In this document: one piece after another, positions 1-64,000 of the stretch
Layout: the number at the start of each line of letters is the position of its first letter
Numbering within the stretch: the stretch's first letter is position 1
Assembly: GCA_016699995.1 (NCBI GenBank)
Contig: CP064996.1
Coordinates: 412,330 to 476,329, forward strand
Direction of reading: 5' to 3'
Length of the DNA: 64,000 bases
Origin: a bacterium
GTDB taxonomy: Bacteria; Patescibacteriota; Doudnabacteria; UBA920
The notes under the pieces: generated by a model
What the model was told of the DNA's origin: nothing
Database searches by the model: none
What the model saw: only the letters and a program-made list of their open reading frames with translations
Program-made: the position numbers and the translations under genes

Positions 1-1385
1 ATGCGGTCGCATTTGCCGTAAGGCACTGCCAAAGCCCGGCCTACGTCGCGCACCACCGCGCGCGCCTTCATGGTTCCGAAAGTGATAATCTGAGCCACTT
101 TGTCTGCGCCGTATCTTTCTGCGATCCAGCCGATAACTTCGTCTCGGCGATCGTCGGCAATGTCCAAGTCGATATCAGGCGGGGTCGGGCGGTATACAGT
201 TAAGAAACGTTCAAAAGGAAGTTCGTATTCGAGCGGATCAATAGCGCTGATATTTAACAAGTAGCCGACAATGCTACCTGCCGCGCTTCCTCGAGTATTG
301 GTTAAAACGCCAAGCTTATGGGCGCCTTCCACAATGTCGGCCACCATTAAAAAGTAGGCGTCGAATCCCATCGTGGAAATAATTCCTAATTCATAGTCTA
401 TGCGCTCCTGAATCTGGCGATCCAGTTTGCCGCTGGCATACTTGCCTTGCGGTTCGTAAATCTCTTTGGCTTTTTGGTAGACAACATCTTTCAGATGCTC
501 CGCAGCTGTCTTGTTAGGGGGCAGTTCGACTTTGGCAAAGTAGCGCTGGTTGATAGGAATTTCTACATCCACCTGATCTGCGATCACCTGGGTATTACTG
601 ATAGCTTCTGGTAAATCGGCAAATTTTTTAGCCATTTCTCCGGGTGCCGAAAATGAAAGATCATGCGATCGCATATCGAGTCTATTGGTGTCGGTAACGT
701 TGCGTCCAGTTCCAATGCAAACCATGATGTCTTGAGCTTCGGCATCGTCTTTGTGGACATAATGGCAGTCCTGTGTCGCCACAATTGGGACATTGTATTT
801 TTGTCCTAGAGCAACAAGCTCTTCGTTCGGCATTAATTCATGCCCGTCTAAGCTGTTTCTCTGAAGCTCTAAGTAAAAATTTTCCACGCCAAAAATAGAT
901 AAGTATTGCTGCAGCGCTTTGGCTCCTTCTTCCTCGGATACTTTTAAAGCGCGTGCGATTTGCCCGCGGGGGCAGCCGGATAATGCGATCAATCCTTCGG
1001 AGTGTTTTTGGATAGCTGCTAGGTCTATACGCGGCTTGTAATAGAATCCTTCGGTATGTCCTAAAGTCGCCAGCTTCACCAAATTTAAATATCCCTGATA
1101 GTTTTTTGCTAACAGAGTTAAATGATGGTAGTCGGCGTCTTGTTTGCCTTCCTTCATTATCATGCCGCGAGGCGCGATGTAGGCTTCCATTCCGATTATT
1201 GGTTTGATGCCTTCGGCAACACAGGCGTTATAAAATTCGATCACTCCGTACATAGAGCCATGGTCGGTAATAGCCAGACTGGTCATGCCATGAGCTTTGG
1301 CTGCTTGAATCAGGTCCGGAATTTTTGATAGTCCGTCCAGAAGAGAGAAGTGCGAATGGCAATGTAAATGAGTGAATTTCTCCAT
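1..1385 (-). CDS. dnaE: DNA polymerase III alpha subunit, N-terminal (PHP-domain) part; rest of gene lies beyond the window start
   Basis: Minus-strand frame is open from the ATG at 1385 to the window edge. It is absent from the ORF track only because it has no in-window stop. Translation MEKFTHLHCHSHFSLLDGLSKIPDLIQAAKAHGMTSLAITDHGSMYGVIEFY... shows the HxH/D metal-binding motifs of the DnaE PHP domain. Confidence 0.8.
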   Translation of the reverse strand, partial: MEKFTHLHCHSHFSLLDGLSKIPDLIQAAKAHGMTSLAITDHGSMYGVIEFYNACVAEGIKPIIGMEAYIAPRGMIMKEGKQDADYHHLTLLAKNYQGYLNLVKLATLGHTEGFYYKPRIDLAAIQKHSEGLIALSGCPRGQIARALKVSEEEGAKALQQYLSIFGVENFYLELQRNSLDGHELMPNEELVALGQKYNVPIVATQDCHYVHKDDAEAQDIMVCIGTGRNVTDTNRLDMRSHDLSFSAPGEMAKKFADLPEAISNTQVIADQVDVEIPINQRYFAKVELPPNKTAAEHLKDVVYQKAKEIYEPQGKYASGKLDRQIQERIDYELGIISTMGFDAYFLMVADIVEGAHKLGVLTNTRGSAAGSIVGYLLNISAIDPLEYELPFERFLTVYRPTPPDIDLDIADDRRDEVIGWIAERYGADKVAQIITFGTMKARAVVRDVGRALAVPYGKCDR

Positions 1386-1452
1386 GTTTCGTTAAAATTT
1401 GCTATACTAAATTTATCATAACACACCGCCAAAAACTTAAAAGCAACCTAAA

Positions 1453-2301
1453 ATGAGCGAATTAAAGGAAAATTTAAAAGTCCAATATGCCGGCGCCACG
1501 CTGGCAGTTCAAGACGGCCTGTATAAGCTTAACCAGTGGTTTACCGGCCTTCCGGGGTGGGAGCGAACTCTTTTGGTGAGCTTAATTATTTTGCTCATCC
1601 CTGGCGTGGTGGCCTTACGCTACGGCAGCGAACTTTATTTTACTAAATCGCTTAATCAGCACGCCGTCGCGGCTCATCCCGCTTTCGACGCACCGGAACC
1701 GATTCAGGTCTCCAGCGCTAAGATTGTTCAAAATTATAATGGCACAGTCTCTGCCTATGCAGAGGTCACCAATCGTAATTTGGACTTAGCCGCAGAAAGT
1801 TTAAAGTACACCTTCCGTTTCTTGAATTCTAAAGAAGAGGAAATTACTCAGTCTTTCGGGGAAACTTATTTGCTTCCAGATGAAAAGAAGTGGATTGTGG
1901 TTTCTAGGGTTCAATCGCTGCAAAGCATTAGTTCTGCAACTGTAGAAGTAGAACAGCCGACCTGGCAGAAGAAGATCCAATTGCCGGAAGTTGCTTTGCG
2001 AATGTCCGAACCTTATGTGTACGAAGAGGTTAATCCCTTGGCGACCGCTGCAGAGGGCTCTGTGGTTAATAATAGCCCGTATAATTTGAAGCAGGTCACT
2101 TTACTGTTAATCTTATACGATAAAAATGGTAAGATTTTGGCCGTTACAACCAGGGAAGAATACACTCTGAAGGCTTTCGAACGGCGGGCATATAAGCTGC
2201 AGTGGCCGGGAATATACAAAGCGAATGTAGATCGCATAGAACTTCAGGCCTATACCAATACTCTAGATCCAAACAATCTCAGCGCGGGGAGTGCTAAATA
2301 G
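1453..2301 (+). CDS. hypothetical membrane-anchored protein (single N-terminal TM, internally repeated beta-rich segments)
   Basis: 282 aa ORF in the track with a hydrophobic segment LLVSLIILLIPGVVAL. No recognisable catalytic motif. It abuts the SEDS gene with a 2 nt gap. Confidence 0.45.
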   Translation: MSELKENLKVQYAGATLAVQDGLYKLNQWFTGLPGWERTLLVSLIILLIPGVVALRYGSELYFTKSLNQHAVAAHPAFDAPEPIQVSSAKIVQNYNGTVSAYAEVTNRNLDLAAESLKYTFRFLNSKEEEITQSFGETYLLPDEKKWIVVSRVQSLQSISSATVEVEQPTWQKKIQLPEVALRMSEPYVYEEVNPLATAAEGSVVNNSPYNLKQVTLLLILYDKNGKILAVTTREEYTLKAFERRAYKLQWPGIYKANVDRIELQAYTNTLDPNNLSAGSAK

Positions 2302-2303
2302 AC

Positions 2304-3404
2304 ATGAATCAGCTGTTTCAAAAATTGAAATTTTATGACATACCGCTACTAGTAGTTAGCGGTTTGTTGCTTGTTGTGGGCCTATCCATTCAGTATGCCA
2401 TTTCGCTGGGTGAAGGTGATTTGGGTTTATTCTACCGCCAGTTCGCGTTCGCTAGCGGGGGTTTGGTGGTGTTTGTTCTGCTGGCTAATTACAACTACCA
2501 GGTGTTGGCTAAGCAAAACCGGATCATATATCCGATTTTAATCTTCGCGCTTATTTATCTGGTTCTGTTCGGAGACCCGATTCGCGGCAGCGCGCGCTGG
2601 ATTGATTTTGGATTTTTTCAGTTGCAGCCCGCAGAATTGGCAAAAATTATTATCGGTTTAGGATTATCGCGCTGGCTGTATCTTCATCGGGGCGAAATCA
2701 ATTCGTGGAAAAATATTCTACTGACTTTTGTCTACGCTGCGATGCCTGCAGTACTGATAGCCATGGAGCCGGATTTGGGCTCGTCGTTAATTGTTATGGC
2801 GGTATGGTTTGGAATTATTTTACTTAGTCCGATCCGCCGGTCTTTAATAGTAGTATTTCTAATTGCAGGAATTTTGTTTGCTGGCTTTTCCTGGCAGTTC
2901 CTGCTGCGCGATTACCAAAAGTTGCGCGTAGAAGTATTTTTGAATCCGGATAAGGATCCGCAGGGCAAAGGGTATAACGTACGGCAGGCGACAATTGCTG
3001 TAGGGAGCGGACAGCTTACCGGGCGTGGCCTGGGCCAGGGCGTGCAGAGTGGACTAAAGTTTTTGCCGGAAAAGCATACTGACTTTGTTTTTGCTGCATC
3101 AAGCGAAGAGATCGGCTGGGTCGGATCCATCGCGGTGTTAACTCTTTTTTATATTTTGATGATTCGTATAATCAAAATTATGCAGACTGCCCGCAATGAT
3201 TTGGCTATGTATATTGCCGGCGGTATTTTGTTCTTATTCGGATCGCAGGTTGTTATTAACATCGGCATGAACATCGGATTGCTGCCGGTAACAGGGATTC
3301 CTTTGCCGTTTATCACTTATGGAGGCAGCTCGATGCTAGTTACTGCCATTGCATTGGGGATTGTGCAAAACATCGCCAAACAGTCCAAAGTGCTCCGGTT
3401 TTAG
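2304..3404 (+). CDS. rodA: SEDS-family peptidoglycan glycosyltransferase (RodA/FtsW family)
   Basis: Polytopic membrane protein with the conserved SEDS segments DFGFFQLQPAELAKI, GYNVRQATIAVGSGQLTGRGLGQG and PEKHTDFVFAASSEEIGWVGS. A second SEDS copy sits in the dcw cluster at 47718, so this one is provisionally called RodA. Confidence 0.75.
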   Translation: MNQLFQKLKFYDIPLLVVSGLLLVVGLSIQYAISLGEGDLGLFYRQFAFASGGLVVFVLLANYNYQVLAKQNRIIYPILIFALIYLVLFGDPIRGSARWIDFGFFQLQPAELAKIIIGLGLSRWLYLHRGEINSWKNILLTFVYAAMPAVLIAMEPDLGSSLIVMAVWFGIILLSPIRRSLIVVFLIAGILFAGFSWQFLLRDYQKLRVEVFLNPDKDPQGKGYNVRQATIAVGSGQLTGRGLGQGVQSGLKFLPEKHTDFVFAASSEEIGWVGSIAVLTLFYILMIRIIKIMQTARNDLAMYIAGGILFLFGSQVVINIGMNIGLLPVTGIPLPFITYGGSSMLVTAIALGIVQNIAKQSKVLRF

Positions 3405-3463
3405 CCAAGTTTTTTAATTGATGTAGCCATTGGTAGCTGATATAATATAGAGGAAAGGAATAT

Positions 3464-3826
3464 ATGCGCAAAAATGATCTAAAAAGAGTGCTCGGTTGGC
3501 TGGGTTTTATGCTCCAATGTCCGGTGTGTAGTACCAAATATCAAGTTTCAAACATCAAAGTTTTGGACAGCCAGCAGGAAGAAGGTTTTCCGGAAGCGCA
3601 CTTGCTGATTCATTCCGACTGTCATAAATGCAAAAGTTCTGTTATGTTCAATATTGACATCAATGGCCCCGACATCTTCACTGTTATTGCCAAAACCGAC
3701 TTAACCAAGAAAGATACCGCTAAATTCAATGATCTTCCGGCTTTGGTGCCTAATGACTGTATTACCATTCATCAGTCTATAAAAGATTTTGACGGCGACT
3801 TTATTAAAGCCTTTAAGACTAAATAA
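3464..3826 (+). CDS. small zinc-ribbon protein (two CxxC pairs), hypothetical
   Basis: 120 aa with CPVC...CHKC. An AGGAAAGGAA Shine-Dalgarno sequence precedes the ATG, and an intrinsic terminator follows. Confidence 0.45.
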   Translation: MRKNDLKRVLGWLGFMLQCPVCSTKYQVSNIKVLDSQQEEGFPEAHLLIHSDCHKCKSSVMFNIDINGPDIFTVIAKTDLTKKDTAKFNDLPALVPNDCITIHQSIKDFDGDFIKAFKTK

Positions 3827-3836
3827 ATTACTTGCT

Positions 3837-3862
3837 AAACCCGCCACTCGGCGGGTTTTTTG
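3837..3862 (+). terminator. rho-independent terminator
   Basis: AAACCCGCC-ACTC-GGCGGG hairpin followed by TTTTTT. Confidence 0.7.
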
Positions 3863-3932
3863 TCTTTAGCGAGGCCTCTTGCCAAAAATCTCCAAATACT
3901 ATATAATTCTGAAGTATTTAATTTACTACTAT

Positions 3933-4613
3933 ATGGAAAAAATTCAATTAAAGGCCGTTAGCCGAGAGTTAACTCACCGCAATTCTAAGACAGAATACCG
4001 CGCCGGTTTGATTCCTGCCGAAATGTACGGCAACAAAGTCGATAACGTTCACTTGGCTGTGGACGCAATTGAGTTTGAAAAAGTATTTCGAAAAGCTGGC
4101 GAAAGCACAGTTATCGAGCTGGTGATGCCAGACGGATCTGCTACTAATGTACTGATCCATGATGTGCAGCACCATTACTTAAATTCCAACCCGATTCACA
4201 TCGACTTCTTTGCTGTTAACATGTCCGAAAAGCTGCAGGCAACTGTACAGATCGAATACGTTGGCGAAGCTGAAGCTGTGAAAGTTTTGGGCGGTACGTT
4301 GGTAAAAGTATTAAACGAAGTAAACGTAGAATGTTTGCCTATGGACTTGCCTCCTCATTTCGAAGTGGATATTTCTGCCTTAAAGACTTTTGAAGACTCA
4401 ATCACTGTCGCTGACATTAAAGTAAGCGACAAAGTGCAGATTTTAGCCGAAGCCGAAGAAGTGATCGCTAAGGTACAGGCTCCTCGCGATGTAGAAGCAG
4501 AATTAACCAAACAAGTGGACGAAGCAGCAGCTGTAGCTGCAGCCGTAGGTCCTGAACCGGAAACTGGCAATGTTGAAGGCGGCGAAAAAGCTGACGACAA
4601 GGCTGGCGAATAA
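3933..4613 (+). CDS. rplY: 50S ribosomal protein L25 / general stress protein Ctc form
   Basis: MEKIQLKAVSRELTHRNSKTEYRAGLIPAEMYGNK...IHDVQHHYLNSNPIHIDFFAVNMSE matches the L25/Ctc N-terminal domain. An acidic C-terminal tail is typical of the Ctc form. Start is chosen at the conserved Met (3933), not the upstream TTG at 3879. Confidence 0.8.
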   Translation: MEKIQLKAVSRELTHRNSKTEYRAGLIPAEMYGNKVDNVHLAVDAIEFEKVFRKAGESTVIELVMPDGSATNVLIHDVQHHYLNSNPIHIDFFAVNMSEKLQATVQIEYVGEAEAVKVLGGTLVKVLNEVNVECLPMDLPPHFEVDISALKTFEDSITVADIKVSDKVQILAEAEEVIAKVQAPRDVEAELTKQVDEAAAVAAAVGPEPETGNVEGGEKADDKAGE

Positions 4614-4626
4614 TTGCTAAATTTTT

Positions 4627-4660
4627 AACCGCTCTATCCTAACCGATAGGGCGGTTTTTA
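4627..4660 (+). terminator. rho-independent terminator
   Basis: CCGCTCTATC/GATAGGGCGG stem followed by TTTTT. Confidence 0.6.
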
Positions 4661-4665
4661 TATTG

Positions 4666-5496
4666 TTAAAATTCCAAGACAGCGTATCGGATGAGCTGAT
4701 TTAGGTCCTTGTGGAAGGTGAGTTTATAAGGTCTCTGTTCTGATTTTGGTCCAAGAAATTGTCTGACTGCAGAGGACAGGATAGGCTTAGTTGATGGGTC
4801 TAGTTCGAATAGAATCACTTTAGGCTTCTGTTTTCTTTTGGAGATCTGTTCGATAAGTTTTGTATAGAGGATGGAGTCGTTGGTGCCGTCTGTGAGCGCA
4901 AGTTTAGGCTCTTGCTTGAGATTGCTTATAAACTTTCTATAATCACTAACTGGAACGTAGGGGAGATTGGCAATAATTAAATCAGGATTGCTGCGAATAT
5001 TGGAAAGCAGATCGCTTTGTTTGAATGTGACTTTGGATTTTAGACTTTTTGCATTAGCCTGGGCAATTTTTAATGCCTTCGGGGAGATATCCGTTGCGGT
5101 CACCTTTATTTTAGTTCCAGCCGGTGAGTTTTGAAAGATGGAGATGGCCAAGCATCCCGATCCGGTGCCTATATCCAAAATCGATTTTATGTTTTTAGTG
5201 TTGATATAGTCTAAGGTTTTATCTACCAACCATTCGCTTTCGGGCCTGGGGATGAGTACGCTGCGATTCACCTTAAACTTTTGGCCGTAAAAATATTTAT
5301 ACCCCAGCAGGTACGCCGCCGGCGCACCTTTTTTAAAGGCCCCAATCATTTTATCCAAACTAAATTCCTGGCTTTTTGTGAGCTTTTGGCTAGGGTTTTT
5401 AATTAAATCCGATTTTGAATATTTTAAAAGATGAGACAAAAATAATTCTGTCTCATCAATGGAATGATATTTTTTTAAGGCTTCGCGAATGGTCAT
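4666..5496 (-). CDS. prmC: release factor glutamine N5-methyltransferase
   Basis: SAM motif DIGTGSGCLAISI and the NLPYVP (NPPY-type) motif. Its start overlaps the prfA stop by 1 nt (TAATG). Confidence 0.85.
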   Translation of the reverse strand: MTIREALKKYHSIDETELFLSHLLKYSKSDLIKNPSQKLTKSQEFSLDKMIGAFKKGAPAAYLLGYKYFYGQKFKVNRSVLIPRPESEWLVDKTLDYINTKNIKSILDIGTGSGCLAISIFQNSPAGTKIKVTATDISPKALKIAQANAKSLKSKVTFKQSDLLSNIRSNPDLIIANLPYVPVSDYRKFISNLKQEPKLALTDGTNDSILYTKLIEQISKRKQKPKVILFELDPSTKPILSSAVRQFLGPKSEQRPYKLTFHKDLNQLIRYAVLEF

Positions 5497-6590
5497 TACG
5501 AGTTTTTGATCGCTTCTTTTTTGAGTTCAGTATCAGCTTTCTGAAGCGCTTCGATTATTCCGCCCAGTTCTCCTTCCATAATCAAGTTAATTTGGTTAAA
5601 GTTTTGGTTAATGCGATGATCAGTTACGCGGTCCTGCGGGAAGTTATAGGTGCGGATTTTTTCGCTGCGATCGCCGGTGCCAATCTGACTGCGCTTGTTG
5701 TCGGACAGCTTTTTTTCTTCGATTTCACGGTAGTAGCTAGAAACGCGCGCGCGGATAACCGCCAGAGCTTTTTCTTTGTTCTGTGACTGGCTGCGTTCAT
5801 CCTGGCAGGTAGCCATAATTCCTGTTGGAATATGGACTACGCGGATAGCACTATATGTTGTGTTTACGCTCTGGCCGCCTGCGCCCTGCGAGGTAGTGGC
5901 TTCGATCCGCAGATCTTTTGGGTCAATGCTGTAATCGTTTTCTTCCAATTCCGGCATTACAGCGACGGTTATCGTAGAGGTGTGCACTCGGCCGCTTTTC
6001 TCTGTTTCCGGTACGCGCTGCACGCGGTGTACTCCGGATTCGTACTTAAAGATACCGTAGGGGCCAATGTCGCTATTAGGTCCGGCGCTCGGACGGCCGG
6101 TAATCTCGAAGATGACTTCTTTATAGCCGCCGGCATCATTCGTAGAGCTGGAAACAACATTAACTTTCCAATTATTGCTTTCGGCATATTTTGAGTAAGC
6201 TCGGAAAAGCTCGGCAGCAAACAATCCTGCTTCATCGCCGCCGGCACCGGCGCGCATTTCTAAAATAGCGTTCTTTTGGTAGTACTCGTCTTTGGGAATT
6301 AGGTCGGTTTCTATTTCTTCGTTTAGTTCCAAAATGCGCCCTTCAATGGTTCGGATTTCTTCTAGGGCCATGTTGCGCATTTCTTCATCTACTTCGCTCC
6401 CGGCCTCCGCTAATTCTCTGTTGCCGGTTAATTCATCTTCTAATTTTTGTATTGTCTGAATTTTTTCAACGACAGGCAAAAGCTCAGCTTGGCGTTTGCC
6501 GAGTTTGGCGAGGTCAATATTACCGCCAGAACTGAGCTGCTCGGTAAGCTGATTGTATTCTTCTAAAATTTTATTGAATCCTGGGTTCAT
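5496..6590 (-). CDS. prfA: peptide chain release factor 1
   Basis: GGQ motif in SQGAGGQSVNTTYSAIRVVHIPTGI. Start is placed at MNPGFNKILEEY, 12 codons inside the track ORF. Confidence 0.9.
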   Translation of the reverse strand: MNPGFNKILEEYNQLTEQLSSGGNIDLAKLGKRQAELLPVVEKIQTIQKLEDELTGNRELAEAGSEVDEEMRNMALEEIRTIEGRILELNEEIETDLIPKDEYYQKNAILEMRAGAGGDEAGLFAAELFRAYSKYAESNNWKVNVVSSSTNDAGGYKEVIFEITGRPSAGPNSDIGPYGIFKYESGVHRVQRVPETEKSGRVHTSTITVAVMPELEENDYSIDPKDLRIEATTSQGAGGQSVNTTYSAIRVVHIPTGIMATCQDERSQSQNKEKALAVIRARVSSYYREIEEKKLSDNKRSQIGTGDRSEKIRTYNFPQDRVTDHRINQNFNQINLIMEGELGGIIEALQKADTELKKEAIKNS

Positions 6591-6681
6591 AACTCTGTAA
6601 TTATACTGATCACACTGCCATTGCACAAGGCTGGGAGGTATGCTACTTTATTATATCGATAAATCTTTAGGAGGAAGTAAT

Positions 6682-7206
6682 ATGTACTTATTCATACAAT
6701 GGTACTGGATCCCTTTGGGTGTCCTCAGCGTAACATTCTCCATTATCCTTCTGGTTGTTGCCTTTATTGCTTATTTGAATTGGAAGGAAAGTAGAGCGCA
6801 AAGGTTATTCTTTAAATTAACCTCTACAGTGTACGGAAGATTGCAGGAAAGTTGGGAAAAGATGGTGCAAGATGAAGCTGCGGCACGAGGACTGGAGGAC
6901 TGTAAATTATTTCGCACAGAATCCGGTAATATTATCATTGAAAAGAAAAATACCCCTGATCATCTAGGCAGGCATCCTACTCAAATACCCAGGGTTGTAT
7001 TCATATACAACCCACACAATAAAACTCTCTATTTAGACTTGATGGTGAAGTTTTCAACGCGTGCGTGGGGTGGGCCTGTATCACTGTACGAAAGCCGGGA
7101 AGTAAACTTAGATCAAACTAGTCCGGAAATTGTTTATGACAGGACAATGAAGGATGCCATGGAGCTTTATAGGCATGGTTTGGTTGTAGAAGATCACAGA
7201 AATTAA
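6682..7206 (+). CDS. hypothetical membrane-anchored protein
   Basis: Track ORF 6640-7206. The internal ATG at 6682 has a TAGGAGGAAG SD at proper spacing. One N-terminal TM segment. Confidence 0.45.
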   Translation: MYLFIQWYWIPLGVLSVTFSIILLVVAFIAYLNWKESRAQRLFFKLTSTVYGRLQESWEKMVQDEAAARGLEDCKLFRTESGNIIIEKKNTPDHLGRHPTQIPRVVFIYNPHNKTLYLDLMVKFSTRAWGGPVSLYESREVNLDQTSPEIVYDRTMKDAMELYRHGLVVEDHRN

Positions 7207-7220
7207 GTACGTTTACAAAA

Positions 7221-7255
7221 CAAAAACCACCGACTGGTCGGTGGTCTTTTTATTT
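7221..7255. terminator. bidirectional rho-independent terminator between convergent genes
   Basis: ACCACCGAC-TG-GTCGGTGGT 9 bp stem with an A-run on one side and a T-run on the other. Confidence 0.75.
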
Positions 7256-7260
7256 CTAGT

Positions 7261-7527
7261 TTATTCAGCTTTGGATCCGCGGGTCTTGCGAGGCTTCTTT
7301 TCTTTCTTTTCTGTGATAGCCTTGGCTCCGGCTGCGACTCGCTTCTTAAAGCGGTCAACGTTACCAGTGGTGTCGAGGATCTTCTGCTTACCGGTGTAAA
7401 ATGGGTGGCAATTGCTGCAGATTTCGGTTTCGATGGATTCCATAGTGGAACCTGTTGTAAACGAATTTCCGCAAGAACAAGTCACTTTTACGGCGGTATT
7501 ATAATTTGGATGGATTGCTGTTTTCAT
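7261..7527 (-). CDS. rpmE: 50S ribosomal protein L31 (Cys4 zinc form) with a Lys-rich C-terminal extension
   Basis: [28 protein letters not shown]...[12 protein letters not shown]. Start is at the conserved MK..IHP Met, inside the 99 aa track ORF. Confidence 0.85.
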
Positions 7528-7596
7528 ATATTTCAGCACGCTTGGGCGCTTGCAAGGCATGGCGCGATACGTGCATTACTGATTAGAACTTTTCTA

Positions 7597-7625
7597 AGTA
7601 TACTAGGACTTGCGCGTTTCGTCAA
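7597..7625 (-). promoter_or_regulatory. candidate sigma70 promoter for rpmE (TTGACG-N17-TATACT)
   Basis: Minus-strand -35 box corresponds to plus-strand CGTCAA at 7620-7625, and the -10 box to plus-strand AGTATA at 7597-7602, with a 17 nt spacer. Confidence 0.45.
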
Positions 7626-7638
7626 TAGTTGGTATACT
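7610..7638 (+). promoter_or_regulatory. candidate sigma70 promoter for rpsB-tsf (TTGCGC-N17-TATACT), overlapping the divergent rpmE promoter
   Basis: -35 at 7610-7615 and -10 at 7633-7638 with a 17 nt spacer. About a 120 nt leader lies before the rpsB ATG. Confidence 0.45.
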
Positions 7639-7759
7639 TTTCGGGTAATTAATTAAACATATCTTGCTTAGCTGAGTAGTATTACTCTGCTAAAAATCCT
7701 GTCGTTTCGGGCCATCTGGCCGATTATCGACCCCGCAAGATAGAAGTTAAAGGATCAAT

Positions 7760-8518
7760 ATGAAAGACATTAGTCTCTTAGACCTGCTTAAGAGCGGGGC
7801 TCATTTTGGGCATAAAACATCTCGTTGGAACCCAAAGATGAAACAGTTTATTTTTGCTTCCCGCAACAATATTCATATCATCGATTTAGAAAAAACCCGC
7901 GCTAACCTCCAGAAGGCTGTTAGCTTTGTTTCTGATATCGCTAAAACCGGCGGTACAGTTTTGTTCATTGGCACAAAGCGCCAGTCCCGCGATATCGTAA
8001 AACAGCAGGCAGAAAGCTGCGGCATGCCTTACGTTAACCTTCGCTGGCTAGGCGGCACATTTACCAACTATCGAACTATTCAAAAGACTGTTCGTAAATT
8101 GGAAAAATTACAATCCCGCAAAGACGCCCCTGACTTCGAATTAAAGTACACTAAGAAAGAACGTTTGCTCATCGAACGCGAAATCGAAAAACTAACCAAG
8201 TTGTTCGAAGGTATCAAGAACATGAAGCGTATTCCTCAGGCGGTGTTCATTACCGATATTCACCACGACGATATTGCCTTAACAGAAGCCCGTAAGATGA
8301 AAGTTCCTGTAATCGCAATCACCGACACTAACACAGATCCAAGTTTGGTGGATTACCCAATCCCGGCTAATGACGATGCCAGCAGTGCTGTAGCATTGAT
8401 CACAGAATTCATCGCTACTGCTGTGAAGGCTAATAAGTCTGCAGAACCTGTCGTCCAAGCTGCTCCAGCTGCTCCTAAGGCAGAGAAGCCAAACGCACCT
8501 GCTGCAAGCAGCAAATAA
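7760..8518 (+). CDS. rpsB: 30S ribosomal protein S2
   Basis: MKDISLLDLLKSGAHFGHKTSRWNPKM...RDIV...PVIAITDTNTDP is canonical S2. Confidence 0.95.
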   Translation: MKDISLLDLLKSGAHFGHKTSRWNPKMKQFIFASRNNIHIIDLEKTRANLQKAVSFVSDIAKTGGTVLFIGTKRQSRDIVKQQAESCGMPYVNLRWLGGTFTNYRTIQKTVRKLEKLQSRKDAPDFELKYTKKERLLIEREIEKLTKLFEGIKNMKRIPQAVFITDIHHDDIALTEARKMKVPVIAITDTNTDPSLVDYPIPANDDASSAVALITEFIATAVKANKSAEPVVQAAPAAPKAEKPNAPAASSK

Positions 8519-8537
8519 CATTATTAATAAAACTAAA

Positions 8538-9122
8538 ATGACTGACAACAATACTATCAAATTACTCCGCGAACAAACCGGCGCTGGTATTATGGACGTA
8601 AAAGAAGCTTTAGAAGAGGCTGGCGGCGATAACGAAAAGGCAATCGAAATTTTGCGCAAAAAAGGTTTAGCCAAGCAGGCTAAGAAGGCTGACCGTGCTG
8701 CCAACGAAGGCATTGTGGAAAGCTATATCCATGCTGGAGGTCGCATCGGCGTATTAGTGGAAGTGAACTGCGAAACCGATTTCGTAGCCCGCACTGATGA
8801 CTTTAAGAATTTGGTAAAGGAAATCGCTCTGCATATTGCTGCAGCTAACCCTCTATATATTTCTTCCGAAGATGTTCCTAACGAAGTAATCGAAAAGGAA
8901 AAGGAAATTTATAAAGAACAGTTTGCCGGCAAGCCGGATGACGTCATCGAAAAGATGCTCGAAGGCAAGATTGCCAAATACTACGAAGAAGCATGTTTGC
9001 TTAACCAGCCGTTCGTTAAAGATGGTGGCAAAACCATCGGCGAATTGCTTGGCGAAGCAACCGGTAAGATGGGGGAGAACATTCAGGTTCGCCGCTTTAC
9101 CCGCTACATGCTTGGTAACTAA
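8538..9122 (+). CDS. tsf: elongation factor Ts (short form)
   Basis: LREQTGAGIMDVKEALEEAGGDNEKAIEILRKKGLAKQAKKADR...VEVNCETDFVART. Sits in the conserved rpsB-tsf position. Confidence 0.9.
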   Translation: MTDNNTIKLLREQTGAGIMDVKEALEEAGGDNEKAIEILRKKGLAKQAKKADRAANEGIVESYIHAGGRIGVLVEVNCETDFVARTDDFKNLVKEIALHIAAANPLYISSEDVPNEVIEKEKEIYKEQFAGKPDDVIEKMLEGKIAKYYEEACLLNQPFVKDGGKTIGELLGEATGKMGENIQVRRFTRYMLGN

Positions 9123-9130
9123 ATTTTTTA

Positions 9131-9168
9131 GGCCTCGCGCACTGCAATTTTGCGGCGCGGGGTCTTTT
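9131..9168 (+). terminator. rho-independent terminator after tsf
   Basis: CCTCGCGC/GCGCGGGG stem followed by TCTTTT. Confidence 0.55.
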
Positions 9169-9204
9169 GTAATGCTATAATGAAGTTAATTAATTCCTGT
9201 AAGC

Positions 9205-9984
9205 GTGCCTTATAACACCATAATGAACATCACTTTTATAGTTTCTATCCTGGGGGTAATTTTTATGGTTCTGCGCCGCTTACCGGAAGCCACTATTCAG
9301 GATAAGAATAAGCCGGATTCAAAAAAAGACCGCATAGAAGCAGCTAACGAAGCTGGTTCTGTTTTGAGTGCCAAGGGTTTGCCGGTAAAGGCTTACTCCA
9401 AGTCCAAAGTTATCTTAAAGACCATTGGTCATAAGGCCGGTCAGTTCTTGTTAGAAGCTAAGGGCTTAAAGCAGGCTCCAAAAATTACTTATACTTTTCA
9501 GAAAGTCTTTCAGAATATTAAGGCTGACACTAATCCGGCTTTAGTAAAGGATGAAAAGTATTATATCAACCTCATTAAGCGCAATCCCAAAGACGATTCC
9601 TACTATGACCTCTTGGGGCAGTATTATTTAGAACATAAGAAGATGGAAGACGCGCTCAATGTGTATGAATATTTAATTACTCACGCACCGACCGAGACTT
9701 CCTATTGGGTTCGCTTAGGTTTAGCCGCGCTATTCTTAAACAATTACAAAAAGGCAGAGCAAGCTTACGAAAAGGCGGTTCAGCTCGATCCCACCAATCC
9801 GAGCCGTTTTTATAACCTTGCATTGGCAAGACAAGGGATGAAGCGCTTCGCTCCGGCTTTGGAAGCCATAAAAAAGGCTTTGGAATTGGACCCGAATAAT
9901 CAAAAGTACCAGGATTTTAATTTTGAGCTGGAGTCTAAAGCCAAGAACTCCATACCTCTTGATAATATTCACAAAAAAGAGTAA
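9205..9984 (+). CDS. TPR-repeat protein with N-terminal TM anchor
   Basis: Repeated A-x-x-Y/x-x-A-L-x-L-D-P-xN patterns (AEQAYEKAVQLDPTNP, ALEAIKKALELDPNN). GTG at 9205 or ATG at 9223. Confidence 0.6.
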   Translation: MPYNTIMNITFIVSILGVIFMVLRRLPEATIQDKNKPDSKKDRIEAANEAGSVLSAKGLPVKAYSKSKVILKTIGHKAGQFLLEAKGLKQAPKITYTFQKVFQNIKADTNPALVKDEKYYINLIKRNPKDDSYYDLLGQYYLEHKKMEDALNVYEYLITHAPTETSYWVRLGLAALFLNNYKKAEQAYEKAVQLDPTNPSRFYNLALARQGMKRFAPALEAIKKALELDPNNQKYQDFNFELESKAKNSIPLDNIHKKE

Positions 9985-10007
9985 ACTAACTGAGTATAAA
10001 TTTACCT

Positions 10008-10080
10008 GCCGTTGTAGCTCAGTTGGTAGAGCATCTCCATGGTAAGGAGAAGGTCTGCGGTTCAATCCCGCACAACGGCT
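10008..10080 (+). tRNA. tRNA-Thr (anticodon GGT)
   Basis: Cloverleaf folds by hand: acceptor GCCGTTG/CAACGGC, D arm GCTC-AGTTGGTA-GAGC, anticodon arm TCTCC-ATGGTAA-GGAGA, T arm TGCGG-TTCAATC-CCGCA, CCA encoded. Confidence 0.85.
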
Positions 10081-10096
10081 CCATGAAAGAAAACTT

Positions 10097-10120
10097 AACC
10101 CGCCTAGTGGCGGGTTTTTG
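10097..10120 (+). terminator. rho-independent terminator after tRNA-Thr
   Basis: CCCGCC-TAGT-GGCGGG followed by TTTTT. Confidence 0.7.
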
Positions 10121-10240
10121 ATTTGGTGAATTTGCCGTTTATGCCGATTTTGCAGATGAAAGTAGAGTATGGGAGAATTGACAAAACCATCCTTTTATAT
10201 TATAGTTAGCGGTTATTATCAATTTTTTAGGAGGAAAAAG

Positions 10241-12136
10241 ATGAAAGACTTAAAGCTATTTAATACTGTGCAGCCTGTTCAGTTTGTTAACGAAGAGGAT
10301 GCTCGTTTTTCCGACTTGCAAGATCGCATTGGCCTATACTCCTACAAGCTTGTGGATCTAGCTGAATCTAATCTTGAGGAAGTGCAGGCTCGTCAGTCAA
10401 TTTTGATGTGGCTGCTAAACAATAGTTCATTATTGGAAAAGTCATTCTTTAGATACGGGATGAGTGGATCCATAGATGGCTACAAGAGTGATGCGACGAT
10501 TCCAAGAAATGCTAGCAGCTTTCTAGCTTACGCACAGTTCATCTTAGAGAAACGAACAGCTTTTTGGCAACGTATCAAACAATTCAATAGTATCGATGAC
10601 TCTTTGTATCGTTTGCCTCAGCGCATTCAAAATTTAAGCAATTACCTTGCGACTGAAGGTGCTGTTAAGTACGAAGAAGAGATGGCTCTGACCAGGCGGA
10701 TGATCGCCGAATTGCGCGAGAGTACGGCGATTCAGGGGGTATTGAAATTCTCAGTGGAAAGCAGAACCCATACCGTAAGGTTTGAAAAAGATGAATCATG
10801 CTATGGTACTTGGTATTACCATCCTTGTGTTGATCCGCTCTTGGATCCTTCCTCGGGGGCGGTGGTCAAGTTCTTGAACAAAATCAAACCAGTCCGCTGG
10901 CTAATCAAGAAGACAAAGGATGCAATCTTCTACGTGAAGAAAGGAGTTGCTCAAATCCGCGAAACCCCCGAATCTATCATCGAGGACGTTCGTATGTTCC
11001 TGGTTAAGAAATGCCAGGAGGATGCCGATTTTGCCGCTTTAGGTAATTGCTCCATCACCGTCGGCTATGTGTTTGACCATACTGGCTTGACTGTATCGCT
11101 GCTGGATTGGAAATACAACAAAATTAGTTCCCGCGGCAGAGAGCTGTATGAGCCTGATCACGGCCTTGCGGTGCGAGAGCGTTCGGCGGACAAAGTTTCC
11201 AAAAAAATGAGCCAACTCCTACGGCTCCGGTATAAAAAGCAGCTCGATGTTTTGGCGGATAAGGTGTTTGTAGAAAACTGCGGACCGATCGAAATTCCTT
11301 GCAAGAATGCCCAACAGGCATTTGCCGATTTGAGTTTCCAGGATATATGGGATCAGTACGAGGAAGAAATCTCCGATCTTAGACAATGGCAAAAGGATGT
11401 AATTGCTCTCTTCAAGGATTTGGGTATCTATTCGGACCTGGCTCACATGATTATGGAACTGGAATTGCCGTATTGTTTTCCAAAAATTGTTGAACAAGGC
11501 GCTATACAGTTTGAGCGATTCTATCCCATTCGTGTTAGGACAGAGGCTAAGACCTATTGCGAACCATTCAGCGGTATCGAGATAGACGACAAGGTTGTGA
11601 ATATTACCGGTGCAAATGGGTCAGGTAAGTCAACCGTGATGTTGGCCGTTCTAGACAATTTAATGCTGGCTCATTGCGGCTTACCTGTCTTTGCAGCCGA
11701 TGCGCAGGTCATTTTGCTCGAACATATTATGCTGAGCTTTTTGGATCGCGATTCCGATAAAAGTACATTCACCGCCAAATTTGAGAAGGACGTTTTTACG
11801 ATGCAATCATTGGAGAAACTTTCTAAAGCTCAGCGGGCTAAGACGTTGATTATCAACGATGAGCTGGGTTCGGCTACGGATCCAGTGGAAATGCTCGATC
11901 TGGCAAAAGAGTATTTGATGTACCTTTATGATCTAGGGGCTCATAGCATTACTTCTAGTCAGATCAAAGAGCTAGGGATCTTTGTGGAGTCGGCGGAGTC
12001 AGGGGGCATCGGCAAGAACCTCGTCATCGACAAAACTTATACAATCAAGCCTGGCTTGGAATCTGGCCGACCCAAGGAGGTGGCCAAGCGACTGGGCTTT
12101 GATGAAATCATTAAGCGTAAGGCTGTCGCAGCCTAA
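10241..12136 (+). CDS. MutS-family P-loop ATPase (MutS ATPase domain V plus C-terminal helix) lacking mismatch-binding and Smr domains
   Basis: Walker A ITGANGSGKSTVMLAVLDNLMLAHCGLPVFAADAQVILLEHIMLSF matches GPNMGGKST...AQ.G..VPA of MutS. Walker B LIINDELGSATD. C-terminal YTIKPGLESGRPKEVAKRLGFDEII resembles the MutS Y.l.pG.a..S.gi.vA.l.G.p tail. Start at 10241 follows GGAGGAAAAAG. Confidence 0.65.
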   Translation: MKDLKLFNTVQPVQFVNEEDARFSDLQDRIGLYSYKLVDLAESNLEEVQARQSILMWLLNNSSLLEKSFFRYGMSGSIDGYKSDATIPRNASSFLAYAQFILEKRTAFWQRIKQFNSIDDSLYRLPQRIQNLSNYLATEGAVKYEEEMALTRRMIAELRESTAIQGVLKFSVESRTHTVRFEKDESCYGTWYYHPCVDPLLDPSSGAVVKFLNKIKPVRWLIKKTKDAIFYVKKGVAQIRETPESIIEDVRMFLVKKCQEDADFAALGNCSITVGYVFDHTGLTVSLLDWKYNKISSRGRELYEPDHGLAVRERSADKVSKKMSQLLRLRYKKQLDVLADKVFVENCGPIEIPCKNAQQAFADLSFQDIWDQYEEEISDLRQWQKDVIALFKDLGIYSDLAHMIMELELPYCFPKIVEQGAIQFERFYPIRVRTEAKTYCEPFSGIEIDDKVVNITGANGSGKSTVMLAVLDNLMLAHCGLPVFAADAQVILLEHIMLSFLDRDSDKSTFTAKFEKDVFTMQSLEKLSKAQRAKTLIINDELGSATDPVEMLDLAKEYLMYLYDLGAHSITSSQIKELGIFVESAESGGIGKNLVIDKTYTIKPGLESGRPKEVAKRLGFDEIIKRKAVAA

Positions 12137-12140
12137 ATAT

Positions 12141-12177
12141 AAAACCTGTTCTGAAGTTCAGAACAGGTTCTTTTTAT
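12141..12177. terminator. bidirectional intrinsic terminator between the convergent MutS-like and HD genes
   Basis: AACCTGTTCTGAA-G-TTCAGAACAGGTT 13 bp stem with a flanking T-run. Confidence 0.8.
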
Positions 12178-12186
12178 TTACTTTGC

Positions 12187-12801
12187 TTATTTTGATTCAG
12201 CAGCGGGGGACGCGGCGCAGCAGCGCTTGGCTCCGAGCCATGAATCGTGCCCTTCTGCTGGGTGATTGTACCAGATCCGAGCGCTGGCCACGTCTGCCAT
12301 GTGGCATAGAGCGGCCAGTTCGTTCATAACTCTGTTGCGGCTGGAATAATCCTTGCCTTCGCCTTCTACGTACTTCATTGCATTCAGTTGCATATCGTTG
12401 AGCTCAATTCCGTATTTCTTGAGCAGCGCCATGCGGAATTTATGCTGAGCGCGCTTTTGGGTAAGATGAGGTTTTACATGGAGCACGCCGTCTTCGTCGA
12501 TGTCGTACTTAAAAGGTTTTTCGACATCATGTAGAAATGTAATCAACAGCACGTCTGATAAAGTAAAAGACAGTTTTCTGTAAGCAGATAAAGTGTTGTA
12601 CAGCACCATGCCGATATTCATGATTTCGGCGATGTGATCATGGTAACCGCCGGGCCAAGCTTGGTGGTTGTTAGTCGAGCCCTGGGTTTTTTTGAATAGA
12701 TCAAAATTTTCTTTGTATAAGCGTATGCATCCCAGCTGATTGGGGCCGTGTATCCAACGCAACAGATCGTGCACAGGGTAAGATCTTTGCAAAGCAGTCA
12801 T
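12187..12801 (-). CDS. HD-domain metal-dependent phosphohydrolase
   Basis: H...HD...D motifs: GGYHDHIAEI, FLHDVEKP, LCHMADVAS. The track ORF (to 12933) runs upstream through the tRNA-Tyr exon. The real start MTALQRSYPV at 12801 follows a GGAGGAAT SD. Confidence 0.7.
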   Translation of the reverse strand: MTALQRSYPVHDLLRWIHGPNQLGCIRLYKENFDLFKKTQGSTNNHQAWPGGYHDHIAEIMNIGMVLYNTLSAYRKLSFTLSDVLLITFLHDVEKPFKYDIDEDGVLHVKPHLTQKRAQHKFRMALLKKYGIELNDMQLNAMKYVEGEGKDYSSRNRVMNELAALCHMADVASARIWYNHPAEGHDSWLGAKRCCAASPAAESK

Positions 12802-12852
12802 AATTCCTCCAGAAAAAAGTGAACTAAGTTTAGCAAAATTTTGCGGGCATTT

Positions 12853-12879
12853 CAAAAAACACCCTTGCGGGTGTTTTGA
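12853..12879 (-). terminator. intrinsic terminator downstream of the minus-strand tRNA-Tyr
   Basis: Minus-sense AACACCCGCAAGGGTGTT hairpin followed by TTTTTTG. Confidence 0.6.
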
Positions 12880-12882
12880 TGG

Positions 12883-13158
12883 TGGGCAGGACAGGATTCG
12901 AACCTGTGAAGGCACAAGGCCGGCTGATTTCACTTTATCCTAAAGTTACCTAAAGGCGTGGACTATATCTTCACCATTGCAGGTGTCCCGGTATCTAGTC
13001 TCTACGGCGCTCTCATGATTGTGAGTTCCCACGGTATTGCCCTTGTCTTACGACAGTCGGGTTTCACCGTTATCCCGGAAAGTTTATCGTACAGTTCTTG
13101 TTCCCGTACGAGCTGCATTTTTACAGTCAGCTGCGTTTGACCGCTTCGCTACCTACCC
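12883..13158 (-). tRNA. tRNA-Tyr (anticodon GTA) interrupted by a ~192 nt group I intron in the anticodon loop; mature tRNA about 84 nt
   Basis: Minus-sense exon 1 is GGGTAGG-TA-GCGA-AGCGGTCAA-ACGC-A-GCTGA-CTGT (13158..13123). Exon 2 is AAA-TCAGC-CGGCCTTGTGCCTTC-ACAGG-TTCGAAT-CCTGT-CCTGCCC-A-CCA (12930..12880). Joined, they give a class II tRNA near-identical in architecture to E. coli tRNA-Tyr (long variable arm, anticodon loop CU-GUA-AA, CCA encoded). Confidence 0.7.
12931..13122 (-). ncRNA. group I self-splicing intron within tRNA-Tyr
   Basis: 5' exon ends in U, and CUGU pairs with intron GCAG to form P1 with a U.G at the splice site. Intron ends in G (…GGATAAAGTG). Contains J6/7-P7 GUAGAGACUAGA and P7 3' strand GAAGAUAUAGUCC, closely resembling the Azoarcus and Tetrahymena group I cores. 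Confidence 0.65.
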
Positions 13159-13173
13159 GTAGCTAACTGTAGA

Positions 13174-13202
13174 ATTCTAACTCATTTTGGGCTTTTTGGC
13201 AA
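13174..13202 (-). promoter_or_regulatory. candidate promoter for tRNA-Tyr (TTGCCA-N17-TAGAAT)
   Basis: Minus-sense -35 and -10 boxes with a 17 nt spacer, ending about 15 nt upstream of the tRNA 5' end. Confidence 0.45.
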
Positions 13203-13460
13203 GAATTGTTGGTTATAAAAGAAAAAAACGCTGTGGAAGCGTTATAAAGGTGGGATGCGAGAATGGGTCCGACTTACCCTGAGAAAACGCTGGTATAGTT
13301 CGGATTCGCGCATGGTGGAGGATATATCCTCCGGTGGGTTGTTATGGTGGGGTTTGTTAAGGTGGGATAGCTTTTCAGCTACTTTCAGAATACCCCTCGG
13401 ACTGGACAATGTCAAGGGTTTATGTTAAACTTTGAAAGTTAATTTAATAGCTTAAACCGG

Positions 13461-13533
13461 GCCGGCTTAGCTCATCCGGTAGAGCAACGGTTTTGTAAAC
13501 CGTAGGTGGTCGGTTCGAGTCCGACAGCCGGCT
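13461..13533 (+). tRNA. tRNA-Thr (anticodon TGT)
   Basis: Acceptor GCCGGCT/AGCCGGC, D arm GCTC-ATCCGGTA-GAGC, anticodon arm ACGGT-TTTGTAA-ACCGT, T arm GTCGG-TTCGAGT-CCGAC, CCA encoded. Confidence 0.85.
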
Positions 13534-13558
13534 CCAGCCAAAATATTAAAGATCAGAT

Positions 13559-13714
13559 ATGTCACAAGATCACAGAATTCAGTTGGAATGCACTGAATGC
13601 CGCAACATCAACTATAATACTACTAAGAATAAAAAGAATACCCAGGCTCGCTTGGAGATTAAGAAGTATTGTAAGTTTTGCCGCAAGCAGACCGTTCACA
13701 AGGAAACCAAGTAA
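13559..13714 (+). CDS. rpmG: 50S ribosomal protein L33 (51 aa; below the ORF-track length cutoff)
   Basis: [51 protein letters not shown]: CxxC...CxxC zinc ribbon and the conserved KNK..RLE.KKYC..C.KHT.HKE L33 signature. Confidence 0.85.
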
Positions 13715-13715
13715 C

Positions 13716-13740
13716 ACCCGCACCCCATGCGGGGTTTTGG
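13716..13740 (+). terminator. weak terminator/attenuator after rpmG
   Basis: CCCGCACCCCATGCGGGG hairpin followed by TTTT. It overlaps a TATAAT box (13741-13746) that may drive tRNA-Trp. Confidence 0.4.
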
Positions 13741-13777
13741 TATAATAGGGGAGTCGACTAGCAGGTGAATCATGCGA

Positions 13778-13848
13778 GGGGGCTTCGTATAATGGTAGTA
13801 CAATGGTCTCCAAAACCATTTGCGTAGGTTCGATTCCTACAGCCCCTG
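13778..13848 (+). tRNA. tRNA-Trp (anticodon CCA)
   Basis: Acceptor GGGGGCT/AGCCCCT (G1.U72), anticodon arm ATGGT-CTCCAAA-ACCAT, T arm GTAGG-TTCGATT-CCTAC, discriminator G, CCA encoded. Confidence 0.8.
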
Positions 13849-13889
13849 CCACAAAAACACTCAGTTATGCTGAGTGTTTTTGTTTGAGG
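13844..13889 (+). repeat. direct repeat copy 1 (tRNA-Trp 3' end plus terminator), 46 nt
   Basis: CCCTGCCACAAAAACACTCAGTTATGCTGAGTGTTTTTGTTTGAGG recurs at 14484-14529 with 4 mismatches. Confidence 0.8.
13853..13884 (+). terminator. rho-independent terminator after tRNA-Trp
   Basis: AAACACTCAG-TTATG-CTGAGTGTTT followed by TTGTTTG. Confidence 0.75.
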
Positions 13890-13908
13890 GTATGCGAGAA
13901 TCGAACTG

Positions 13909-14433
13909 GTGTATAATAAGTTTATGAGTAAAATACTTATTGTAATTGGGATACTAGGTGCAATCGTTATTGTGCTAAAACTTGTATTGAACAATACTGA
14001 AGCAGAAGCATATCCTTTTGAGAGGAAACCAAATTTTCTGACACCTAGTGAAATGGCTTTTTTTAGAGTTTTATTGAAAATAATAAATGATCAGTATTTT
14101 GTTTTTCCACAAGTACATCTGGCTAGTATTTTGCAGGTAAAAAAGGGAGAATTTGATAGAAAGGAGTGGAAAAGATATTTTAACAAACTAATTCAAAAAT
14201 CTTTCGATTTCGTTATCTTAGATAGGGAAACCTTAAACCCTCTGCTTGTAATCGAATTAGATGATTATACACATTTACAGAGTAAGCGAATTAAGAGGGA
14301 TCTATTTGTAGATAACGCCTTAAAATCAGCCCAAATCAATATCTTACATATTAAGTGTGAAAAGGAGTACAATATCGAAGAACTAAGAACTCTAATTTTC
14401 CAAGCACTATCTCATCCTGGTGAACGACAGTAA
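13909..14433 (+). CDS. DUF2726-family protein (restriction-endonuclease-like fold) with N-terminal TM helix
   Basis: FLTPSEMAFFRVLLKII...VFPQVHLASIL...QKSFDFVILDRETLNPLLVIELDDYTHLQSKRIKRDLFVDNALKSAQINILHI fits the DUF2726 pattern l.p.E..f...L...y.vf.qv.l..il....fDFvl.d......l.aIELDD.sH....RD.f. AT-rich relative to neighbours. Confidence 0.6.
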   Translation: MYNKFMSKILIVIGILGAIVIVLKLVLNNTEAEAYPFERKPNFLTPSEMAFFRVLLKIINDQYFVFPQVHLASILQVKKGEFDRKEWKRYFNKLIQKSFDFVILDRETLNPLLVIELDDYTHLQSKRIKRDLFVDNALKSAQINILHIKCEKEYNIEELRTLIFQALSHPGERQ

Positions 14434-14483
14434 GATAGACAGTGACGCAAAGTGGATATAGAGTTCTAATATCCTCCATAACA

Positions 14484-14529
14484 CCCTGCCACAAAAACAC
14501 TCAGTCATGCTAGGTGTTTTTGTTTGGGT
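14484..14529 (+). repeat. direct repeat copy 2, with slightly degraded terminator hairpin
   Basis: ACACCCTGCCACAAAAACACTCAGTCATGCTAGGTGTTTTTGTTTGGG. One hairpin position is now an A.C mismatch. Confidence 0.8.
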
Positions 14530-14532
14530 AAT

Positions 14533-14575
14533 AAAAGAGAGCGTGGATTCTTTTTAAGAATCCACGCTCTGCATA
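14533..14575. terminator. bidirectional intrinsic terminator
   Basis: AGAGCGTGGATTC-TTTTTAA-GAATCCACGCTCT 13 bp perfect stem. Confidence 0.75.
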
Positions 14576-14578
14576 ACT

Positions 14579-14929
14579 TTAGTACCTGCGGCCGTACGAG
14601 CCATTCCCGGTCGGCTGCCACTGAACACATGCTTCCGGAGGCGGGTTTGGGGTTCGGTACTGACCTTTGAAAACCCTTACCATACCAGTCTGGCTATGCA
14701 TCAGCTTCTTAAGCAAAGTTTCGGGCAGACTGCTCGTTTCTACCTGGAATGGCTTGCCATCGGTGTAAGTTGCTTCGCCTCGGTTGCCAATGCGAAAAGG
14801 TGCTGCGTACCGATCAAGGTTGTTCTTGTCTAAGTGCAGCGAAAAACCATCGGGCTTGTCGCCAAAAAACTCATCCGCTTCCAGATATACCTGGCAGTAT
14901 ACCTTGGATGGTACTGTATTTTTTTTCAT
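14579..14929 (-). CDS. hypothetical protein (116 aa)
   Basis: Strong GGAGG SD 5 nt upstream of the ATG, and a terminator downstream. No recognisable motif. Confidence 0.5.
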   Translation of the reverse strand: MKKNTVPSKVYCQVYLEADEFFGDKPDGFSLHLDKNNLDRYAAPFRIGNRGEATYTDGKPFQVETSSLPETLLKKLMHSQTGMVRVFKGQYRTPNPPPEACVQWQPTGNGSYGRRY

Positions 14930-15177
14930 ATTCCCCTCCTTAAGGTGCGCTTGGTTGCTTTTTTAAGATTTATTTTTATTGCTCAAGTAGTCAACGAATC
15001 AGCTTCGTTGTTGACTCTAGAGCCTAGCAGAAAAAAAGGGTTTTGTCAAGGCGGCAACGTCCTCAGATTATAATATTTGGATGCTTTAATCATTAAAATT
15101 AGACATTCTGAAAATAAAAAAGAGATGAATTTTTCATCTCTCGATATTTCTTTACTCGTCTACTGTCGAATAATATC

Positions 15178-15444
15178 TTAATCATCTTTCTCAATAAACG
15201 TTTTATAGATGGCTACACCCCAGGCTATAAGGCACAGCCCAGGGTTCGTCTCCCAGTAGAACGTGGTGGCGATGATAGCATTTAAGAAGTAGGGGATAAA
15301 TACCCAAGCTGCGAACCCTAGCAGGGAAATGCCAGGGTCAGACGGGACTGTGTCCAGTGTAAATAGAGTCGTTAGTCTTGGAAAAAAAAATGCTGCAACT
15401 ATAATGATAAGTCCAGTGTCTGGATGTGCTTGCCAGAATTCCAT
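15178..15444 (-). CDS. small integral membrane protein (possibly YqaE/Pmp3-like)
   Basis: 88 aa with two hydrophobic helices. Weak resemblance only. Confidence 0.4.
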   Translation of the reverse strand: MEFWQAHPDTGLIIIVAAFFFPRLTTLFTLDTVPSDPGISLLGFAAWVFIPYFLNAIIATTFYWETNPGLCLIAWGVAIYKTFIEKDD

Positions 15445-15542
15445 GAATTATATTGTGCCTCCGTACTAAGATTTTATAAGCCTATTTTACCATATTTGTC
15501 TAATTTTGTCAATATCACTCGATTTACTGATATAATCAATCT

Positions 15543-15962
15543 ATGGAAATAAACTATATTGCGGTACTAGTTGCCGCTGTTGCGCAATTCATTTTTGGCG
15601 CAATTTGGTACATGCCGCTGTTTGGCGGCATGTGGGGCAAGATCCATGGCTTTGATGCTCACAGTAAAGAAGCTCAGGATGAGATGCGCAAAGGCATGAT
15701 GCCTTTGTTGGTTATTCAGTTTATTGGTACATTAGTCACTTCGTATGTTTTTGCACTCCTATACAAAGACATGCCCAGCCAGTGGCACGCCTACGGTTTC
15801 GCCGGCTTTTTGTGGTTAGGATTTATGGTCCCTACTCAAGTTGCGGCAGTATTGTTTGGCGGCACAGAACCAAAATGGGTTACCAAAAAAATCGCCATTA
15901 TGGCTGGAGCAGCTTTGGGTTGTATGATGATTTTGGCTTTCACGATCAGCGCTTTCAACTAA
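15543..15962 (+). CDS. DUF1761-like polytopic membrane protein
   Basis: LVAAVAQFIFGAIWYMPLFGGMWGK N-terminus is typical of DUF1761 (inference from memory). Confidence 0.5.
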   Translation: MEINYIAVLVAAVAQFIFGAIWYMPLFGGMWGKIHGFDAHSKEAQDEMRKGMMPLLVIQFIGTLVTSYVFALLYKDMPSQWHAYGFAGFLWLGFMVPTQVAAVLFGGTEPKWVTKKIAIMAGAALGCMMILAFTISAFN

Positions 15963-16014
15963 AATCCAAAAAACTGCCTTACCTAATGGGGCAGTTTTTT
16001 GTTATGCTATTTTC

Positions 16015-16557
16015 ATGACCGAGCAGGATATTAGAAATTTGATTTTAGATGATAGTGAAATGATGAATGTGTTAAAGGCCGTGAAGGACCTGCGACTACC
16101 GGATTGCTGGATAGGAGCGGGTTTCGTAAGGAATAAAGTTTGGAACTACTTACATCAATATCCTAACGACCTTAATTCGTCCGACATTGATGTTGTTTAT
16201 TATAATGATCGTAACACCGATTCAGAGCAGGAAAAAGCTATCGAAAATGCTTTAGCTCAGAAAATCTCCAGCGATTGGTCTGTTACGAACCAGGCTCGAA
16301 TGCACACGGAAAATGGAGATGAGCAATATACGTCTACTGAGGATGCGATTAGCTATTGGCCAGAGACTGCTACTGCAGTCGCGGTACGGCTCGGCCAAAG
16401 CCATGAATTGGAGATTATTGCCCCGTATGGTTTAGACGATCTGCTTTCTATGATTATAAGAATGTCACCAAAATTTAAAGATCCTAACAAGTTCAAGCAG
16501 AGGCTATCAAGTAAGCGCTGGCAGGAGAGATGGCCACAAGTTACAATTATTAATTAG
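16015..16557 (+). CDS. small nucleotidyltransferase-family protein (about 180 aa stand-alone NTase)
   Basis: LPDCWIGAGFVRNKVWNYLH...SDIDVVYYND carries a G[GS]-x9-13-DhD nucleotidyltransferase signature. Confidence 0.5.
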   Translation: MTEQDIRNLILDDSEMMNVLKAVKDLRLPDCWIGAGFVRNKVWNYLHQYPNDLNSSDIDVVYYNDRNTDSEQEKAIENALAQKISSDWSVTNQARMHTENGDEQYTSTEDAISYWPETATAVAVRLGQSHELEIIAPYGLDDLLSMIIRMSPKFKDPNKFKQRLSSKRWQERWPQVTIIN

Positions 16558-16562
16558 ATTTT

Positions 16563-17153
16563 ATGAGTATAGAACAAAATCGATTCGGTGAACAATTTTC
16601 GGAACAAGAAAGTCGTCAGCAAAGATGGAATGAACTTACTGTGGAGATTGACCAAATAAAAGATCGTTTAGGTAAAGGGATAGACGAAGGTATTAAAGAA
16701 GCTGTCATTGGTCTTCGAGCTTTGGATGTGAACGTAACCCAATCATGTGAAGGTCATAATGATCACGGGACAGGCGGGCCTTACATCGACGTAGAGTCTG
16801 ATTTGAATACAGTCCATGAGAAAGTATTGGAGCCTATGTATGGCAACCTGGACGATAAGGAAACACAGCAGAAATTTGACGATTTGGTAGAAGAAATTAA
16901 TTATAATAATTTGCGCGAAAGAAAAAAGCTGATCGAATTACTAGATGAATTCTATACCGGGCGAGAGACTCCTTATGAAATACGGCTATCCGTGAGCCCA
17001 ATGGCAAGATCTTGGAGCCGGCTAGAAAATCAGGGCGTGGGGTTACAAACGATTGAAGAAGACGCTGAAAAAAAGAACTTGCGATTAAAAATGTTTAAGG
17101 CCGAAATGGACGATTTTAAAGAATTTTTAAAGAACAAATTTTTCCAAACCTAA
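16563..17153 (+). CDS. hypothetical protein, acidic coiled-coil-rich with an SCEGHNDHGTGG segment
   Basis: 6 nt after the NTase stop and 17 nt before the kinase, implying an operon. Confidence 0.45.
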   Translation: MSIEQNRFGEQFSEQESRQQRWNELTVEIDQIKDRLGKGIDEGIKEAVIGLRALDVNVTQSCEGHNDHGTGGPYIDVESDLNTVHEKVLEPMYGNLDDKETQQKFDDLVEEINYNNLRERKKLIELLDEFYTGRETPYEIRLSVSPMARSWSRLENQGVGLQTIEEDAEKKNLRLKMFKAEMDDFKEFLKNKFFQT

Positions 17154-17169
17154 TTGAACAAGCAAACTG

Positions 17170-17757
17170 ATGCCTAAACCTGTGATCATCTTAGTAAACG
17201 GTTTGCCGGCAACTGGCAAAACCACCATAGCGACGAAAATCGCCGGTCATTTGCAATGGCCGATTTTTCGCAAGGATGACATCAAAGAGCAGCTCGCAGA
17301 TAGATTAAATGAATTTAACCTCGAAAGTTCTCATCGTTTAGGATTAGTGTCGCGGGTTATGCTGCGATATATCACAGAACAGCTTTCCCGATCCAATTCA
17401 AATTTTATAATCGACTCCAATTTTTCCAACGGCGTTCAGACAGACGAGTTTATTAACATGATGAAAAACGCTCGCCACCGTATCATCGAGGTGTTCCTTC
17501 ACACGGACGGCGAAGTGCTCTATGAAAGATTTAGGGACCGAATTAAGGATCGGCATCCGATCCATTTAGAACACTTTCAGGGCTTTGAAGATTTTAGAGA
17601 AACTATCAGTAAAGGATCGCTGCAGCCATTGTCTTTAGACGGAATCGTTATTAGAGTCGATACAACCGATTTTAGTAAATTGGATGAAAGTAAATTGCTA
17701 GAGGAAATCAAGAATTCATTAAATAATATTTATGAACATAATAGCGATTGGATTTGA
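17170..17757 (+). CDS. P-loop kinase-like ATPase (AAA_33/zeta-toxin/Cpt-like fold)
   Basis: Walker A VIILVNGLPATGKTTIATKIA at the N-terminus. Small-molecule or polynucleotide kinase architecture of about 190 aa. Confidence 0.55.
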   Translation: MPKPVIILVNGLPATGKTTIATKIAGHLQWPIFRKDDIKEQLADRLNEFNLESSHRLGLVSRVMLRYITEQLSRSNSNFIIDSNFSNGVQTDEFINMMKNARHRIIEVFLHTDGEVLYERFRDRIKDRHPIHLEHFQGFEDFRETISKGSLQPLSLDGIVIRVDTTDFSKLDESKLLEEIKNSLNNIYEHNSDWI

Positions 17758-17968
17758 TTACGGTGGAGTTATTGGGCTGCATAAAAGAGATTGAAGGAAA
17801 GCGGCTATAAATTAGGGATGTTGAGTAATAACTCCAAAGAGAAAACAGTTCAGAGATTGGATTCACTCCTATCCTGTATTTAAACGTTCGACAGCTCGAA
17901 GCCAGGCTTAAAGAGTTGGGAATTTTTTAGCCCTATCTATATATCTCGACTACAGGTATGATATAGAT

Positions 17969-18355
17969 ATGTCGGCACTGCAAAAGGAGCAAATTTACGT
18001 AGAATTGCGCAAATATCATTTGGACGAACTTCCAGATTCTTTTGCTAATCCTAAGCTAAATGAACTACTAGCCGAGTACCGGCTGCTGGAAGACCAGTCG
18101 ATCAGCATGCTGCTTGGGTTGGTAAATGGAAAGTCAGAAATTGCAGACTTTTCCAATGACTACGAAAATTTCGCTGCTAAAATTGAAATGTTAAATGATG
18201 TAGAAGATAAAAATGATAAGCAGCATTTTCATTCCAAGCTGGAGAGCTTAAAATATATTATTTCTATGGCCCAAGCCGCATCCTTTACCATTAGGCCAGT
18301 AAGAAAAATTAAACAGTCCAGCAGAGCAGTCGTGACAAAGATCAATAAAAAATGA
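17969..18355 (+). CDS. hypothetical protein (128 aa)
   Basis: Track ORF followed by a terminator. No motif. Confidence 0.4.
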   Translation: MSALQKEQIYVELRKYHLDELPDSFANPKLNELLAEYRLLEDQSISMLLGLVNGKSEIADFSNDYENFAAKIEMLNDVEDKNDKQHFHSKLESLKYIISMAQAASFTIRPVRKIKQSSRAVVTKINKK

Positions 18356-18386
18356 AACCGCGTTGTAACTCAAAGCGGTTTTTTGT
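18355..18386 (+). terminator. rho-independent terminator
   Basis: AAACCGCG...GCGGTTTTTTG. Confidence 0.5.
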
Positions 18387-18398
18387 TATCCTGATTTT

Positions 18399-18941
18399 AT
18401 GAATTTAAATGAATTGTTTGAAAAGGCCATCGTGCACAGAGAGCAACATCAGTGTAGCGCTTATCCCTATGAAAGCTATGATAGACTTTTTGAGATTGTT
18501 ACCGTCGAAAATCCAGACCGTATACTGGAGATAGGCTCTGGCTGCGGTTTTAGCGCTTGCGTTATGATGCTGGCCAGCCCAAGATTGCAGCTGGATAGTA
18601 TAGAGAAAGACCCAGAGCACGTTAAAGCTGCGCGTCAATTTTTGCAGGAAAATTTAACTCCGCAGGCAGCAGGGCGTGTAAGGATTATTGAGGGTATCGC
18701 GGAAGAAGTTTTAGAAAGATTGACTGAAGGGTATGATTTAATTTTCTTTGATGGTTATCAGATCCATTATGAATTTTTACCTCATTACAAAAGGCTGCTT
18801 AAAGCCGGCGGGCTGTTGGTTTTAGGAAACACGCATTTGAGCAGTAAAACCAGTGATAATTTCTTTGCGGAATTAAGTAACGGCAAGGATGGGAAGATCA
18901 TGGACCGATTCGCAGAAACGATACTGGCCCGCCGCATATAA
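18399..18941 (+). CDS. class I SAM-dependent O-methyltransferase (family 3, YrrM/TrmR-like)
   Basis: Motif I ILEIGSGCGFSACVMM and motif II DLIFFDG. Confidence 0.65.
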   Translation: MNLNELFEKAIVHREQHQCSAYPYESYDRLFEIVTVENPDRILEIGSGCGFSACVMMLASPRLQLDSIEKDPEHVKAARQFLQENLTPQAAGRVRIIEGIAEEVLERLTEGYDLIFFDGYQIHYEFLPHYKRLLKAGGLLVLGNTHLSSKTSDNFFAELSNGKDGKIMDRFAETILARRI

Positions 18942-18987
18942 GATTTTCAAACTAAAAAAATTGTGATAATATAGATGAATCGTAGAT

Positions 18988-19689
18988 ATGAACTTAACAG
19001 ACAAGTTAAATCATTTAGCAATTATTCCCGATGGGAACCGAAGATGGGCGAAGGCTCGTCTTTTGTTACCCTGGAAAGGCCACATAGAAGGCGTGAAGCG
19101 CTTTTGGGAGTTAGCAGAAGCAGCAGCACAGATGGGTATTAAGTACCTGACTTTCTGGGCCGGTTCCTATGGCAACTTAGACAAGCGCAGTAAAGAAGAA
19201 GTAGATGTCTTATTTCAGCTTATGGCCGATGAGCTAGCCAAGCCAGAGTTGCTCGAAAAATTAGAAAAGAATAAAACCAGCTTAAAGGTCATAGGGGAGT
19301 GGGAATTATTTGCCCGGGATTCTAAGCTAAAAGACACCTTGCAGGGTATTGAAAACAAGACCACCGAAGGTGCGGAGTATCAATTAACCATTTTATTTGG
19401 TTACGATGGCCAGCGCGAAATGCTGGCTGCTGTTAAATCTCTCCAGCAATCGGGGCAAGAGGTTAACGCCGATAACTTACAGCAAAGCCTTTGGACCAAA
19501 GAATTGCCGGCCGTGGACCTAGTTATCCGCACCGGCGGTGAACCGCACTGGTCCGCGGGTTTCTTAATGTGGCAGACAGCTAACAGCCAATACTATTTTA
19601 CAGAAGATTTGTGGCCGGACTTTAAAGTGCCGCAATTAAAAACAGCGCTCGAAGATTTCGAGCGCCGCGAGCGGCGTTTGGGTAAATAA
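18988..19689 (+). CDS. uppS: undecaprenyl diphosphate synthase (cis-isoprenyl transferase)
   Basis: HLAIIPDGNRRWA, LTFWAGSYGNLDKRSKEEV and the C-terminal RRERRLG motif. Confidence 0.9.
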   Translation: MNLTDKLNHLAIIPDGNRRWAKARLLLPWKGHIEGVKRFWELAEAAAQMGIKYLTFWAGSYGNLDKRSKEEVDVLFQLMADELAKPELLEKLEKNKTSLKVIGEWELFARDSKLKDTLQGIENKTTEGAEYQLTILFGYDGQREMLAAVKSLQQSGQEVNADNLQQSLWTKELPAVDLVIRTGGEPHWSAGFLMWQTANSQYYFTEDLWPDFKVPQLKTALEDFERRERRLGK

Positions 19690-19720
19690 AAAATACGCAA
19701 CCTCAGTTGCGTATTTTTTA
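19689..19720 (+). terminator. rho-independent terminator after uppS
   Basis: ATACGCAAC-CTCA-GTTGCGTAT followed by TTTTTT. It abuts the 3' end of antisense rnpB. Confidence 0.7.
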
Positions 19721-19721
19721 T

Positions 19722-20077
19722 GCTTCAAGCAGACTCGTAAGCCGAATTTTGTTTTTAAGCGATAATCAATCTTGGCAGCTTGTTACCAAACTGCTCGTGC
19801 GCCCTACCAAATTTGGGCTTGCACTCAAGTAAGAATTTAGCCGTTTCATCCTCTGCATCTCTGCAGTGATTAATCCTCAAGCAAGCTTGTAGGATTCCTT
19901 TGCATTTCTGCGCCGGCGTCACTGTTCGCATCTCGTAAGTTACCTTAGACGGGTGTTACCCGCTACTAGTTGTTAAAAGCTCATATGATACCTTCAACGC
20001 GAGTGTTCGGACTTTCCTCTCTGGCCCTCAGCCTTGCGGCATAGTTCCAGAGTAATCGCTCGATCTGCTTAAAGCTC
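19722..20077 (-). ncRNA. rnpB: RNase P RNA, bacterial type A
   Basis: Minus-sense reading gives the P4 5' strand GAGGAAAGTCCGAACAC and the P4 3' strand ACAAAATTCGGCTTA. Also AGCGGGTAACACCCG and CAGTGACGCCGGCGCAGAAATGCAAAGG, matching E. coli CAGUGCAACAGAGAGCAAACCGCC. P1 pairs 5' GCUUUAAGCAGAU with 3' GUCUGCUUGAAGC. No ORF in the track across these 535 nt. Confidence 0.8.
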
Positions 20078-20081
20078 ATAA

Positions 20082-20110
20082 ATAATGCCATAGTTGAGGG
20101 GTTTTGTCAA
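20082..20110 (-). promoter_or_regulatory. candidate rnpB promoter (TTGACA-N17-CATTAT)
   Basis: Perfect -35 box 17 nt upstream of a -10-like hexamer. Predicted transcription start coincides with the P1 5' end. Confidence 0.5.
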
Positions 20111-20157
20111 TGTGGCTGCCAAGTAACCGCGGTTAATTCACTGTGAGACTAAAGTGG

Positions 20158-20186
20158 TGCCAAAGCCGGAAAAACAATGGTATAAT
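20158..20186 (+). promoter_or_regulatory. candidate promoter for the glycosyltransferase cluster (TGCCAA-N17-TATAAT)
   Basis: Consensus -10 box at 20181-20186. Confidence 0.4.
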
Positions 20187-20224
20187 TAGCATAAATTCAG
20201 TATTTATTAATCCTTTATATAACC

Positions 20225-21325
20225 TTGAAACAAAGTTCAGAAGTAGTCTTGGCACATGACTCATTTACCCAATATGGTGGCGCAGAGCGAGTAATGGGAG
20301 CAGTGGCAGAACTCTATCCAGAAAGCGAAATTTATACTTTAGCAACTGATCCGGTAATTACAAAGAATTTTCCCGATCGAGTTTTCAAACCGAGCCTGGT
20401 TCAGGTTTTTTATTCTATTATCCCAAAGCTGCAGTGGTGGTTTCCGTTAGCCCCAGTAGCTTTGCGGGTTATGAAGTTGCCGCCTGCAAAAGTTGTGGTC
20501 AGCAGCAGTTCGGCGTTTATGAAGGGGCTGCGCAAACCGAAAGGGAGTATTCATATTGATTACTGCCATACTCCCACCCGGTTTTTATGGAGCGATGCTG
20601 TTTATGCCGAAGGAGAAGTTCCAAAAATACTCCGCGGGGTGATGCGTTTGTATTTGCGCTGGCTGAGACGCTGGGATATTGCCGCCGCTAAGCGCGTTGA
20701 TTATTTTATTGCTAACTCTAAAGAAGTTCAAAATCGCATCCAAAAATATTACAAACGAGATAGCGAACTCATTTATCCGTTTATCGATGTGAACTTTTGG
20801 CAAAACTCCGCGCCTCGAGGCGAGTACTTTTTAATGGCCGGCCGCATTACTCCCTACAAGGGTTACGAAAAAATCATCACTATCTTTAACGAATTAAAAA
20901 TTCCATTACATGTAGTGGGCGAGGGTCGTTATTTGTCTTATTTAAAGACCATTGCTAAAGACAACATAATATTCATGGGCAAGGTTTCTGATGATGAATT
21001 GCGCAATCAGTATAGTGGCGCCAAAGCTTTTATCTATCCTCAAGTAGAAGATTTTGGATTAATGCCTTTGGAGGCAGCCAGCTGCGGCACTCCTACAATA
21101 GCTTTAGCAAAAGCAGGTAGCTTGGAAACAGTTGTATCTGGGGTAACTGGCGAGTTAATCGACGAATTCAATTTCAGTACTGTTTCGGATATTATTCAGC
21201 ACTGGCAGGGAGAGAAATATCAAAGCAACGCTATGCGTGAGCACGCATCAAAGTTCAGTAAGGAAATTTTTCAGGCCAAAATTTCCGACTTTGTTAACAA
21301 GGTGAAACATGAACATAACTATTGA
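20225..21325 (+). CDS. GT4-family glycosyltransferase
   Basis: N-terminal VVLAHDSFTQYGGAERV and C-terminal E..G..LE...CG.P motif (EDFGLMPLEAASCGTPTIA). TTG start. Confidence 0.8.
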   Translation: MKQSSEVVLAHDSFTQYGGAERVMGAVAELYPESEIYTLATDPVITKNFPDRVFKPSLVQVFYSIIPKLQWWFPLAPVALRVMKLPPAKVVVSSSSAFMKGLRKPKGSIHIDYCHTPTRFLWSDAVYAEGEVPKILRGVMRLYLRWLRRWDIAAAKRVDYFIANSKEVQNRIQKYYKRDSELIYPFIDVNFWQNSAPRGEYFLMAGRITPYKGYEKIITIFNELKIPLHVVGEGRYLSYLKTIAKDNIIFMGKVSDDELRNQYSGAKAFIYPQVEDFGLMPLEAASCGTPTIALAKAGSLETVVSGVTGELIDEFNFSTVSDIIQHWQGEKYQSNAMREHASKFSKEIFQAKISDFVNKVKHEHNY

Positions 21326-22424
21326 TCTTCGCAGTCTCCATACTAAAGAATTTAGCGGCGTTGAATATTTTTCTGAGCAAGTCATTCAGCATTTACTGCA
21401 ATTGGATAAGCAGAATCAATACCTGCTTTTTTATAACGGCTATAAAAAGAAAACCTTCGACCAGTTCCATTTTGTAAATGGCAAGTATAAGCAGACCCGC
21501 ATTCCTAACCGTTTGTTAAATTTAAGCTTTAAGTTTTTAGGCTGGCCAAAAATAGAGAACCTGACGAATAATAACCATGTTTTGTTGCTACCAAACCCAA
21601 CAATGGTCAGCATACATTCTGTAACTAAGCTAATCTTGGTGGTGCACGACCTGTCACCGGTATTGATGCCAGAAATGTATACGTTAAAATCCCAGTTATG
21701 GCATAAAATGATAAATATTCCCAAGCTAGCAAAGCGCGCAAACAGAATTCTGGCAGTATCGGAATACACCAAGCAGACTTTGGTCAGCGAATTTGGCATT
21801 AGTCCCGAAAAGATTTCTGTAGGATTATTGGGTATTGATAGTAATCGCTACCGTTACAACCAATCAATAGGCAATCTGCGCAATATTCGCAATGTATATG
21901 GCTTGCCAGGCGAATTCATACTGTTTATTGGCACGCTGGAGCCCCGCAAAAATTTGTCTCGTCTCATAAAAGCTTACGAAGCTTTGGATACCGAAGCGAG
22001 TTTGGTGATTGCAGGGAAAAAAGGCTGGCGTTACGCGGAAGTTATGCAGCTAATCGAATCCAGCCCAAAACGCAAACAGATTGTATACTTAGGCTATATT
22101 TCCGAAGAGCATAAGCCCGGCCTGATAAAATTAGCTAAAGTTTTTGCCTGGCCAAGCTTGTACGAAGGGTTTGGCCTGCCAGTGTTGGAGGCCATGGCCG
22201 TTGGAACCCCGGTGTTAACCTCTAATGTGACCTCATTGCCGGAGGTGGTCGGGGATAGCGCCATAACTGTGAATCCTTATAATATTACAGAGATCACCCA
22301 AGGCCTCAATGTTTTGTTAAATGATTCGGCTGTGCGCGAAAATTATATCGCAAAAGGCTTGGAACGTAGTCAAAAGTTTAATTGGGATAAGACAGCGCAA
22401 GTGCTGCACAGCTTACTGGCATAA
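21309..22424 (+). CDS. GT4/GT1-family glycosyltransferase
   Basis: [20 protein letters not shown] retaining-GT C-terminal motif. Overlaps the previous gene by 17 nt. Confidence 0.75.
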
Positions 22425-22437
22425 TTTTAATTTTAGA

Positions 22438-23646
22438 ATGAAAATAGGCTTTGATTTCAGAATGGGCGGGAGCATCAATGCCGGCATTGGCCGGTATAGT
22501 TTTGAGTTACTCAAAACCATGCTGGACCGTAGTACAAATGATGACTTCGTCGTCTTCTACAATGCCAACAATGTAAACACTGCAGATTTAGAGGAATTAC
22601 AAGCACGAGGGGCGGAATTGGTGGAGGCAAATTATCGCCACTATTCTTTTAGCGAACAGTTGTTTTTTCCGCGATTGCTTAAAGCTCATCATTTGGATAT
22701 AGTTCATTTTCCGAATTTTAATGTACCTTTGCTGTATAAGGGTGAGTATGTCGTTACCATTCATGACATGGTCCACCACAAAATTAGCGGCCATAAAAAG
22801 AGCCGGTATATAAAATTCTTGGCTTATAAATATATTATCGAACAGGCTGCCAAGCGAGCCAAGAAAATTATCACTGTCACCGAAGCCGCGAAAAAAGAAA
22901 TTATTGAATATTTAGGAACAGACCCGAATAAGATTGAAGTGACTTACGAAGCTCCCGCGCCAGTCGTTAAGAACCCCGGTGACTTTAACAGACTCAAAGA
23001 AAATTTTTTAATCAATGCCCCTTACCTGTTGTTTGTGGGCACTCTCGAACGTAAAAAGAATATCGTTAATCTATGCCTAGGTTTCGACAAGTTGTTGTCT
23101 AAATACAACTACAACTTAGATTTAGTTTTGGTAGGAAAAGTAGATAGTCATTATCCAGAAGTTAAAGAGCAGGCTCTGAGCATCAAACACCGCAACCGGC
23201 TCATTTTTACCGGTTATGTAAATAATAACGATCAGGCAAATTTTTACCAAAATGCGTTTGCATTTGTGACTGCTTCTTTGCATGAAGGCTTTGGCTTGCC
23301 GGGTTTAGAGGCCATGCAGTACGGTACTCCCGTACTGGCAGCCAATACCGAGGTTTTTAATGAGGTGTATGATGATGCCGCGATTTACTTTGACGGCTTA
23401 GATCCTGACGATATTGCTGATAAAATTAACTTGCTAGTTTCGGACCAGCCCTTCCACGAATCTATGCGCAAAAAATCGCTCAAGCGCGCAGCGATGTATT
23501 CTTGGGAAAGAACTGCCGACCAAACCTTAAAAATTTACAAAGATACTCAGTCGTTAATACCAATTCCAGATAAAAAACCGGAGTCGATTCCTCAGGTCGA
23601 GCCTCGTGCGCCCGAGTCTAAGGAGTATTCTCCAGAATTAGAATAA
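22438..23646 (+). CDS. GT4-family glycosyltransferase with C-terminal Pro/Glu-rich tail
   Basis: HEGFGLPGLEAMQYGTPVLAAN. Start MKIGFDF is chosen at 22438, not the frame-overlapping 22321. Confidence 0.75.
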   Translation: MKIGFDFRMGGSINAGIGRYSFELLKTMLDRSTNDDFVVFYNANNVNTADLEELQARGAELVEANYRHYSFSEQLFFPRLLKAHHLDIVHFPNFNVPLLYKGEYVVTIHDMVHHKISGHKKSRYIKFLAYKYIIEQAAKRAKKIITVTEAAKKEIIEYLGTDPNKIEVTYEAPAPVVKNPGDFNRLKENFLINAPYLLFVGTLERKKNIVNLCLGFDKLLSKYNYNLDLVLVGKVDSHYPEVKEQALSIKHRNRLIFTGYVNNNDQANFYQNAFAFVTASLHEGFGLPGLEAMQYGTPVLAANTEVFNEVYDDAAIYFDGLDPDDIADKINLLVSDQPFHESMRKKSLKRAAMYSWERTADQTLKIYKDTQSLIPIPDKKPESIPQVEPRAPESKEYSPELE

Positions 23647-24776
23647 TGTCTCATCCAACAAACCCAAAATACATTGCCATAGCCGGAGGCTTAACCGGCG
23701 GTCCAATTGCTCCGCTTCTAGCTGTTACCGATTACTGGCGGACGAAAGACGAACTGATCACTCCGGTTATTTTTGACGTGCGCAACAGCTTTGGAAAAAC
23801 TGTAGCTCAGCGTAGAAACATAAGGTTCTACAGCATAACTACTGGCAAACTTCGCCGCTATTGGACCATAAAAAATTTCCTTGCGCCTTTTTTGCTTTTG
23901 ATCGGCTTGATTCAATCTTTATATTACTTATCCAAGCTGCGCCCAAGGCTGGTATTAGGGGCCGGCGGTTTTGCCCAGCTGCCGGTAATGTACGCTGCTT
24001 GGATCTTGCGAATCCCGAGAGTGATTCATCAGCAAGATGTTTCTGTTACGCTTTCGAACCGGTTATGCACTCCGATCGCTAATTTGATTACAACCACCTT
24101 CGAAGGCTCGATCCGAGATTTCCCTCAGGGCAGCGGTTTAGGCAAAAAATATATCCAGGGCACAAAGGTGTATTGGACAGGCAATCCGGCCAGTCTTCCG
24201 GATAAGCATTCAAAATTCCCTGCGGACATTAAGTTAAATGGCGAACTGCCGGTATTGCTGGTTTTTGGGGGAGCTAGCGGAGCTGCTGCTTTGAATAAAA
24301 TAATTGCTGACGCTGTTCCGACTTTGAGCAGAGTGGTAGAAATCATCCATATCACCGGTCCGGGCAAGAATTTATTTAAGCCGGCAAAGAATTATCATCC
24401 AATAGAGATCTTAACCAGCATGAAGCCTGTTTACGAAGCAGTCGACGTGGTGCTAGGTAGAGCGGGGATTAACACACTCACGGAATTGGCAGAGTTTGGT
24501 AAGCCGGGTATAATTGTTCCGATGCCCGACACTCATCAAGAAGTTAATGCGGAGCTCATTTTCCGCAGCGGTTCGGCTATGGTACTGGACCAAAATTCAT
24601 TAAACGGCGATTTATTGGTTAAAGCCATCAGGAAGATTATTTTCGAGCCAGATCGTCAAAAGAAATACGTCACCAATTTAAGGAAGCTATTTAAGAGTAA
24701 TGCAGCGCGGGAAATTGTGTCTTTAATAGAACATACGGTTTTGCACAAGTCATCAAAACAGAATTATGCAAAATAA
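23646..24776 (+). CDS. murG: MurG-like GT28 glycosyltransferase
   Basis: N-terminal IAIAGGLTGGPIAPLLAV (compare GGTGGH.FPALA) and C-terminal VFGGASGAAALNKII...RAGINTLTELAEFGKPGIIVP. Sits upstream of murC-murB. Confidence 0.65.
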   Translation: MSHPTNPKYIAIAGGLTGGPIAPLLAVTDYWRTKDELITPVIFDVRNSFGKTVAQRRNIRFYSITTGKLRRYWTIKNFLAPFLLLIGLIQSLYYLSKLRPRLVLGAGGFAQLPVMYAAWILRIPRVIHQQDVSVTLSNRLCTPIANLITTTFEGSIRDFPQGSGLGKKYIQGTKVYWTGNPASLPDKHSKFPADIKLNGELPVLLVFGGASGAAALNKIIADAVPTLSRVVEIIHITGPGKNLFKPAKNYHPIEILTSMKPVYEAVDVVLGRAGINTLTELAEFGKPGIIVPMPDTHQEVNAELIFRSGSAMVLDQNSLNGDLLVKAIRKIIFEPDRQKKYVTNLRKLFKSNAAREIVSLIEHTVLHKSSKQNYAK

Positions 24777-25821
24777 GCGGAATAAAATTCGAGTCGGATT
24801 TGCTTTTAGCGGCGCTTCTACCCGTTCCATTTTTTATATTGGCTTTTTAGAAGCTCTTAAAGAAAACGGTTATCCAATCGATTACATTGCATCGATGTCT
24901 GGAGCAACTATCGTAGCAGCCAGTTTTGCCTCCGGAACCATGGATAAGCTTAAAGAGATGGCCTTCAGCATTAACAAAGAAGTAGTGCTTGGCTTCCTGG
25001 AACGCAGCCGCAGCAAAGGCGGTTTATATCACCTTAGAAAAGTGGAAGAGCTGCTGCGGACTTTTACCAAAAATTATAATTTTGAAGACGTTTCCCCTCG
25101 ATTGGGTTTTGTAGCGACCGATATCGTGGCAGGCGAGGAGGTCGTGCTTCAGGTTGGAGATTTGGCCAAAGCCATTTGCGCGTCATGCACCTTGCCGGTG
25201 GTATTTGAACCGCAACCATGGGGCAACAAAGTATTAGTAGATGGAGGGATCATTAACATTGTTCCCGGAAATGTGGCGCGTCAAGCCGGCATGGATCTTA
25301 TTATCGGTGTAGATTTGCGCGCCACCAGGCATGTATTTAGCCCGTGGCAGATTTTTTTAAGAAAAGCCATTAACCGTGTTAAAAAAGTTCTATGGCCGCA
25401 GTTTGCTAAAAATTTCAAGGAAAGGATCATGAATCAATTGCGCCTATCCGAATTCTGGGAAGATAATTTTTACCTTGGACAGACTGGGCATAAGCTCACT
25501 GACCCAAATCTTCTAACCGTTATTGGGCGATCTTTGGATATTGCTATAGAAGCTCAACAGCGCGATAAGCATAGCGAAAATTTTGAGTGCGATATGTTAA
25601 TAGTTCCAGAACTAGAATTGCCATTTTGGAAGCGTAATCTATTTTTGCGCTTCACTCACGTGGATAACACCAAAGATTACTATTTGGCTGGGCGCAAAGC
25701 GGCAGAAGAATATCTACCAAAGATGTGGCAGCTGCTGAAGGACAAGGAAGAACAGGAAAAGGCCCGGGCAAAGCAACTGGAAACATTGTTTACTCAAACC
25801 GAAAATAACAAAACTAAGTAA
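24766..25821 (+). CDS. patatin-like phospholipase
   Basis: Oxyanion GFAFSGASTRS, nucleophile elbow SMSGAT (GxSxG) and catalytic VDGGI (DGG). Overlaps the murG stop and abuts the murC start. Confidence 0.75.
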   Translation: MQNKRNKIRVGFAFSGASTRSIFYIGFLEALKENGYPIDYIASMSGATIVAASFASGTMDKLKEMAFSINKEVVLGFLERSRSKGGLYHLRKVEELLRTFTKNYNFEDVSPRLGFVATDIVAGEEVVLQVGDLAKAICASCTLPVVFEPQPWGNKVLVDGGIINIVPGNVARQAGMDLIIGVDLRATRHVFSPWQIFLRKAINRVKKVLWPQFAKNFKERIMNQLRLSEFWEDNFYLGQTGHKLTDPNLLTVIGRSLDIAIEAQQRDKHSENFECDMLIVPELELPFWKRNLFLRFTHVDNTKDYYLAGRKAAEEYLPKMWQLLKDKEEQEKARAKQLETLFTQTENNKTK

Positions 25822-27240
25822 ATGAATTTATTACCTAACTCAAAAATCTATTTTATTGGAATCGGTGGTATTGCGATGTCGGCTGCTGCAGGCATCGCCA
25901 AACAAGCCGGTTTCGAAGTTACGGGCAGCGACAGCAAAGCATTATACGATCCGGCAAAGTCAGTGCTGGACGAATTGGATATCGATTACTTTATCGGATA
26001 CAGCGCCGAGCAGCTTAAGAACGCGCAGGTTGATGTTTATGTTGCTTCTGCGGGCGAGGATTTGTCGAATCCGGAAATTGCATACCTTCGTGATAAAAAC
26101 ATAGAAATTTATTCTCTTAGCGAGCTGCTTCATGCATTGGCCGAAGATCAATTGCGTATTGTTGTTACCGGAACTCATGGCAAGTCCACCACCACCGCGA
26201 TGCTTGGCCAGACTTTGCAGACCATCGACGACAGTTCATTTATGACCGGCGCAGTGTTAGCAGAGGCAAAAAGGAATTTTCATTATGGTACAGGTCATTA
26301 TTTCGTATTCGAAGGCGACGAATACAAGGCTCTGTATGATGATCCGACCCCTAAGTTTCAGCAATATCACCCCGATATTCTGCTTCTCACTAACTTAGAG
26401 TTCGACCATCCGGATGTGTTTAATTCTATAGAGGAGATACAAGATGAATTCCGTGAGCTGATAGATAAGATGCCGGACGATGGCATTGTGGTTTACAATG
26501 CCGACTCCAGCGATTTAGCCAAGGTTGTTCATACTAGCAACTTGGGACAGGTTAGCTTTGCCTTGGATAACAGCGCCGATTTTACCGTTTCTAACATAGA
26601 AACCTTGCCGGATAAGACGATGTTTACAGTCAATCGTAAAGATCCTGCATCCGCTGAATACAGCACAGAGCAGTATGCTATCAACGCCTTTGGACGAATT
26701 AATGTGTATAACGCTTTGGGAGTGATTAGTTTGCTGAGAACTTTAGGTTTTAGCCATGAGCAAGTGCAGGATGGCCTAGATAGATTCCGCGGCATCAAGC
26801 GCCGCTTTGAATATATCGGGCAAACCAACGGCGGTACAGGAGCAAAAGTTTTTGATGATTATGCCCATCATCCCACTGCAGTGAAAGAAACTTTAGCAAC
26901 CGCGCGATTGCGCTTTCCCAATTCAAAAATTTGGGCAGTTTTTGAACCGCATACCTTTAGCCGTACAGAAGCTGTGCTTGCAGATTTATCGAAAGCTTTC
27001 GAATCTGCAGATAAAGTCTTACTTGCCGAGATTTATCCGGCGCGAGAAAAGAAAACCGAAAATTCCATCACTGGTCAGCAGGTAGTTGAAGCAATAGCAA
27101 AGAACCATACAGACGTGCAATTGGTGGCAAATAAAAATGAAGTTATAGAGATTTTACAAAAGGAGCTTAGTCCGACAGATGTAGTAATAGTTATGGCGGT
27201 AGGCAGCTTTAACACGCTAGCTCTCGATTTGGTTAAATAA
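25822..27240 (+). CDS. murC: UDP-N-acetylmuramate--L-alanine ligase
   Basis: IYFIGIGGIAMSAAAGIAKQAGFEVTGSD and GTHGKSTTT. Confidence 0.9.
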   Translation: MNLLPNSKIYFIGIGGIAMSAAAGIAKQAGFEVTGSDSKALYDPAKSVLDELDIDYFIGYSAEQLKNAQVDVYVASAGEDLSNPEIAYLRDKNIEIYSLSELLHALAEDQLRIVVTGTHGKSTTTAMLGQTLQTIDDSSFMTGAVLAEAKRNFHYGTGHYFVFEGDEYKALYDDPTPKFQQYHPDILLLTNLEFDHPDVFNSIEEIQDEFRELIDKMPDDGIVVYNADSSDLAKVVHTSNLGQVSFALDNSADFTVSNIETLPDKTMFTVNRKDPASAEYSTEQYAINAFGRINVYNALGVISLLRTLGFSHEQVQDGLDRFRGIKRRFEYIGQTNGGTGAKVFDDYAHHPTAVKETLATARLRFPNSKIWAVFEPHTFSRTEAVLADLSKAFESADKVLLAEIYPAREKKTENSITGQQVVEAIAKNHTDVQLVANKNEVIEILQKELSPTDVVIVMAVGSFNTLALDLVK

Positions 27241-27264
27241 CTTCAAACTAATTGCTGTAGATTT

Positions 27265-28335
27265 ATGCAGATTACAGAAAACGCACAATTAGCGCCTTAT
27301 ACAACCTTTTACATCGGCGGCCCTGCTAGGTATTTGATCTTTGCCCAGGATGACAGTGAAGTTATTGAAGCTATAAAATTTGTGAAGAGTAAAAATCTAC
27401 CCCATCTCATTTTTGGCGGGGGCAGCAACATGCTGGTAAGCGATAACGGTTTTGATGGCGTGGCAATCCGCATCGAGAGTGTAGGAATGGATATTATCGA
27501 GGACTCGCCAGAATCTGTGACTTTAAAAATTGCCAGCGGCGAAGTATGGGACGATGCTGTTCGGTTAGCGGTGGAAGAGAATTGGTGGGGGATCGAAAAT
27601 TTATCGCACATCCCCGGCTTTGTAGGTGCGTTTTGCGTTCAAAACGTGGGCGCATATGGTCAAGAAGCTAGTGATGTGGTGCAGAGCGCTGAGGTGTATG
27701 ATATTGAACGCGATGAGGTTTTAGTCATGCCCGCAGCAGATCTTAATTTTGGCTACCGATCTAGTATTTTTAATACAACGCAAAAAGGCCGCTATATCAT
27801 TTTAAGCACGACTATAAAATTAATAAAGAACGGAAAGCCTAATTTATCTTATGGTGATTTAGCAAGCTATTTCCAAAATTTCACGCCATCGATAGAACAA
27901 ATCCGCGAAGCAGTAATCGAAATTAGAAATAAAAAATTTCCTTTTCCTTCCGAGCCGACAAAAGGAAATAGCGGTTCATTTTTCCGCGGTCCGCTACTGT
28001 CTAGAAACGAGTTTGTTCAATTAAACGAAAAGATCAAACAGAACTTTCCAGAAGCCGCAGATAAATTCGACAACATGGAAAACAAACTTAAAGTATCTCA
28101 AGGATACAAAACCCCAGCAGCCTTTTTAATAGATCTATGCGGTCTTAAAGGGAAAACAGTAGGTGGCGCAAAAATCAACGAAGACCAGCCGGCAATTATT
28201 TTAAATTTTACTGGTCATGCAACAAGCGATGATGTAATGACGTTATATAAAGAAGTAAGCTCCGTTGTTTATGAAAAAACAGGGGTAAATCTGGGCATGG
28301 AACCAGAATTGGTCGGATTCAAATCTGAGAAGTAA
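27265..28335 (+). CDS. murB: UDP-N-acetylenolpyruvoylglucosamine reductase
   Basis: FAD-binding TTFYIGGPARYL...GGGSNMLVSD and C-terminal MurB domain. Confidence 0.9.
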   Translation: MQITENAQLAPYTTFYIGGPARYLIFAQDDSEVIEAIKFVKSKNLPHLIFGGGSNMLVSDNGFDGVAIRIESVGMDIIEDSPESVTLKIASGEVWDDAVRLAVEENWWGIENLSHIPGFVGAFCVQNVGAYGQEASDVVQSAEVYDIERDEVLVMPAADLNFGYRSSIFNTTQKGRYIILSTTIKLIKNGKPNLSYGDLASYFQNFTPSIEQIREAVIEIRNKKFPFPSEPTKGNSGSFFRGPLLSRNEFVQLNEKIKQNFPEAADKFDNMENKLKVSQGYKTPAAFLIDLCGLKGKTVGGAKINEDQPAIILNFTGHATSDDVMTLYKEVSSVVYEKTGVNLGMEPELVGFKSEK

Positions 28336-28387
28336 CGTTATTTTCTGTCGTTGTTTGATATAATTAATGCAGAAAGGACAAATCAAT

Positions 28388-28720
28388 ATGAACATCAACA
28401 TCAAGGCAACTAATACCACCTTAACACCCGCAATTCGCAGTAATATCGAGAATAAACTAGAGGTTCTAAGCAAGTTTCTCAAGCCTGAAGACGTTATTCA
28501 TGTTGAATTAGCCGAAGACACTCACCACAATAGCGGACAATTCTTTAGAGTAGATATTCAAATCAGTCCTCGGGGTAGCTATGCAGAAGCTCGCGCCAAC
28601 GATTTTTATGAAGGAATGGATCTGGTTATTCCAAAAATTACTCAACAATTACGTAAAGAAAAGGAGAAGGGGATCAGCCTCCGACGAAGATTAGGCAACC
28701 TTTTCAAGCGGGGAGAATAG
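28388..28720 (+). CDS. hpf: ribosome hibernation promoting factor (HPF/RaiA family, short form)
   Basis: MNINIKATNTTLTPAIRSNIENKLEVLSKFL...FRVDIQISPRG...EGMDLVIPKI. Start after an AAAGGA SD. Confidence 0.85.
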   Translation: MNINIKATNTTLTPAIRSNIENKLEVLSKFLKPEDVIHVELAEDTHHNSGQFFRVDIQISPRGSYAEARANDFYEGMDLVIPKITQQLRKEKEKGISLRRRLGNLFKRGE

Positions 28721-28818
28721 CCCGATTTTAGGCCACTGGAAGCAGTGGTTTTTAATTTTCTTGCTAATTGCCTAAGTAGTGTATTTTAGCTATACTAAAC
28801 TGGTATTATTTACCCATT

Positions 28819-31563
28819 ATGTCTATATTTTCTAGAGTTTTCTCGTTTGCTTCATCTGATCCGCTGCAAAAGTACAGCGGGGAACTGGCAAAAATTAACA
28901 GCTACGCAGATGAAATTTCTAAATTATCCGACGAACAAATCCAGCAAGAAATTGCTGGCTTTAAAGCTGTCTTAAAAGAAATTACTGATTCGAAAGAAGC
29001 AGTTAAAAAGCTTGCCGAAATCCGCCCCCGTGTATTCGCATTAACCCGCGAGGCCGCGAAGCGCGCTATCGGCCAGTTCCATTACGATGTGCAAATTGTC
29101 GGTGGCATTACTTTAGCCGAAGGTGCGATTGCCGAAATGAAAACCGGTGAGGGTAAAACTTTAACTGCCACTTTGCCATTGGCTTTATACGCACTGGCCG
29201 GGCGCGGAGCACATATCGTAACTGTTAACGATTACTTGGCGCGTTGGCAGGCCAGTCTAATGGGTAAGGTTTTTGCCCAGCTTGGCTTGTCTACTGCCAG
29301 CATTCAGCATGAAGCTTCCTTTTTATACGATCCAACGTATCAGCCCGAACAGGAAGAAATCGAAGCATTAGAAAGCGGTACCCAAGGACTGGTATTAGAT
29401 GTAAAGCATATGCGCCCGATTACGCGTCGACAAGCTTACGAAGCCGATATTACATACGGTACCAACAATGAATATGGGTTTGATTACTTGCGCGATAACA
29501 TGGTCCAGTCTATCGAACATCTTCGACAGCGCGAATTATTCTTTGCAATTGTGGACGAAGTCGACAGCATTTTGATCGATGAAGCCCGTACGCCGTTAAT
29601 TATTTCTCAACCGGACACAGAACCGACTGATAAGTATTTTCAGTTTGCAAAATTAGTAGACCGTTTGCAGGAAGAAAAAGATTATACCGTAGACGAAAAG
29701 CATAAAGCGGCCAGCTTAACCGATGAAGGTATTTCTGAAATCGAACAGATTCTAAAAATTCCAAACATTTACGATACCAGCCAGGGCGTAACAACTTTGC
29801 ATCATATCGAACAGGCTCTGCGTGCCAAGACGCTGTTTAAGCGCGACCGCGATTACGTGATTCGCGACGGCGAAATTGTGATTGTAGATGAATTTACCGG
29901 ACGCCTGATGTTCGGCCGCCGTTATAGCCAGGGTTTGCACCAAGCTATTGAAGCCAAGGAAAATGTAAAGATTCAGCAGGAAAGCAAAACTTTAGCGACT
30001 ATCACTTTCCAGAACTTGTTCCGTTTGTACGACAAGCTTTCCGGTATGACAGGTACTGCTAAGACTGAGGAAGAAGAATTCTTTAAGATTTATCAGTTAA
30101 CAGTAGTCCAGATTCCGACTAATCGCGATATGGTTCGCATGGATCATTCTGATTTGGTATTTAAGAATGAAAACGGCAAGTTTGCTGCAATTGCCAAGGA
30201 TGTTAAAGAGCGCAACAAGCGCGGGCAGCCGGTATTGATCGGTACTGTAAGTATTGCCAAGAACGAATTGCTTGCAGAACACCTTAAAAAAGAGGGCGTA
30301 AAGTTCGAAGTGTTGAACGCTAAGAACCACGAACGCGAAGCTCAAATTATTGCTCAGGCAGGTAGCTTAGGTGCCGTGACATTGGCTACTAACATTGCCG
30401 GCCGTGGTGTAGACATTCTACTCGGAGGCAATCCGGTTGATAAAGAAGAAGCTGCTAAGGTGCGCGAAGCGGGTGGTTTGGCTGTGATCGGTACAGAACG
30501 GCATGAATCCCGCCGTATCGACAACCAGTTGCGTGGCCGTGCCGGCCGTCAGGGTGATCCTGGTTCGAGCCAGTTCTATGTTTCCATGGAAGACGATCTG
30601 ATGCGTCTGTTTGGAGGCGGCCGTATGCAGAGCCTGATGGACACTCTAAAGATTCCAGAAGACCAGCCAATTGAGGCCAAGCTGGTATCCCGCTCGATTG
30701 AATCGGCACAAAAGAAAATCGAAGGCATCAACTTTGATACCCGTAAGAGCGTGCTAGAATTTGACGATGTACTAAACAATCAGCGCAAGAGCATTTACAA
30801 CCGCCGCCGTCGCTACCTTGGCGGGCTAGAGAAGAGCGGCCAGGAAGACAAGCATATCCGTGAAGAAATTTTGGATATGATCAGAGCTGAAATCGAAAGC
30901 ATCGTTACCTTCAACATGGGCAGTCTTGATTTTGAAGAAGGTCTTAAGCAAGTTTTCCAATATGCCGGCAATATCTTAACCACACTCGATGGCAACAAGC
31001 AGGCAGTAATATCCGAAGCTCTCCAAAATGCTGCAGATCGCGACTTTGTATTAATTGACGAATTGAACAAATTGGCCGAGCAGGAAATTAAAGCTAAAGG
31101 TGAAGAAATCGGCGATGAGCTATACGACAGCGTACTGCGTTCTTTGATGTTGTCTTCCATTGACCGTTTATGGATGGAACATCTGGATACTATGGATCAC
31201 TTGCGCGATTCTGTTCGCTTGCGTGGCTATGGCCAGCGCGACCCATTAGTGGAATATAAAAAAGAGGGCTACACTTTATTCAAAAATTTGCAGGCAGAAA
31301 TCGACAAGAGTGTAATCTACGCTGCGCTGCGCGTAGGAGTTCAGATTCATAATGAAGGCGGCCAAACCCATCAGCATATTACTTTAGGCGGTGGTAGCAA
31401 TGATGTTTCTAATAAGAGCAGCGCAGCTCAGGTAGAGGCAGAACCGCAAGATCCGCGCGCAGCTGGTTTAGGGCGCAATGATCCTTGTTATTGCGGATCA
31501 GGTTTGAAGTATAAAAAGTGCGGTTTGATTAATTCTGTAGAACACCAAAAGAATTTGGCATAA
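28819..31563 (+). CDS. secA: preprotein translocase ATPase SecA
   Basis: 914 aa. DEAD-like motor AEMKTGEGKTLTATL and DEVDSILIDEARTPLIIS. C-terminal zinc finger CYCGSGLKYKKCG. Confidence 0.95.
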   Translation: MSIFSRVFSFASSDPLQKYSGELAKINSYADEISKLSDEQIQQEIAGFKAVLKEITDSKEAVKKLAEIRPRVFALTREAAKRAIGQFHYDVQIVGGITLAEGAIAEMKTGEGKTLTATLPLALYALAGRGAHIVTVNDYLARWQASLMGKVFAQLGLSTASIQHEASFLYDPTYQPEQEEIEALESGTQGLVLDVKHMRPITRRQAYEADITYGTNNEYGFDYLRDNMVQSIEHLRQRELFFAIVDEVDSILIDEARTPLIISQPDTEPTDKYFQFAKLVDRLQEEKDYTVDEKHKAASLTDEGISEIEQILKIPNIYDTSQGVTTLHHIEQALRAKTLFKRDRDYVIRDGEIVIVDEFTGRLMFGRRYSQGLHQAIEAKENVKIQQESKTLATITFQNLFRLYDKLSGMTGTAKTEEEEFFKIYQLTVVQIPTNRDMVRMDHSDLVFKNENGKFAAIAKDVKERNKRGQPVLIGTVSIAKNELLAEHLKKEGVKFEVLNAKNHEREAQIIAQAGSLGAVTLATNIAGRGVDILLGGNPVDKEEAAKVREAGGLAVIGTERHESRRIDNQLRGRAGRQGDPGSSQFYVSMEDDLMRLFGGGRMQSLMDTLKIPEDQPIEAKLVSRSIESAQKKIEGINFDTRKSVLEFDDVLNNQRKSIYNRRRRYLGGLEKSGQEDKHIREEILDMIRAEIESIVTFNMGSLDFEEGLKQVFQYAGNILTTLDGNKQAVISEALQNAADRDFVLIDELNKLAEQEIKAKGEEIGDELYDSVLRSLMLSSIDRLWMEHLDTMDHLRDSVRLRGYGQRDPLVEYKKEGYTLFKNLQAEIDKSVIYAALRVGVQIHNEGGQTHQHITLGGGSNDVSNKSSAAQVEAEPQDPRAAGLGRNDPCYCGSGLKYKKCGLINSVEHQKNLA

Positions 31564-31564
31564 T

Positions 31565-31596
31565 AAAAAACCTCGATCAGTTTGATCGAGGTTTAT
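31565..31596. terminator. bidirectional terminator after secA
   Basis: AACCTCGATCA-GTT-TGATCGAGGTT. Confidence 0.65.
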
Positions 31597-31832
31597 CCAT
31601 AATCGCCCACATTTGTCTCCCTGGTATGACATACTTCACAGTACCAGCCGACACAACCGAGCTTCCTAATACCTTCGTTTTTAGATCTGGCGTAACGGAT
31701 AATTCTTCTCATGAACGTTTGACAGTGGACATGAAAGAGTGAAATACCCCTAAGTAGTTCTCTATATTCATGTTCACCGTAGTTGCTCCCTTCCCATTCA
31801 GACTCAATTTCTGAATCTCTTTGATAAGACAT
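31593..31832 (-). CDS. small Cys/His-rich hypothetical protein (about 79 aa)
   Basis: AAGGAGGTAAT SD before MSYQRDSE. HVHC...CVGWYCEVCH suggests a possible metal-binding site. Confidence 0.4.
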   Translation of the reverse strand: MSYQRDSEIESEWEGSNYGEHEYRELLRGISLFHVHCQTFMRRIIRYARSKNEGIRKLGCVGWYCEVCHTRETNVGDYG

Positions 31833-31903
31833 ATTACCTCCTTGAATATCATAACAAGGTAACATATAATACATTCAACGTCAAGAGTGTATTAAGGAGG
31901 AAT

Positions 31904-32212
31904 ATGGCTTTAACAACAGAGAAAAGAATCAAGCAATTGATGATGAAAGGTCAAGAAGAAACCAAACACCTTTCTAATCCGAACGTCATTTTACAATCAG
32001 AGTATCATCAGAAAGTTAAGGAATTTGGCCAAGAGGCGATTAAATCTCTATTCCAATTATTGAAGGACAATGAAGGGTGTTCAATAGCAATTTTTGGTTT
32101 ACTTTCAGAGATACACGGCCGTGGGCCAATTATTCCGCTGGATAAACGCGGCAACATCACTTTCATCCGAAAACGATGGCTGCGTCTAGGCAAAGTCCAT
32201 GAGCTATATTAA
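31904..32212 (+). CDS. hypothetical protein (102 aa)
   Basis: TTAAGGAGGAAT SD, with a terminator hairpin immediately after the stop. Confidence 0.45.
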   Translation: MALTTEKRIKQLMMKGQEETKHLSNPNVILQSEYHQKVKEFGQEAIKSLFQLLKDNEGCSIAIFGLLSEIHGRGPIIPLDKRGNITFIRKRWLRLGKVHELY

Positions 32213-32242
32213 AAACCCGCATCTATGATGTGGGTTTTATTT
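32213..32242 (+). terminator. rho-independent terminator
   Basis: AACCCGCAT-CTATG-ATGTGGGTT followed by TTATTT. Confidence 0.65.
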
Positions 32243-32323
32243 CAAGTTCCGCTAATGTCATCAATGCCTCCATTAAAATGTTATAATTAGCTCTGACTTT
32301 GCAGATTATCTACTTCTAAAGCC

Positions 32324-32884
32324 ATGTCAATCAAGAAAAAAACTGATGAACTTCTAAAGATAAATAGGCAGATATTAAAATGCTCCGTATGTTTAAAATC
32401 GGCTAAAGGCCTGCTAGTACCCGGCGAAGGTAGTCGAAGTGCAGAGATAGTTTTAGTAGGAGAAGCCCCAGGCAAGAACGAAGCCGTCACTGGCAAACCG
32501 TTTATTGGCAGAGCAGGGAAGCTGCTCGACTCTTTGCTAGAGACAATCAAACTGGATAGAAACGATATCTTTATCACCAGCGCAGTAAAATATTTGCCTA
32601 AAACCTATATTACGCCCAAGCCAGCAGACATTGAGCATGGCCGTATTCATCTCTTTGCTCAGCTCGAAGCTATCCAGCCAAGAGTAATTGTCTTAATGGG
32701 CAATACTGCAGCTATGGCGGTACTGCACGAAAAGTTTTCCATTGCCAAGGATCATGGTAAATTTATTATACGCGACGGATTAATTTACTTTTTAAGCTAT
32801 CACCCTGCAGCACCTCTTTACAGTCCAAAGCTTAGGGAAATTATTATCAAGGATTTTAAGAAACTCAAACGGTATATCAAATGA
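32324..32884 (+). CDS. uracil-DNA glycosylase family 4
   Basis: LVGEAPGKNEAVTGKPFIGRAGKLLD (GEAPG motif) and C-terminal HPAAPLY. Confidence 0.8.
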   Translation: MSIKKKTDELLKINRQILKCSVCLKSAKGLLVPGEGSRSAEIVLVGEAPGKNEAVTGKPFIGRAGKLLDSLLETIKLDRNDIFITSAVKYLPKTYITPKPADIEHGRIHLFAQLEAIQPRVIVLMGNTAAMAVLHEKFSIAKDHGKFIIRDGLIYFLSYHPAAPLYSPKLREIIIKDFKKLKRYIK

Positions 32885-35460
32885 AAGCTTACTTAAAGAA
32901 ACCAGCCAGGCTGCCGAACCATGTAGTTCCCAGCTATTACCACATTCAAATTACGCCCAATCTGACGGATTTTACTTTTACCGGAAAAGAAAAGATTAAA
33001 CTGGCAATTAATAAGCAAAGCGATCGTATTGTTTTGCATTCCTTAGATCTGAATATCTCTAGCGCCAAATGGGAAAGCGGTAAACAGGAAGTTGTAGCAA
33101 AGAAAATTTCTTATAATAAAAAGGCAGAGACTGTCCAAGTATTCTTGCCAAAAAAAATCACAGGCAAGGGAATTTTACACCTGGAATTTTCTGGCACTAT
33201 CTTAGACGGCTTACAAGGATTTTACCGAAGCAAGTATTTGCACAATGACCAAGAAAAACATTTGGCTACCACTCAACTAGAAGCCACCGATGCCCGCCGA
33301 TTTTTTCCTTGTTTTGACGAACCTGCCCATAAAGCAATTTTCGAAATGGAAGCTATAGTTCCGAAAAAGCTGCAAGTGATCTCTAACACCATCGAAGACG
33401 AAATTTTGCCGCATCACGATACCGGCTTAAAAATTGTCCGCTTTCAGCCTACGCCGCAGATGTCTACATACTTGCTGGCTTTAATAATAGGCGAATTGGA
33501 ACATTTGCAAACGCAAACTAAGAGTGGAGTGCAAATTCGCGTGCATACAACCCCCGGGAAGAAATCGCAGGGAAAGTTTGCTTTGGAGACCACCAAAAAC
33601 GCATTAGAGTTTTTAGAAGATTATTTCGGCATACCTTACCCCTTGCCGGTGTTGGATATGATTGCGATTCCGGATTTTGCTGCCGGGGCAATGGAGAATT
33701 GGGGAGCAGTGACCTTCCGCGAAAAAGAATTGCTCGTGGATGATGACCATACGCCATTTATCGCCAAGCAGCGCATTGCAGAAGTAATCAGCCACGAGTT
33801 GGTACACCAGTGGTTCGGCAACTTAGTGACTATGGAATGGTGGACGCACTTATGGCTCAACGAAAGCTTTGCCTGCTACATGGCGTACTTGGTAGTGGAT
33901 AATCTGCATCCGGAATGGAACTTTTGGACCAAATTCATCTTACAGGAGCAGTCTTATGCGTTAAATCAAGACAGTTTGCATACCAGTCATCCCATAGAAG
34001 TCGAAGTTCATCATCCCAACCAGATCGGCGAAATCTTTGATGGCATCAGCTACTCTAAAGGCGCAAGCATATTGCGCATGCTTTCCAGCTATATTGGCGA
34101 AGAAACTTTTCGGAAAGGATTGTCTTTGTACTTAAAGAAGCATTCCTATAAAAACACTTCCTCTATTCATTTGTGGGAAGCATTCGAAAAAGCATCAGGA
34201 AAGCCGGTAAGAAAGTTTATGAAGCGCTGGACCCAGGAAGTAGGTTATCCGATGGTGGACGTATCTCTGCACAACAACCGCTTGCTCTTAACTCAAAACA
34301 AATTTACTCAGCTGCCTCAGAGGGCTTCAAAAAGACAACGCAGCCCAGTTTGGTCAGTGCCAATTTTACCTTTTTACGGAAAAAATGTACCAACTGGCGA
34401 TATCGAGCTGACCAGAAGTTCTCAATCTTTCCCAGTGCCTTCCAATTACCAGTTGATAAAATTGAATGACCAGGAGCAAAGTTTTTTCATTACTAATTAC
34501 GATCTGCCCCTACTGGCTAGGTTAGCGCAGGAGGTAAAGGCGAAAGAATTTTCCAGCGTGGACCGCCTGGCTATTTTGCGCAACACTTTTTTGCTGGCCA
34601 AGGCGGGGAAGTTAAGCACTGATATCTTTTTAGAATTAGCTAAAAATTTACAGCAAGAAACCAGTTATGTTGTATGGTCAGAGGTAGCTGGTAGTCTTAA
34701 TAATCTTGGGCAAATGCTTGCAGGTACCAGTACGGAGAAGTTTTACAATAATTTCTTATCCAAAATCTACGGACAGCTTATCAGCAAAAAGGAATTAGGC
34801 TTCAATGCAAAAGACAGGGAGACATATAACAATAAAACCTTGAGAGGACTGGCTTTTTTGCAATCGGGCTTATACGGCCATAAGCCTTCTATCTCTGCCG
34901 CCAACCAAATGTTCGCTCAGCGCTTGAAGGGAAAAGCAACCGACCCCGACACCCGTCTGGCTGTTTATGCGACCGTTGCTAGGTGGGGTAATGCAAAAGC
35001 CTACCAGCAGCTGGTTGCGCTGTACAAAAAAGTAGAATCGGCTCAAGAAAAGCAGCAGCTGCTTTTGGCATTAACTAAATTTCAGCAGCCAGAACTGCAA
35101 AGGAAAGTTTTGAAATTCTTTTATGGCAAAGAGATCCGCGATCAAGACCGTTTTTTGGTTATCAATTACTCGCTGCAAACATCTAGCTTAAAAAAGCAGG
35201 CATGGAAAGCTTTGCAGGCAAACTGGAAAAATTTGGAAAGAAAGTACGGCTCCAGCAAAATGCTTGGTTCTATAATTTCCGGAGCTTCGAGCTTTAACTC
35301 TAAACAAGAATCCAACAGTTTCGAAAAATTTGTTAAGACCCACGACCTCAGCAGTGCAAAGCAGGCCGTTAAGCAAACCCGAGAGAAAATTGCGATTAAG
35401 CTGGCATGGCTGAAGAGGGATTTGGGCTTCGTGCGGGCGTATTTGATAAAAAACCAATAG
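32881..35460 (+). CDS. pepN: M1-family aminopeptidase N
   Basis: GAMENWG exopeptidase motif and HELVHQWFGNLVTMEWW...LWLNESFA (HExxH-x18-E). Confidence 0.9.
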   Translation: MKAYLKKPARLPNHVVPSYYHIQITPNLTDFTFTGKEKIKLAINKQSDRIVLHSLDLNISSAKWESGKQEVVAKKISYNKKAETVQVFLPKKITGKGILHLEFSGTILDGLQGFYRSKYLHNDQEKHLATTQLEATDARRFFPCFDEPAHKAIFEMEAIVPKKLQVISNTIEDEILPHHDTGLKIVRFQPTPQMSTYLLALIIGELEHLQTQTKSGVQIRVHTTPGKKSQGKFALETTKNALEFLEDYFGIPYPLPVLDMIAIPDFAAGAMENWGAVTFREKELLVDDDHTPFIAKQRIAEVISHELVHQWFGNLVTMEWWTHLWLNESFACYMAYLVVDNLHPEWNFWTKFILQEQSYALNQDSLHTSHPIEVEVHHPNQIGEIFDGISYSKGASILRMLSSYIGEETFRKGLSLYLKKHSYKNTSSIHLWEAFEKASGKPVRKFMKRWTQEVGYPMVDVSLHNNRLLLTQNKFTQLPQRASKRQRSPVWSVPILPFYGKNVPTGDIELTRSSQSFPVPSNYQLIKLNDQEQSFFITNYDLPLLARLAQEVKAKEFSSVDRLAILRNTFLLAKAGKLSTDIFLELAKNLQQETSYVVWSEVAGSLNNLGQMLAGTSTEKFYNNFLSKIYGQLISKKELGFNAKDRETYNNKTLRGLAFLQSGLYGHKPSISAANQMFAQRLKGKATDPDTRLAVYATVARWGNAKAYQQLVALYKKVESAQEKQQLLLALTKFQQPELQRKVLKFFYGKEIRDQDRFLVINYSLQTSSLKKQAWKALQANWKNLERKYGSSKMLGSIISGASSFNSKQESNSFEKFVKTHDLSSAKQAVKQTREKIAIKLAWLKRDLGFVRAYLIKNQ

Positions 35461-35494
35461 TTTAATATACTTAGTAGGTGATTAATTGATATTT

Positions 35495-36982
35495 ATGAAA
35501 CCATTTATTAAGCGAATTTTGGTTTTTTTATTTGTCATTTTATTGGGTGCAGCGGCAGCCTGGGTAGTCCATCCGCAGGGCAGTAAAATCGACTTAAATA
35601 AAATCGGAATTAACTACAAAAAAGAGTTCAATCTGCGCCTTGGGCTAGACCTTAAAGGCGGTGCTCACTTAGTTTATAAGGCAGATTTTAAGGATGTCGC
35701 AGATGCCGACAAATCCGATGCGTTAAACAGCGTCCGCGATACTATCGAGCGCCGCGTTAATGCTTTTGGCGTATCCGAACCAGTCATTCAAGTTCAGGGC
35801 TCGGATCAGATTATTGTTGACCTACCCGGGGTGGCAGACGTTAACGAAGCTATTAACCAAATTGGCCAAACTCCACTATTAGAATTTCGTACCCAGGGCG
35901 ACCCAAATGCGGTACAGAACGCAACTGTCGGAGCAGACGGTCAGGTAGTGTTGGATCCTTTGGCAGGCTGGGATCAAACAGCCTTATCCGGAAAGCAGCT
36001 GAAGCGGGCCACCGCAGACGTTCAAGCTCAGCAGGGTTCTTTGAACTCGGGAATTATTGTTCGGTTGCAGTTTGATGATGAAGGCACCAAGCTATTCTCA
36101 GAACTGACCCAGGCTAACATCGGCAAGCAAATTGCAATTGTTCTGGACGGCCAAATCATCAGCGCACCGACTGTACAAACAGCAATTACCGACGGCGAAG
36201 CGATTATTTCCGGCAACTTCCCAGCAGACGAAGCAAAGGAGTTGGCTACTCGTCTAAATTCTGGTGCTTTACCTGTGCCTGTCAGCTTAATTTCTCAACA
36301 GAATATCGGAGCCTCTTTGGGACAAGAATCCATTCAGCTCTCTCTCATCGCCGGTCTCATCGGCTTGCTGATGGTGGTGCTATTTATGATTTTCTACTAC
36401 AGATATCCAGGCCTATTGGCCGTATTAGCCCTGATTATTTATGTATTGCTTTCTATTGCAATATTTAAGATCGGCATCTCGATCACAGCTATCGTTCTGG
36501 TCGGCGCATTCTTCCTGCTCGGCGTAGTTGTGAGTGGCTGGTTCGGCATCCTGGCGTTGGTTAGCTATATTGCGTTAATGCTCTTAAATGGCGTACAACC
36601 AGTGACTCTAACATTGGCTGGCATTGCTGGATTCATTTTGTCTATCGGTATGGCTGTGGATGCCAATATTTTGATCTTTGAGAGAATGAAGGAAGAAATC
36701 CGCAGCGGCAAGGAGCTTACCAAAGCGATTGACGATGGCTTTGCCCGAGCTTGGCTATCTATTCGTGACTCGAATGTATCTAGCTTGATAACAACTTTCA
36801 TCTTGTACATGTTCGGCACGCCTTCGATCAAAGGGTTTGCCATCACACTGTCTATCGGTATTTTAATCTCTATGTTCAGCGCTATCACAGCTACCCGCAC
36901 TTTCTTAAGATTATTAATGACAAAGCGAATCTCAACAATGCCATGGCTATTTGGGGCGAAGCTTAAGAAAGCAAAGGAATAA
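35495..36982 (+). CDS. secD: protein translocase subunit SecD
   Basis: Periplasmic domain plus six C-terminal TMs (GFAITLSIGILISMFSAITATR). Followed 5 nt later by secF. Confidence 0.9.
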   Translation: MKPFIKRILVFLFVILLGAAAAWVVHPQGSKIDLNKIGINYKKEFNLRLGLDLKGGAHLVYKADFKDVADADKSDALNSVRDTIERRVNAFGVSEPVIQVQGSDQIIVDLPGVADVNEAINQIGQTPLLEFRTQGDPNAVQNATVGADGQVVLDPLAGWDQTALSGKQLKRATADVQAQQGSLNSGIIVRLQFDDEGTKLFSELTQANIGKQIAIVLDGQIISAPTVQTAITDGEAIISGNFPADEAKELATRLNSGALPVPVSLISQQNIGASLGQESIQLSLIAGLIGLLMVVLFMIFYYRYPGLLAVLALIIYVLLSIAIFKIGISITAIVLVGAFFLLGVVVSGWFGILALVSYIALMLLNGVQPVTLTLAGIAGFILSIGMAVDANILIFERMKEEIRSGKELTKAIDDGFARAWLSIRDSNVSSLITTFILYMFGTPSIKGFAITLSIGILISMFSAITATRTFLRLLMTKRISTMPWLFGAKLKKAKE

Positions 36983-36987
36983 AATAT

Positions 36988-37881
36988 ATGAAATTACTAA
37001 ATTACTACCGGCAGTTCTTTGTTCTCTCTATAGCTATTACTCTGATTAGCATCATCGCTTTAGCTGTATTCGGGCTTAAACTCGGCATAGATTTTAAAGG
37101 TGGTTCCGTAACAGAGTTGGAATTTAACCAAGCTGTAGATACAGGTAAAGTCAGAGAGGTTATTCAACAGAAGGGGATTAGCGGTGCGCAGGTTCAGTCT
37201 ACAGAAGATAACGGCGTGATTATTCGCACCGAGCAGCAAGATGAAGAAAAGCATAAGGAGCTTTTGGCTGCTTTAAAAACTGACGTGGGTGAATTTACCG
37301 AAAAAAGCTATCAGTCGATCGGTCCTATCGTGGGAGAACAGCTCACTAGGCAAGCTGTATATCAGCTTATCTTAGTGTCATTGGGTATTGTGTTATACAT
37401 TGCATATGCGTTCCGTAAGGTTACTAAGCCTATTTCCAGCTGGCAATTCGGTATTGCAGCAGTTGTAGCCCTCCTCCATGACTTGATTGTCGTACTCGGT
37501 ATTTTTGCACTTCTTGGACACTTCTTTAACATCGAAATAGACAGCATGTTCGTTACCGCTATGCTTACCGTATTGGGCTTCTCGGTTCACGATACGATTA
37601 TTGTGTTCGATAGAATCCGCGAAAATCTGCGAGTGTATGCAGGGCAGTCGATCGAGTTCGTCGTTAATCATAGTATTTCGCAAACATTAGTCCGTTCGCT
37701 CAATACTAGCTTAACCGTACTCTTTGTATTGCTTGCACTGCTCCTATTTGGAGGCGAGACTATCCGTTATTTCGTTCTAGCCTTATTCGTAGGTATAGTG
37801 GCCGGTACTTATTCGTCCATCTTCGTAGCTAGTCCAATACTAGTTTTGTGGCAAAATTACAGATTGCGTAAACGAAAATAA
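36988..37881 (+). CDS. secF: protein translocase subunit SecF
   Basis: LGIDFKGGS N-terminal motif and six TMs. Confidence 0.9.
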   Translation: MKLLNYYRQFFVLSIAITLISIIALAVFGLKLGIDFKGGSVTELEFNQAVDTGKVREVIQQKGISGAQVQSTEDNGVIIRTEQQDEEKHKELLAALKTDVGEFTEKSYQSIGPIVGEQLTRQAVYQLILVSLGIVLYIAYAFRKVTKPISSWQFGIAAVVALLHDLIVVLGIFALLGHFFNIEIDSMFVTAMLTVLGFSVHDTIIVFDRIRENLRVYAGQSIEFVVNHSISQTLVRSLNTSLTVLFVLLALLLFGGETIRYFVLALFVGIVAGTYSSIFVASPILVLWQNYRLRKRK

Positions 37882-37883
37882 CT

Positions 37884-37912
37884 AAAAACCCCTTATATAA
37901 GGGGTTTTTTAT
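37884..37912 (+). terminator. rho-independent terminator after secF
   Basis: AAAAACCCCTTATATAAGGGGTTTTTTATTT. Confidence 0.85.
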
Positions 37913-37985
37913 TTGAAAAATGGTATAATAATTATTTGACGAACTCATATATATATGTTATAATCTTGAATATTAAGATTTAGTT

Positions 37986-39077
37986 ATGGGCATTTTAGAT
38001 ACTATAATCGATACGCACCAACGAGAATCTTTGCAAGAATTTGAGTTAAACTTGATCATTGCGAAGATCCTTGAACCTTTGAAAGAGCGCGAAAAGCTGA
38101 TTCTTTCCAAGCGTTATGGTTTAAACAGCGAACCTGTTCAGACTTTAAAGGTAGTCGGGGAAGAACAGGGCTTAACTCGCGAGCGCGTTCGACAAATCGA
38201 AAAGGAGTTACTCAAGAACTTAAAACGTGGCGTTAACCAGCTGGAAGAGTTTATCTCTGCCCGTGACCTTTTAGTTACTACTATCGCCGAACACGGCGGT
38301 TTGATGTCGGAAAAGTCTCTGATCCAATTTTTAGGCTACTCGGAAGAAAGCGATGTCCAGGCATTAAAATTCTTATTGCGTTTAATTACAGAAATTGAAG
38401 AGCACAGCGAAGATGAGCATATCCGACAGTCCTGGTCTAAGATTGGTTTCGATAAAGATTTTTTGCGAGACTTTGTAAAAACCACAAAAGAATTGCTAGA
38501 TAACCATGGTCAGCCTTTGGAACCCGAAAAGTTTATCGAAAAATTTGAACAATCGGAATTCTTTAAGCAGAATCAGGACAAGCTTACTCCGAAAGTAGTA
38601 TTGAACTACCTGCACGCTGCAAGCGGCGTTAAGAAGAACCCTTTCGGAGAATTTGGATTGCATCACTGGAACGAAATTAAGCCAAAAGACGTTGGCGATA
38701 AAGCTTATTTAGTAATGAAGCACCACAAGAAGCCGGAGCATTATTCTGCAATTACCGATCTGATCAACGAGCACAACATTGACGGCCGCAAGGCTTACAA
38801 AGAAACAGTTCACAATAAGCTCATTAAAGACAAGCGCTTTGTACTAGTCGGCCGCGGCATTTATGCCTTAACCGAATGGGGCTATAAGCCAGGGGTTGTG
38901 TCCGACATCATTGTAGAAATACTTAAGGAATCTGGCGAACCTCTTACTCGCGACGCGATCGTAGAAAAAGTTTTGGATCGCCGCCTTGTCAAAAAAAATA
39001 CTGTATTGGTTGGCTTGTCTAACAAGAAATTATTCAAAAAAGTGGGTAAAAACCTTTACTCTTTAGCTAACAGTTAA
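37986..39077 (+). CDS. sigma-70 region-4-like HTH protein fused to tandem HARE-HTH-like winged-helix modules
   Basis: N-terminal LSKRYGL...TLKVVGEEQGLTRERVRQIEKELLKNLKR is a sigma r4 / LuxR-type HTH. C-terminal KAYLVMKHHKKPEHYSAITDLINE...KRFVLVGRGIYALTEW and IIVEILKESGEPLTRDAIVEKV...VGKNLYSL follow the HARE-HTH pattern. Confidence 0.55.
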   Translation: MGILDTIIDTHQRESLQEFELNLIIAKILEPLKEREKLILSKRYGLNSEPVQTLKVVGEEQGLTRERVRQIEKELLKNLKRGVNQLEEFISARDLLVTTIAEHGGLMSEKSLIQFLGYSEESDVQALKFLLRLITEIEEHSEDEHIRQSWSKIGFDKDFLRDFVKTTKELLDNHGQPLEPEKFIEKFEQSEFFKQNQDKLTPKVVLNYLHAASGVKKNPFGEFGLHHWNEIKPKDVGDKAYLVMKHHKKPEHYSAITDLINEHNIDGRKAYKETVHNKLIKDKRFVLVGRGIYALTEWGYKPGVVSDIIVEILKESGEPLTRDAIVEKVLDRRLVKKNTVLVGLSNKKLFKKVGKNLYSLANS

Positions 39078-39113
39078 ATTTAATTTTCAGAAACAAAAAC
39101 CAGGTCTAATATT

Positions 39114-40337
39114 ATGGAAAACGGTCTATTCCCAGACGTAATCAATTTGTTAAGCACTATTTGGTTCCTATTCAGTCATGGGGGATGGGTCGTTTTTGTT
39201 ATTATCACAATTTATATTCTGTATCAGTTGTATATTAACGAAATACAGGGGCAGTATGTAAACAGTATTGAGTGGACCCTATTAGAAATTAAGCCTCCCA
39301 AAGAGAATCCGACCAGCTTCTATAACGCGGAACAAGTATTTATTCAGCTGCACCAGCTGTTTGATAATTTTACATTCCAAGAAAAATACCTCGAAGGCAA
39401 GGTGGTGTTTACCATTGCTTTCGAAATTGTCAGTTTGGGTGGCCGCATCTCTTACTTAGTGCGAGTGCCGACCAAGCAGCGCGATCTATTAGAGGCCGCC
39501 TTATATGCCAATTATCCAAGCATAGAATTGACAGAAGTAAAGGATTACTTGGACAATTTTCACTATGATCCAGAAGACAAGCGCTACGATTTATTTGGTG
39601 CGGAATTTGTACCTGTTAAAAATCAGGCATATCCGATCCGTACTTACCGCGAGTTTGAAAGTTTGCACGGTCCAGAACTGAGCGAAATAGTAGTGGATCC
39701 ACTATCGCCGTTACTAGAAACTTTTACTAAGATTAGCGACCAGGAATTTTATGGTGTGCAATTCATCCTGCAGCCGGTAATGGATTCTTCTTGGGAACCG
39801 GATGCCTTGGAGCAAATTGATAAGCTGCTAGGCGAAAAGACTATCGTCACTGCTGACGGTAAAAAGGCTAAAGTCAAGAACGACATGATGGGCGTAGACG
39901 AAATTGTAAAGCAACAGATCGTCTCGATTAAAAGCAAGCTTAACCGTCCCGGTTTTAGAACCAAGATCCGAATGCTGCACTTAGGAACTAAAGAGCAATT
40001 TAATAAGAATGCAAAAAAACTAATCTTAAGTCCATTTCGAGTTTTTGCCGCACCAAACTTCAACAGCCTAAAGCCGACCTACGGTCCTAAAAAAGATTAT
40101 CGCATCTCCCCGAGCTTAGAAGGTGCGTATATCGACTGGTGGGTTAAACGCCGCAAAAAGGAACTATTTGAGGCTTACAAAGGGCGCAGTAGTTATATGG
40201 GCGATAAAACTGCTATTCTTAATACAGAAGAGCTGGCCACTCTATATCATTTCCCGATTACTACGACTTCTGTCACTCAGCCGGTAGAATCGCTCGAAGT
40301 GAAGAAGATTCAGCCACCAGCCAACCTACCTATTTAA
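39114..40337 (+). CDS. hypothetical membrane-anchored protein (N-terminal TM)
   Basis: 407 aa with one hydrophobic helix FLFSHGGWVVFVIITIYILYQLY. 21 nt upstream of the ATPase gene. Confidence 0.45.
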   Translation: MENGLFPDVINLLSTIWFLFSHGGWVVFVIITIYILYQLYINEIQGQYVNSIEWTLLEIKPPKENPTSFYNAEQVFIQLHQLFDNFTFQEKYLEGKVVFTIAFEIVSLGGRISYLVRVPTKQRDLLEAALYANYPSIELTEVKDYLDNFHYDPEDKRYDLFGAEFVPVKNQAYPIRTYREFESLHGPELSEIVVDPLSPLLETFTKISDQEFYGVQFILQPVMDSSWEPDALEQIDKLLGEKTIVTADGKKAKVKNDMMGVDEIVKQQIVSIKSKLNRPGFRTKIRMLHLGTKEQFNKNAKKLILSPFRVFAAPNFNSLKPTYGPKKDYRISPSLEGAYIDWWVKRRKKELFEAYKGRSSYMGDKTAILNTEELATLYHFPITTTSVTQPVESLEVKKIQPPANLPI

Positions 40338-40358
40338 AGCAAGAACATTTATACCTTT

Positions 40359-42302
40359 ATGGAACAAAAAGAACAAATCAATTTTTTTGGCAAAACGAAC
40401 TTCCGCAATCGGCAAGTTCCTTTTGGCATTAAAACCGACGATCGCCGTCGTCACATGTATGTGATCGGTAAAACAGGAATGGGGAAGACCACGTTGATGG
40501 AAAACATGGTTATTCAGGATATCCGCAACGGCAACGGCGTCTGCTTCATCGACCCCCATGGCGATCCGATAATGAAAATTTTGGATTTTGTTCCGCCTCA
40601 TCGGATTAACGACGTGGTGTACTTTAATCCGGCCGATTTAGACTACCCGATCGCGTTCAATATATTAGAATCTGTGGAAAGCCGGTATAAACATTTAGTC
40701 GCTTCCGGCTTGATGGGTGTGTTCACCAAAATTTGGGCCAGCATGTGGTCTAGCCGTATGGAATACATTCTAAACAACACCATTTTGGCTTTGCTCGACA
40801 GTCCTGGCAACACTATGCTTGGTATTGTGCGAATGTATGTAGATAAAAAGTACCGTAAAAAAATTGTCGATAATATCAAGGATCCAATGGTTAAGGCTTT
40901 TTGGATTGAAGAGTTCGCCAATTATGCAGAAAAGTACCGAACAGAAGCCGTGGCTCCGATCCAGAACAAAGTCGGACAGTTTTTATCCTCGGCCGTCATT
41001 CGCAACATCGTGGGGCAGCCAAAATCTACAATAGATTTGCGCGATATAATGGATAACCAAAAAATTCTATTGCTGGACCTTTCTAAAGGTAAAGTGGGTG
41101 AAGATAACTCCGCGTTACTCGGAGCCATGATTATTACTAAACTCCAGTTGGCAGCTTTATCTCGCGTGGACATACCGGAAAGCGAACGTAAGGATTTTTA
41201 TTTATACGTGGACGAATTTCAAAACTTCGTCACGGACAGTTTTGCGACTATTCTAAGCGAAGCGCGTAAATATCGTTTAAACCTTACCATGGGCCACCAG
41301 TATATCGGCCAGCTGACTCCGGAAAACAATACCAAAGTTCGCGATGCCGTATTCGGTAACGTTGGCTCTATGATTGTATTCCGAGTAGGAGCGGCGGATG
41401 CCGAGTATTTAGAAACGGAGTTCGAACCGGCATTTACCCCTACAGACATCGTCAATTTGCCTAAATTCCATATCGTCTTAAAACTAATGATCAACGGCGT
41501 GGCCAGCGATCCTTTCACGGCTACAACCATTCCTGTCGATGAGAACTGGAGAATAGGGGACGGTGAAAAAGTAATTAAAGTTTCTCGAGAACGCTATGCT
41601 AATCCGCGTGAAGAAGTAGAAGAAAAGATTCAGCGCTGGATGGGCACAGAATTTCATGAGGCTTCTGCCGATTCGCACAGTGCTGAAAATGGCGAACAGT
41701 CTATCCGCAGACAGCGAGATCTTCCCGCACAAAAAGCTGGGACGGGCGGTTATGCTGCGTCCAGAGAACGCACCCCAGTGACTCGTCCGGAGAGCAATGA
41801 GAATATGCGCCAAACTGATCAAAATGATCAGCCTGGGGTAGTCGCGGAAGTAAGTGAAGTGGCTGTGCGTAAAGCCAGCATCCAAATCGCCGATGATTTC
41901 TTAAACCGCGTAAAGACTCCGGCCAAAGCTCCAGCCTTTGGTCCATCCGCCGCTGCGCCGGGAAAGCTGGGTCCAAATAGTAATTCAAATAGAACTGGAG
42001 GCCGTTCCTTTAGCAAGCCTAACAGTAGAACAGCTGCGGCACAGCCTGGCAACGCGTATTCGCGCCCAAAACCGGCTCCAAAAGGCCCAAAGAAGCCCGA
42101 CTTTTGGAAAACTGCCCAAACTCTAAATCAACAAAACCAGGAAGGATTGGCTAATAACATCGCTGATGCTTTAGAAGGCGCGTTTACAACAGCACCACCA
42201 AAACCTCAGCCAGCTGCACAACAAGCTCCAAAACCTCCAGTAGACGGTCAAAGTGCAAATCAGACCGGCATAGCAGAGGAAGGACAGACTTACAATTTAT
42301 AA
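40359..42302 (+). CDS. TraD/TraG/VirD4-like (AAA_10-type) P-loop ATPase with long low-complexity C-terminal tail
   Basis: Walker A YVIGKTGMGKTTLMENM and Walker B LYVDEFQNF. The last roughly 200 aa are rich in P/A/Q/G/N. Confidence 0.6.
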   Translation: MEQKEQINFFGKTNFRNRQVPFGIKTDDRRRHMYVIGKTGMGKTTLMENMVIQDIRNGNGVCFIDPHGDPIMKILDFVPPHRINDVVYFNPADLDYPIAFNILESVESRYKHLVASGLMGVFTKIWASMWSSRMEYILNNTILALLDSPGNTMLGIVRMYVDKKYRKKIVDNIKDPMVKAFWIEEFANYAEKYRTEAVAPIQNKVGQFLSSAVIRNIVGQPKSTIDLRDIMDNQKILLLDLSKGKVGEDNSALLGAMIITKLQLAALSRVDIPESERKDFYLYVDEFQNFVTDSFATILSEARKYRLNLTMGHQYIGQLTPENNTKVRDAVFGNVGSMIVFRVGAADAEYLETEFEPAFTPTDIVNLPKFHIVLKLMINGVASDPFTATTIPVDENWRIGDGEKVIKVSRERYANPREEVEEKIQRWMGTEFHEASADSHSAENGEQSIRRQRDLPAQKAGTGGYAASRERTPVTRPESNENMRQTDQNDQPGVVAEVSEVAVRKASIQIADDFLNRVKTPAKAPAFGPSAAAPGKLGPNSNSNRTGGRSFSKPNSRTAAAQPGNAYSRPKPAPKGPKKPDFWKTAQTLNQQNQEGLANNIADALEGAFTTAPPKPQPAAQQAPKPPVDGQSANQTGIAEEGQTYNL

Positions 42303-42304
42303 AT

Positions 42305-42338
42305 CAAAAAACCGTTGAAAGTTTCAACGGTTTTTTTG
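42305..42338. terminator. bidirectional terminator
   Basis: AAAAAACCGTTGAAAG-TTTCAACGGTTTTTTTG. Confidence 0.85.
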
Positions 42339-42662
42339 TTAAGCTAAGAGTTTTTCTATTTCTGCTTCGATAGTAGCTTTTGGGGCAGCTCCTACGATTT
42401 CGCCAACGATCTGTCCGTCCTTAAAGAATTTCATAGTTGGGATGCTCATAATGCCGTATTCCTGTGTGAGTTCGGGCTCTTCGTCAACGTTGATTTTTGC
42501 TACCTTAATTTTACCTGCATACTGTTCGGCTAATTCTGCGACAATTGGACCGAGAATTTTGCAAGGACCGCACCATACCGCCCAGAAGTCCACCAGAACC
42601 AAACGATCCGATTTTAGCACCTCAAAATCAAAAGTGCTTTTAGTTGCTTTTATTTCGCTCAT
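42339..42662 (-). CDS. trxA: thioredoxin
   Basis: WAVWCGPCK active site, 107 aa. Confidence 0.9.
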   Translation of the reverse strand: MSEIKATKSTFDFEVLKSDRLVLVDFWAVWCGPCKILGPIVAELAEQYAGKIKVAKINVDEEPELTQEYGIMSIPTMKFFKDGQIVGEIVGAAPKATIEAEIEKLLA

Positions 42663-42754
42663 AAATATAAATTAATGTACCCATTCAGTGTATTAAAATT
42701 CGGGTGTAGTGTCAATGAGTTGCCTAAAACCAGCAAGGGATTTATTATGTTAAT

Positions 42755-43657
42755 ATGGTCAAATCCCTCAAAATAATCGGCTTAATAGTACTTGCGATCA
42801 TTATACTGTATGCGATCTCTTTTTTCTTTTCTAATGCAGGTTTGGGTCCCAGTTATAATTCCAAATTATCTAACAAGGAACAGGTGAATATTGGAAGCAT
42901 GGCTACATATTCTGTGGGCGCGCAAGACATCCCTGAAGTTAAGGCAAAAAGCTATATGGCGGTAGATCTGGCAAACGATGAAATAATTTATTCCAGGCGA
43001 GCAGATAGTCCGTTGTTAGTAGCTAGCTTAACTAAGCTGATGACAGCTTGGATAGTGTTAAATTATGGCGACATGTCCGACAGGTACACAGTCTTGAAAG
43101 AGGATGCCACCGCCTTCAGCCCGGCTTTAAAGCTAGTACCAGGGGATAAAGTACTTGTATCGGATTTATTTAACGCCATGCTAATCGGCTCAGCCAACGA
43201 TGCCGCAGCCGCACTTTCTCGTTATATAGAAAAGAAACAGCCTCAATCGTTTATTGAGTTAATGAATCAGGAGAGTAAAAAGCTGAATATGAAGGATACG
43301 CGCTTTAGCAATCCAAATGGTTTTGACAGCGAAACAAATTATTCTTCTAGCAATGATCTTCGCATCCTCGCTACAAAATTGTTAGAAAAAAGCGCGTTCG
43401 ATGCAACCAACCGTGCTACAGGTTACACTTTTTCTGGAGAAATAAAAACGGATTACCAGATTAATGCCACAAATATTCTCCTTAAACAGTACTCCGACCT
43501 GAGAGCAATCAAAACCGGTTTTACCGAAGAAGCGCAAGGAAGTATGATAAATATTTTAAGACATAACAATCAAAATTACCTGCTAATTGTGATAGGCAGC
43601 CCCGATCGGGAAAGCGATACGCTAATCCTCAGAAAGAAAGTCCTGGAGATCCAATAG
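42755..43657 (+). CDS. dacA: D-alanyl-D-alanine carboxypeptidase (S11 peptidase, PBP5/6-like)
   Basis: SxxK (SLTKLM), SxN (GSAND) and KTG (IKTGFT) motifs. Confidence 0.8.
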   Translation: MVKSLKIIGLIVLAIIILYAISFFFSNAGLGPSYNSKLSNKEQVNIGSMATYSVGAQDIPEVKAKSYMAVDLANDEIIYSRRADSPLLVASLTKLMTAWIVLNYGDMSDRYTVLKEDATAFSPALKLVPGDKVLVSDLFNAMLIGSANDAAAALSRYIEKKQPQSFIELMNQESKKLNMKDTRFSNPNGFDSETNYSSSNDLRILATKLLEKSAFDATNRATGYTFSGEIKTDYQINATNILLKQYSDLRAIKTGFTEEAQGSMINILRHNNQNYLLIVIGSPDRESDTLILRKKVLEIQ

Positions 43658-43696
43658 ATTTCACTTTGATGCTAAAAATATGGTATAATAAATCCA

Positions 43697-44737
43697 ATGA
43701 TCACCGATTTATTAATCAAAATATTTAGCTTAACTGCTATAGCTTTTTTGTTTGCTATTGCCATCACGCCGCTCGTGACCAGCTTGCTTTACCGTTTTAA
43801 TTTGGGGAAGCAAATTCGCAATGATGGCTCTACGCCGCTATTTTCCCGTATGCATTCTCATAAAGAAGGCACTCCTACCATGGGAGGGGTAATTGTGTGG
43901 GGAACTGTCTTGATTTTAGGCGTTGTCTTTTGGTTCTTCGACCGCGCGCTAGGCATAGAAAATTTTCATATTCTAAACTTCCTAACCAGAAAAGAAACCT
44001 TGCTACCTCTGGGAGCGTTGATAGGCGCAGCGATTGTGGGCCTGATGGACGATTATCTAGACATTCGCCGCCTCGGACACATGGGGCGAGGCTTCCGGTT
44101 CCGCTTTAAATTAATTTTATACACTTTGGTAGCCTTAATTGGTGCCTGGTGGTTTTATTTTAAGCTTGGCTTTGACTTCGTGCACGTTCCTTTTTATGGC
44201 GATGTAACTATAGGATGGTTGTTTATTCCGTTCTTTTTACTCGTAACAGTGGGGACAAGCTTTGCCGTAAACCAGACCGACGGTTTGGACGGTTTGGCAG
44301 GAGGAGTTTTACTAGTAGCCTTTATAGGTTTTGCGGTTATATCTTTCATGATCGGCCGGGATAATCTAGCGTCTATGCTAGGCGTAATCTCCGGATCTTT
44401 ACTGGCTTTTTTATGGTTCAATGTGCACCCCGCCAGATTTTTTATGGGCGATACAGGCTCAATGGGCTTAGGGGTGTTGCTGGCTATTGTGGCATTTTTG
44501 ACCAACAGCGTATTACTGCTTCCTCTGATGGGATTTGTCTTCGTAATCGAAGCCGGCAGCTATTTTATACAATTGTTTTGGAAAGTAGTATTTAAGAAAA
44601 AATTCTTTTTAGCTGCCCCTATCCACCACCATCTCGAAGCGGTGGGGTGGCCGGAAGCTAAAGTTACCATGCGATTTTGGATTCTCTCCAGCATCGCAGG
44701 AATCATGGCCGTTATCATCTTCTTCCTGGACCGTTAA
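43697..44737 (+). CDS. mraY: phospho-N-acetylmuramoyl-pentapeptide transferase
   Basis: NQTDGLDGLAGG, FFMGDTGS and HHHLE motifs. Confidence 0.9.
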   Translation: MITDLLIKIFSLTAIAFLFAIAITPLVTSLLYRFNLGKQIRNDGSTPLFSRMHSHKEGTPTMGGVIVWGTVLILGVVFWFFDRALGIENFHILNFLTRKETLLPLGALIGAAIVGLMDDYLDIRRLGHMGRGFRFRFKLILYTLVALIGAWWFYFKLGFDFVHVPFYGDVTIGWLFIPFFLLVTVGTSFAVNQTDGLDGLAGGVLLVAFIGFAVISFMIGRDNLASMLGVISGSLLAFLWFNVHPARFFMGDTGSMGLGVLLAIVAFLTNSVLLLPLMGFVFVIEAGSYFIQLFWKVVFKKKFFLAAPIHHHLEAVGWPEAKVTMRFWILSSIAGIMAVIIFFLDR

Positions 44738-44768
44738 TTTATTCATAACTTCAATTACAAAAACAAAA

Positions 44769-46325
44769 ATGTATTCACTGCTCATAAAAAACGCAAATAT
44801 AATCGACGGGTCTGGTAAGAAAGGTTTTGCTGCGGATGTCGCGGTAGAGGGCGATAAGATAGTTGCTGTATCGGAAAAGATTACCGTGGGTGCTAAGCAA
44901 ATTTTTGACGGTACGGGTTTAATTCTAACGCCGGGGTTTATAGATGTACAAAACCATAGCGACAGTTATTGGCAGCTGTTCGACAATCCCGCATTAGAGA
45001 GCTTGGTCACCCAAGGCTATACAACTATTTTGGTAGGAAGCTCTGGCAGCAGCCTGGCCCCTTTGCTTTCCGAGCAAAGCCTTTTGGGTATTCAAAAATG
45101 GAAGCCCACCTCGGGCATTAATGTAAACTGGCGGACTTATAAGGAATATGCGGAGCAATTGGCGGGAAAGAAATACGGAGCAAATGTCTCGACCTTAATT
45201 GGGTATTCTACTGTCCGTCGCGGTCTATTAGGCGATTCGGTATCAGCACCGACAAAAGAAGATCTAGACGCCCTGACCAAGCTATTGGAAGAATGCTTAG
45301 TTGCCGGAGCCAAAGGCGTTTCTTTGGGATTGCAGTATTCACACGAGTTAAATGTCAGCGAAGCAGAGATTTTTAACCTTGCTCAATTGTGCGCCAAGCA
45401 TAATAAAGTTTTGGCTGTGAGCTTAAGGAACGAGAGCTCGGAAATGATCGCCAATATCCGAGAACTGGCTGCCATTGCAGAACAGACCGGCGTGAGGCTA
45501 AAAATATCTCATTTGAAGATCAGATTCCGCAACAATCAAAATCTGCTTACGGAATTATTAGACACCTTAGAATCCAGCTGGCATAGGGGAGTAAAGATTT
45601 CTTTCGATTCCTATCCGTACGATTTTACCTGGCAACCCTTGTACACTTATTTGCCAAAGTGGGCCATAGAAGGCGGTCGCAGCAAAATGCTGGAACGGCT
45701 TAAAGATGAAGTGCAGCATAAAAAAATATTGAGTTATCTACGAGATCATCCGGGCAAGATCACGGAGTTGATTATCGCGTCCACAGGACCAAATTTAAAA
45801 GTCAACGGCAAAGCCGTGTCTAAAATCGCCAAGGATATGAATCTAACCAGCGAAGAAGCTGTATTAAGCCTTATCAAAAGCGGAGGCAGCAGCGTTCTTG
45901 TTTTCGATAAATGTTTAGATCCCAAAACAGTATCAATAATTAACAATCACGCTATGGGCCTGATTGCCACCAACGGAGGCGGTTTTAACCTTATCCATGG
46001 CGAAAACTTAGTCCACCCGCGCAGTTTTGGAACCAGTACTAAATTTTTAAGATCTGTAATAGACGATAAAAGCATCAGCCTGGAAGAAGCGGTTGCCAAG
46101 CTGAGCGGCAGAGCTGCAGAGGTCGCAGGCTTAACTGACCGGGGCATCTTAAAAACCGGCAATTACGCAGACTTGGTTCTGTTTGACCCGGCGCATATCA
46201 ATTCCGAAGCCAGCATGAGCAATCCATACCAGTACAGCAAAGGCATAACAGCCGTCTGGGTAAATGGCGAATTAACAGTTCGCAACGGACTGCCTTTAGA
46301 AACATTAGCTGGGACTTTCATTTGA
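44769..46325 (+). CDS. amidohydrolase of the N-acyl-D-amino-acid deacylase (D-aminoacylase) family
   Basis: N-terminal LILTPGFIDVQNHSDSYW (family GFID.H.H; first His replaced by Gln here) and C-terminal ADLVLFDP. Confidence 0.65.
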   Translation: MYSLLIKNANIIDGSGKKGFAADVAVEGDKIVAVSEKITVGAKQIFDGTGLILTPGFIDVQNHSDSYWQLFDNPALESLVTQGYTTILVGSSGSSLAPLLSEQSLLGIQKWKPTSGINVNWRTYKEYAEQLAGKKYGANVSTLIGYSTVRRGLLGDSVSAPTKEDLDALTKLLEECLVAGAKGVSLGLQYSHELNVSEAEIFNLAQLCAKHNKVLAVSLRNESSEMIANIRELAAIAEQTGVRLKISHLKIRFRNNQNLLTELLDTLESSWHRGVKISFDSYPYDFTWQPLYTYLPKWAIEGGRSKMLERLKDEVQHKKILSYLRDHPGKITELIIASTGPNLKVNGKAVSKIAKDMNLTSEEAVLSLIKSGGSSVLVFDKCLDPKTVSIINNHAMGLIATNGGGFNLIHGENLVHPRSFGTSTKFLRSVIDDKSISLEEAVAKLSGRAAEVAGLTDRGILKTGNYADLVLFDPAHINSEASMSNPYQYSKGITAVWVNGELTVRNGLPLETLAGTFI

Positions 46326-47716
46326 TGGATATTAAAGGTTTACAAAATAAATCAGTCGGGATATTAGGTTTCGGACAGGAAGGGCAAGCAATCGCTGAAT
46401 ATTTAGTTAAAAGCGGTCTGAACCCTGTTGTTTACGACGCAAAAAAATTAGACGAATGGTCATCTTTAAATTTAGCCAAGCTGCATTCGCTCGGTTTGCA
46501 AGCTGTGACCGGAGAGGATTATTTGCAGCATGCAATTGATTCGCAAGAGATCATTTTTCGGAGCCCGGGGATTCGCCTGCCTGACAAGCAGCAACAATTA
46601 GCGATTTCTAAAAATATTACAATCACTAGCCAGACTCAGTGGTTTTTTGAACATTGCCCAGCAAAAATAATAGGCGTTACTGGCACAAAAGGCAAAGGCA
46701 CTACTTCTAGCCTAATATACGAGATCCTCTCAGCGGCAGATTTACAAAGCAAAGTCTATCTAACTGGCAATATCGGCAAGATCCAGCCTTTGGAGTTTTT
46801 AAGCGATCTTACCCCCGAGGACTGGGTCGTTTATGAATTGTCCAGTTTTCAGCTTCAAGATCTCAAGCAAAGCCCTCACATTGGAGTTTGCTTAATGGTA
46901 ACTTCCGACCATTTGGACTATCATTCGGATTTAAATGAATACCACACCGCTAAATCTGCCATTTCGGCATTCCAAAATGAGGAAGATATTTGCATTTATA
47001 ATGCCGATTATGAGGCGACGAAAAAAATAGGCGAACTAGGTTCGGGGCAAAAATGGAAGATTAGCAAATTGCAGCCTGTGCAGAACGGAGCTTGGATCAA
47101 CGAAAAGTCCGAGGAAATTCAGATCAGTGGCACCAGCGAACATCCTTTAATCATTAGTGGCAGTAAGAGGTTACTGCGCGGAAACCATAATCTCGAGAAC
47201 ATCGCGGCTGCCAGCCTAGTTGCGGCAATTTTACAAATTCCAGATGAAATTATCAAAAAAACAGTTAATGAATTTCCAGGTCTTAAGCACCGCTTACAGT
47301 TCGTAACAGAAAAGAAAGGTGTTAAATACTACAACGATTCTATTTCGACAATCCCGGAAACTGCCATTGCAGCTGTTAAGGCTTTCCCAGAGGAATCCAT
47401 CGTGCTGATACTCGGCGGTTCGGAAAAAAATTTGGACTATTCCGAGCTTGCTACTGTTATTGGCAAGTCCAAAAATATAAAAGCAGTTGTAACTATGGGC
47501 CCAGTCGGGAAGAGAGTCCAGCCATTGCTAATTTCTAATAATTTTTCTGGCAACATACAAGGGCCGTTTAGCGATTTTAATCAGGTAATGCAGGCGGTCA
47601 ACAGAGTTTCGGAAACCGGAGATATAGTTATATTGAGCCCCGCCGCACCATCCTTTGATATGTTTGAAGGTTATGCGTTTCGAGGCGATGAATTTATAAA
47701 GCAAGTGACTCAATAA
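46322..47716 (+). CDS. murD: UDP-N-acetylmuramoylalanine--D-glutamate ligase
   Basis: IIGVTGTKGKGTTSSL and HNLENIAAA. Confidence 0.9.
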   Translation: MMDIKGLQNKSVGILGFGQEGQAIAEYLVKSGLNPVVYDAKKLDEWSSLNLAKLHSLGLQAVTGEDYLQHAIDSQEIIFRSPGIRLPDKQQQLAISKNITITSQTQWFFEHCPAKIIGVTGTKGKGTTSSLIYEILSAADLQSKVYLTGNIGKIQPLEFLSDLTPEDWVVYELSSFQLQDLKQSPHIGVCLMVTSDHLDYHSDLNEYHTAKSAISAFQNEEDICIYNADYEATKKIGELGSGQKWKISKLQPVQNGAWINEKSEEIQISGTSEHPLIISGSKRLLRGNHNLENIAAASLVAAILQIPDEIIKKTVNEFPGLKHRLQFVTEKKGVKYYNDSISTIPETAIAAVKAFPEESIVLILGGSEKNLDYSELATVIGKSKNIKAVVTMGPVGKRVQPLLISNNFSGNIQGPFSDFNQVMQAVNRVSETGDIVILSPAAPSFDMFEGYAFRGDEFIKQVTQ

Positions 47717-47717
47717 T

Positions 47718-48824
47718 ATGCCTAAGACAAAGTCAAAATTGAATCTGCCGGTCTTACTGCTCACGGCTGCGCTGGTTGTGATCGGGTTAAGCATGCTTTG
47801 GTCTGCGTCTACTGCGGAATCCACTCAAAATTTTGGGAATACTACCTATTATTTAGTCCATCAATTAACCCGCGGGGTTTTAATAGGAGCCATCTCTTTA
47901 TATTTCTTTAGCAGATTTGACTACAACAAATTAAAGAAGCCAGCTGGAATATTTTTAGCAGTGGCTTTAGTGCTTTTGGTTTTAGTAAAGATGCCTGGCC
48001 TGGGAGTAACCGCCAATGGTGCAACCCGCTGGATAAGCTTGGGTCCAATTTTCTTCCAGCCAGCGGAATTAGCCAAGCTTGCAGTCATAATTTACCTAGC
48101 TGCGTGGATGTCTAAACCAGACCGCGCGCCCTCTAATAATTTTTGGCATTCGGTTTTTCCTCCTCTGGTCTTGATCGTTGTAATGAGCATGTTAATCATA
48201 TGGCAGCCGGACTTGGGATCCACTCTTTCTTTATTGGCTATTAGCATGACCATGTTTTTTGCCGGCGGTGTCAGGTTAAAATATTTAGCAGGTTTAGCGG
48301 TGAGCGGAGTGGTGGCAGTTTTAGGTATTGCCTGGATAGAACCCTACCGTCTCCAGCGCATCACTGCTTTTCTAAATCCAAGCGGGGATCCGCTCGGCAT
48401 CGGCTATCAGATCAATCAGGCGTTGATTGCCGTCGGAAGTGGCGGCCTGTTTGGCTATGGTTATGGACTTTCCCGGCAAAAGCACTTCTATTTGCCAGAA
48501 ACGATTAACGACTCTATTTTTGCTATAATCGCTGAAGAGCTGGGCTTTATCAGAATTGTGCTGATATTGCTTATATTTGGTGCGTTGCTGTATAAAATGA
48601 TGCAGGTTGCCCTAAAAGCCTCGGATAATTTCGGCCGAATGCTCGCCATTGGCATTACCTCGCTTATAGCGATAAATGTTACTATAAACATAGCCGCCAT
48701 TATCGGATTAGTGCCTCTTACCGGCATCCCGCTCCCATTCTTTAGCTACGGAAGCACAGCTATGATAGTCAACCTTACTGCCATCGGCATACTCCTGAAC
48801 ATATCCAAACAAAGTAAAGCATGA
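47718..48824 (+). CDS. ftsW: SEDS-family lipid II polymerase, dcw-cluster copy (FtsW)
   Basis: RWISLGPIFFQPAELAKL and GYQINQALIAVGSGGLFGYGYG motifs. Sits directly after murD. Confidence 0.85.
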   Translation: MPKTKSKLNLPVLLLTAALVVIGLSMLWSASTAESTQNFGNTTYYLVHQLTRGVLIGAISLYFFSRFDYNKLKKPAGIFLAVALVLLVLVKMPGLGVTANGATRWISLGPIFFQPAELAKLAVIIYLAAWMSKPDRAPSNNFWHSVFPPLVLIVVMSMLIIWQPDLGSTLSLLAISMTMFFAGGVRLKYLAGLAVSGVVAVLGIAWIEPYRLQRITAFLNPSGDPLGIGYQINQALIAVGSGGLFGYGYGLSRQKHFYLPETINDSIFAIIAEELGFIRIVLILLIFGALLYKMMQVALKASDNFGRMLAIGITSLIAINVTINIAAIIGLVPLTGIPLPFFSYGSTAMIVNLTAIGILLNISKQSKA

Positions 48825-51010
48825 AACGAAAAGTAAAAATTGTATTGCACCATCATATCGACCAAAATTACGAAACGGGCAACAGAGGTTTTTCTTGGCC
48901 GTCTTTTAAGTCTCTGGGTAAGTCTCTAGGATATGGAGTGCTGAACGGATTAGTAGCATTAAGCTACGCCTTCGGCTGGGTTCTAGTAAACGCCTTTAAG
49001 CTGCCCAAGACCCTAGCGCAGGCAGTTAAAAAGAATAATTTTCAATACAAGAATTTTGATTTCAAAAGGGCAGGCAGCTTCGCCTTGCTTATGATCATTG
49101 CCCTAGTTCCAATCTTTGCATTGCAAGTAGCGTCAGAAGGACAACGCATCAGCGGCCGAATCTTGGGAATCAGCGACAGCTTATTGGGCAACGTAAATTC
49201 CGCCCAGGAAGCAATTAAGCAGCAGGATTACGAACTCGCGCAAAGCAACTTTGCTGGAGCTCTGTCTGACCTAAAAATCGCCCAATCGGAGCTGGATCAA
49301 TCCAGCCTGTTCTTAAGATCCATTATTAACTTTGCACCGGCCGGCTATAACACCGGTAATGTTTTAAAAGCCGCAGAATTACTAACAGAATCCGCGCAAA
49401 TCGGCAGCGGCCTACTGGCCCAAATTGAACAATTCAGATTCTCACCAGAAGGATTGACGGTAGTAAATACCGGCAAAAACACATCAGCGCGAGATGCTCT
49501 GAACCAGGTAAGATCAGATGTCGCAGCCGTGAATCTGAAGCTAAACGAAGCCAATGCATTATTGGCTCCGCTAGATAGCGGGGCTTTGCCAGCAAAATAT
49601 CAAGCACCTTTACGGGATAGCCAGGAGCTAATTGCGGATCTGTCGTCTCAGATGAAATCGTTGAGCGCCGCTACGGATTTATTCACCCAAATCCTTTTGG
49701 GCGAAAAGCGATTTTTAGTTTTTTTGCAAAACAACAATGAACTCCGAGCTACCGGCGGATTTATAGGTACTATTGCCCAAGGGAAATTACAGGATGCCTC
49801 TATTAAGCATTTGGATATCCGCAGCGTTTATGATCTAGACGGTCAGTTGGCAAGCTGGATAGTTCCGCCCAAGCCGATGCGCGCGGTTAACAATAGATGG
49901 TTTATGAGAGACGCTAATTGGCTGGCCAGCTTCGCCGAATCCAGCCAGAGGCTTTCTATTCTTTATGAGAAAGAAGGCGGGGAAACTCCAGATTTAATTT
50001 TGGGCATAACGCCGGACTTATTCATAGATTTATTAAATAAGACCGGCCCGATTACTCTGCCCACATATAAAGTCACAATTTCCAGCAGTAACTTTATCGA
50101 GCAGATTCAGACTACCACTTCTGTGGCATACGACAAGAACCTTAACCAGCCTAAGCAGCTCTTGGCCGATTTATACCCTCTGCTCTTGCAAAAAATCGGC
50201 GCCAGCAATGGTTCTGGCTTAGGAATGTTAAGTCTATTGGAGTTGTTCCAAAAGAATTTAGCGGCAAAGAATATTTTAGCTTATTCTAGAGATCCCAACC
50301 TTCAATCTCAGCTAACTAAATTTCATTGGTCCGGAGAACTGATAGCAACCCACAAAGATTACCTGCACATCAACAGTTCTAACTTAAGCGGCACCAAAAC
50401 TGACAGGTCTTTAAAGCGAAATGCTACTCTAATTACCACTATCCAGCCTGACGGCGCTATTATCAATCAGGTTCGATACACGATTACCAATCCGCTACCT
50501 AACAGTCCTGGGTTAACTAATACCAGCTTTGTAAGATTCTATGTTCCAGATAATTCCAGGATTTTAGCAGCAGATGGCTTTGATAATATCACCATGCCAG
50601 AATTACCAAAGGATAAAGGTTATGTTAACGACTCGGTAATTGAACAGTGGAACCGCGATCTGCAATTCGACGACGCTCATAATGTTTTCTTTGGGAAAGA
50701 GAGCGGAAAAATGTTCATAGCTAACTGGTTTAAGGTGGCAGGGGGAGAGACTAAAACTGTTACCGTAACCTACCAGCTTCCGTTTAAAATAGATAACCCG
50801 GATAACTATAGCTTGTATTGGCAAAAGCAGGCAGGAATGCTCCCGTTCGAGATATCTCAGGAGATCATTTTCCCCGATCGCTCGTTGATTTGGGATAATT
50901 TTGGCAACCAAAACAGGGGAGTCGAAAAGCCCAGTTCAGATAAGTCAATCTGGAGGCAGCAAAGTTTTAATCAAGACCAATTCATCGGCGTAGTGATAAA
51001 GGCAAAATAA
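48821..51010 (+). CDS. large membrane-anchored protein of unknown function in the dcw cluster (possibly DUF4012-like)
   Basis: 729 aa with a TM near residue 85 and no catalytic motifs. Translationally coupled to ftsW and murJ. The DUF4012 assignment is from memory of CPR annotations. Confidence 0.5.
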   Translation: MKRKVKIVLHHHIDQNYETGNRGFSWPSFKSLGKSLGYGVLNGLVALSYAFGWVLVNAFKLPKTLAQAVKKNNFQYKNFDFKRAGSFALLMIIALVPIFALQVASEGQRISGRILGISDSLLGNVNSAQEAIKQQDYELAQSNFAGALSDLKIAQSELDQSSLFLRSIINFAPAGYNTGNVLKAAELLTESAQIGSGLLAQIEQFRFSPEGLTVVNTGKNTSARDALNQVRSDVAAVNLKLNEANALLAPLDSGALPAKYQAPLRDSQELIADLSSQMKSLSAATDLFTQILLGEKRFLVFLQNNNELRATGGFIGTIAQGKLQDASIKHLDIRSVYDLDGQLASWIVPPKPMRAVNNRWFMRDANWLASFAESSQRLSILYEKEGGETPDLILGITPDLFIDLLNKTGPITLPTYKVTISSSNFIEQIQTTTSVAYDKNLNQPKQLLADLYPLLLQKIGASNGSGLGMLSLLELFQKNLAAKNILAYSRDPNLQSQLTKFHWSGELIATHKDYLHINSSNLSGTKTDRSLKRNATLITTIQPDGAIINQVRYTITNPLPNSPGLTNTSFVRFYVPDNSRILAADGFDNITMPELPKDKGYVNDSVIEQWNRDLQFDDAHNVFFGKESGKMFIANWFKVAGGETKTVTVTYQLPFKIDNPDNYSLYWQKQAGMLPFEISQEIIFPDRSLIWDNFGNQNRGVEKPSSDKSIWRQQSFNQDQFIGVVIKAK

Positions 51011-51016
51011 TATCTT

Positions 51017-52642
51017 ATGGTAAAACTATACCGCTTCTTTAGCCGGTTTGAACAAAATTTTCATTTAGGCAGAGCAACTATAATCATTGCTGTGCTAACT
51101 TTGCTTTCCAGGATCTTTGGGTTTATGCGCGATCTGTTGCTGGCTAAGAATCTGGGCCTGAGCAGTCAAACAGATATATATTTTTCTGCTTTCCGTGTCC
51201 CGGACCTTATTTACAATTTGCTCATCCTGGGTACCTTAAGCGCGGCTTTTATTCCAGTTTTTACTAAATACTATCTGAAAGATAAGAATGAAGCATGGAA
51301 AATAGCCAATAGTGTATTAAACATTGCAGTTGTAGGCGTAGGAGCCTTATCTGTTGTAGTATTCGTTCTGGCAAAGCCTCTCACAAAAATAATTGCGCCT
51401 GGTTTTGAAGGGCCAGAGTTTGACCAAACAGTTGCGCTGACCAGAATATTATTACTGTCTCCAATTATCTTTACAGTTTCCAACGTGTTTTCGAGCACGC
51501 TTTTAAGCTTCAAGAAGTTTATTTGGGTAAATACAGCGCCGCTCCTCTATAATCTGGGCATCTTGATGGGCATTTTATTCCTGCATCCTCATTTTGGATT
51601 AAAAGGAATAGCAGCAGGAGTAATAGCAGGTGCCTTAATGCATGCTTTAATACAATTACCTCAGCTGATTCAGTTAGGGTGGAGCTGGAGGCCGAAATGG
51701 GATTGGAAAAATGCCGGGGTTCAACAAATTGTTAAGCTGTTTATCCCAAGAGTCTTAGGGCTAGATATTTCTTATGTTAATTTGGTGATAGTAACTATCA
51801 TCGGCTCCACTTTAGCTACCGGAACCATCGCCGCTTATAATTTTGCAAATAATATTCAAGCTGTACCATTGGGGATTTTTGCTATTTCAACAGCCTTAGC
51901 GGTATTCCCAGTCTTATCGGAAGAGTACGCAAAAAAAGAACTAAATTCGTTTATTAATACTTTTAACCGGGCTTTTGTAAGAATTGTATATTTAATCCTG
52001 CCTGTAAGTATAATGCTCCTGCTTTTGCGCGCGTATATTGTGCGCTTGCTTTTAGGTTACGGTAAATGCGATTGGACATGCACCATTACTACTTTCGATA
52101 CTTTGGGCGTACTGAGCTTGAGCTTAATCGCTCAGAGCCTCATACCTTTGCTGTCTCGAGCATTTTACGCTAGGCAAAATACGAGGATTCCCGTTTTTAT
52201 TGGTTTAGCCGCTATGTTAATCAATGCCGGTTTGTCCTATACCTTATCTTTTGGATTGGGAATTCTGGGAGTCGCTTTAGGTTTTGTGGTTGCATCCATG
52301 TTCCAGCTGCTGTTCTTGATCATTTATCTGCACCGAGGCTTGCAACATGATTTGCGCAACCAAAAAATCATCCGCGAAAGCGATTACTATATAGTGTTCA
52401 ATTGCAGCAAAATACTAGTATCTGCGCTCATTACCGGTTGTGTAGCCTACGGGCTGCTTTATCTTTTCGCCTTAATCTTCGATACCCATACAATCGCTGG
52501 GATATTTCTGCAAACCGGGTTATCTAGCATTATCGCAGGGTTGGTGTACTTATTACTAACTGCCTGGATGGGCGTGCCCGATGCAGCGAGAATAAAGACA
52601 ACTTTAAACCGTATGGCTTCTTTCTTCAATGTTTCAGCCTAG
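51017..52642 (+). CDS. murJ: lipid II flippase MurJ (MviN)
   Basis: About 14 TMs. N-terminal RDLLLAKNLGLSSQTDIYFSAFRVPDLIYNLL is characteristic of MurJ. Confidence 0.85.
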   Translation: MVKLYRFFSRFEQNFHLGRATIIIAVLTLLSRIFGFMRDLLLAKNLGLSSQTDIYFSAFRVPDLIYNLLILGTLSAAFIPVFTKYYLKDKNEAWKIANSVLNIAVVGVGALSVVVFVLAKPLTKIIAPGFEGPEFDQTVALTRILLLSPIIFTVSNVFSSTLLSFKKFIWVNTAPLLYNLGILMGILFLHPHFGLKGIAAGVIAGALMHALIQLPQLIQLGWSWRPKWDWKNAGVQQIVKLFIPRVLGLDISYVNLVIVTIIGSTLATGTIAAYNFANNIQAVPLGIFAISTALAVFPVLSEEYAKKELNSFINTFNRAFVRIVYLILPVSIMLLLLRAYIVRLLLGYGKCDWTCTITTFDTLGVLSLSLIAQSLIPLLSRAFYARQNTRIPVFIGLAAMLINAGLSYTLSFGLGILGVALGFVVASMFQLLFLIIYLHRGLQHDLRNQKIIRESDYYIVFNCSKILVSALITGCVAYGLLYLFALIFDTHTIAGIFLQTGLSSIIAGLVYLLLTAWMGVPDAARIKTTLNRMASFFNVSA

Positions 52643-52692
52643 ATAAGCCTAAAACTATTGAAAATAAAAGCAAAAATTGCTAAACTAGCTCT

Positions 52693-54495
52693 ATGATTGT
52701 AAATCCCGAGCTAGCTCAAATACGAAATTTCTGCATTATTGCCCATATCGATCATGGAAAATCTACCTTAGCTGACCGGCTTTTAGAGGTTACTAAAACC
52801 GTTACAGCCAGAGAGATGAAGGCTCAGCTTTTAGACCAAATGGATCTGGAACGTGAACGCGGTATAACCATCAAACTTCAGCCTGTACAAATGGACTACC
52901 GCTTGGACGACAAGCCGTATGTTCTGAATCTTATCGACACTCCTGGGCATGTAGACTTCAGTTACGAGGTTTCAAGAAGCTTAGCCGCCTGCGAAGGCGC
53001 TATTTTAGTTGTGGACTCAACCCAGGGAATAGAAGCGCAAACTTTGGCCAACGCTTATTTGGCAATCGAGAATGATCTCACCATTATCCCGGTTATCAAT
53101 AAAATTGATCTACCCAACAGCGATCGAGTTAAGGTTGCAGAAGAGATGAAGGCCGTGTTCGGCTTTAAGGATGAAGAATTTATTTATGCTTCGGGCAAAA
53201 CAGGAGAAGGAGTGGAAGATATCCTCAGAGCGATTGTCGAACGAGTTCCTGCTCCGACAGGAGATTCCAACGAGCCTCTCCAGGCCATGATTTTTGATTC
53301 CAGTTATGATGCGCATCGCGGGGTAATCGCATACGTGAGAGTAATGAACGGCGTCCTCGAGCCTCGTCAAAAAATCACCATGATGGGCAGCGGAAGCGAA
53401 GCCGAAAGCTTAGAAGTCGGCGTGTTTAAACCGCGCATGACCAAATCAACTTCCATCGCAACGGGCAGCGTAGGCTATATCGTCACGGGATTAAGGGAAG
53501 TGAGCAAAGCCAGTGTTGGTGACACCATCACCTTAATTAAAAACAAAGCTCAAGAGCCATTGGCTGGGTATAAGCAAGTTAAGCCAATGGTGTATGCCAG
53601 TATCTTTCCAGTATCAGGGGACGACTACCCGCTGCTTCGCGAAGCAATGGAAAAATTAAAGCTTAATGATGCTGCGCTCACCTTTGAAGCAGAAAACATC
53701 CCTAGCATTGGCTTTGGCTTCCGAACTGGTTTTTTAGGATTGCTGCATATGGACATCGTCCAGGAGCGATTAACCAGAGAATATGATCTAGATTTGGTAT
53801 TAACGGCACCAAGCGTGGTTTACGAAATCAACTTAATGGGCGGAGGAGTAGAGACTGTCTACAACCCAGCCGGCTTCCCAGACCCTTCTACAATAATGTC
53901 AGTCAAAGAGCCGTGGGCAGATGTCGCGATTCTTTCGCCAACCGGCTATATTGGACCGATCATGGAGATTGTTAGCCAACGGCGCGGCATCAGCAAAGGC
54001 ATGGATTATGTAGGCCAGGAACGCGTGGAAATTAAGTTCGAAATGCCTTTAGCCACTATTATCATGGACTTTTATGATAAACTAAAAAGTGTTTCCAGCG
54101 GCTATGCTTCTTTAAACTACGAGGTAAAAGAGATGCGCGAAGGCAACTTAGTTAAGCTGGATATCCTGGTCGCCGGCGAAAAGATCGATGCCTTGTCCGC
54201 GATAGTTCACCGCAGCACTGCCGAAAGCGATGGGCGAGAACTAGTGGAAAAGCTTAAGACCCTAATCCCCAGACAGCAATTCGAAATTGCCATTCAAGCA
54301 GCCATCGGCAGTAAGGTAGTGGCTCGCGAAACAATTTCGGCCATGCGCAAAGATGTGACCACAGGCTTGTACGGCGGTGATGTAACCCGAAAAATGAAAG
54401 TATTAAACAAGCAGAAAAAAGGCAAGAAGCGAATGAAGAAAGTCGGGAAAGTCGATATACCTCAGGAAGCTTTTCTAGCTGTGCTCAAGAAATAA
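52693..54495 (+). CDS. lepA: elongation factor 4 (LepA)
   Basis: IRNFCIIAHIDHGKSTLADRLL, DTPGHVDF and the C-terminal LepA domain. Confidence 0.95.
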   Translation: MIVNPELAQIRNFCIIAHIDHGKSTLADRLLEVTKTVTAREMKAQLLDQMDLERERGITIKLQPVQMDYRLDDKPYVLNLIDTPGHVDFSYEVSRSLAACEGAILVVDSTQGIEAQTLANAYLAIENDLTIIPVINKIDLPNSDRVKVAEEMKAVFGFKDEEFIYASGKTGEGVEDILRAIVERVPAPTGDSNEPLQAMIFDSSYDAHRGVIAYVRVMNGVLEPRQKITMMGSGSEAESLEVGVFKPRMTKSTSIATGSVGYIVTGLREVSKASVGDTITLIKNKAQEPLAGYKQVKPMVYASIFPVSGDDYPLLREAMEKLKLNDAALTFEAENIPSIGFGFRTGFLGLLHMDIVQERLTREYDLDLVLTAPSVVYEINLMGGGVETVYNPAGFPDPSTIMSVKEPWADVAILSPTGYIGPIMEIVSQRRGISKGMDYVGQERVEIKFEMPLATIIMDFYDKLKSVSSGYASLNYEVKEMREGNLVKLDILVAGEKIDALSAIVHRSTAESDGRELVEKLKTLIPRQQFEIAIQAAIGSKVVARETISAMRKDVTTGLYGGDVTRKMKVLNKQKKGKKRMKKVGKVDIPQEAFLAVLKK

Positions 54496-54681
54496 AGATT
54501 AAATTTAACAAAACAAACATGAGAAACAGAAAATTGCTCAATCGAATCATGATAATCATTTCTGTACTAATTATTGCTTCAATGATTGGCAGCTTCTTCT
54601 TTTACATCGCCACCCAATCTACAGCGCCTACGGCAGTTCCAGCCACCGGCATGACGGGAATTCCTCAGTAACTAAAACATT

Positions 54682-55245
54682 ATGGCAAAATTCGCATTAT
54701 TAGAGGGCGAACATGTGAAGAACGTTTACCGTCAAAGCAGTGTGTTTTTAATCGAGGATTCTTTAGTCCCTCTTGCGGCCGCGATTATCCCCACGCTAAT
54801 TTTATGGAGGTACGGGTTGTTAGGGCAATTTCAGGGAGTGGTTTACGCGCTAGTGATCGTTTCAGGAATTTGGTTCATCAAAAAATGCATACTGTGGTAC
54901 TTAACGAGCTATGTACTAACTAACAGGCGCCTCATCCTTTTTTACCGACCAGGAATATTTAATAAGTCGGTCATGGAAACCCCTTTGGAGAGGGTATTAA
55001 ACGTCGGTTACAAGTCCAAAGGATTCATTTCCGCCATCTTCGATTATGGCAACGTAGAAGTACAGGTTGTGGGCCTGGTCGATTCTGTCACTTTAAAGAA
55101 TATCCCTAATCCTGCTGCTATTAAGGATTACTTATGGGAAATGCATAAACGGGTGATTGCTAAGCCGATAGCGTTCGACCAAGATGACATTACCCATTTC
55201 CAGGAAAAAATCGGTTATACTAAAAAGAATAAAAAGTCTCAATGA
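54682..55245 (+). CDS. membrane protein with bacterial PH (YdbS-like) domain
   Basis: Two TMs followed by a roughly 80 aa beta-rich domain. Weak assignment. Confidence 0.45.
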   Translation: MAKFALLEGEHVKNVYRQSSVFLIEDSLVPLAAAIIPTLILWRYGLLGQFQGVVYALVIVSGIWFIKKCILWYLTSYVLTNRRLILFYRPGIFNKSVMETPLERVLNVGYKSKGFISAIFDYGNVEVQVVGLVDSVTLKNIPNPAAIKDYLWEMHKRVIAKPIAFDQDDITHFQEKIGYTKKNKKSQ

Positions 55246-55607
55246 AGCTACCCAAAATCTTTTACAATAAATTCTTTTTAGGAGCTATGATTTTGGTATT
55301 TTTATTTTCAGCCTTATTAGAATATAATCAATACAGGCAAAGGCATAAAATAGATACCGAAATAGCCATGCTCAAACAGCAAGAGCAAGAACTGCAAGCT
55401 TCCAACCGACAGCTAGAGCAGTCTATCAATTTTCTGTCCTCGCCCGAATACCAGGATAAGCTTGCCCGCCTGCAATTAAATTTAAAAAAGGAAGGCGAGA
55501 TTGTTATTAATATTCCCCAGCAGCAAGCAGAACAAAACGGCGGCGCCGGGGGGCATTCACCAAAATCAAATCTTATTAAGTGGTGGGAATACATTTTTAT
55601 TAACTAA
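55242..55607 (+). CDS. FtsB/DivIC-like septum formation initiator
   Basis: N-terminal TM, leucine-zipper coiled coil and the C-terminal KLARLQLNLKKEGEIVINIP pattern. Confidence 0.55.
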   Translation: MKLPKIFYNKFFLGAMILVFLFSALLEYNQYRQRHKIDTEIAMLKQQEQELQASNRQLEQSINFLSSPEYQDKLARLQLNLKKEGEIVINIPQQQAEQNGGAGGHSPKSNLIKWWEYIFIN

Positions 55608-55612
55608 GACAT

Positions 55613-56539
55613 ATGACTCAACATAATGATCACATTGAAGAAGCAAAGCCAGCTAAAAAGCTAAAACGAAAGCACAAAATCGGCATCGGCGTTGCAATTA
55701 TCATAGTACTGGCTGCAATCGCCGGGTGCCTGGCTTGGCTGTATACTGGCCAGCTCAGCCCTGCCAAGGAAAAGGTTTTCCGCGCTGTACCATTGCCTAT
55801 TGCACTCATCGAAACTCACCACATTACCAGCAAAGACTTATACAACCGCCTAGATCTGGCAAAAAAAGTTTTAGAGAGCACCGGGCAAAGCACTAATAAT
55901 TTAGAAACCTTACTTCTGGATCAGCTAATAAAAACCGAAAAGATGAACCGAATCGCTGCCAAGCAAAACGTTACTGTAACCGATGAGGAAGTGGATAAGA
56001 GCTATCAGGCAATTATCAAGCGATTTCCGGATGCCAGCGAAGAGGAATTCGAAAAAACCTTGGCCTCTAGTTATGGCTTGGACCTTAACACCTTTAAGAA
56101 CGAAGTTGTCCGCCAGTCGGTACTGCAAGAAAACCTTCGCCTCTGGTTTGCTAAGCAAGAAAACTTAAACAGCGAACAATACAATAAAGCTCGCGACTTG
56201 GTACGCCAGCTAGATGAGGGTACTAGCTTCGAGGAAGTGGCTCGCAAATATAGCGAGGATAATGCTAGCAAGCCATTTGCAGGCGACAGCGGCTTCATTA
56301 AGTATTCCGACATGCTGCCGGAGTTTCAGCAGGCAGTCAAGGATCTGTCTATAGGGGATACGAAGATCGTAGCCAGCCGCGCAGGCATTCATGTTTTAAA
56401 GATCAACGCCATCGAAGGCGACAGCAGTAATCAGGATGGCCGTAATTATAACCTTCTGCAGATCTATATCGAACCCGCAGATTTTGAGGCTTGGCTGGAC
56501 ACCAAAACCCAGGAAATCAAAGCTGTAAAGCTCTTATAA
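55613..56539 (+). CDS. PpiC/parvulin-type peptidyl-prolyl isomerase (PrsA/SurA-like) with N-terminal TM anchor
   Basis: Rotamase motif FEEVARKYSED...GDSGFIKYSDMLPEFQQAV...GIHVLKI. Confidence 0.75.
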   Translation: MTQHNDHIEEAKPAKKLKRKHKIGIGVAIIIVLAAIAGCLAWLYTGQLSPAKEKVFRAVPLPIALIETHHITSKDLYNRLDLAKKVLESTGQSTNNLETLLLDQLIKTEKMNRIAAKQNVTVTDEEVDKSYQAIIKRFPDASEEEFEKTLASSYGLDLNTFKNEVVRQSVLQENLRLWFAKQENLNSEQYNKARDLVRQLDEGTSFEEVARKYSEDNASKPFAGDSGFIKYSDMLPEFQQAVKDLSIGDTKIVASRAGIHVLKINAIEGDSSNQDGRNYNLLQIYIEPADFEAWLDTKTQEIKAVKLL

Positions 56540-56551
56540 TCAAAAGTTAGC

Positions 56552-56583
56552 CAAACCCAGTTCAACAGAACTGGGTTTTTTGT
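56552..56583 (+). terminator. rho-independent terminator
   Basis: AACCCAGTTC-AACA-GAACTGGGTT followed by TTTTG. Confidence 0.8.
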
Positions 56584-56598
56584 TAAAATTGAAAGTAC

Positions 56599-56669
56599 GC
56601 GGGCGTAGTACAATGGTAGTATGCGACCTTCCCAAGGTTGAGACGTGGGTCCGATTCCCATCGTCCGCT
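56599..56669 (+). tRNA. tRNA-Gly (anticodon CCC)
   Basis: GCGGGCG acceptor, anticodon arm CGACC-TTCCCAA-GGTTG, T arm GTGGG-TCCGATT-CCCAT, CCA encoded. Confidence 0.8.
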
Positions 56670-56685
56670 CCATCGAAATGATTCT

Positions 56686-56758
56686 GCCGACTTAGCTCAG
56701 CTGGTAGAGCAGCGGTATCGTAAACCGCAGGTCATCGGTTCAAACCCGATAGTCGGCT
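56686..56758 (+). tRNA. tRNA-Thr (anticodon CGT)
   Basis: GCCGACT acceptor, D arm GCTC-AGCTGGTA-GAGC, anticodon arm GCGGT-ATCGTAA-ACCGC, T arm ATCGG-TTCAAAC-CCGAT, CCA encoded. Confidence 0.85.
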
Positions 56759-56803
56759 CCAGGAAATACCTATTACTAATTTCGAATTAAATTAATTGCG
56801 TTA

Positions 56804-57394
56804 ATGTCAAAAATTCCCAAGCATGCGATAAGTTTATATAAAGGTGTAAGTTTTGAGGTTCTGCAATGGTCTCAGGTGATGTTCGATAACTCCGTGCGGA
56901 CTTTTGAGGTCGCAAAAAATTTGGAAACTGTTTCCATAATGGCCACAGTCGGAGATAAAATTGTAGTTCTGTATCAAAAGCAGCCTGGGACAAAATGGTA
57001 CTACACTTTACCAGGCGGGTATATGGACATCCCAGAAGAGTCTCCCCGCAATGCAGCGCTGCGGGAATTAAGAGAGGAAACTGGCTTGAAGCCAAAATTT
57101 TTTAAAAAATTTCAAACCTATCACCGCCTGGGTCGAATCAGATCAACCCTTCACATGTATATTGCCAATGATTGCTATCAGGCAGGTGGCCAAAAACTAG
57201 ATGGCGGGGAGATTATTAAAGTAAAACTTTACTCATACGACGAGTTTCTAAGATTATCCGACAACCCGCATTTCCATAACAGCGACTTAGTTATTCTCAT
57301 GCTTCAGGCGCGCCTCTCTAAATCTAAATACTTGGCCTTTAAAAAAACCATTTTCCAAGGGGCGAAGAAAATTAAGAAAACCTTGCCAAAATAA
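56804..57394 (+). CDS. NUDIX hydrolase
   Basis: Nudix box LPGGYMDIPEESPRNAALRELREETGL. Confidence 0.8.
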   Translation: MSKIPKHAISLYKGVSFEVLQWSQVMFDNSVRTFEVAKNLETVSIMATVGDKIVVLYQKQPGTKWYYTLPGGYMDIPEESPRNAALRELREETGLKPKFFKKFQTYHRLGRIRSTLHMYIANDCYQAGGQKLDGGEIIKVKLYSYDEFLRLSDNPHFHNSDLVILMLQARLSKSKYLAFKKTIFQGAKKIKKTLPK

Positions 57395-57420
57395 GGTTTT
57401 TTTGATAACTTTTATAAGTA

Positions 57421-57672
57421 ATGCAGGACCAAATCCCAGACAATAACGAGAAAAAACCCGCTTATTCTGCACGAACCCTCGCTATTGCAGTAGAATTTGG
57501 TTTTATTATTGCCATCCCATTGGCTGGAACTACGCTCTTAGGAAAGTGGCTCAGCGTTAAATACGACCAGCCATTCTACTTATACGGTGCAATTATAGTG
57601 GCAATCATCCTTAGCAGCACTATTCTGACCGTCCGGATCAAAAAAATTTACGACGAAATAATTAAAAAATAA
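57421..57672 (+). CDS. AtpZ/AtpI-like small membrane protein preceding the ATP synthase operon
   Basis: 83 aa with two TMs, immediately upstream of atpB. Confidence 0.5.
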   Translation: MQDQIPDNNEKKPAYSARTLAIAVEFGFIIAIPLAGTTLLGKWLSVKYDQPFYLYGAIIVAIILSSTILTVRIKKIYDEIIKK

Positions 57673-58526
57673 TGGCCGCAGCCTTACCTCCGCTCGCCGC
57701 AGAACCGATCTTTCATGTCGGCAGTCTGCCAATCACCAATACCATGATCAACTCCAGCATTACTGTGCTGGGGTTTGTTGTGTTTGCGGTGGTTATTAGC
57801 CTAGCTGTCAAGCGCTATGCGGGCAAAGCTCCTCAAGGAATATTAAACTTTTTTGAATCCATCCTCGAAACTCTTTTCGGCTATTTCGATACGGTTACCC
57901 ATAGCCGCGAAAAGACTATCAAATTTTTGCCTTTAGTGGGAACCTTGTTCTTATTTATTTTAGTTTCTAATTGGATCGGCCTTCTTCCAGGCATCGGCAG
58001 CATTGGCCGCTACTTAGTGCATGAAGGACATGTTATGCTTGTGCCGATGTTTCGCCCTGCCACCACAGACTTGAACATGACTTTGGCCATGTCTTTAACG
58101 GCTGTAATCACTTCCCACGTAGTGGGGATTGCTGTAATTGGGTTCTTTAAATACTTTAACAAGTTTATTAAGCTGGGAGATTTGTGGCACGCATTAAAGA
58201 GCATGAACCCTATGACGATGTTAACTGCGGTTATCGAATTTTTCATTGGCTTTCTGGAAATTATTTCAGAAGTCGCCAAGATGCTGTCTTTATCTTTGCG
58301 TTTGTTCGGCAATGTTTTTGCAGGGGAAGTTTTGTTAACTGTACTGGCAGGGATTTTGCCTTTCGTATTGCCATTACCTTTTATTGCCTTGGAGCTGATT
58401 GTTGGCATAGTACAAGCTACTGTATTTGCCATGCTTACATTGGTTTACTTAACTGTCGCCACAACCGAGGTAGCCAGCCATCACAGCGAACACAAAGAAG
58501 ATCTAGAACCAACGCCGACCGTTTAG
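57672..58526 (+). CDS. atpB: F0F1 ATP synthase subunit a
   Basis: LSLSLRLFGNVFAGE (essential Arg) and C-terminal TM pair. Confidence 0.9.
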   Translation: MAAALPPLAAEPIFHVGSLPITNTMINSSITVLGFVVFAVVISLAVKRYAGKAPQGILNFFESILETLFGYFDTVTHSREKTIKFLPLVGTLFLFILVSNWIGLLPGIGSIGRYLVHEGHVMLVPMFRPATTDLNMTLAMSLTAVITSHVVGIAVIGFFKYFNKFIKLGDLWHALKSMNPMTMLTAVIEFFIGFLEIISEVAKMLSLSLRLFGNVFAGEVLLTVLAGILPFVLPLPFIALELIVGIVQATVFAMLTLVYLTVATTEVASHHSEHKEDLEPTPTV

Positions 58527-58569
58527 GTGTTTTTAATCAGGTATCGAATTATCGATATCTGATCTTTAA

Positions 58570-58851
<282 letters not shown>

Positions 58852-58918
58852 TTTCCAAACGGAACTCTTTGACCCCGCAAGCCGGAGCAGAGAGTTCGCC
58901 TTTGTAAATTATTATTAT

Positions 58919-59608
58919 ATGAAAAAACCTTTACTCACCATACTTATCATTGTCCCGTTGGCAGTCATTCTCTTTGTAGTAAACCCTTATGGCGTATTTG
59001 CAGCCACTACAGCACCGAGCGCTCAAACTACGGCTCAGACGACGGCTAATTTAGACGAGAGCCACTCCGGCGCCGCAACAACGTCGACCGACCATAGCGA
59101 GGACGCAGGGGTTGTAGGCCTGTTTGGCTTAAACTGGAAACTCTTCATCGCTCAATTGATCAACTTTGCAATTGTGTTGTTTGTGCTTTGGAGATTCGTA
59201 TTTAAACCGGTGACCAGCAATATGCAGGAGCGCGCAAAGAAGATCGAAGACTCCCTGGTTAACGCAGACCGCATCACCAAAGAGAAAGAAGAATTCGAAG
59301 CCTGGAAGAATGCCGAGATGAGCAAAGCTCGCAACGAAGCCACTGCCATTATTTCAGGAGCCAAGGATACAGCAGAAAAAGTTAAGCAGGAGACCGTAGA
59401 AGCAACCAAAAAAGAACAGCAAGCTGTATTAGATAAAGCAAAGCAAGATTTAGATAATGCTCAGAGGCAAGCCGTGAACGCAGCCAAGGCTTCTATCGCA
59501 GAAATGGTAATAAGCTCTACAGAAAAACTGTTAAAGTCGAAAATTGACGCAAAGACGGACAGCAAGATCATTAAAGACAGCATGGGACATCTTGAGGAGA
59601 GCGTATGA
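58919..59608 (+). CDS. atpF: F0F1 ATP synthase subunit b (with Ala/Thr-rich N-terminal extension)
   Basis: TM LFIAQLINFAIVLFVLWRFVFKP followed by a long charged coiled coil. Confidence 0.85.
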   Translation: MKKPLLTILIIVPLAVILFVVNPYGVFAATTAPSAQTTAQTTANLDESHSGAATTSTDHSEDAGVVGLFGLNWKLFIAQLINFAIVLFVLWRFVFKPVTSNMQERAKKIEDSLVNADRITKEKEEFEAWKNAEMSKARNEATAIISGAKDTAEKVKQETVEATKKEQQAVLDKAKQDLDNAQRQAVNAAKASIAEMVISSTEKLLKSKIDAKTDSKIIKDSMGHLEESV

Positions 59609-60006
59609 AATTTACAGTAAAACAATACGCCCAAGCTTTGCACGAAGCCATAAGCGACACCAACCCTAAAGACCATGATAAAGTAATTAATAATTTTATC
59701 GAGGCGCTTAAACAAAATGGCGATTTAGCTAGCTATGAAAATGTAGTGAATGAATTTGAAAGCATGGTCCAAGATGCTAACCAAACTACCAAGATCGAAG
59801 TTACTACGGCTTCCGAAGCAGCTGCCACCCCTGGCTTGATCAAAGAACTAAACACCTTCGCTAAAAGCAAGGGTCAAAAAGCGGAGATAACAACCAAAGT
59901 AAACGAAGAGATAATTGGCGGAGTACTCATAAAAGTCGACGATACGCTGATAGACGCAAGTCTAAAATCACAGTTAGAAAATTTAGAACAAGAGTTAAAG
60001 AACTAA
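59605..60006 (+). CDS. atpH: F0F1 ATP synthase subunit delta (short)
   Basis: YAQALHEA N-terminal motif. Positioned between atpF and atpA. Confidence 0.7.
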
Positions 60007-60010
60007 ACAT

Positions 60011-61522
60011 ATGCAAACAGATAGCATTATTCAAAAATTAAAAGACCAAATTCAAGGCTTTGGCCCAAAAGCCAATGTTTCCCATGTAGGAACAGTAATA
60101 GAAGTAGGGGACGGCATTGCTAAAGTTTCCGGTCTCTCCGAAGTGAAGTCAATGGAAATGTTGGATTTTGGCGGCGGAGTTATGGGCGTGGCTTTGAACC
60201 TCGAACAGAATAGCGTTGGAGCAATTATTTTGGGAGAATTCCAGCACGTAAAGCAAGGCGACACTGTAAAATCTACGGGACAGATCTTATCTGTACCAGT
60301 AGGGGAAAGCCTCATCGGTCGAGTAGTAGGCGCACTAGGAAATGCCAAGGACGGCAAAGGGGAGATCTCTTCAAATACTCAGTACCCTGTAGAGAAAATC
60401 GCCCCTGGCGTAATAACCCGCCAGTCGGTATTCCAGCCGGTACAAACCGGCATCAAAGCCATTGATGCTTTAATTCCGATTGGCCGCGGCCAGCGTGAGT
60501 TGATCATTGGCGACCGCCAAACCGGCAAAACTGCCGTGGCAATCGACACGATCATTAACCAAAAAGGACAAGACATGATCTGCGTATACGTAGCCGTGGG
60601 TCAAAAAGAAAGCAAGGTAGCCAAAATCGTGGCCGAACTCGAAGCCCGAGGAGCGATGGACTACACAATTGTCGTATCCAGCAGCGCCAGCGAACCAGCA
60701 GCGCTCTCTTACATCGCGCCGTATTCTGCAACAGCGATGGCCGAATACTTTATGGATCAGGGCAAGGACGTATTAATCGTATATGATGATCTCTCTAAAC
60801 AGGCTGTAGCGTACCGCGAAATTTCCTTGTTGCTGCGCCGACCGCCAGGGCGCGAAGCTTATCCGGGGGATGTATTCTACCTCCACTCCCGCTTGCTAGA
60901 ACGAGCAGCAAAGCTAAACGAAGATCATGGCGGCGGTTCGATTACGGCATTGCCGATTATCGAAACCCAGGCGGGAGACATCTCCGCTTATATCCCTACG
61001 AATGTAATTTCTATTACCGATGGACAAATCTTTTTGGAAAGCGATCTGTTTTATAAGGGCATTCGCCCGGCTGTAAACGTAGGTACTTCTGTATCCCGCG
61101 TAGGCAGCTCTGCTCAGACCAAAGCCATGAAGAAAGTAGCCGGCAAGCTGAAACTTGCATTAGCTCAGTTCCGGGAATTAGAAGCGTTTGCCCAATTCGG
61201 TTCGGACTTAGACGAAGCTACTCGCCAGCAGCTAGAACTTGGCCGCCGGTTAACAGAGCTGCTCAAACAGCCTCAGTACTCTCCGGTCGCGATGGAAAAG
61301 CAAGTAATTGCTTTGTACGCGGTTAATAACGGCTTTATGGATGATGTACCAGTAGAAAAGATTTCCGAGTTCGAATCCAAACTAACGGAATATATGGAAA
61401 CTACCGGCAAAGATACCTTAAGAGCAATTGCCGATAAAAAAGAATTAACAGAAGAAGTTGAAAGCAAATTAAAAACCCTGCTCGAACAATTCAAGCAGGG
61501 CTGGGAAACAATGGCTTCCTAG
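60011..61522 (+). CDS. atpA: F0F1 ATP synthase subunit alpha
   Basis: GDRQTGKT Walker A and [26 protein letters not shown]. Confidence 0.95.
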
Positions 61523-61523
61523 G

Positions 61524-61784
61524 TCAGGAAGCAACCGCGGACTTGCCGCGGGTAAAGATGAAGGAGATCATGCCGAGAATCGACACGATTCCGAGGACAG
61601 GAAGGAGTACCGCATGCGCGATATTCCATTCCACTCCCTCAGCGACCCAGCTGAGGATGGCCGCCGCTATGAGAGCGGGGGCGATGGCCAATGCTGCAGA
61701 CTGCAGCTTGACGCTGGCCCCACGGTAGAACCAAGCCACCAACATTATCACAACTGCCGCCACGAGCATTGCTAATCCTGTCAT
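61524..61784 (-). CDS. small two-TM membrane protein encoded antisense in the atpA-atpG gap
   Basis: Track ORF 61524-61904. The preferred start MTGLAMLVAAVV at 61784 follows GGAGGAAAAGAAG, downstream of a perfect TTGACA-N17-TATAAT promoter. The coding sequence is visibly GC-richer than its flanks. Confidence 0.5.
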   Translation of the reverse strand: MTGLAMLVAAVVIMLVAWFYRGASVKLQSAALAIAPALIAAAILSWVAEGVEWNIAHAVLLPVLGIVSILGMISFIFTRGKSAVAS

Positions 61785-61818
61785 CTTCTTTTCCTCCAGA
61801 TTTGATCTATATGAATAT

Positions 61819-61847
61819 ATTATAGCATAAAGTTTAGAATTTGTCAA
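61819..61847 (-). promoter_or_regulatory. consensus sigma70 promoter (TTGACA-N17-TATAAT) driving the antisense small ORF
   Basis: Plus-strand TGTCAA at 61842-61847 and ATTATA at 61819-61824, with an exact 17 nt spacer. Confidence 0.6.
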
Positions 61848-61879
61848 GTATAACCGAAAAGCACTAAATTCACAGTAAA

Positions 61880-62737
61880 ATGGCATCAACCCAAGAACTA
61901 ACAAGACGCATAAAATCGATTAAAAGCACGCGCAAAATTACCCGCGCGATGCAGCTTGTTAGTAGTGCAAAAATGCGCAAAAGCCAAGCAGTAGCAATGT
62001 CGAGCCGAGCTTATGCCCATCTGGCATGGGAGTTGATCAACAATGTAGGAAGCAAGTCTCGAGAGCACAAGCTGTTTAAAAGCTATCCAAAAGCAAAAAA
62101 AGTCGGCATCATTCTGGTAACAACCAACCGCGGCTTAGTAGGTGGATTCAACACCAATCTAATTAGAAAACTGGTCAAAGAGGAGCAGCTGGAACCAGAA
62201 CTTATTTCCGAATTAATTGTTGTGGGTAAAAAAGGAAGAGAGGCAGCGGTCAGGCTCAATAAGACGATTATCGCCGACTTCCCCAAAATGGATACTACTA
62301 TTCCCGTCAAAGAGGTTTATCCGATTATCAAAATGCTTACCGATATCTATAACAGCGGCGAATATAAAAAAGTCTACATTGTCTATAACCACTTTGTTTC
62401 GATGCTGGTTCAGGATCCGAAGGTAAAACAACTGTTGCCGATAATCCCCAAGTCTCAGCACGGCACCCAAACCATTGGCTCCGACGTTCTGTTCGAACCC
62501 AGCCCTCAAAAAGTACTGGATCACTTACTCCCACGCATTTTAGAATCTCAGGTATATCAGGCTATTCTAGAAAGCGACGCGAGCGAACACAGCGCCCGCA
62601 TGATGATGATGAAAAACGCTACAGATGCTGCCGGAGACTTAATTGACGACTTAACATTAACCTTTAACCAACTTCGCCAAAGCAAGATTACGACGGAACT
62701 TTCCGAAATCACTGCAGGCCGAATTGCACTAGAATAA
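61880..62737 (+). CDS. atpG: F0F1 ATP synthase subunit gamma
   Basis: MASTQELTRRIKSIKSTRKITRAMQLVSSAKMRKSQ and C-terminal ITTELSEITAGRIALE. Confidence 0.9.
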   Translation: MASTQELTRRIKSIKSTRKITRAMQLVSSAKMRKSQAVAMSSRAYAHLAWELINNVGSKSREHKLFKSYPKAKKVGIILVTTNRGLVGGFNTNLIRKLVKEEQLEPELISELIVVGKKGREAAVRLNKTIIADFPKMDTTIPVKEVYPIIKMLTDIYNSGEYKKVYIVYNHFVSMLVQDPKVKQLLPIIPKSQHGTQTIGSDVLFEPSPQKVLDHLLPRILESQVYQAILESDASEHSARMMMMKNATDAAGDLIDDLTLTFNQLRQSKITTELSEITAGRIALE

Positions 62738-62742
62738 CTTAA

Positions 62743-64000
<1,258 letters not shown>

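Follow-up and report, generated by a model that had tools for sequence, protein, structure and literature searches.

Three neighbouring genes of a Patescibacteria genome are probably independently distributed accessory genes, one of them from a family predicted to have a TYW3/Taw3-like fold

In a compact genome of ~0.94 Mb of the Patescibacteria (CPR) type, three genes stand head to tail that the original prediction took for a tightly coupled operon of a minimal nucleotidyltransferase, an acidic protein and a P-loop kinase. This arrangement raises the question whether the three products form a system of their own or are accessory genes sharing a transcript. We analyzed the genes, termed A, B and C, within the window (the whole 64,000-nucleotide stretch of DNA under study) and in related loci of other genomes. 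On balance, with somewhat better than even confidence, we favour the reading that A, B and C are independently distributed accessory genes on one transcript, with no dedicated three-component system behind them.

Gene layout and transcription signals

The three genes are arranged as follows:

16015..16557, + strand: gene A, a 180-aa PF06042 (NTP_transf_6 / DUF925 / COG3575) nucleotidyltransferase
16563..17153, + strand: gene B, a 196-aa acidic protein from a large family that lacks annotation and is predicted to have a TYW3/Taw3-like fold
17170..17757, + strand: gene C, a 195-aa P-loop kinase (AAA_33), 2RHM-like

These coordinates agree exactly with the list of open reading frames and confirm the predicted head-to-tail layout, whereas the gaps, given previously as 6 and 17 nt, are 5 nt between A and B (16558–16562) and 16 nt between B and C (17154–17169). 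Same-strand gaps across the window, taken from a crude gene map, have a median of 31 nt, with 41% of them at most 20 nt and 35% at most 5 nt, and two short gaps in succession are expected in ~1 in 6 cases. As short gaps are common in this window, the tight spacing of A, B and C is no more than chance gives. Paralogues of the three genes were not found within the window.

The signals surrounding the genes are the following:

13778..13851: tRNA-Trp gene, adjoined by att-like repeats
15967..16001, + strand: intrinsic-terminator-like hairpin with T-run between the DUF1761 gene and gene A (RNA fold)
16003..16008, + strand: -10-like hexamer TATGCT, read from the sequence, with its end 6 nt upstream of the A start codon (ATG)
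17969..18355, + strand: u128, a 128-aa open reading frame preceded by a -10-like TATGAT of its own (17957–17962) and the last gene ahead of the downstream terminator
18354..18383, + strand: hairpin and T-run terminator after u128, closing the A-B-C-u128 block (RNA fold)

Folding of the RNA of positions 15963–16014 yielded an upstream hairpin with a 15-bp stem and −18.7 kcal/mol followed by UUUUUU, and the downstream hairpin, at −12.1 kcal/mol, is likewise followed by UUUUUU. The TATGCT hexamer has a leaderless-type geometry and is a putative promoter; the starts of the DUF1761, u128 and methyltransferase genes share this geometry, whereas B and C lack it, and no -10-like hexamer or Shine-Dalgarno core was found ahead of either. 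Two flanking terminators and a promoter-like element only before A thus bear out the operon claim in that A, B and C are probably co-transcribed. The transcript would start at the leaderless-type -10 ahead of A and read through B and C. Since B and C apparently lack promoters of their own, expression of all three would be coupled, a point against their independence.

The variable stretch that contains the block, between the tRNA-Trp gene and a conserved methyltransferase-UppS-glycosyltransferase operon, is low in GC, with a local content of 0.37–0.41 compared with ~0.435 elsewhere. A T-rich 28-nt repeat, identical at 23 of 28 positions, is present on both sides of the A-B-C-u128 block. We considered an integrated element and set this idea aside, as the repeat is short, T-rich and located at terminator-to-start junctions, where it may be a convergent signal and not an att site. 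The u128 product yielded no match in NCBIfam, PADLOC or PHROGs and three matches in Pfam, all under their cut-offs; a homologue (E 7e-25) is encoded 1.7 kb downstream of a B homologue in another genome (L003).

Gene A encodes a PF06042 nucleotidyltransferase

The assignment of A as a minimal nucleotidyltransferase was supported by Pfam, with a PF06042 score of 209 bits against a cut-off of 25 (E 4.8e-62) and residues 22–178 covering positions 2–159 of the 159 in the model. The predicted motifs were found in the translation as G34-A-G-F-V-R-N40 and S56-D-I-D-V-V61, and both catalytic motifs that define the NTase fold, hG[GS] and Dx[DE] (PMC2794190), are present, A35-G36-F37, D57 and D59 being invariant among 7 homologues:

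16183..16197, + strand: residues D57-I-D-V-V61 of A, with the DxD catalytic carboxylates of the NTase fold (homologue alignment)

The PDB entry 2LA3, an 'uncharacterized protein', matches A with an E-value of 1e-31, and the family has no known substrate (PMC2794190). PF06042 is spread over many phyla and occurs also on plasmids and in cassette-like arrays. A homologue of A is present in 78 plasmid records; in the four of these 78 contexts that were inspected, the gene stands alone beside toxin-antitoxin pairs, IS elements or Vibrio cassette-like arrays. The phage collection contained no match.

Gene C encodes a 2RHM-like kinase

For C, membership in the 2RHM-like AAA_33 kinases is evident from a Pfam score above cut-off, the Walker A motif, the lid arginines and the kinase fold. 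All 24 homologues share G11, P13, G16 and K17 as well as the lid arginines R120, R124 and R128:

17200..17223, + strand: residues G11–T18 of C, the Walker A motif GLPATGKT (homologue alignment)

Of the proposed label, a Walker-A kinase resembling zeta toxins, Cpt or PNK, the kinase part stands, the zeta likeness was lost, and C is not closer to CPT than to PSTK, PNK or gluconokinase. A metagenome scan with C alone returned nothing, and with a two-sequence alignment one distant match; a literature search on 2RHM gave nothing useful.

A zeta-like kinase toxin C, neutralised by B and/or A, would turn the locus into a toxin-antitoxin or abortive-infection module, one of the settings that the original prediction had named for pairs of nucleotidyltransferase and kinase. 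With 31.2 bits, C does pass the Zeta_toxin threshold of Pfam (22.3 bits), a partner gene is located directly upstream in the manner of epsilon/zeta, and the variable region of relatives holds toxin-antitoxin pairs (ParE in L063; PIN/Phd in L070). However, AAA_33 outscores Zeta_toxin, and we rejected C as a zeta toxin (UNAG kinase) because its structure is not zeta-like and its best match lies elsewhere. Zeta toxins have ~270–290 aa, as compared to 195 aa for C. In PADLOC, A and B had no match and C only weak matches at the P-loop level, with E-values of 1.4e-3 or worse. The gene upstream of C is not that of a small epsilon-type antitoxin: its 196-aa product bears an invariant motif of enzyme-like character and comes from a solitary family, which in 56 of 57 genomes is found with no kinase. 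In at least five other contexts, homologues of C have neither B nor A alongside. We therefore regard a toxin-antitoxin function as highly improbable.

Gene B represents a large family with a TYW3/Taw3-like predicted fold

In line with the view that B has no recognisable family, searches of Pfam, NCBIfam, PADLOC, PHROGs and PDB sequences returned nothing. Its description as acidic and coiled-coil rich held for the first part, with a pI of 4.75 and 41 D+E against 27 K+R (family median pI 5.1), and failed for the second, as the AlphaFold model (pLDDT 94.6, pTM 0.88) is a compact alpha/beta structure of long helices packed against a small sheet. The family comprises ~3,000 clusters at 50% identity, mostly from Patescibacteria. 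Among 75 sequences S61 and G64 are invariant, and conservation reaches 90% or more at D41, G43, I44, K45, T58, C62, E63 and H65; the motif reads S61-C-E-G-H-N-D-H-G-T-G-G72 in the translation of B:

16683..16757, + strand: residues D41–H65 of B, the family signature I-D-E-G-I-K ... T-x-x-S-C-E-G-H (75-sequence conservation)

Recurrent fusion partners are a class-I methyltransferase domain, joined to the B domain in P0241, P0322 and P0347, and an uncharacterised 'GYPxSA...LSKxNW' domain, neither of which has a copy within the window. Domains resembling A, C or other neighbours were not found fused to B-family proteins, and the long B-containing open reading frames of L038, L040, L048 and L054 contained no Pfam domains.

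The sole structural relatives found for the B model were the TYW3/Taw3 methyltransferases, for which we used as references PF02676 and the PDB entries 2QG3, 2DRV, 1TLJ and 2DVK of tRNA-yW N4-methyltransferases, with the alpha/beta fold defined as an N-terminal extension followed by SHS2 and RAGNYA elements. In hhalign (P 5.6e-4 and 7.6e-4), the TYW3 motif VDEDI...TTSSCxGR aligns with IDEGIKE...TxQSCEGH of B, which pairs Asp41 with the Asp that binds SAM, and Cys62 with the essential Cys of TYW3, the spacing between the two being 21 residues in B and 22–23 in TYW3. The invariant N-terminal Asp of TYW3, which contacts the SAM sulfonium, thus has its counterpart in D41, conserved at 90% or more. 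In contrast, where TYW3 has the signature (S/T)xSSCxGR, the B family shows T-(T)-x-S-C-E-G-H, which shares Thr(-4), Ser(-1), Cys and Gly(+2) with it but lacks Ser(-2); at the position of Arg(+3), which yeast TYW3 requires (PMC5311493), at least 90% of the sequences have His. The conserved positions after H65 are P73, L127, E129, F130 and Y131, and a conserved His downstream of H65, as used by TYW3 to contact the SAM carboxylate, was not seen in the 75 B-family sequences. PF02676 had no match in these 75 members even at E≤10, and the B-family profile retrieved no Taw3 chains from the PDB. Working through the conserved Asp41/Cys62/His65 cluster of a TYW3-like scaffold, B would be an enzyme that depends on a thiol or a metal, or else a divergent transferase that uses SAM.

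Distribution of the genes in other genomes

A search with a 22-sequence alignment gave 57 other genomes with a homologue of B. Using phmmer and profile HMMs, we found A near B in 0 of the 57 and C in 1 of the 57, an almost complete absence of co-occurrence with which the proposed trio loses its standing as a unit. The A-B-C arrangement was seen only in the window's own genome (L001), and the most frequent neighbour family of B is found at 4 of the 57 loci. The closest relative, with a B 83% identical (L061), keeps DUF1761-A-B, and the gene that follows is unrelated to C.

The C homologues behave likewise: no upstream B-type gene is present in L063, L069, L070, L072, L080, L081 and L082. Two of these, L063 and L069, carry C orthologues of 51–53% identity without B. 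The former is syntenic with the window at the methyltransferase-UppS-GT4 genes, where the genes after C are a Phd/ParE pair and that of a glyoxalase, with no B within 438 nt upstream of C; in the latter, C is preceded by the gene of an HTH protein. Elsewhere, C is flanked by biotin ligase and nitroreductase genes (L070, L080, L081) or followed by an acyltransferase gene (L082).

In one locus with a B of 53% identity (L059), B follows AAA_18, SpoU, APH and methyltransferase genes, with adjoining recombinases and T4SS genes nearby. Such a setting would suit an accessory island that has collected stand-alone enzymes modifying antibiotics or xenobiotics, A being an ANT/Lnu-like nucleotidyltransferase, C a CPT-like phosphotransferase and B a passenger or further modifying enzyme. 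The plasmid-borne and cassette-like occurrences of PF06042 agree with this, as does the reported abundance of resistance-like genes in CPR genomes. We nevertheless judge it rather improbable, as no NCBIfam resistance family scored above cut-off for A, B or C, the kinase is not nearer to CPT than to PSTK, PNK and gluconokinase, and the substrate of PF06042 is not known (PMC2794190).

Adjacency of B and C recurs in one other lineage (L004, L065–L068), in which B is only 36–40% identical. The two lineages are probably related, and B-C adjacency may therefore be a single inherited arrangement. In a further locus (L072), homologues of A (E 5e-49) and C (E 8.5e-33) belong to the same densely packed operon, which also contains three NUDIX genes and a HAD gene; the two homologues are not adjacent, and a B-family gene is absent from it. 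A 143-aa protein of this operon was considered as nucleoside-deoxyribosyltransferase-like, an assignment dropped for want of Pfam support. By a rough estimate, a second co-occurrence of A and C among ~8 kinase lineages exceeds chance expectation, because PF06042 is rare. Together, the recurrence of B-C and the L072 operon make a looser functional theme possible.

A rival reading is a functional module in which B and C, joined by A in this lineage, share a single substrate, be it a nucleoside, a nucleotide or an RNA end: C would phosphorylate it, A add a nucleotidyl group and the TYW3-like B bind or modify the base or ribose, in a salvage or modification pathway confined to a small clade. Beyond the adjacency with a divergent B in two lineages and the nucleotide-handling NUDIX and HAD enzymes of L072, such a module is in keeping with the two terminators enclosing the three genes behind a single promoter-like element, with the class-I methyltransferase fusions of B and with the TYW3 fold as a nucleoside/SAM-binding scaffold (PMC5311493). 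A preprint (bioRxiv 10.64898/2026.07.13.738296) describes CPR bacteria as unable to synthesise nucleotides, which also speaks for it. Against the module, C is missing at 56 of the 57 B loci and A at all 57, the C orthologues of L063 and L069 stand without B, the 83% relative without C and the L072 operon without a B-family gene, the adjacency of B and C may be of single origin, and an acidic B argues against RNA binding. On this evidence we consider the module unlikely.

With the three genes as independently distributed accessory genes, the reading that we prefer, each product would act alone as a group-transfer enzyme on a small-molecule or nucleotide-like substrate, A by nucleotidyl and C by phosphoryl transfer. 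Separate roles of this kind would fit nucleotide salvage or xenobiotic modification in a host unable to make nucleotides. The independence of the enzymes would be one of distribution, not of biochemistry. The trio as a system thus appears as a local arrangement, with A and C as ordinary members of known, uncharacterised families. The value that is left lies in gene B, with its large unannotated family and very confident predicted structure; if it is a bacterial branch of the TYW3 fold, it would offer a way into a recurrent part of the CPR 'dark matter'.

Comparison with known systems

The PF06042 / DUF925 / COG3575 family (NTase-fold group XX) includes A as a member that aligns end to end with 2LA3 (Streptococcus pneumoniae, NMR), the glycine motif being AGF in A and its close homologues and AGS in 2LA3. 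For C, the nearest known protein is the 'putative kinase' Caur_3907 (PDB 2RHM), followed by the wider AAA_33 group of PSTK, Clostridium PNK, gluconokinase, APS kinase and CPT. Both the PF06042 and the 2RHM-like families are without known substrates, and the NUDIX/HAD operon of L072 hints that both handle nucleotides.

The locus resembles epsilon/zeta in having a P-loop kinase gene behind a tightly spaced upstream gene and a C above the Pfam Zeta_toxin cut-off, but differs in the structure of C, which is not zeta-like, in B, which comes from a widespread, solitary and enzyme-like family, and in a pairing that is not conserved. A further, possible likeness is to the bacterial RNA repair cassette Pnkp-Hen1, a kinase/phosphatase/ligase with a methyltransferase; A-B-C differs from it in lacking a phosphatase, a ligase and a Hen1 domain, in the absence of co-occurrence elsewhere and in the acidic nature of B.

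Compared with TYW3, B has long extra helices and is acidic, without the basic tRNA-binding patch. Bacteria are not known to make wybutosine; the TYW3 fold appeared in the searchable literature only in contexts of archaeal and eukaryotic wyosine synthesis, and our search found no paper tying TYW3 to Patescibacteria. B could represent a large bacterial branch of the TYW3/Taw3 fold, expanded in Patescibacteria, with a remodelled Asp-Cys-His site and a new chemistry, thiol- or metal-dependent or unusual in its use of SAM, and partnered in this clade with the adjacent 2RHM-like kinase and PF06042 protein on one nucleoside, nucleotide or RNA-end substrate. We give this speculative proposal little credence; if true, it would provide first functions for three orphan families together. 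The paper on the fold describes TYW3/Taw3 as the ninth, independently evolved class of SAM-dependent methyltransferases; were a bacterial branch with a changed catalytic motif to join it, this class would become broader.

Genomic setting of the three genes

An ORF listing reproduced exactly the coordinates that the original prediction had assigned to three consecutive plus-strand genes, termed A (nucleotidyltransferase), B (acidic middle protein) and C (P-loop kinase). All of the motifs it quoted were found, namely G34AGFVRN40 and S56DIDVV61 in A, S61CEGHNDHGTGG72 in B and the Walker A motif G11LPATGKT18 in C. The intergenic gaps are tight as proposed, the true values being 5 and 16 nt instead of 6 and 17 nt. 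This tightness is nothing special for the window, as same-strand gaps in a crude gene map have a median of 31 nt, with 41% of them ≤20 nt; the coding fraction in the same map is 0.88.

Features of the A-B-C region (window positions)
13844-13886, 43-nt direct repeat, first copy
13909-14433, DUF2726 gene
14484-14526, 43-nt direct repeat, second copy
15531-15545, TANNNT-to-ATG stretch of the DUF1761 gene (TATAAT)
15967-16001, hairpin with T-run, -18.7 kcal/mol
15991-16018, 28-nt repeat, first copy
16003-16017, TANNNT-to-ATG stretch of A (TATGCT)
16015-16557, + strand, A, 180 aa
16563-17153, + strand, B, 196 aa
17170-17757, + strand, C, 195 aa
17957-17971, TANNNT-to-ATG stretch of u128 (TATGAT)
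17969-18355, + strand, u128, 128-aa ORF
18354-18383, hairpin with T-run, -12.1 kcal/mol
18375-18402, 28-nt repeat, second copy
18387-18401, TANNNT-to-ATG stretch of the methyltransferase gene (TATCCT)

The gene order runs tRNA-Thr, rpmG, tRNA-Trp, the DUF2726 gene, two small minus-strand ORFs and the DUF1761 membrane protein gene, followed by A, B, C, u128, a class-I methyltransferase gene, UppS and three GT4 glycosyltransferase genes. The region is variable and adjoins a tRNA, and its GC content is low, at 0.35–0.41 between 13.6 and 18.6 kb versus ~0.435 for the whole window. Both copies of the 43-nt repeat (93% identical) flank the DUF2726 gene, where GC falls to 0.35–0.375. The first copy comprises the final 8 nt of tRNA-Trp plus a terminator hairpin, and the DUF2726 gene resembles a single-gene insert at the 3′ end of the tRNA, accompanied by an att-like duplication. 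The 28-nt repeat (23/28 identical; T-run plus GTTATxCTxxTTTxATGA) covers the terminator-to-start junction before A and again before the methyltransferase gene, enclosing a 2,384-bp A-B-C-u128 block; it could be an insertion mark, or else reflect convergent terminator, -10 and start signals.

RNA folding placed two strong hairpin and T-run elements on either side of A-B-C-u128. The DUF1761 gene, A, u128 and the methyltransferase gene each have a TANNNT hexamer ending precisely 6 nt 5′ of the ATG, the geometry of leaderless mRNAs, which occurs in 8/58 window genes versus a 5% background. A sequence scan revealed neither such a hexamer nor a Shine-Dalgarno core at the starts of B and C, the latter absence being normal here, since an SD-like core precedes just 13 of the 58 window genes. 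Based on the hairpins bracketing the block, the -10-like hexamer before A and none before B and C, the proposed A-B-C operon is plausible.

Co-occurrence of A, B and C

The view of A-B-C as a unit found no support in the co-occurrence data. A degenerate-pattern scan covering one genome per species yielded 57 loci with a B homologue, labelled Saccharibacteria, Paceibacteria and Doudnabacteria among others. These labels, along with the neighbours and the genome size, indicate an organism of Patescibacteria/CPR type for the window. A and C homologues were sought in the fetched flanks by single-sequence phmmer and profile HMMs. The flanks contained no A homologue (0/57), and C lies directly 3′ of B in one locus only, a 1.96-kb contig labelled Saccharibacteria (L004); the B-C order is kept in L065-68 of the same lineage. 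Clustering all neighbours within 4 kb gave no family recurring next to B in more than four of the 57 loci. The closest relative (L061, 83% for B) keeps DUF1761-A-B, followed by a gene unrelated to C. A u128 homologue (2722-3108 of the Doudnabacteria contig L003, E 7e-25) lies 1.7 kb 3′ of a B homologue, the only further instance of a window neighbour recurring beside B.

Thus, the trio was found solely in the window's own genome, and co-occurrence does not support a novel three-gene system. Together with the differing sister locus, the separate and mostly solitary distributions of A, B and C, and the variable lower-GC region by a tRNA, this favours independence: A, B and C are probably independent accessory enzymes that would share one transcript in a compact genome. 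The value of the locus is carried by B, not by the trio.

Genes A and C

A is a full-length match to PF06042 (NTP_transf_6/DUF925; Pfam, E 4.8e-62), in line with the small nucleotidyltransferase originally proposed, and matches the NMR structure 2LA3, deposited as an 'uncharacterized protein' (PDB sequences, 1e-31). DUF925/COG3575 belongs to NTase-fold group XX, described as single-domain and probably active with no assignable function (Kuchta et al., PMC2794190). In the homologue alignment, D57 and D59 are invariant. Homologues at 38–50% identity occur in 78 plasmid records from many phyla, and none was found in the phage collection searched. In the four plasmid contexts inspected, the A homologue stands alone beside CcdAB, IS66 or Vibrio cassette-like arrays. 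A resistance-like cassette, a reading that overlaps with that of independent enzymes, appears improbable.

C matches AAA_33 (E 1e-12), AAA_18 and Zeta_toxin (E 2e-7) in Pfam and the 'putative kinase' structure 2RHM among PDB sequences (E 2e-22). The Walker A motif and these matches bear out the predicted P-loop kinase; zeta toxins are absent from its best 60 structural matches, so that a substrate cannot be transferred to C. A toxin-antitoxin function is poorly supported and very improbable.

At 48–53% identity, C occurs in only four lineages. L063 shows synteny with the window over methyltransferase-UppS-GT4 (methyltransferase E 1e-56, UppS E 6e-96); there, a C orthologue has no B in the 438 nt 5′ of it, and u128 is replaced by a Phd/ParE toxin-antitoxin pair plus a glyoxalase gene (439-3959), marking the stretch 5′ of methyltransferase-UppS as a variable hotspot. 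An HTH protein gene precedes the C homologue of L069. Distant homologues adjoin an acyltransferase gene, an IS element on a Streptomyces plasmid and, on three related contigs (L070, L080, L081), biotin-protein ligase and nitroreductase genes on either side. The kinases of these contigs, a separate lineage, are 32–34% identical (gene at about 4001-4600), with an 11-nt overlap between the kinase stop and the nitroreductase start.

The sole independent case of A-like and C-like genes in one operon is L072 (2958-6821; also L073), a tight NUDIX-NUDIX-kinase-143 aa-HAD-PF06042-NUDIX operon with a C-like AAA_33 kinase and without B, located 3′ of an HTH/ImmA-like pair. It offers a tentative hint that nucleotides are handled by PF06042 proteins and 2RHM-like kinases. 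A looser nucleotide-handling module, rather doubtful overall, is kept alive by this pairing among NUDIX and HAD genes and by the B-C adjacency in a second lineage. Both A and C add new members to families that are known yet uncharacterised.

Gene B belongs to a large unannotated family

B is identical to IPM19_02280, annotated as 'hypothetical protein', and gave zero matches in Pfam, NCBIfam, PADLOC, PHROGs and PDB sequences, in agreement with the original prediction of no recognisable family. It is indeed acidic (pI 4.75), whereas the predicted coiled-coil richness is contradicted by a very confident AlphaFold model (pLDDT 94.6, pTM 0.88) of a compact alpha/beta domain. A Foldseek search with this fold returned no match.

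B is nonetheless far from an orphan: an indexed search gave 118 homologues, and its profile matched 2,967 clusters at 50% identity with E≤1e-3 (880 with E≤1e-30). The signature comprises D34, D41-E-G-I-K45, N-T-T-x-S61-C62-E63-G64-H65, P73 and L127-x-E-F-Y131. The N-terminus of the chlamydial member P0099 (Simkania sp.), MKKISLILLLATSTLFS, resembles a signal peptide, so at least some members may be exported.

Conserved polar residues D41, C62, E63 and H65, joined by H68 in close relatives, cluster on a predicted nucleoside/SAM-binding scaffold, which suggests either thiol- or metal-dependent catalysis or a divergent SAM-dependent transferase. Further functional hints come from fusions, a neighbour in L059 and a zinc-gene context, none of them decisive. 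B is fused to a class-I methyltransferase(-like) domain (P0241, P0322, P0347) or, N- or C-terminally, to an unknown 'GYPxSAxxAF ... LSKxNW' domain (P0013, P0248, P0291, P0308, P0290), and occurs as tandem B-B proteins (P0239, P0249, P0267, P0289). P0246 and P0366 share a further unknown domain with a stretch, 'EPQV...GY.T..SG', that is reminiscent of the B motif but lacks its Cys.

In L059 (5047-8615), genes for an AAA_18 kinase, a SpoU methylase, an APH phosphotransferase and a class-I methyltransferase precede a B homologue (53% identical), the methyltransferase gene lying directly 5′ of it. This homologue lies in an accessory or mobile context: two serine recombinases, a T4SS coupling protein and a DnaG-type zinc-ribbon gene are found ~2.4 kb away. 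The proteobacterial L078, on the Skermanella sp. TT6 plasmid NZ_CP067421.1, places a homologue (3935-4465, 31% identity) in a zinc-homeostasis type cluster, with the metallochaperone AztD gene on one side and class III alcohol dehydrogenase, ZigA and DUF1826 genes on the other. Along with the Cys-x-x-His motif (plus His68), this context hints at metal binding.

Comparison of B with TYW3

Three features define the tRNA-yW methyltransferases TYW3/Taw3 (PMC5311493): an N-terminal Asp, the (S/T)xSSCxGR motif and a C-terminal His. As a test of homology in sequence, we aligned the B profile by hhalign with a TYW3 set, all PF02676, fetched with a human TYW3 sequence that shares 99% identity with gorilla TYW3, and with four archaeal Taw3 sequences taken from PDB alignments. 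Both runs yielded the same 29 columns, GIDEGIKE...TxQSCEGH in B against VDEDI...TTSSCxGR (P = 5.6e-4 and 7.6e-4), so that D41 falls on the Asp that contacts SAM and C62 coincides with the essential Cys, with an Asp-to-Cys spacing of 21 residues in B and 22–23 in TYW3.

Membership of TYW3 itself was rejected: none of 75 B-family members matched PF02676 even at E≤10, the essential Arg of TYW3 is a His in B, the family has no conserved downstream His, and B is acidic whereas Taw3 carries a basic patch. On these grounds, we regard B as a putative distant structural relative of TYW3 whose site would be remodelled, and its large unannotated family is best described as a new variant of the predicted TYW3-like fold.

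What the first reader, a model, noticed from the sequence alone, without database searches (positions are those of the whole stretch)
37986..39077. Composite DNA-binding protein: sigma-70 region-4 HTH fused to two HARE-HTH-like winged helices
An isolated sigma r4 module (no regions 2 or 3) is followed by a 120 aa linker and two copies of the [helix]-KRF-x-LVGRG-x-Y-x-L-x-EW pattern characteristic of HARE-HTH (RNAP delta subunit / ASXL-type).

The combination hints at a transcription factor that engages RNAP or DNA in an unusual way. It heads a cluster with the membrane protein and the T4CP-like ATPase.
Basis: partly seen in the sequence, partly recalled or inferred. Interest (0 to 1): 0.55.

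Follow-up and report, generated by a model that had tools for sequence, protein, structure and literature searches.

The report
Essential sigma-like DNA-binding protein of Patescibacteria
This gene encodes a DNA-binding protein found across the ultrasmall Patescibacteria: the promoter-reading end of a sigma factor joined to four winged-helix domains, always placed in front of a membrane ATPase of the secretion-motor type, essential in the one species tested, and of unknown function.

Summary
ORF 37986-39077 (+, 363 aa) has a Sigma70_r4 domain and two HARE-HTH domains, both above Pfam thresholds. It has no sigma region 2 or 3.

One correction: the "120-aa linker" is two further, divergent HARE-like winged helices. 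The architecture is therefore sigma region 4 plus four winged helices (AlphaFold pLDDT 94.8).

Region 4 is of the primary-sigma type. The residues I map, from memory of E. coli numbering, to the -35 hexamer contacts are conserved across the family.

The gene has its own near-consensus promoter. It heads an operon with DUF8128 and a T4CP/VirD4-like P-loop ATPase. DUF8128 is shown here to be a membrane helix plus a VirB4-N-terminal-domain-like fold.

This gene order holds in 80 of 81 informative loci from Doudnabacteria, Saccharibacteria, an Uhrbacteria-labelled MAG and other Patescibacteria. In Saccharibacteria the two downstream genes are fused.

The family is large (at least 564 clusters at 50% identity) but functionally uncharacterised. 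In published Tn-seq of Southlakia epibionticum the apparent orthologue, misnamed "RpoS", is essential, while the adjacent ATPase is dispensable.

Best reading: a non-sigma, sequence-specific DNA-binding factor that reads -35-like sites and has an essential transcription-linked role. It may also serve as regulator or DNA adaptor for the ATPase. The mechanism is inferred, not shown.

The parts
37884..37909 (.). Palindromic GC-rich stem-loop flanked by A and T runs, directly after secF. It looks like an intrinsic terminator in both orientations and separates the SecDF unit from the operon described here.
   Evidence: 11-bp stem AAAAACCCCTTATATAAGGGGTTTTT; sequence. A similar hairpin precedes the gene in most Doudnabacteria-type loci.
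37936..37964 (+). Near-consensus sigma-70-type promoter: TTGACG, 17 nt, TATAAT, with an extended -10 TG. It matches 11 of 12 positions and ends 22 nt upstream of the start codon.
   Evidence: It is one of only three TTGAC-N15-19-TATAMT sites in the 64-kb window (0.36 expected). It is conserved as ATTTGAC...TATG(C/T)TATA(A/C)T in Doudnabacteria-type loci and as TTGACA-17-TATGATATTAT in 50 of 52 Saccharibacteria-type loci (background 0.058 per 330 nt).
37986..39077 (+). The whole ORF (363 aa plus stop): sigma region 4 followed by four HARE-type winged helices. Called 'SigHARE' in this report.
38046..38240 (+). Sigma-70 region 4 (4.1 + 4.2), aa 21-85. The recognition helix T64-R-E-R-V-R-Q-I-E72 lies at nt 38175-38201.
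38244..38441 (+). Winged helix 1 (aa 87-152). Acidic and poorly conserved.
   Evidence: Secondary structure and pLDDT >93. hhalign to W4 95% and to W2 91%. Mean net charge -3.2. Not detected by Pfam HARE-HTH.
38454..38660 (+). Winged helix 2 (aa 157-225). Near-neutral and poorly conserved. This is the second half of the 'linker'.
   Evidence: hhalign to W3 93% and to W4 96%. Mean net charge -1.6.
38691..38879 (+). Winged helix 3 (aa 236-298). A canonical HARE-HTH, basic, and the most conserved part of the protein (DKAYLV..KP.H...I....; TVHN.LIKD.RFVLVGRGIYAL.EWGY). Resembles the N-terminal domain of RNA polymerase delta.
38892..39065 (+). Winged helix 4 (aa 303-360). The second HARE-HTH, basic (RRLVKKNT..., KKLFKKVGKNLY).
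   Evidence: Pfam HARE-HTH second stretch. 25.7 bits alone. Mean charge +5.0.
39114..40337 (+). Second operon gene, DUF8128 (407 aa): an N-terminal hydrophobic helix (aa 7-51) followed by a cytoplasmic alpha/beta domain with a VirB4 (TrwK) N-terminal-domain-like fold.
40359..42302 (+). Third operon gene (647 aa): a T4CP/VirD4-like P-loop ATPase core (aa ~17-432; Walker A GKTGMGKTT, Walker B YLYVDEF), with no membrane segment of its own, followed by a ~215-aa low-complexity Pro/Ala/Gln-rich tail.
   Evidence: Pfam TrwB_AAD_bind 45.2 bits, DUF87 and TraG-D_C. NCBIfam TraD/VirD4-like partial matches. PDB TrwB and DotL, P-loop region only. phrog_5156 covers this protein and DUF8128 together. PADLOC mad8 9e-16.

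Best explanation
The gene encodes a member of a widespread Patescibacteria family that is not a sigma factor. It is a multi-module, sequence-specific DNA-binding protein.

Shown:
- It has a complete primary-sigma-type region 4 but no region 2 or 3. It therefore lacks the modules a sigma factor uses to bind core RNA polymerase strongly and to melt the -10 element.
- Region 4 is followed by four tandem, mutually homologous HARE-type winged helices. The first two are acidic and variable. The last two are basic and highly conserved.
- The region-4 recognition helix TRERVRQIE matches that of primary sigmas and is nearly invariant across the family. I map these residues to the -35 contacts R584, E585, R586, R588 and Q589 of E. 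coli sigma-70 from my own knowledge.
- The gene sits behind its own conserved consensus promoter.
- It is followed, across several Patescibacteria lineages, by a membrane-anchored ATPase built from a VirB4-NTD-like module (DUF8128) and a T4CP-like P-loop domain.

From the literature: the apparent Saccharibacteria orthologue is essential, and the neighbouring ATPase is not.

Inferred mechanism:
- Region 4 reads TTGACA-like (-35-like) hexamers.
- The two basic C-terminal HARE winged helices bind flanking DNA, or possibly RNA polymerase as the delta subunit does.
- The two acidic winged helices act as a rigid spacer or protein-interaction platform.
- By occupying promoter -35 elements, including the perfect or near-perfect one of its own operon, the protein acts as a global, essential transcription regulator.
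- It also controls the co-transcribed secretion-motor-type ATPase and possibly delivers DNA to it.
For: - Domain calls above curated thresholds.
- No room for an N-terminal extension.
- The family profile hits only group 1 and 2 sigma region 4 in the PDB, at E~1e-19. The alignment shows tLeeiGkeygitRERvRQie against [20 protein letters not shown].
- E66, R67, R69 and Q70 are invariant, and R43, T64 and R65 are at least 90% conserved, in 77 sequences down to 32% identity.
- AlphaFold: pLDDT 94.8, pTM 0.84, with R4 plus four wHTH.
- hhalign gives 91-96% probability for five of the six pairs among the four wHTH.
- Charge and conservation pattern: R4 +4, W1 -3.2, W2 -1.6, W3 +4.5, W4 +5.
- Terminator, then a consensus promoter, then three genes with 36-nt and 21-nt gaps and no internal terminator of any strength.
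- The promoter is conserved in both clades. No promoter match lies between SigHARE and the ATPase gene in 50 Saccharibacteria-type loci.
- Gene order is conserved in 80 of 81 informative loci.
- Tn-seq (PMC10633639, Table S1): SEML1_0294, with PF04545 + PF05066, is ES/ES/ES. It had 24 insertions in the input and 1-2 after selection. It is flagged core and Patescibacteria-enriched. SEML1_0293 (T4SS DNA-binding-domain protein, 921 aa) is NE/NE/NE.
- Insertions in the upstream gene cannot be lethal through polarity on a dispensable downstream gene (inference).
Against: - No DNA-binding, RNAP-binding or expression data exist for any family member.
- Conservation of the -35-contact residues is also what one expects if region 4 simply keeps its fold and charge.
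- The extreme conservation of W3 could reflect a conserved protein partner, such as RNA polymerase, rather than DNA.
- Universal linkage to the ATPase is not explained by a purely global transcription role.
- Essentiality of the regulator together with dispensability of the ATPase is not explained by a purely operon-specific role.
- Orthology to SEML1_0294 rests on identical Pfam architecture, length and synteny (TopA ... SigHARE, then the fused ATPase; one search compared). I could not obtain that protein's sequence for a direct alignment.
Confidence: 0.45

Rival explanations
1. RNA-polymerase-bound accessory subunit. Region 4 docks on the beta flap-tip helix, as sigma region 4 does. The delta-like HARE winged helices dock on beta', as the delta subunit of Firmicutes does. 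The protein would be an essential Patescibacteria-specific RNAP subunit or recycling or specificity factor, not a free DNA-binding regulator.
For: - Region 4.1 and 4.2 are complete and of primary-sigma type.
- Very strong conservation of W3 across the family fits a conserved protein partner.
- It is as essential as RpoD.
- S. epibionticum has only one true sigma factor.
- JGI names some members 'RNA polymerase delta subunit'.
Against: - The delta score is below the NCBIfam cutoff (26.4 against 42).
- The acidic C-terminal tail that defines delta is absent.
- Region 4 on the flap would exclude the housekeeping sigma's own region 4, which is present in Patescibacteria RpoD (PF04545 in SEML1_0063).
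- This reading gives no explanation for the conserved ATPase operon.
- No interaction could be modelled with the tools available.
Confidence: 0.25
2. DNA-recognition adaptor of the downstream motor. The protein would play the role that TrwA or TraM play for the conjugative coupling proteins TrwB and TraD. It would bind specific DNA sites and recruit or stimulate the membrane-anchored VirB4-NTD/T4CP-like hexameric ATPase, which then moves DNA or a nucleoprotein.
For: - The two are adjacent on the same strand in 80 of 81 informative loci spanning several Patescibacteria lineages, while the flanking genes change.
- A single promoter lies ahead of the pair.
- Precedent: TrwA enhances the DNA-dependent ATPase activity of TrwB, and the TraD C-terminal tail binds TraM (PMC7434980).
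- The ATPase here has a long, variable C-terminal tail.
- These T4CP homologues are mostly orphans: 5,713 in 2,918 genomes with only 148 near virB4. [quoted passage not shown]
Against: - The ATPase is dispensable while SigHARE is essential in S. epibionticum. Serving the ATPase therefore cannot be its only role.
- No relaxase or oriT-like element was seen in the conserved cluster.
- TrwA and TraM use different folds, so the analogy is functional only.
- No fusion of SigHARE with the ATPase was seen among about 270 listed homologues.
Confidence: 0.2
3. Sensor or regulator of a DNA-modification or defence-type system. The HARE winged helices would read DNA modification status. The module would control a conflict system, as in restriction-modification-linked HARE-HTH proteins.
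For: - A 568-aa protein on Abditibacteriota plasmid pIAD-21 carries the whole R4 + W1-W4 module (hhalign 99.8%). It heads an operon with an Eco57I/MmeI-type N6-methylase, DUF4007, an AAA ATPase and a 1,371-aa protein.
- The ATPase in the window hits PADLOC mad8 at 9e-16.
- Region 4 resembles that of MzaA, the sigma-like protein of the MZA defence system.
- HARE-HTH was originally described in restriction-enzyme contexts (Pfam name; Aravind & Iyer 2012, from my own knowledge).
Against: - Defence genes are normally patchy and dispensable. This family is flagged core, is essential, sits in a stable chromosomal context among housekeeping genes (SecDF, MraY, Mur ligases), and shows no compositional anomaly.
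- No methylase or nuclease lies in the conserved cluster.
Confidence: 0.07
4. A genuine alternative sigma factor, as annotated in some genomes (RpoS, RpoD, or 'RNA polymerase sigma factor').
For: Automatic annotations. Strong region 4 similarity.
Against: - There is no region 2 or 3 by Pfam or NCBIfam at E<=1.
- Only ~20 residues precede region 4, and the open frame starts 3 codons upstream of the ATG.
- All full-length sigma models score far below their cutoffs, for example RpoS 56 against 378.7 bits.
- The rest of the protein is winged helices.
Confidence: 0.02

Closest known systems
Region 4 (domain 4) of primary sigma-70-family factors (RpoD/SigA, RpoS)
   Same: Complete 4.1 + 4.2 helix-turn-helix. 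37% identity to S. aureus SigA domain 4. The recognition helix TRERxRQIE and the 4.1 motif (RE..L..RYGL) are the same.
   Different: It stands at the N-terminus of a protein with no regions 1.2, 2 or 3, so the protein cannot act as an initiation factor. It is followed by four winged helices.
RNA polymerase delta subunit (RpoE) of Firmicutes, the best-studied bacterial HARE-HTH protein
   Same: W3 has the HARE-HTH fold and the '(D/K)(G/K)RF..(L/V)G...(W/Y).L..W(G/Y)' signature. It is a sub-threshold match to TIGR04567.
   Different: Four winged helices instead of one. No polyanionic C-terminal tail. An added sigma region 4. Score below the family cutoff. Found in Patescibacteria rather than Firmicutes.
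Composite sigma/HARE-HTH bacterial proteins noted when the HARE-HTH domain was defined (Aravind & Iyer, Cell Cycle 2012)
   Same: The abstract, as I remember it, mentions bacterial proteins that combine HARE-HTH with features of sigma factors and the RNAP alpha subunit. That is the same general idea of a sigma-derived module joined to HARE-HTH.
   Different: I could not read the paper: it is not held. Whether it describes this exact R4 + 4 wHTH architecture, the Patescibacteria family or the ATPase operon is therefore unverified.
Accessory DNA-binding proteins of type IV coupling proteins (TrwA of R388, TraM of F, PcfF of pCF10)
   Same: A small DNA-binding protein encoded with, or directly ahead of, a T4CP-type ATPase. 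In those systems it recruits or stimulates the motor (PMC7434980).
   Different: Those belong to unrelated fold classes (PcfF is ribbon-helix-helix, PMC6514445; TrwA likewise as far as I recall). They work with a relaxase and an oriT on mobile elements and are not essential chromosomal genes. No relaxase is present here.
Sigma-R4 + wHTH protein of Abditibacteriota plasmid pIAD-21 (BCM94557.1, annotated RpoD)
   Same: The same R4 + W1-W4 module over ~350 aa (hhalign probability 99.8%, 24% identity). It is also the first gene of its operon.
   Different: It has an extra 213-aa N-terminal region. The downstream genes are an Eco57I/MmeI-type methylase, DUF4007 and an AAA ATPase, not DUF8128 and a T4CP. 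It is plasmid-borne.

Membership tests
Sigma-70 family sigma factor | Region 2 (core binding, -10 recognition and melting) | tested here: not met
   No PF04542 or any region 2/3 model at E<=1. Only ~20 aa precede region 4, and the open frame begins 3 codons before the ATG.
Sigma-70 family sigma factor | Region 4 (-35 recognition HTH) | tested here: met
   PF04545 38.2 bits against a threshold of 24.1. Profile E~1e-19 to RpoD/SigA domain 4 structures.
Sigma-70 family sigma factor | Full-length score above the curated NCBIfam cutoff for any sigma model | tested here: not met
   Best: RpoS 56 bits against 378.7. The general sigma70-ECF superfamily model gives 36.3 against 42.9.
HARE-HTH (PF05066) domain proteins | Match to the Pfam model above the gathering score | tested here: met
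   45.9 bits against 25.9, in two stretches. Scanned alone, each copy scores 25.8 and 25.7 bits, right at threshold.
HARE-HTH (PF05066) domain proteins | Winged helix-turn-helix fold | tested here: met
RNA polymerase delta subunit (RpoE, TIGR04567) | Score above the equivalog cutoff | tested here: not met
   26.4 bits against a cutoff of 42.
RNA polymerase delta subunit (RpoE, TIGR04567) | Long acidic C-terminal tail after a single HARE-HTH | tested here: not met
   The protein ends 3 residues after W4. There is no acidic tail.
RNA polymerase delta subunit (RpoE, TIGR04567) | Binds RNA polymerase | not testable with these tools
   No complex prediction or experimental data are available.
   No PF00196 or PF00072 match at E<=1. 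The best matches are primary sigma region 4.
Patescibacteria 'sigma factor-like HTH DNA-binding protein' family (PF04545 + PF05066, ~330-400 aa) | Full-length homology and the same domain architecture | tested here: met
   More than 6,000 homologues, and all 120 listed carry PF04545 + PF05066. 564 clusters at 50% identity at E<=1e-30, most aligned end to end.
Patescibacteria 'sigma factor-like HTH DNA-binding protein' family (PF04545 + PF05066, ~330-400 aa) | Located directly upstream of DUF8128 and a T4CP-like ATPase | tested here: met
   Window. 80 of 81 informative related loci.
T4CP accessory DNA-binding proteins (TrwA, TraM, PcfF type) | The fold class and oriT/relaxase partnership of those proteins (ribbon-helix-helix in PcfF and, as I recall, TrwA) | tested here: not met
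   The fold here is HTH and wHTH. No relaxase gene is in the cluster. Only the gene-order analogy holds.
Type IV coupling protein (VirD4/TrwB), for the neighbouring ATPase | T4CP nucleotide-binding and all-alpha domains, plus its own N-terminal transmembrane domain | tested here: inconclusive
   TrwB_AAD_bind 45.2 bits against 20.5, but all NCBIfam T4CP equivalogs score far below cutoff. There is no TM segment in the ATPase itself; the membrane helix is on DUF8128, whose soluble part resembles the VirB4 N-terminal domain instead.

The most novel reading that the evidence does not exclude
The protein is an essential general transcription component specific to Patescibacteria. It would be a free-standing copy of the housekeeping sigma's -35-reading domain, tethered to delta-like winged helices. 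It would sit on promoters or on RNA polymerase and physically couple them to a membrane-embedded motor of the VirB4/VirD4 type. That would link transcription or promoter DNA to trans-envelope transport in these host-dependent bacteria.
Probability: 0.15. Interest if true: 0.85.

Novelty: new variant of a known kind. Interest (0 to 1): 0.6.

Why it matters
Patescibacteria make up a large share of bacterial diversity, have very small genomes, and carry very few regulators. S. epibionticum has one true sigma factor plus this protein.

A family flagged as core, built from the promoter-reading part of sigma plus four HARE winged helices, and essential where it has been tested, is a strong candidate for a central and so far unrecognised player in their gene expression.

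Its fixed partnership with an 'orphan' T4CP-like ATPase also gives that abundant and unexplained ATPase a concrete, testable partner. That ATPase has 5,713 copies in 2,918 genomes, and the literature says its function may have been exapted.

On a practical level, the family is mislabelled RpoS, RpoD or delta subunit in several annotations, and this should be corrected.

Tried and rejected
1. Alternative sigma factor: rejected. No region 2 or 3, and no room for them.
2. LuxR/GerE regulator: rejected.
3. True delta subunit: rejected. Below cutoff and no acidic tail.
4. 'Linker' between R4 and HARE: rejected. It is two winged helices.
6. The afdb50 fold library, wanted for taxonomic spread of the whole fold, was unavailable.
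7. The original HARE-HTH paper (PMC3272235 / doi 10.4161/cc.11.1.18475) is not held. What I say about it is from memory.
8. Literature searches found no functional description of this family: DUF8128, Patescibacteria + HARE + RNA polymerase, Saccharibacteria + coupling protein + sigma. Text searches of Meheust 2019 and of the main text of Wang 2023 also found no mention of it.
9. Phage collection: only region 4 matches to phage or host sigma factors, with no full-length homologue.
10. PADLOC: only the MzaA region 4 match for SigHARE.
11. Rfam on the window: five tRNAs and nothing in or near the gene.
12. Another sigma or HARE protein in the window: none.
13. Mobile-element origin: no compositional anomaly, and the neighbours are housekeeping genes.
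14. Sequence-level link of DUF8128 to any solved structure: none, even at E<=10. The VirB4 link is structural only.
Full report
**1. The observation**

The ORF is at exactly 37986-39077 on the + strand and encodes 363 aa. The stop-to-stop frame opens only three codons upstream, so nothing precedes the annotated start.

Pfam gives two families above threshold:
- Sigma70_r4 at aa 29-80, 38.2 bits (threshold 24.1).
- HARE-HTH in two stretches, 45.9 bits (threshold 25.9).

No sigma region 2 or 3, GerE or receiver domain appears, even at E<=1. NCBIfam matches only the C-terminal ends of the RpoS, RpoD, SigA and MzaA models, all far below their cutoffs. It also gives a sub-threshold hit to RNA polymerase delta, 26.4 against 42 bits.

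**2. Anatomy**

I predicted the structure from an alignment of 77 family members reaching down to 32% identity. The model is very confident: pLDDT 94.8, pTM 0.84. It contains:
- a short N-terminal helix, aa 3-18;
- sigma region 4, aa 21-85;
- four winged helices: W1 87-152, W2 157-225, W3 236-298, W4 303-360.

Profile-profile comparison of the four sub-alignments gives 91-96% probability for five of the six pairs (W1-W3 is not detected). None of them resembles region 4. They are therefore paralogous HARE-type repeats. Pfam recognises only W3 and W4.

No solved protein has the whole architecture.

Across the family the domains differ in charge and conservation:

| Domain | Mean net charge | Conservation |
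|---|---|---|
| R4 | +4.0 | conserved (12 columns at >=90%) |
| W1 | -3.2 | poor |
| W2 | -1.6 | poor |
| W3 | +4.5 | highest (20 columns at >=90%) |
| W4 | +5.0 | conserved (9 columns at >=90%) |

**3. Region 4 is a copy of primary-sigma region 4**

The family profile hits only RpoD, SigA and RpoS region 4 in the PDB, at E 3e-19 to 1e-16. The aligned consensus tLeeiGkeygitRERvRQie faces [20 protein letters not shown].

From established knowledge of E. coli sigma-70, the main -35 contacts are R554, L573, T583, R584, E585, R586, R588 and Q589. Their counterparts here are R35, L54, T64, R65, E66, R67, R69 and Q70. This residue mapping is my own, not a tool result.

L54, E66, R67, R69 and Q70 are invariant, and T64 and R65 are at least 90% conserved, in the diverse alignment. 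R35 is invariant only in the closer alignment. The simplest prediction is recognition of a TTGACA-like hexamer.

This organism does use such promoters. TTGAC-N15-19-TATAMT occurs three times in the window against 0.36 expected.

**4. Operon**

Directly after secF there is a palindromic terminator-like hairpin at 37884-37909. A near-consensus promoter follows at 37936-37964: TTGACG, 17 nt, TATAAT, with an extended -10 TG.

Three genes then follow with gaps of 36 and 21 nt:
- SigHARE;
- DUF8128, 39114-40337;
- a T4CP-like ATPase, 40359-42302.

The operon ends convergent with thioredoxin.

The promoter is conserved. It appears as ATTTGAC...TATG(C/T)TATA(A/C)T in Doudnabacteria-type loci. It appears as TTGACA-17-TATGATATTAT in 50 of 52 Saccharibacteria-type loci. 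No promoter match lies between SigHARE and the ATPase gene. The background rate is 0.058 matches per 330 nt. These genomes are related, so the counts are not independent.

**5. Related sequences and neighbourhood**

The family is large. More than 6,000 proteins reach E<=1e-3, and all 120 listed carry PF04545 + PF05066. At the level of 50%-identity clusters, 564 reach E<=1e-30.

Named members come from Doudnabacteria, Saccharibacteria, Nanosyncoccus, Uhrbacteria, Parcubacteria and unclassified Patescibacteria.

In 79 genome loci plus three more distant ones, SigHARE is followed on the same strand by DUF8128 and the ATPase in every informative case but one. The exception, L045, carries a ~4.8-kb insertion between them. 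The flanking genes are not conserved: SecDF and thioredoxin in Doudnabacteria, TopA in Saccharibacteria.

In 47 of 48 Saccharibacteria-type genome loci, DUF8128 and the ATPase form one ORF of 900-1,076 aa. In 31 Doudnabacteria-type loci they are separate genes.

**6. The neighbours**

The ATPase has intact Walker motifs and matches TrwB_AAD_bind, DUF87 and TraG-D_C. It matches TrwB and DotL in the PDB over the P-loop region only. It has no membrane segment of its own. It carries a ~215-aa low-complexity tail.

DUF8128 lacks P-loop motifs, so I infer that the match is to the VirB4 N-terminal domain. I did not verify this residue by residue.

Together the two genes give a VirB4-like layout with a VirD4-like motor. 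A phage-protein family, phrog_5156, spans both genes.

The literature notes 5,713 VirD4-like T4CP homologues in 2,918 Patescibacteria genomes. Only 148 of them lie near virB4, and exaptation "cannot be ruled out" (PMC12102498). That paper does not mention the sigma-like partner: a search of its text for 'sigma', 'HTH' and 'DNA-binding' found nothing.

**7. Experimental data from the literature**

The data come from the Tn-seq study of Southlakia epibionticum (Wang et al., Cell 2023, PMC10633639).

| Gene | Annotation | Features | Tn-seq calls |
|---|---|---|---|
| SEML1_0294 | PROKKA 'RpoS', 1,050 bp | PF04545 at 27-72, PF05066 at 225-283; DPAM: one tri-helical and three winged domains | ES/ES/ES |

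SEML1_0294 had 24 insertions in the input DNA and 1-2 after selection. Both genes are flagged as core and Patescibacteria-enriched families.

The local order is TopA, one hypothetical gene, SigHARE, then the fused ATPase. This resembles the Saccharibacteria loci I examined, where TopA lies directly upstream. I therefore treat SEML1_0294 as the orthologue. I could not align it directly.

The gene is not discussed in the main text of that paper. Only two genes in that genome's table are called sigma: RpoD and this one. Polarity cannot explain the essentiality, because the downstream gene is dispensable (inference).

**8. A relative outside Patescibacteria**

On plasmid pIAD-21 of an Abditibacteriota bacterium, a 568-aa protein annotated 'RpoD' aligns over the whole R4 + W1-W4 module (hhalign 99.8%, 24% identity). 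It heads an operon with an Eco57I/MmeI-type N6-methylase, DUF4007, an AAA ATPase and a 1,371-aa protein.

The module is therefore older and more widely used than the Patescibacteria family. Elsewhere it is associated with a system that looks like restriction-modification or defence.

**9. Interpretation**

Shown:
- It is not a sigma factor.
- It is a five-module HTH/wHTH protein.
- It keeps the residues that match the -35-reading residues of primary sigma.
- It is the first gene of a conserved operon with a membrane-anchored VirB4-NTD/T4CP-like ATPase.
- Its apparent orthologue is essential, and the ATPase is not.

Inferred: it binds -35-like DNA through R4, and flanking DNA or a conserved partner through W3 and W4. 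It acts in global, essential transcription control, possibly autoregulating at its own consensus -35. It also regulates the ATPase or serves it as a DNA adaptor.

The two main rivals are a true RNAP-bound, delta-like subunit and a dedicated TrwA/TraM-like adaptor for the motor. Neither excludes the other, and the available tools cannot separate them. The essentiality data argue that a pure adaptor role is insufficient. The universal gene linkage argues that a pure housekeeping role is incomplete.

**10. Novelty and score**

The domain combination is already stored in databases. The family is listed as Patescibacteria-enriched and essential in a published supplementary table. The bare "composite protein" is therefore not new.

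In the literature I could search, I found no description of the following:
- the R4 + four-HARE architecture;
- the conservation of the sigma-type recognition-helix residues across the family;
- the conserved operon with a VirB4-NTD-like/T4CP-like ATPase, and their fusion in Saccharibacteria;
- the contrast between an essential regulator and a dispensable motor.

I rate it a new variant of a known kind, with interest 0.6.

Noticed in passing
   Followed up: yes
L033-L080 (Saccharibacteria-type loci), e.g. L036 7000-9924: DUF8128 and the T4CP-like ATPase are fused into one ORF of 900-1,076 aa in 47 of 48 Saccharibacteria-type genome loci. They are separate genes in 31 Doudnabacteria-type loci. 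This is a Rosetta-stone fusion showing that the two act together.
   Followed up: yes
window 41655-42299 (+): The ATPase ends in a ~215-aa low-complexity tail rich in Pro, Ala, Gln and Gly. The tail differs in composition between lineages: it is Lys-rich in L036, and one homologue (L084) carries a zinc-finger domain (PF23477) instead. By analogy with the TraD tail that binds TraM, it could be a partner-binding tail.
   Followed up: no
L085 (Abditibacteriota plasmid pIAD-21, AP024153.1) 26-10554: A 568-aa protein annotated 'RpoD' carries the whole R4 + four-wHTH module plus a 213-aa N-terminal extension. It heads an operon with an Eco57I/MmeI-type N6 DNA methylase, DUF4007, a small AAA ATPase and a 1,371-aa protein with no Pfam match. 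This looks like an uncharacterised restriction-modification or BREX-like system.
   Followed up: partly
L045 7046-11641: In one Nanosyncoccus MAG a ~4.8-kb block is inserted between SigHARE and the ATPase gene. Judged from reading the ORF translations, with no family search run, it appears to hold an AsnA/aaRS-like protein, two SAM-methyltransferase-like proteins, an MccF-like LD-carboxypeptidase and a truncated GluRS-like protein. It resembles a small peptide-nucleotide antibiotic or immunity cluster.
   Followed up: no
L081 2812-5325 and 7521-10115: In one distant Patescibacteria contig, SigHARE is flanked by two fused DUF8128-T4CP genes, one on each side (837 and 864 aa). The motor gene can therefore be duplicated while SigHARE stays single.
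   Followed up: no
window 37986-38000 (aa 1-5), and alignment A1: The N-terminal residues M-G-I-L-D are invariant in 43 Doudnabacteria-clade homologues. An M-x-I-L consensus persists in the wider family. These residues precede region 4 and have no known function.
   Followed up: no
PMC10633639, Tables S1 and S2 (SEML1_0294); Members of this family are variously annotated as RpoS, RpoD, 'RNA polymerase sigma factor' or 'RNA polymerase delta subunit'. None of these names fits the domain content.
   Followed up: yes
window 28819-52642: The gene sits in a long same-strand run of housekeeping genes: SecA, UDG, aminopeptidase N, SecD and SecF upstream; a Peptidase_S11 (D-Ala-D-Ala carboxypeptidase-type) protein, a Glycos_transf_4 (MraY-type) protein, an amidohydrolase, a MurD-like ligase, FtsW and a 729-aa DUF4012 protein downstream. 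Thioredoxin is the only gene on the minus strand here. Five tRNA genes lie elsewhere in the window.
   Followed up: partly

Follow-up and report, generated by a model that had tools for sequence, protein, structure and literature searches.

A DUF8128 membrane protein and a T4CP-type ATPase form a conserved gene pair and candidate coupling ATPase of Patescibacteria

Results

The locus and its transcription unit

The DNA analysed here, hereafter the window, is a 64-kb stretch of a 943-kb genome. Within it two adjacent genes, which we call A and B, sit between secDF and the dcw cluster, a placement that is conserved. The transcription unit is made up and delimited as follows.

37884 to 37909, bidirectional: hairpin terminator after secF, the upstream edge of the transcription unit
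37936 to 37964, plus strand: the region's best sigma-70-like promoter match, TTGACG-17-TATAAT with an extended TG (a consensus match only)
37986 to 39077, plus strand: gene for a sigma-70 region 4 and HARE-HTH DNA-binding protein of 363 aa (Pfam Sigma70_r4 1e-9, HARE-HTH 7e-12)
39114 to 40337, plus strand: gene A, 407 aa, DUF8128 (PF26449), a membrane-anchored partner of the ATPase predicted to resemble the VirB4 N-terminal domain
40359 to 42302, plus strand: gene B, 647 aa, a soluble ATPase of T4CP type (TrwB/VirD4-like) with a probably disordered tail
42306 to 42337, bidirectional: intrinsic terminator hairpin after B, A6-CCGTTGAAAGTTTCAACGG-T7, common to the convergent thioredoxin gene and read directly

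The positions and lengths of both open reading frames are as given in the initial annotation of this DNA. The stem of the secF terminator is 11 bp long (AAAAACCCCTT/AAGGGGTTTTT) and both strands carry T-runs; the promoter match, which fits at 11 of 12 positions, lies 22 nt ahead of the start codon of the sigma-r4/HARE-HTH gene. This gene, which is found immediately 5′ of A in 62 of the 74 loci with enough upstream sequence, is putatively the first of an operon with A and B, the intervening gaps being 36 nt (to A) and 21 nt (A to B). The terminator after B was overlooked by a consensus scan and was found by reading the sequence.

Elsewhere the window carries ftsW, prfA, prmC, rpsB, tsf, uppS, glycosyltransferases, murG/C/B, secA and secDF, together with mraY, murD, a further ftsW entry, murJ, lepA, divIC, prsA and ATP synthase. 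In agreement with the initial annotation, no VirB4, VirB6 or relaxase gene was found in these 64 kb, nor any pilus gene or gene for a membrane subunit of VirB3, VirB6 or VirB8 type, in a survey that set aside a few open reading frames lacking a Pfam match as well as 54682-55245, 56804-57394 and 58919-59608 (each at least 150 aa). There is no integrase, repeat or compositional anomaly around the pair, and no NurA, Sir2, nuclease, methyltransferase or other defence gene adjoins it.

Protein A

The following features, all on the plus strand, were assigned to A.

39144 to 39245, plus strand: N-terminal transmembrane (TM) helix, residues ~11-44, with a conserved HGGW; the sole hydrophobic stretch
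39273 to 40268, plus strand: cytoplasmic alpha/beta domain, residues ~54-385, with a predicted VirB4/TrwK N-terminal-domain fold
40221 to 40256, plus strand: motif NTEELATLYHFP near the C-terminus, with E372, E373, T376, H379 and P381 invariant
40314 to 40334, plus strand: C-terminal peptide PPANLPI, with P402, L405 and P406 invariant; the junction in natural A–B fusions

Like nearly all of its homologues, A of the window is annotated as PF26449:DUF8128. A Kyte-Doolittle scan yields one hydrophobic stretch (window starts at residues 12-26, spanning ~12-44), which the AlphaFold model covers with a single long helix of residues 8-51 and in which G23, G24 and W25 vary little or not at all. The same kind of scan detected no hydrophobic 19-mer in B, such that the single TM segment in A and its absence from B, as originally proposed, are both upheld. 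Clusters of K/R after the TM segment in fused homologues imply a predicted N-out, C-in topology.

With respect to the cytoplasmic domain, which makes up ~330 of the 407 residues, comparison of the predicted structure identified the fold of the VirB4/TrwK N-terminal domain, and this was the only strong structural match. Neither the VirB4 chain 4ag5, which consists of the C-terminal domain (CTD) only, nor any other P-loop ATPase was among the fold hits, though the library contains them, and the comparison returned no nuclease-like fold. No PDB sequence matched A, whether a single sequence or a profile was used, and no sequence-level link was found to the N-terminus of Patescibacteria VirB4 or to a 221-aa neighbour protein in locus L095. 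Judged from the model, the relation of A to VirB4 is thus visible at the level of fold only.

Protein B: motor core and C-terminal tail

Features of B are likewise listed by position.

40467 to 40493, plus strand: Walker A (P-loop) GKTGMGKTT, residues 37-45
41208 to 41228, plus strand: Walker B region VDEFQNF, residues 284-290
41691 to 42299, plus strand: low-complexity tail, residues 445-647, rich in A/P/Q/G/N, net charge +8
42168 to 42185, plus strand: conserved tail motif ALEGAF, residues 604-609
42270 to 42299, plus strand: conserved extreme C-terminal peptide IAEEGQTYNL, residues 638-647

Both nucleotide-binding motifs had been recognized in the initial annotation, and among 29 orthologues G37, G40, G42 and K43 of the first and D285, E286, F287, Q288, N289 and F290 of the second are invariant. 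The protein is annotated as 'type IV secretion system DNA-binding domain-containing protein' and scores above the Pfam cutoffs for TrwB_AAD_bind (45.2 bits; cutoff 20.5), TraG-D_C (24.7; 22) and T4SS-DNA_transf (21.1; 20.1), with a further match to DUF87. When the B profile was searched against PDB sequences, TrwB (1e-7) and DotL (9e-6) were the sole matches and HerA was not found; the outcome that had been named at the outset as counting against a T4CP-like assignment, an ATPase of the HerA or FtsK type, was not realised. Nor do the two genes have the make-up of HerA systems, in which a NurA nuclease or a defence effector adjoins a HerA-type motor, or that of FtsK/SpoIIIE, where an FtsK-type motor is combined with a multi-TM N-terminus and a KOPS-binding gamma domain.

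Models for VirB4 gave a different result from those for T4CPs. Neither A nor B has a Pfam hit to CagE_TrbE_VirB or to AAA_10/P-loop_TraG, and TIGR00929 gave 14.4 bits versus a cutoff of 643, whereas genuine VirB4s of Patescibacteria and phages do match P-loop_TraG and AAA_10. Similarly, B aligns with the VirD4-like TrsK of pSK41 over 308 columns and with the VirB4 protein TrsE around Walker A only. By these sequence criteria, B is classed as a T4CP-type motor that is neither HerA nor FtsK. Its membership is at the level of the family, and B stays far below all NCBIfam equivalog cutoffs (the best being SXT_TraD, 60.9 bits versus 366, and CD1115-type VirD4, 38.9 versus 250).

Folds were compared through a fused homologue, P0482 (51% identical to the core of B), rather than through B itself. 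In the P0482 model residues 420-530, which lie between Walker A and Walker B, are all-helical; TrwB aligns to the model over 364 of 420 residues, and the VirB4 CTD has a comparable insert. The scores obtained in this way for T4CP (28.2), VirB4 CTD (29.3) and HerA (24.6) indicate that the modelled fold does not separate T4CP from the VirB4 CTD, with HerA close behind.

The tail of B, judged from its composition, is probably disordered. Relative to the orthologue at locus L001 it is ~27% identical, versus 81% for the core, and in 117 close orthologues the sequence beyond the conserved core varies from 13 to 234 residues. The ALEGAF motif recurs in orthologue tails as an amphipathic motif of the ALExAF or LKKALEESL type. 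Of 66 complete tails, 51 have either a terminal motif of the form phi-x-(P/E)-G-x-x-phi-x-(F/L) or the amphipathic one, compared with 0.74 expected from shuffles, the patterns having been defined post hoc.

Pairing, fusion and conservation

In 73 of 80 species-level genomes B comes directly after A and in the same orientation, a pairing far beyond chance, with gaps of 3-492 nt across the split loci. The part of the initial annotation that described a T4CP-like ATPase with an upstream partner therefore stands, with TrwB and DotL as the only PDB relatives, and the concern that the upstream protein might fail to co-occur is laid to rest. An origin of the split in assembly or frameshift error was ruled out, given its retention over so many genomes and gap lengths. 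Five of the 80 loci lack an adjacent B, and one of these contains Ns.

Fusions of the two proteins occur in Patescibacteria, in Bacillus phages and in one Bacillaceae plasmid. The Patescibacteria protein P0372 is an end-to-end A–B fusion in which '...APTNLPI' continues directly into the N-terminus of B, and dozens of proteins of this phylum have the architecture PF26449+PF10412. Within the phrog_5156 profile, positions 50-261 match A and positions 396-813 match B. In hhalign comparisons with the A profile, the N-termini of phage G gp156 (95%, E 2e-8) and of a Shouchella plasmid protein (97.9%, E 5e-13) were both recovered, and their counterparts of NTEELATLYHFP are NVQEMSQFIHLP and GTEEMAAIMRLP, respectively. 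In P0482, P0461 and phage G gp156 the globular domain is kept and the N-terminal TM helix is absent.

The core of B is more conserved than A in 73 of 73 loci, than secF in 49 of 50, than the sigma/HARE gene in 57 of 59 and than mraY in 7 of 8. The pair is core, chromosomal and vertically inherited, and is found across Patescibacteria; other copies of the family adjoin dnaX and gyrBA. No split-type A was found in IMG/VR (2.9 million viral contigs) or in the phage records examined, and a phage or mobile origin of the window copy was rejected on this basis together with the lack of integrase and compositional anomaly.

Genomic contexts of relatives

Fused relatives stand in the position of a coupling protein, with a relaxase-type gene, Tcp genes or VirB4 alongside. 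Next to dnaA, the fused P0482 (L094/L095) has a PrgI-like gene, VirB4 and an M23 hydrolase as neighbours. On the Shouchella clausii plasmid NZ_CP012476 a fused protein of 883 aa is followed by Replic_Relax, TcpC and TcpE; a Replic_Relax protein also comes after SPO1 gp27.4, and in phage G a VirB4-type ATPase precedes gp156. The description of the pair as an orphan is thus apt for the window and fails for its relatives, one of which stands beside a T4SS cluster and another in a plasmid conjugation module.

Nor is the pair peculiar to this locus: it is phylum-wide, and T4CP homologues far from virB4 have already been reported (PMC12102498). In that survey by Quinonero-Coronel et al. 2025, 2,918 of 3,035 Patescibacteria genomes (96%) contained a total of 5,713 T4CP (VirD4-type) homologues, of which 148 were near virB4 and most far away, whereas VirB4 was present in 2,417 genomes (80%) (PMC12102498). 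These homologues are almost certainly the same gene family as the ATPase described here. The partner or N-terminal domain, the split and fused forms, the operon, the exceptional conservation and the tail motifs were not described there (PMC12102498).

Discussion

Relation to known systems

Canonical T4CPs have short N-terminal membrane domains with two helices, and the TraD tail binds and recruits TraM. The motor of B resembles T4CPs (VirD4/TrwB/TraD/DotL) by sequence; the helical insert between Walker A and B in the P0482 model is of a kind that both TrwB-type motors and the VirB4 CTD have; the long tail of B with its terminal motifs recalls the TraM-binding tail of TraD, and its relatives adjoin relaxase-type genes. 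In contrast, the B chain lacks the two-helix domain and for anchoring would depend on the single helix of A, a separate protein; the window has no relaxase or T4SS gene near the pair, and B is far more conserved than T4CPs of mobile elements, as well as chromosomal and core. To VirB4/TrwK the likeness is the N-terminal domain fold predicted for A; unlike VirB4, the module shows no sequence-level membership, has a motor nearer T4CPs in sequence, consists of two genes here and bears its own TM helix in A. Genuine VirB4 genes are separate in Patescibacteria, such as the one next to P0482 in L095.

The closest architectural relatives are the fused DUF8128–T4CP proteins of Firmicutes (Shouchella, phage G gp156, SPO1 gp27.4, PHROG 5156), which share both domains, their order and the NTEELATLYHFP-type junction motif and which show the ancestral single-chain form and its working context. 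They differ in being single chains, 24-28% identical to A or B, on mobile elements and in some cases devoid of a TM segment; we found no experimental study of them in the searchable literature. A monoderm precedent is also offered by TrsD and TrsE (pSK41/pGO1), where a stand-alone VirB4-NTD-like protein is encoded directly 5′ of a T4SS ATPase. A, however, is nearly twice as long as TrsD and has a TM helix, and its partner is T4CP-like rather than VirB4-like. Identity of A with TrsD was rejected (hhalign of the A profile versus pSK41 TrsD, 0.2%), the single-sequence template making this a weak test.

A candidate coupling ATPase

We favour, with moderate confidence, a reading in which A and B together make up a single translocation ATPase of the VirB4/T4CP clade, anchored in the membrane, that acts as the coupling ATPase of the Patescibacteria T4SS. 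The likeliest role of the pair is probably as the coupling ATPase of a chromosomal, relaxase-less T4SS encoded elsewhere in the genome. The T4SS cluster of Southlakia, the cultivated model organism, is described as one that 'lacks recognizable coupling and relaxase proteins' (PMC10633639). Counting against such a role are the lack of any T4SS gene within the window and the small number of T4CP homologues near virB4. In addition, the T4CP homologue of Southlakia epibionticum, not necessarily a counterpart of B, was reported to be non-essential where the T4SS is essential (PMC12102498).

Mechanistically, we infer a complex in which A would provide one N-out/C-in TM helix and a cytoplasmic domain of VirB4 (TrwK) N-terminal type, and B a TrwB/VirD4-type RecA-like motor with a helical insert and a flexible tail of ~200 residues ending in short motifs. 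Because natural fusions join the proteins exactly there, the C-terminal region of A is proposed to dock on the N-terminus of B, tethering B at the membrane. By analogy with other motors of the clade, B would form a ring, assumed to be a hexamer, and the VirB4-NTD-like domain of A may make VirB4-NTD-type contacts with membrane subunits of the VirB3 or VirB8 type. ATP hydrolysis by B would then hand over or push a polymeric substrate, with the tail motifs possibly recruiting a partner or substrate as in TraD. Such a module may trace back to a coupling protein of DUF8128 type in Gram-positive conjugation systems, and would have become core and highly constrained, with a split into two genes in many lineages.

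Alternative explanations

Since T4CP homologues outnumber VirB4 by genomes, some of them may act without a T4SS, and exaptation of these homologues has been raised as possible (PMC12102498). The neighbourhood of the pair (secDF, the sigma-r4/HARE-HTH gene and cell-wall and division genes, with dnaX and gyrBA elsewhere) fits a housekeeping role equally well. A T4SS-independent, membrane-anchored nucleic-acid pump, which could work in chromosome segregation, in chromosome resolution during division or in the uptake of DNA or RNA, with the sigma-r4/HARE-HTH protein as DNA-binding adaptor or regulator, is the main rival reading, if a clearly less likely one. It would account for the conserved operon with a DNA-binding protein, the fixed position between secDF and the dcw cluster, family members adjoining dnaX, gyrBA and dnaA, motor conservation above that of MraY, the abundance of T4CP homologues relative to VirB4 with few near virB4, and the absence of the family from viral contigs. 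Against it, all functionally interpretable contexts of relatives are T4SS or conjugation modules, the VirB4-NTD-like domain is known from T4SS ATPases only, and small streamlined genomes often keep gene order without functional coupling; the difference in genome counts could, moreover, stem from HMM sensitivity and from genomes having roughly two T4CP copies each. Replacement of FtsK by the pair is weakened as an idea, as TM7x, a cultivated Saccharibacterium, has an annotated ftsK and a gap in FtsK is not evident.

A bolder and unlikely extension holds that DUF8128 and its T4CP-type motor, as a universal engine on the cytoplasmic side, drive the T4SS-like tube of Patescibacteria in import mode, pulling host RNA, DNA or other polymers into the episymbiont cell. 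In this scheme the engine would be seated on the channel by its VirB4-NTD-like domain, and polymer arriving through it would be handled by the tail motifs or by the sigma-r4/HARE-HTH protein. Uptake of host RNA was reported in 2026, its route being unresolved (bioRxiv 10.64898/2026.06.21.733656). If true, import would explain the near-universal motor, its extreme conservation, the absence of a relaxase and the route of host RNA, and would define a third lineage of T4SS ATPases, with a VirB4 N-terminal domain on a T4CP-like engine, that bears on the origin of coupling proteins.

Read literally, the initial annotation would make A the membrane domain of a canonical T4CP that was split off, essentially a membrane anchor only. 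One TM helix in A, none in B and fusion of the two in some relatives are as that idea predicts, but it is contradicted by the fold result for A: the single helix is accompanied by a conserved globular domain, matched strongly by the VirB4 N-terminal domain alone, which persists in relatives without the helix. The pair copies the architecture of VirB4, and the split-off anchor is accordingly very improbable. Comparably improbable is a HerA-type repair helicase or defence ATPase (HerA–NurA, HerA–Sir2/DUF4297, Dnd DptH/DndH or MADS mad8-like) with A as effector or partner, given that no defence gene adjoins the pair, A has no nuclease-like fold, the B profile matches T4CPs and not HerA in the PDB, relatives occur in conjugation modules, and inheritance that is vertical, phylum-wide and tied to a fixed housekeeping synteny does not resemble that of defence islands. 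Finally, a decaying, mutation-split and non-functional remnant of an integrated conjugative element or prophage, as fused relatives in phages and plasmids and the local absence of partner T4SS genes might suggest, can be practically dismissed: the split is kept in 73 genomes with intact reading frames and invariant catalytic residues, B is the most conserved gene of its neighbourhood, and neither integrase, repeats, compositional anomaly nor a viral contig with split-type A was found.

Implications

Patescibacteria represent a large share of bacterial diversity, and their T4SS is reportedly the first shown to be essential for its bearer; its substrate, direction of transport and coupling ATPase are what the module could inform. 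Orphan T4CP homologues have been known since 2025 (PMC12102498), whereas the fold assignment for DUF8128, the module in its split and fused forms and the motifs of the tail seem not to have been described before, DUF8128 and PF26449 having no mention in the searchable literature. DUF8128, a Pfam domain of unknown function, thereby receives a predicted fold and a context. The widespread orphan homologues in turn gain an anatomy, namely a DUF8128 subunit or domain with a VirB4 N-terminal fold, split and fused forms, an operon partner and tail peptide motifs, which offers concrete handles for experiments. The module appears as a hybrid, its T4CP-type motor being joined to an N-terminal domain of VirB4 type; it is also present in Gram-positive plasmids and large Bacillus phages, and its architecture is relevant to the divergence of coupling proteins from VirB4.

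Locus Organization

The module considered here consists of two adjacent genes, termed A (upstream) and B (downstream, a T4CP-type ATPase), whose coordinates, lengths and Walker motifs were exactly as the initial annotation had given them. The two are separated by 21 nt and, together with the preceding gene for a protein with sigma-70 region 4 and a HARE-HTH domain (sigma-r4/HARE-HTH), appear from the sequence to constitute a three-gene operon.

Features of the A–B locus (window coordinates)
37884–37909, strong hairpin 3′ of secF
37936–37964, best promoter-like site of the region (candidate, consensus match only)
37986–39077, sigma-r4/HARE-HTH gene, 363 aa
39114–40337, + strand, A, 407 aa
40359–42302, + strand, B, 647 aa
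41691–42299, + strand, low-complexity tail of B (residues 445–647, the last 203; A/P/Q/G/N-rich, net charge +8)
42306–42337, bidirectional terminator hairpin common to B and a convergent thioredoxin gene

The first protein of the putative operon holds sigma-70 region 4 at residues 29–80 and a C-terminal HARE-HTH at residues 239–298, and lacks sigma regions 2 and 3; it might act as a regulator, as a factor resembling RNAP delta, or as the motor's DNA adaptor. Outside the operon, the window is housekeeping in content (ftsW, prfA, prmC, rpsB, tsf, uppS, glycosyltransferases, murG/C/B, secA, secDF, DD-carboxypeptidase, mraY, murD, a second ftsW, murJ, lepA, divIC, prsA and ATP synthase). No VirB4, VirB6, relaxase or pilus gene was found within these 64 kb of the 943-kb contig, which confirms the earlier observation that VirB4, VirB6 and relaxase are not nearby.

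Several other features of the window were recorded. GC content falls to 0.40, versus about 0.44 elsewhere, at 13909–17757, where DUF2726 and PF06042 nucleotidyltransferase genes are accompanied by a 196-aa ORF with no annotation and by a kinase of AAA_33/zeta-toxin-like type; among the housekeeping genes this segment may represent a small islet of accessory, toxin–antitoxin or defence function. For a 655-aa protein (10169–12136), Pfam gave only MutS domain V, at a score below threshold (residues 479–603; 29.6 bits versus a cutoff of 30.2); the protein may be a divergent MutS2-like ATPase, and the contig index records no exact copy of it. The two FtsW/RodA paralogues lie at 2304–3404 and 47718–48824, a 729-aa DUF4012 protein (48821–51010) is encoded between ftsW and murJ, within the cluster of division and cell-wall genes, and a patatin-like phospholipase gene (24766–25821) lies between murG and murC.

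A Predicted VirB4-Like Domain on a Membrane Anchor

As initially annotated, A contains a single hydrophobic stretch (about residues 12–44). A direct scan gave no match in the Pfam copy used; precomputed tables place A and nearly all of its homologues in PF26449 (DUF8128). The AlphaFold model of A, built with 28 homologues, is confident (pLDDT 80, pTM 0.76) and predicts a long N-terminal helix (residues 8–51) followed by an alpha/beta domain. In fused A–B homologues, K/R clusters directly follow the helix and no second TM segment precedes the ATPase, so the globular domain would reside in the cytoplasm.

Neither a P-loop ATPase nor the VirB4 CTD-only chain 4ag5 was among the structural matches of this model, though both are in the library, and the match is therefore predicted to be to the VirB4-specific N-terminal domain (NTD). 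Foldseek gave the same answer independently, its top 12 matches all being TrwK chains (E ≤ 2.7e-4, probability ≥ 0.99). Taken together, the model portrays A as a single-pass anchor bearing a VirB4-NTD-like cytoplasmic domain. The initial suggestion that A is the detached membrane domain of a T4CP is thus not supported by the predicted fold.

Motor Class and C-Terminal Tail of B

The sequence of B bears out the T4CP-type motifs proposed initially, with Walker A (GKTGMGKTT) at residues 37–45 and VDEFQNF at residues 284–290, as well as the lack of any hydrophobic segment. B exceeds the Pfam cutoff for TrwB_AAD_bind (45 bits versus 20.5) and those for TraG-D_C, T4SS-DNA_transf and DUF87; every NCBIfam equivalog cutoff lies far above its score. 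Across all PDB sequences, its only significant matches are the coupling proteins TrwB and DotL. A profile of 29 B orthologues likewise returned TrwB (1e-7) and DotL (9e-6) with no other significant match, and VirB4, FtsK and HerA were absent from the PDB sequence matches of B even at E ≤ 1. With respect to the pSK41 proteins, B aligns with VirD4-like TrsK across 308 columns and with VirB4-type TrsE around Walker A only. Fold comparison, for which the predicted model of a homologue of B was used, gave 29.3 for the VirB4 CTD (4ag5), 29.0 for the DndH C-domain and 28.2 for TrwB, followed by HerA (24.6), DotL (23.5), Cag-beta (22.5), FtsK (16.2) and TcpA (15.9). The sequence matches and fold figures therefore argue for B as a motor of the VirB4/T4CP clade that is T4CP-like by sequence. 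A firm HerA or FtsK identity, which would have undercut the initial reading, is not indicated: B is not FtsK-like, nor firmly HerA.

Beyond the conserved core, the tail spans 13–234 residues among 117 close orthologues and varies in both length and sequence. Two motifs recur, a terminal phi-x-(P/E)-G-x-x-phi-x-(F/L) (here IAEEGQTYNL) and an amphipathic LKKALEESL/ALExAF element (here ALEGAF). At least one was present in 51 of 66 complete tails, versus 0.74 expected from composition-preserving shuffles, a control that excludes a composition effect only, because the patterns were derived from the same tails in which they were counted. The tail, predicted to be disordered, is poorly conserved overall, yet the short linear motifs at its end are conserved. 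F TraD recruits TraM via a tethered terminal peptide, and by analogy the tail motifs of B suggest a tethered docking peptide.

A and B as One Module

Co-occurrence of A and B, whose absence would have marked them as unrelated, was seen: B was found directly 3′ of A on the same strand in 73 of the 80 species-level genomes carrying A (gaps of 3–492 nt), with two loci ending too early to judge and five lacking an adjacent B. The sigma-r4/HARE-HTH gene lies directly 5′ of A in 62 of 74 loci. Fused forms are also known. In PHROG 5156, a profile of 824 positions, A matches positions 50–261 and B matches 396–813. Bacillus phage G gp156 (825 aa), in which Pfam flags DUF8128, has a B-like motor in its C-terminal half, while its N-terminal half matches the profile of A (hhalign 95%, E 2e-8). 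The protein P0372 (956 aa) unites the two end to end, the conserved '...NLPI' terminus of A being joined directly to the N-terminus of B, and dozens of Patescibacteria proteins of 725–1,142 aa have the PF26449 + PF10412 architecture. By sequence, then, A and B are best regarded as a single module.

One MAG, CAYVOF01, holds two distinct split pairs, one with A 76% and B 88% identical to the window, the other with A at 55% and B at 86%, both keeping the same downstream synteny; a mixed bin or a genuine duplication would account for this.

Distribution and Constraint

The A family comprises 2,798 clusters at 50% identity and is present in at least 583 species genomes. Organism-labelled records span Doudna-, Uhr-, Magasanik-, Komeili-, Azam-, Wildermuth-, Colwell-, Yanofsky- and Buchananbacteria, as well as Paceibacterota; many pair-carrying TPA_asm MAGs bear the names 'uncultured Gammaproteobacteria' or 'Saccharibacteria', apparently as placeholders. 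Relative to the window, the B core has a median identity of 63% (range 58–93) and A one of 31% (range 27–80). The B core is strikingly constrained, being more conserved than A in 73 of 73 loci, than secF in 49 of 50, than the sigma-r4/HARE-HTH gene in 57 of 59 and than mraY in seven of eight. Split-type A was found neither in the phage records searched nor among 2.9 million viral contigs, and GC around the pair is unexceptional for the window. The pair belongs to the chromosomal core and does not represent the remnant of a mobile element.

Gene Contexts of Relatives

Every interpretable context of the relatives points to T4SS or conjugation. The fused Patescibacteria protein P0482 (51% identical to the B core) adjoins a T4SS cluster beside dnaA/dnaN that consists of a PrgI-like gene, VirB4 (P-loop_TraG/AAA_10) and an M23 hydrolase; such a cluster directly adjoining dnaA/dnaN has been described (PMC12102498). 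Further Patescibacteria copies adjoin dnaX or gyrBA. In phage G, a VirB4-type ATPase (gp155) lies directly 5′ of gp156, and in SPO1 the fused gp27.4 is followed by a Replic_Relax relaxase-type protein (gp27.3). A Shouchella clausii plasmid encodes an 883-aa fusion whose N-terminus matches DUF8128 (hhalign 97.9%, E 5e-13); Replic_Relax, TcpC and TcpE come next, and by sequence the fusion would thus hold the position of the coupling protein in a conjugation module of Gram-positive type.

Some details of these loci are recorded separately. In two Patescibacteria loci, L094 and L095, the cluster lies about 4–10 kb in and comprises the PrgI-like gene, a 221-aa protein, VirB4 and the M23 peptidase; dnaA, dnaN, VirB4 and M23 genes are each fragmented in L094 relative to L095, probably through long-read frameshift errors of assembly. 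The phage G (gp155–gp156) and SPO1 (gp27.4–gp27.3) pairs are conjugation-like gene pairs encoded by large Bacillus phages. The Shouchella plasmid (NZ_CP012476, 31 kb; locus 21837–31035) is typed 'non-mobilizable' by MOB-suite, and its genes for the DUF8128–T4CP fusion, Replic_Relax, TcpC, TcpE and a large ATP-binding protein together resemble a Tcp-type conjugation module in compact form. B-type motors with 26–39% identity also occur on plasmids of Sulfitobacter, of Priestia, of Streptomyces (111 records), of haloarchaea (Natrinema, Haladaptatus) and of Sulfolobus; typing assigned 291 of the 340 plasmids with such motors to the non-mobilizable class. The Sulfitobacter copy (39% identity, 395 aa) is a solitary gene flanked by a DUF3768 gene and transposases. 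Plasmid typing tools may be missing the DUF8128–T4CP class of coupling protein.

Proposed Role

Orphan T4CP homologues of Patescibacteria are, as such, already known. Quinonero-Coronel et al. (2025) reported 5,713 VirD4-type homologues in 2,918 of 3,035 genomes, only 148 of them near virB4, with VirB4 itself in 2,417 genomes, and did not exclude exaptation (PMC12102498). In the searchable literature we found no mention of DUF8128, whether as partner or as domain, nor of its VirB4-NTD fold, its split and fused forms, the A–B operon, the conservation or the tail motifs.

In terms of function, the main rival to a coupling role, which we consider rather unlikely, is an autonomous housekeeping nucleic-acid translocase. 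It draws support from the conserved operon that includes a DNA-binding protein, from gene contexts of the sec/dcw and replication kind, from the greater prevalence of T4CP homologues relative to VirB4 (2,918 versus 2,417 genomes; PMC12102498), and from the reported non-essentiality of a T4CP homologue of Southlakia (PMC12102498); beside these stand the T4SS and conjugation contexts of the relatives. A motor working in import mode on host nucleic acid is more doubtful still; a 2026 preprint saw T4SS-like tubes and left the route of host-RNA uptake unresolved (bioRxiv 10.64898/2026.06.21.733656). Three further models are rejected or unlikely: the literal one of a 'split-off TM domain', that of a HerA/defence ATPase and that of a relic.

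The reading that we favor, with moderate confidence, is that A–B serves as the coupling ATPase of a Patescibacteria T4SS; our confidence in the anatomy of the module is much higher. A and B would form a membrane-tethered, presumably ring-shaped motor that combines a VirB4 architecture with a T4CP-type engine; its ancestor would be a coupling protein of DUF8128 type from the conjugation systems of monoderms. The Southlakia T4SS has been described as essential but 'lacking recognizable coupling and relaxase proteins' (Wang et al. 2023, PMC10633639). The A–B motor would most likely be the coupling ATPase of such a relaxase-less Patescibacteria T4SS, encoded elsewhere.
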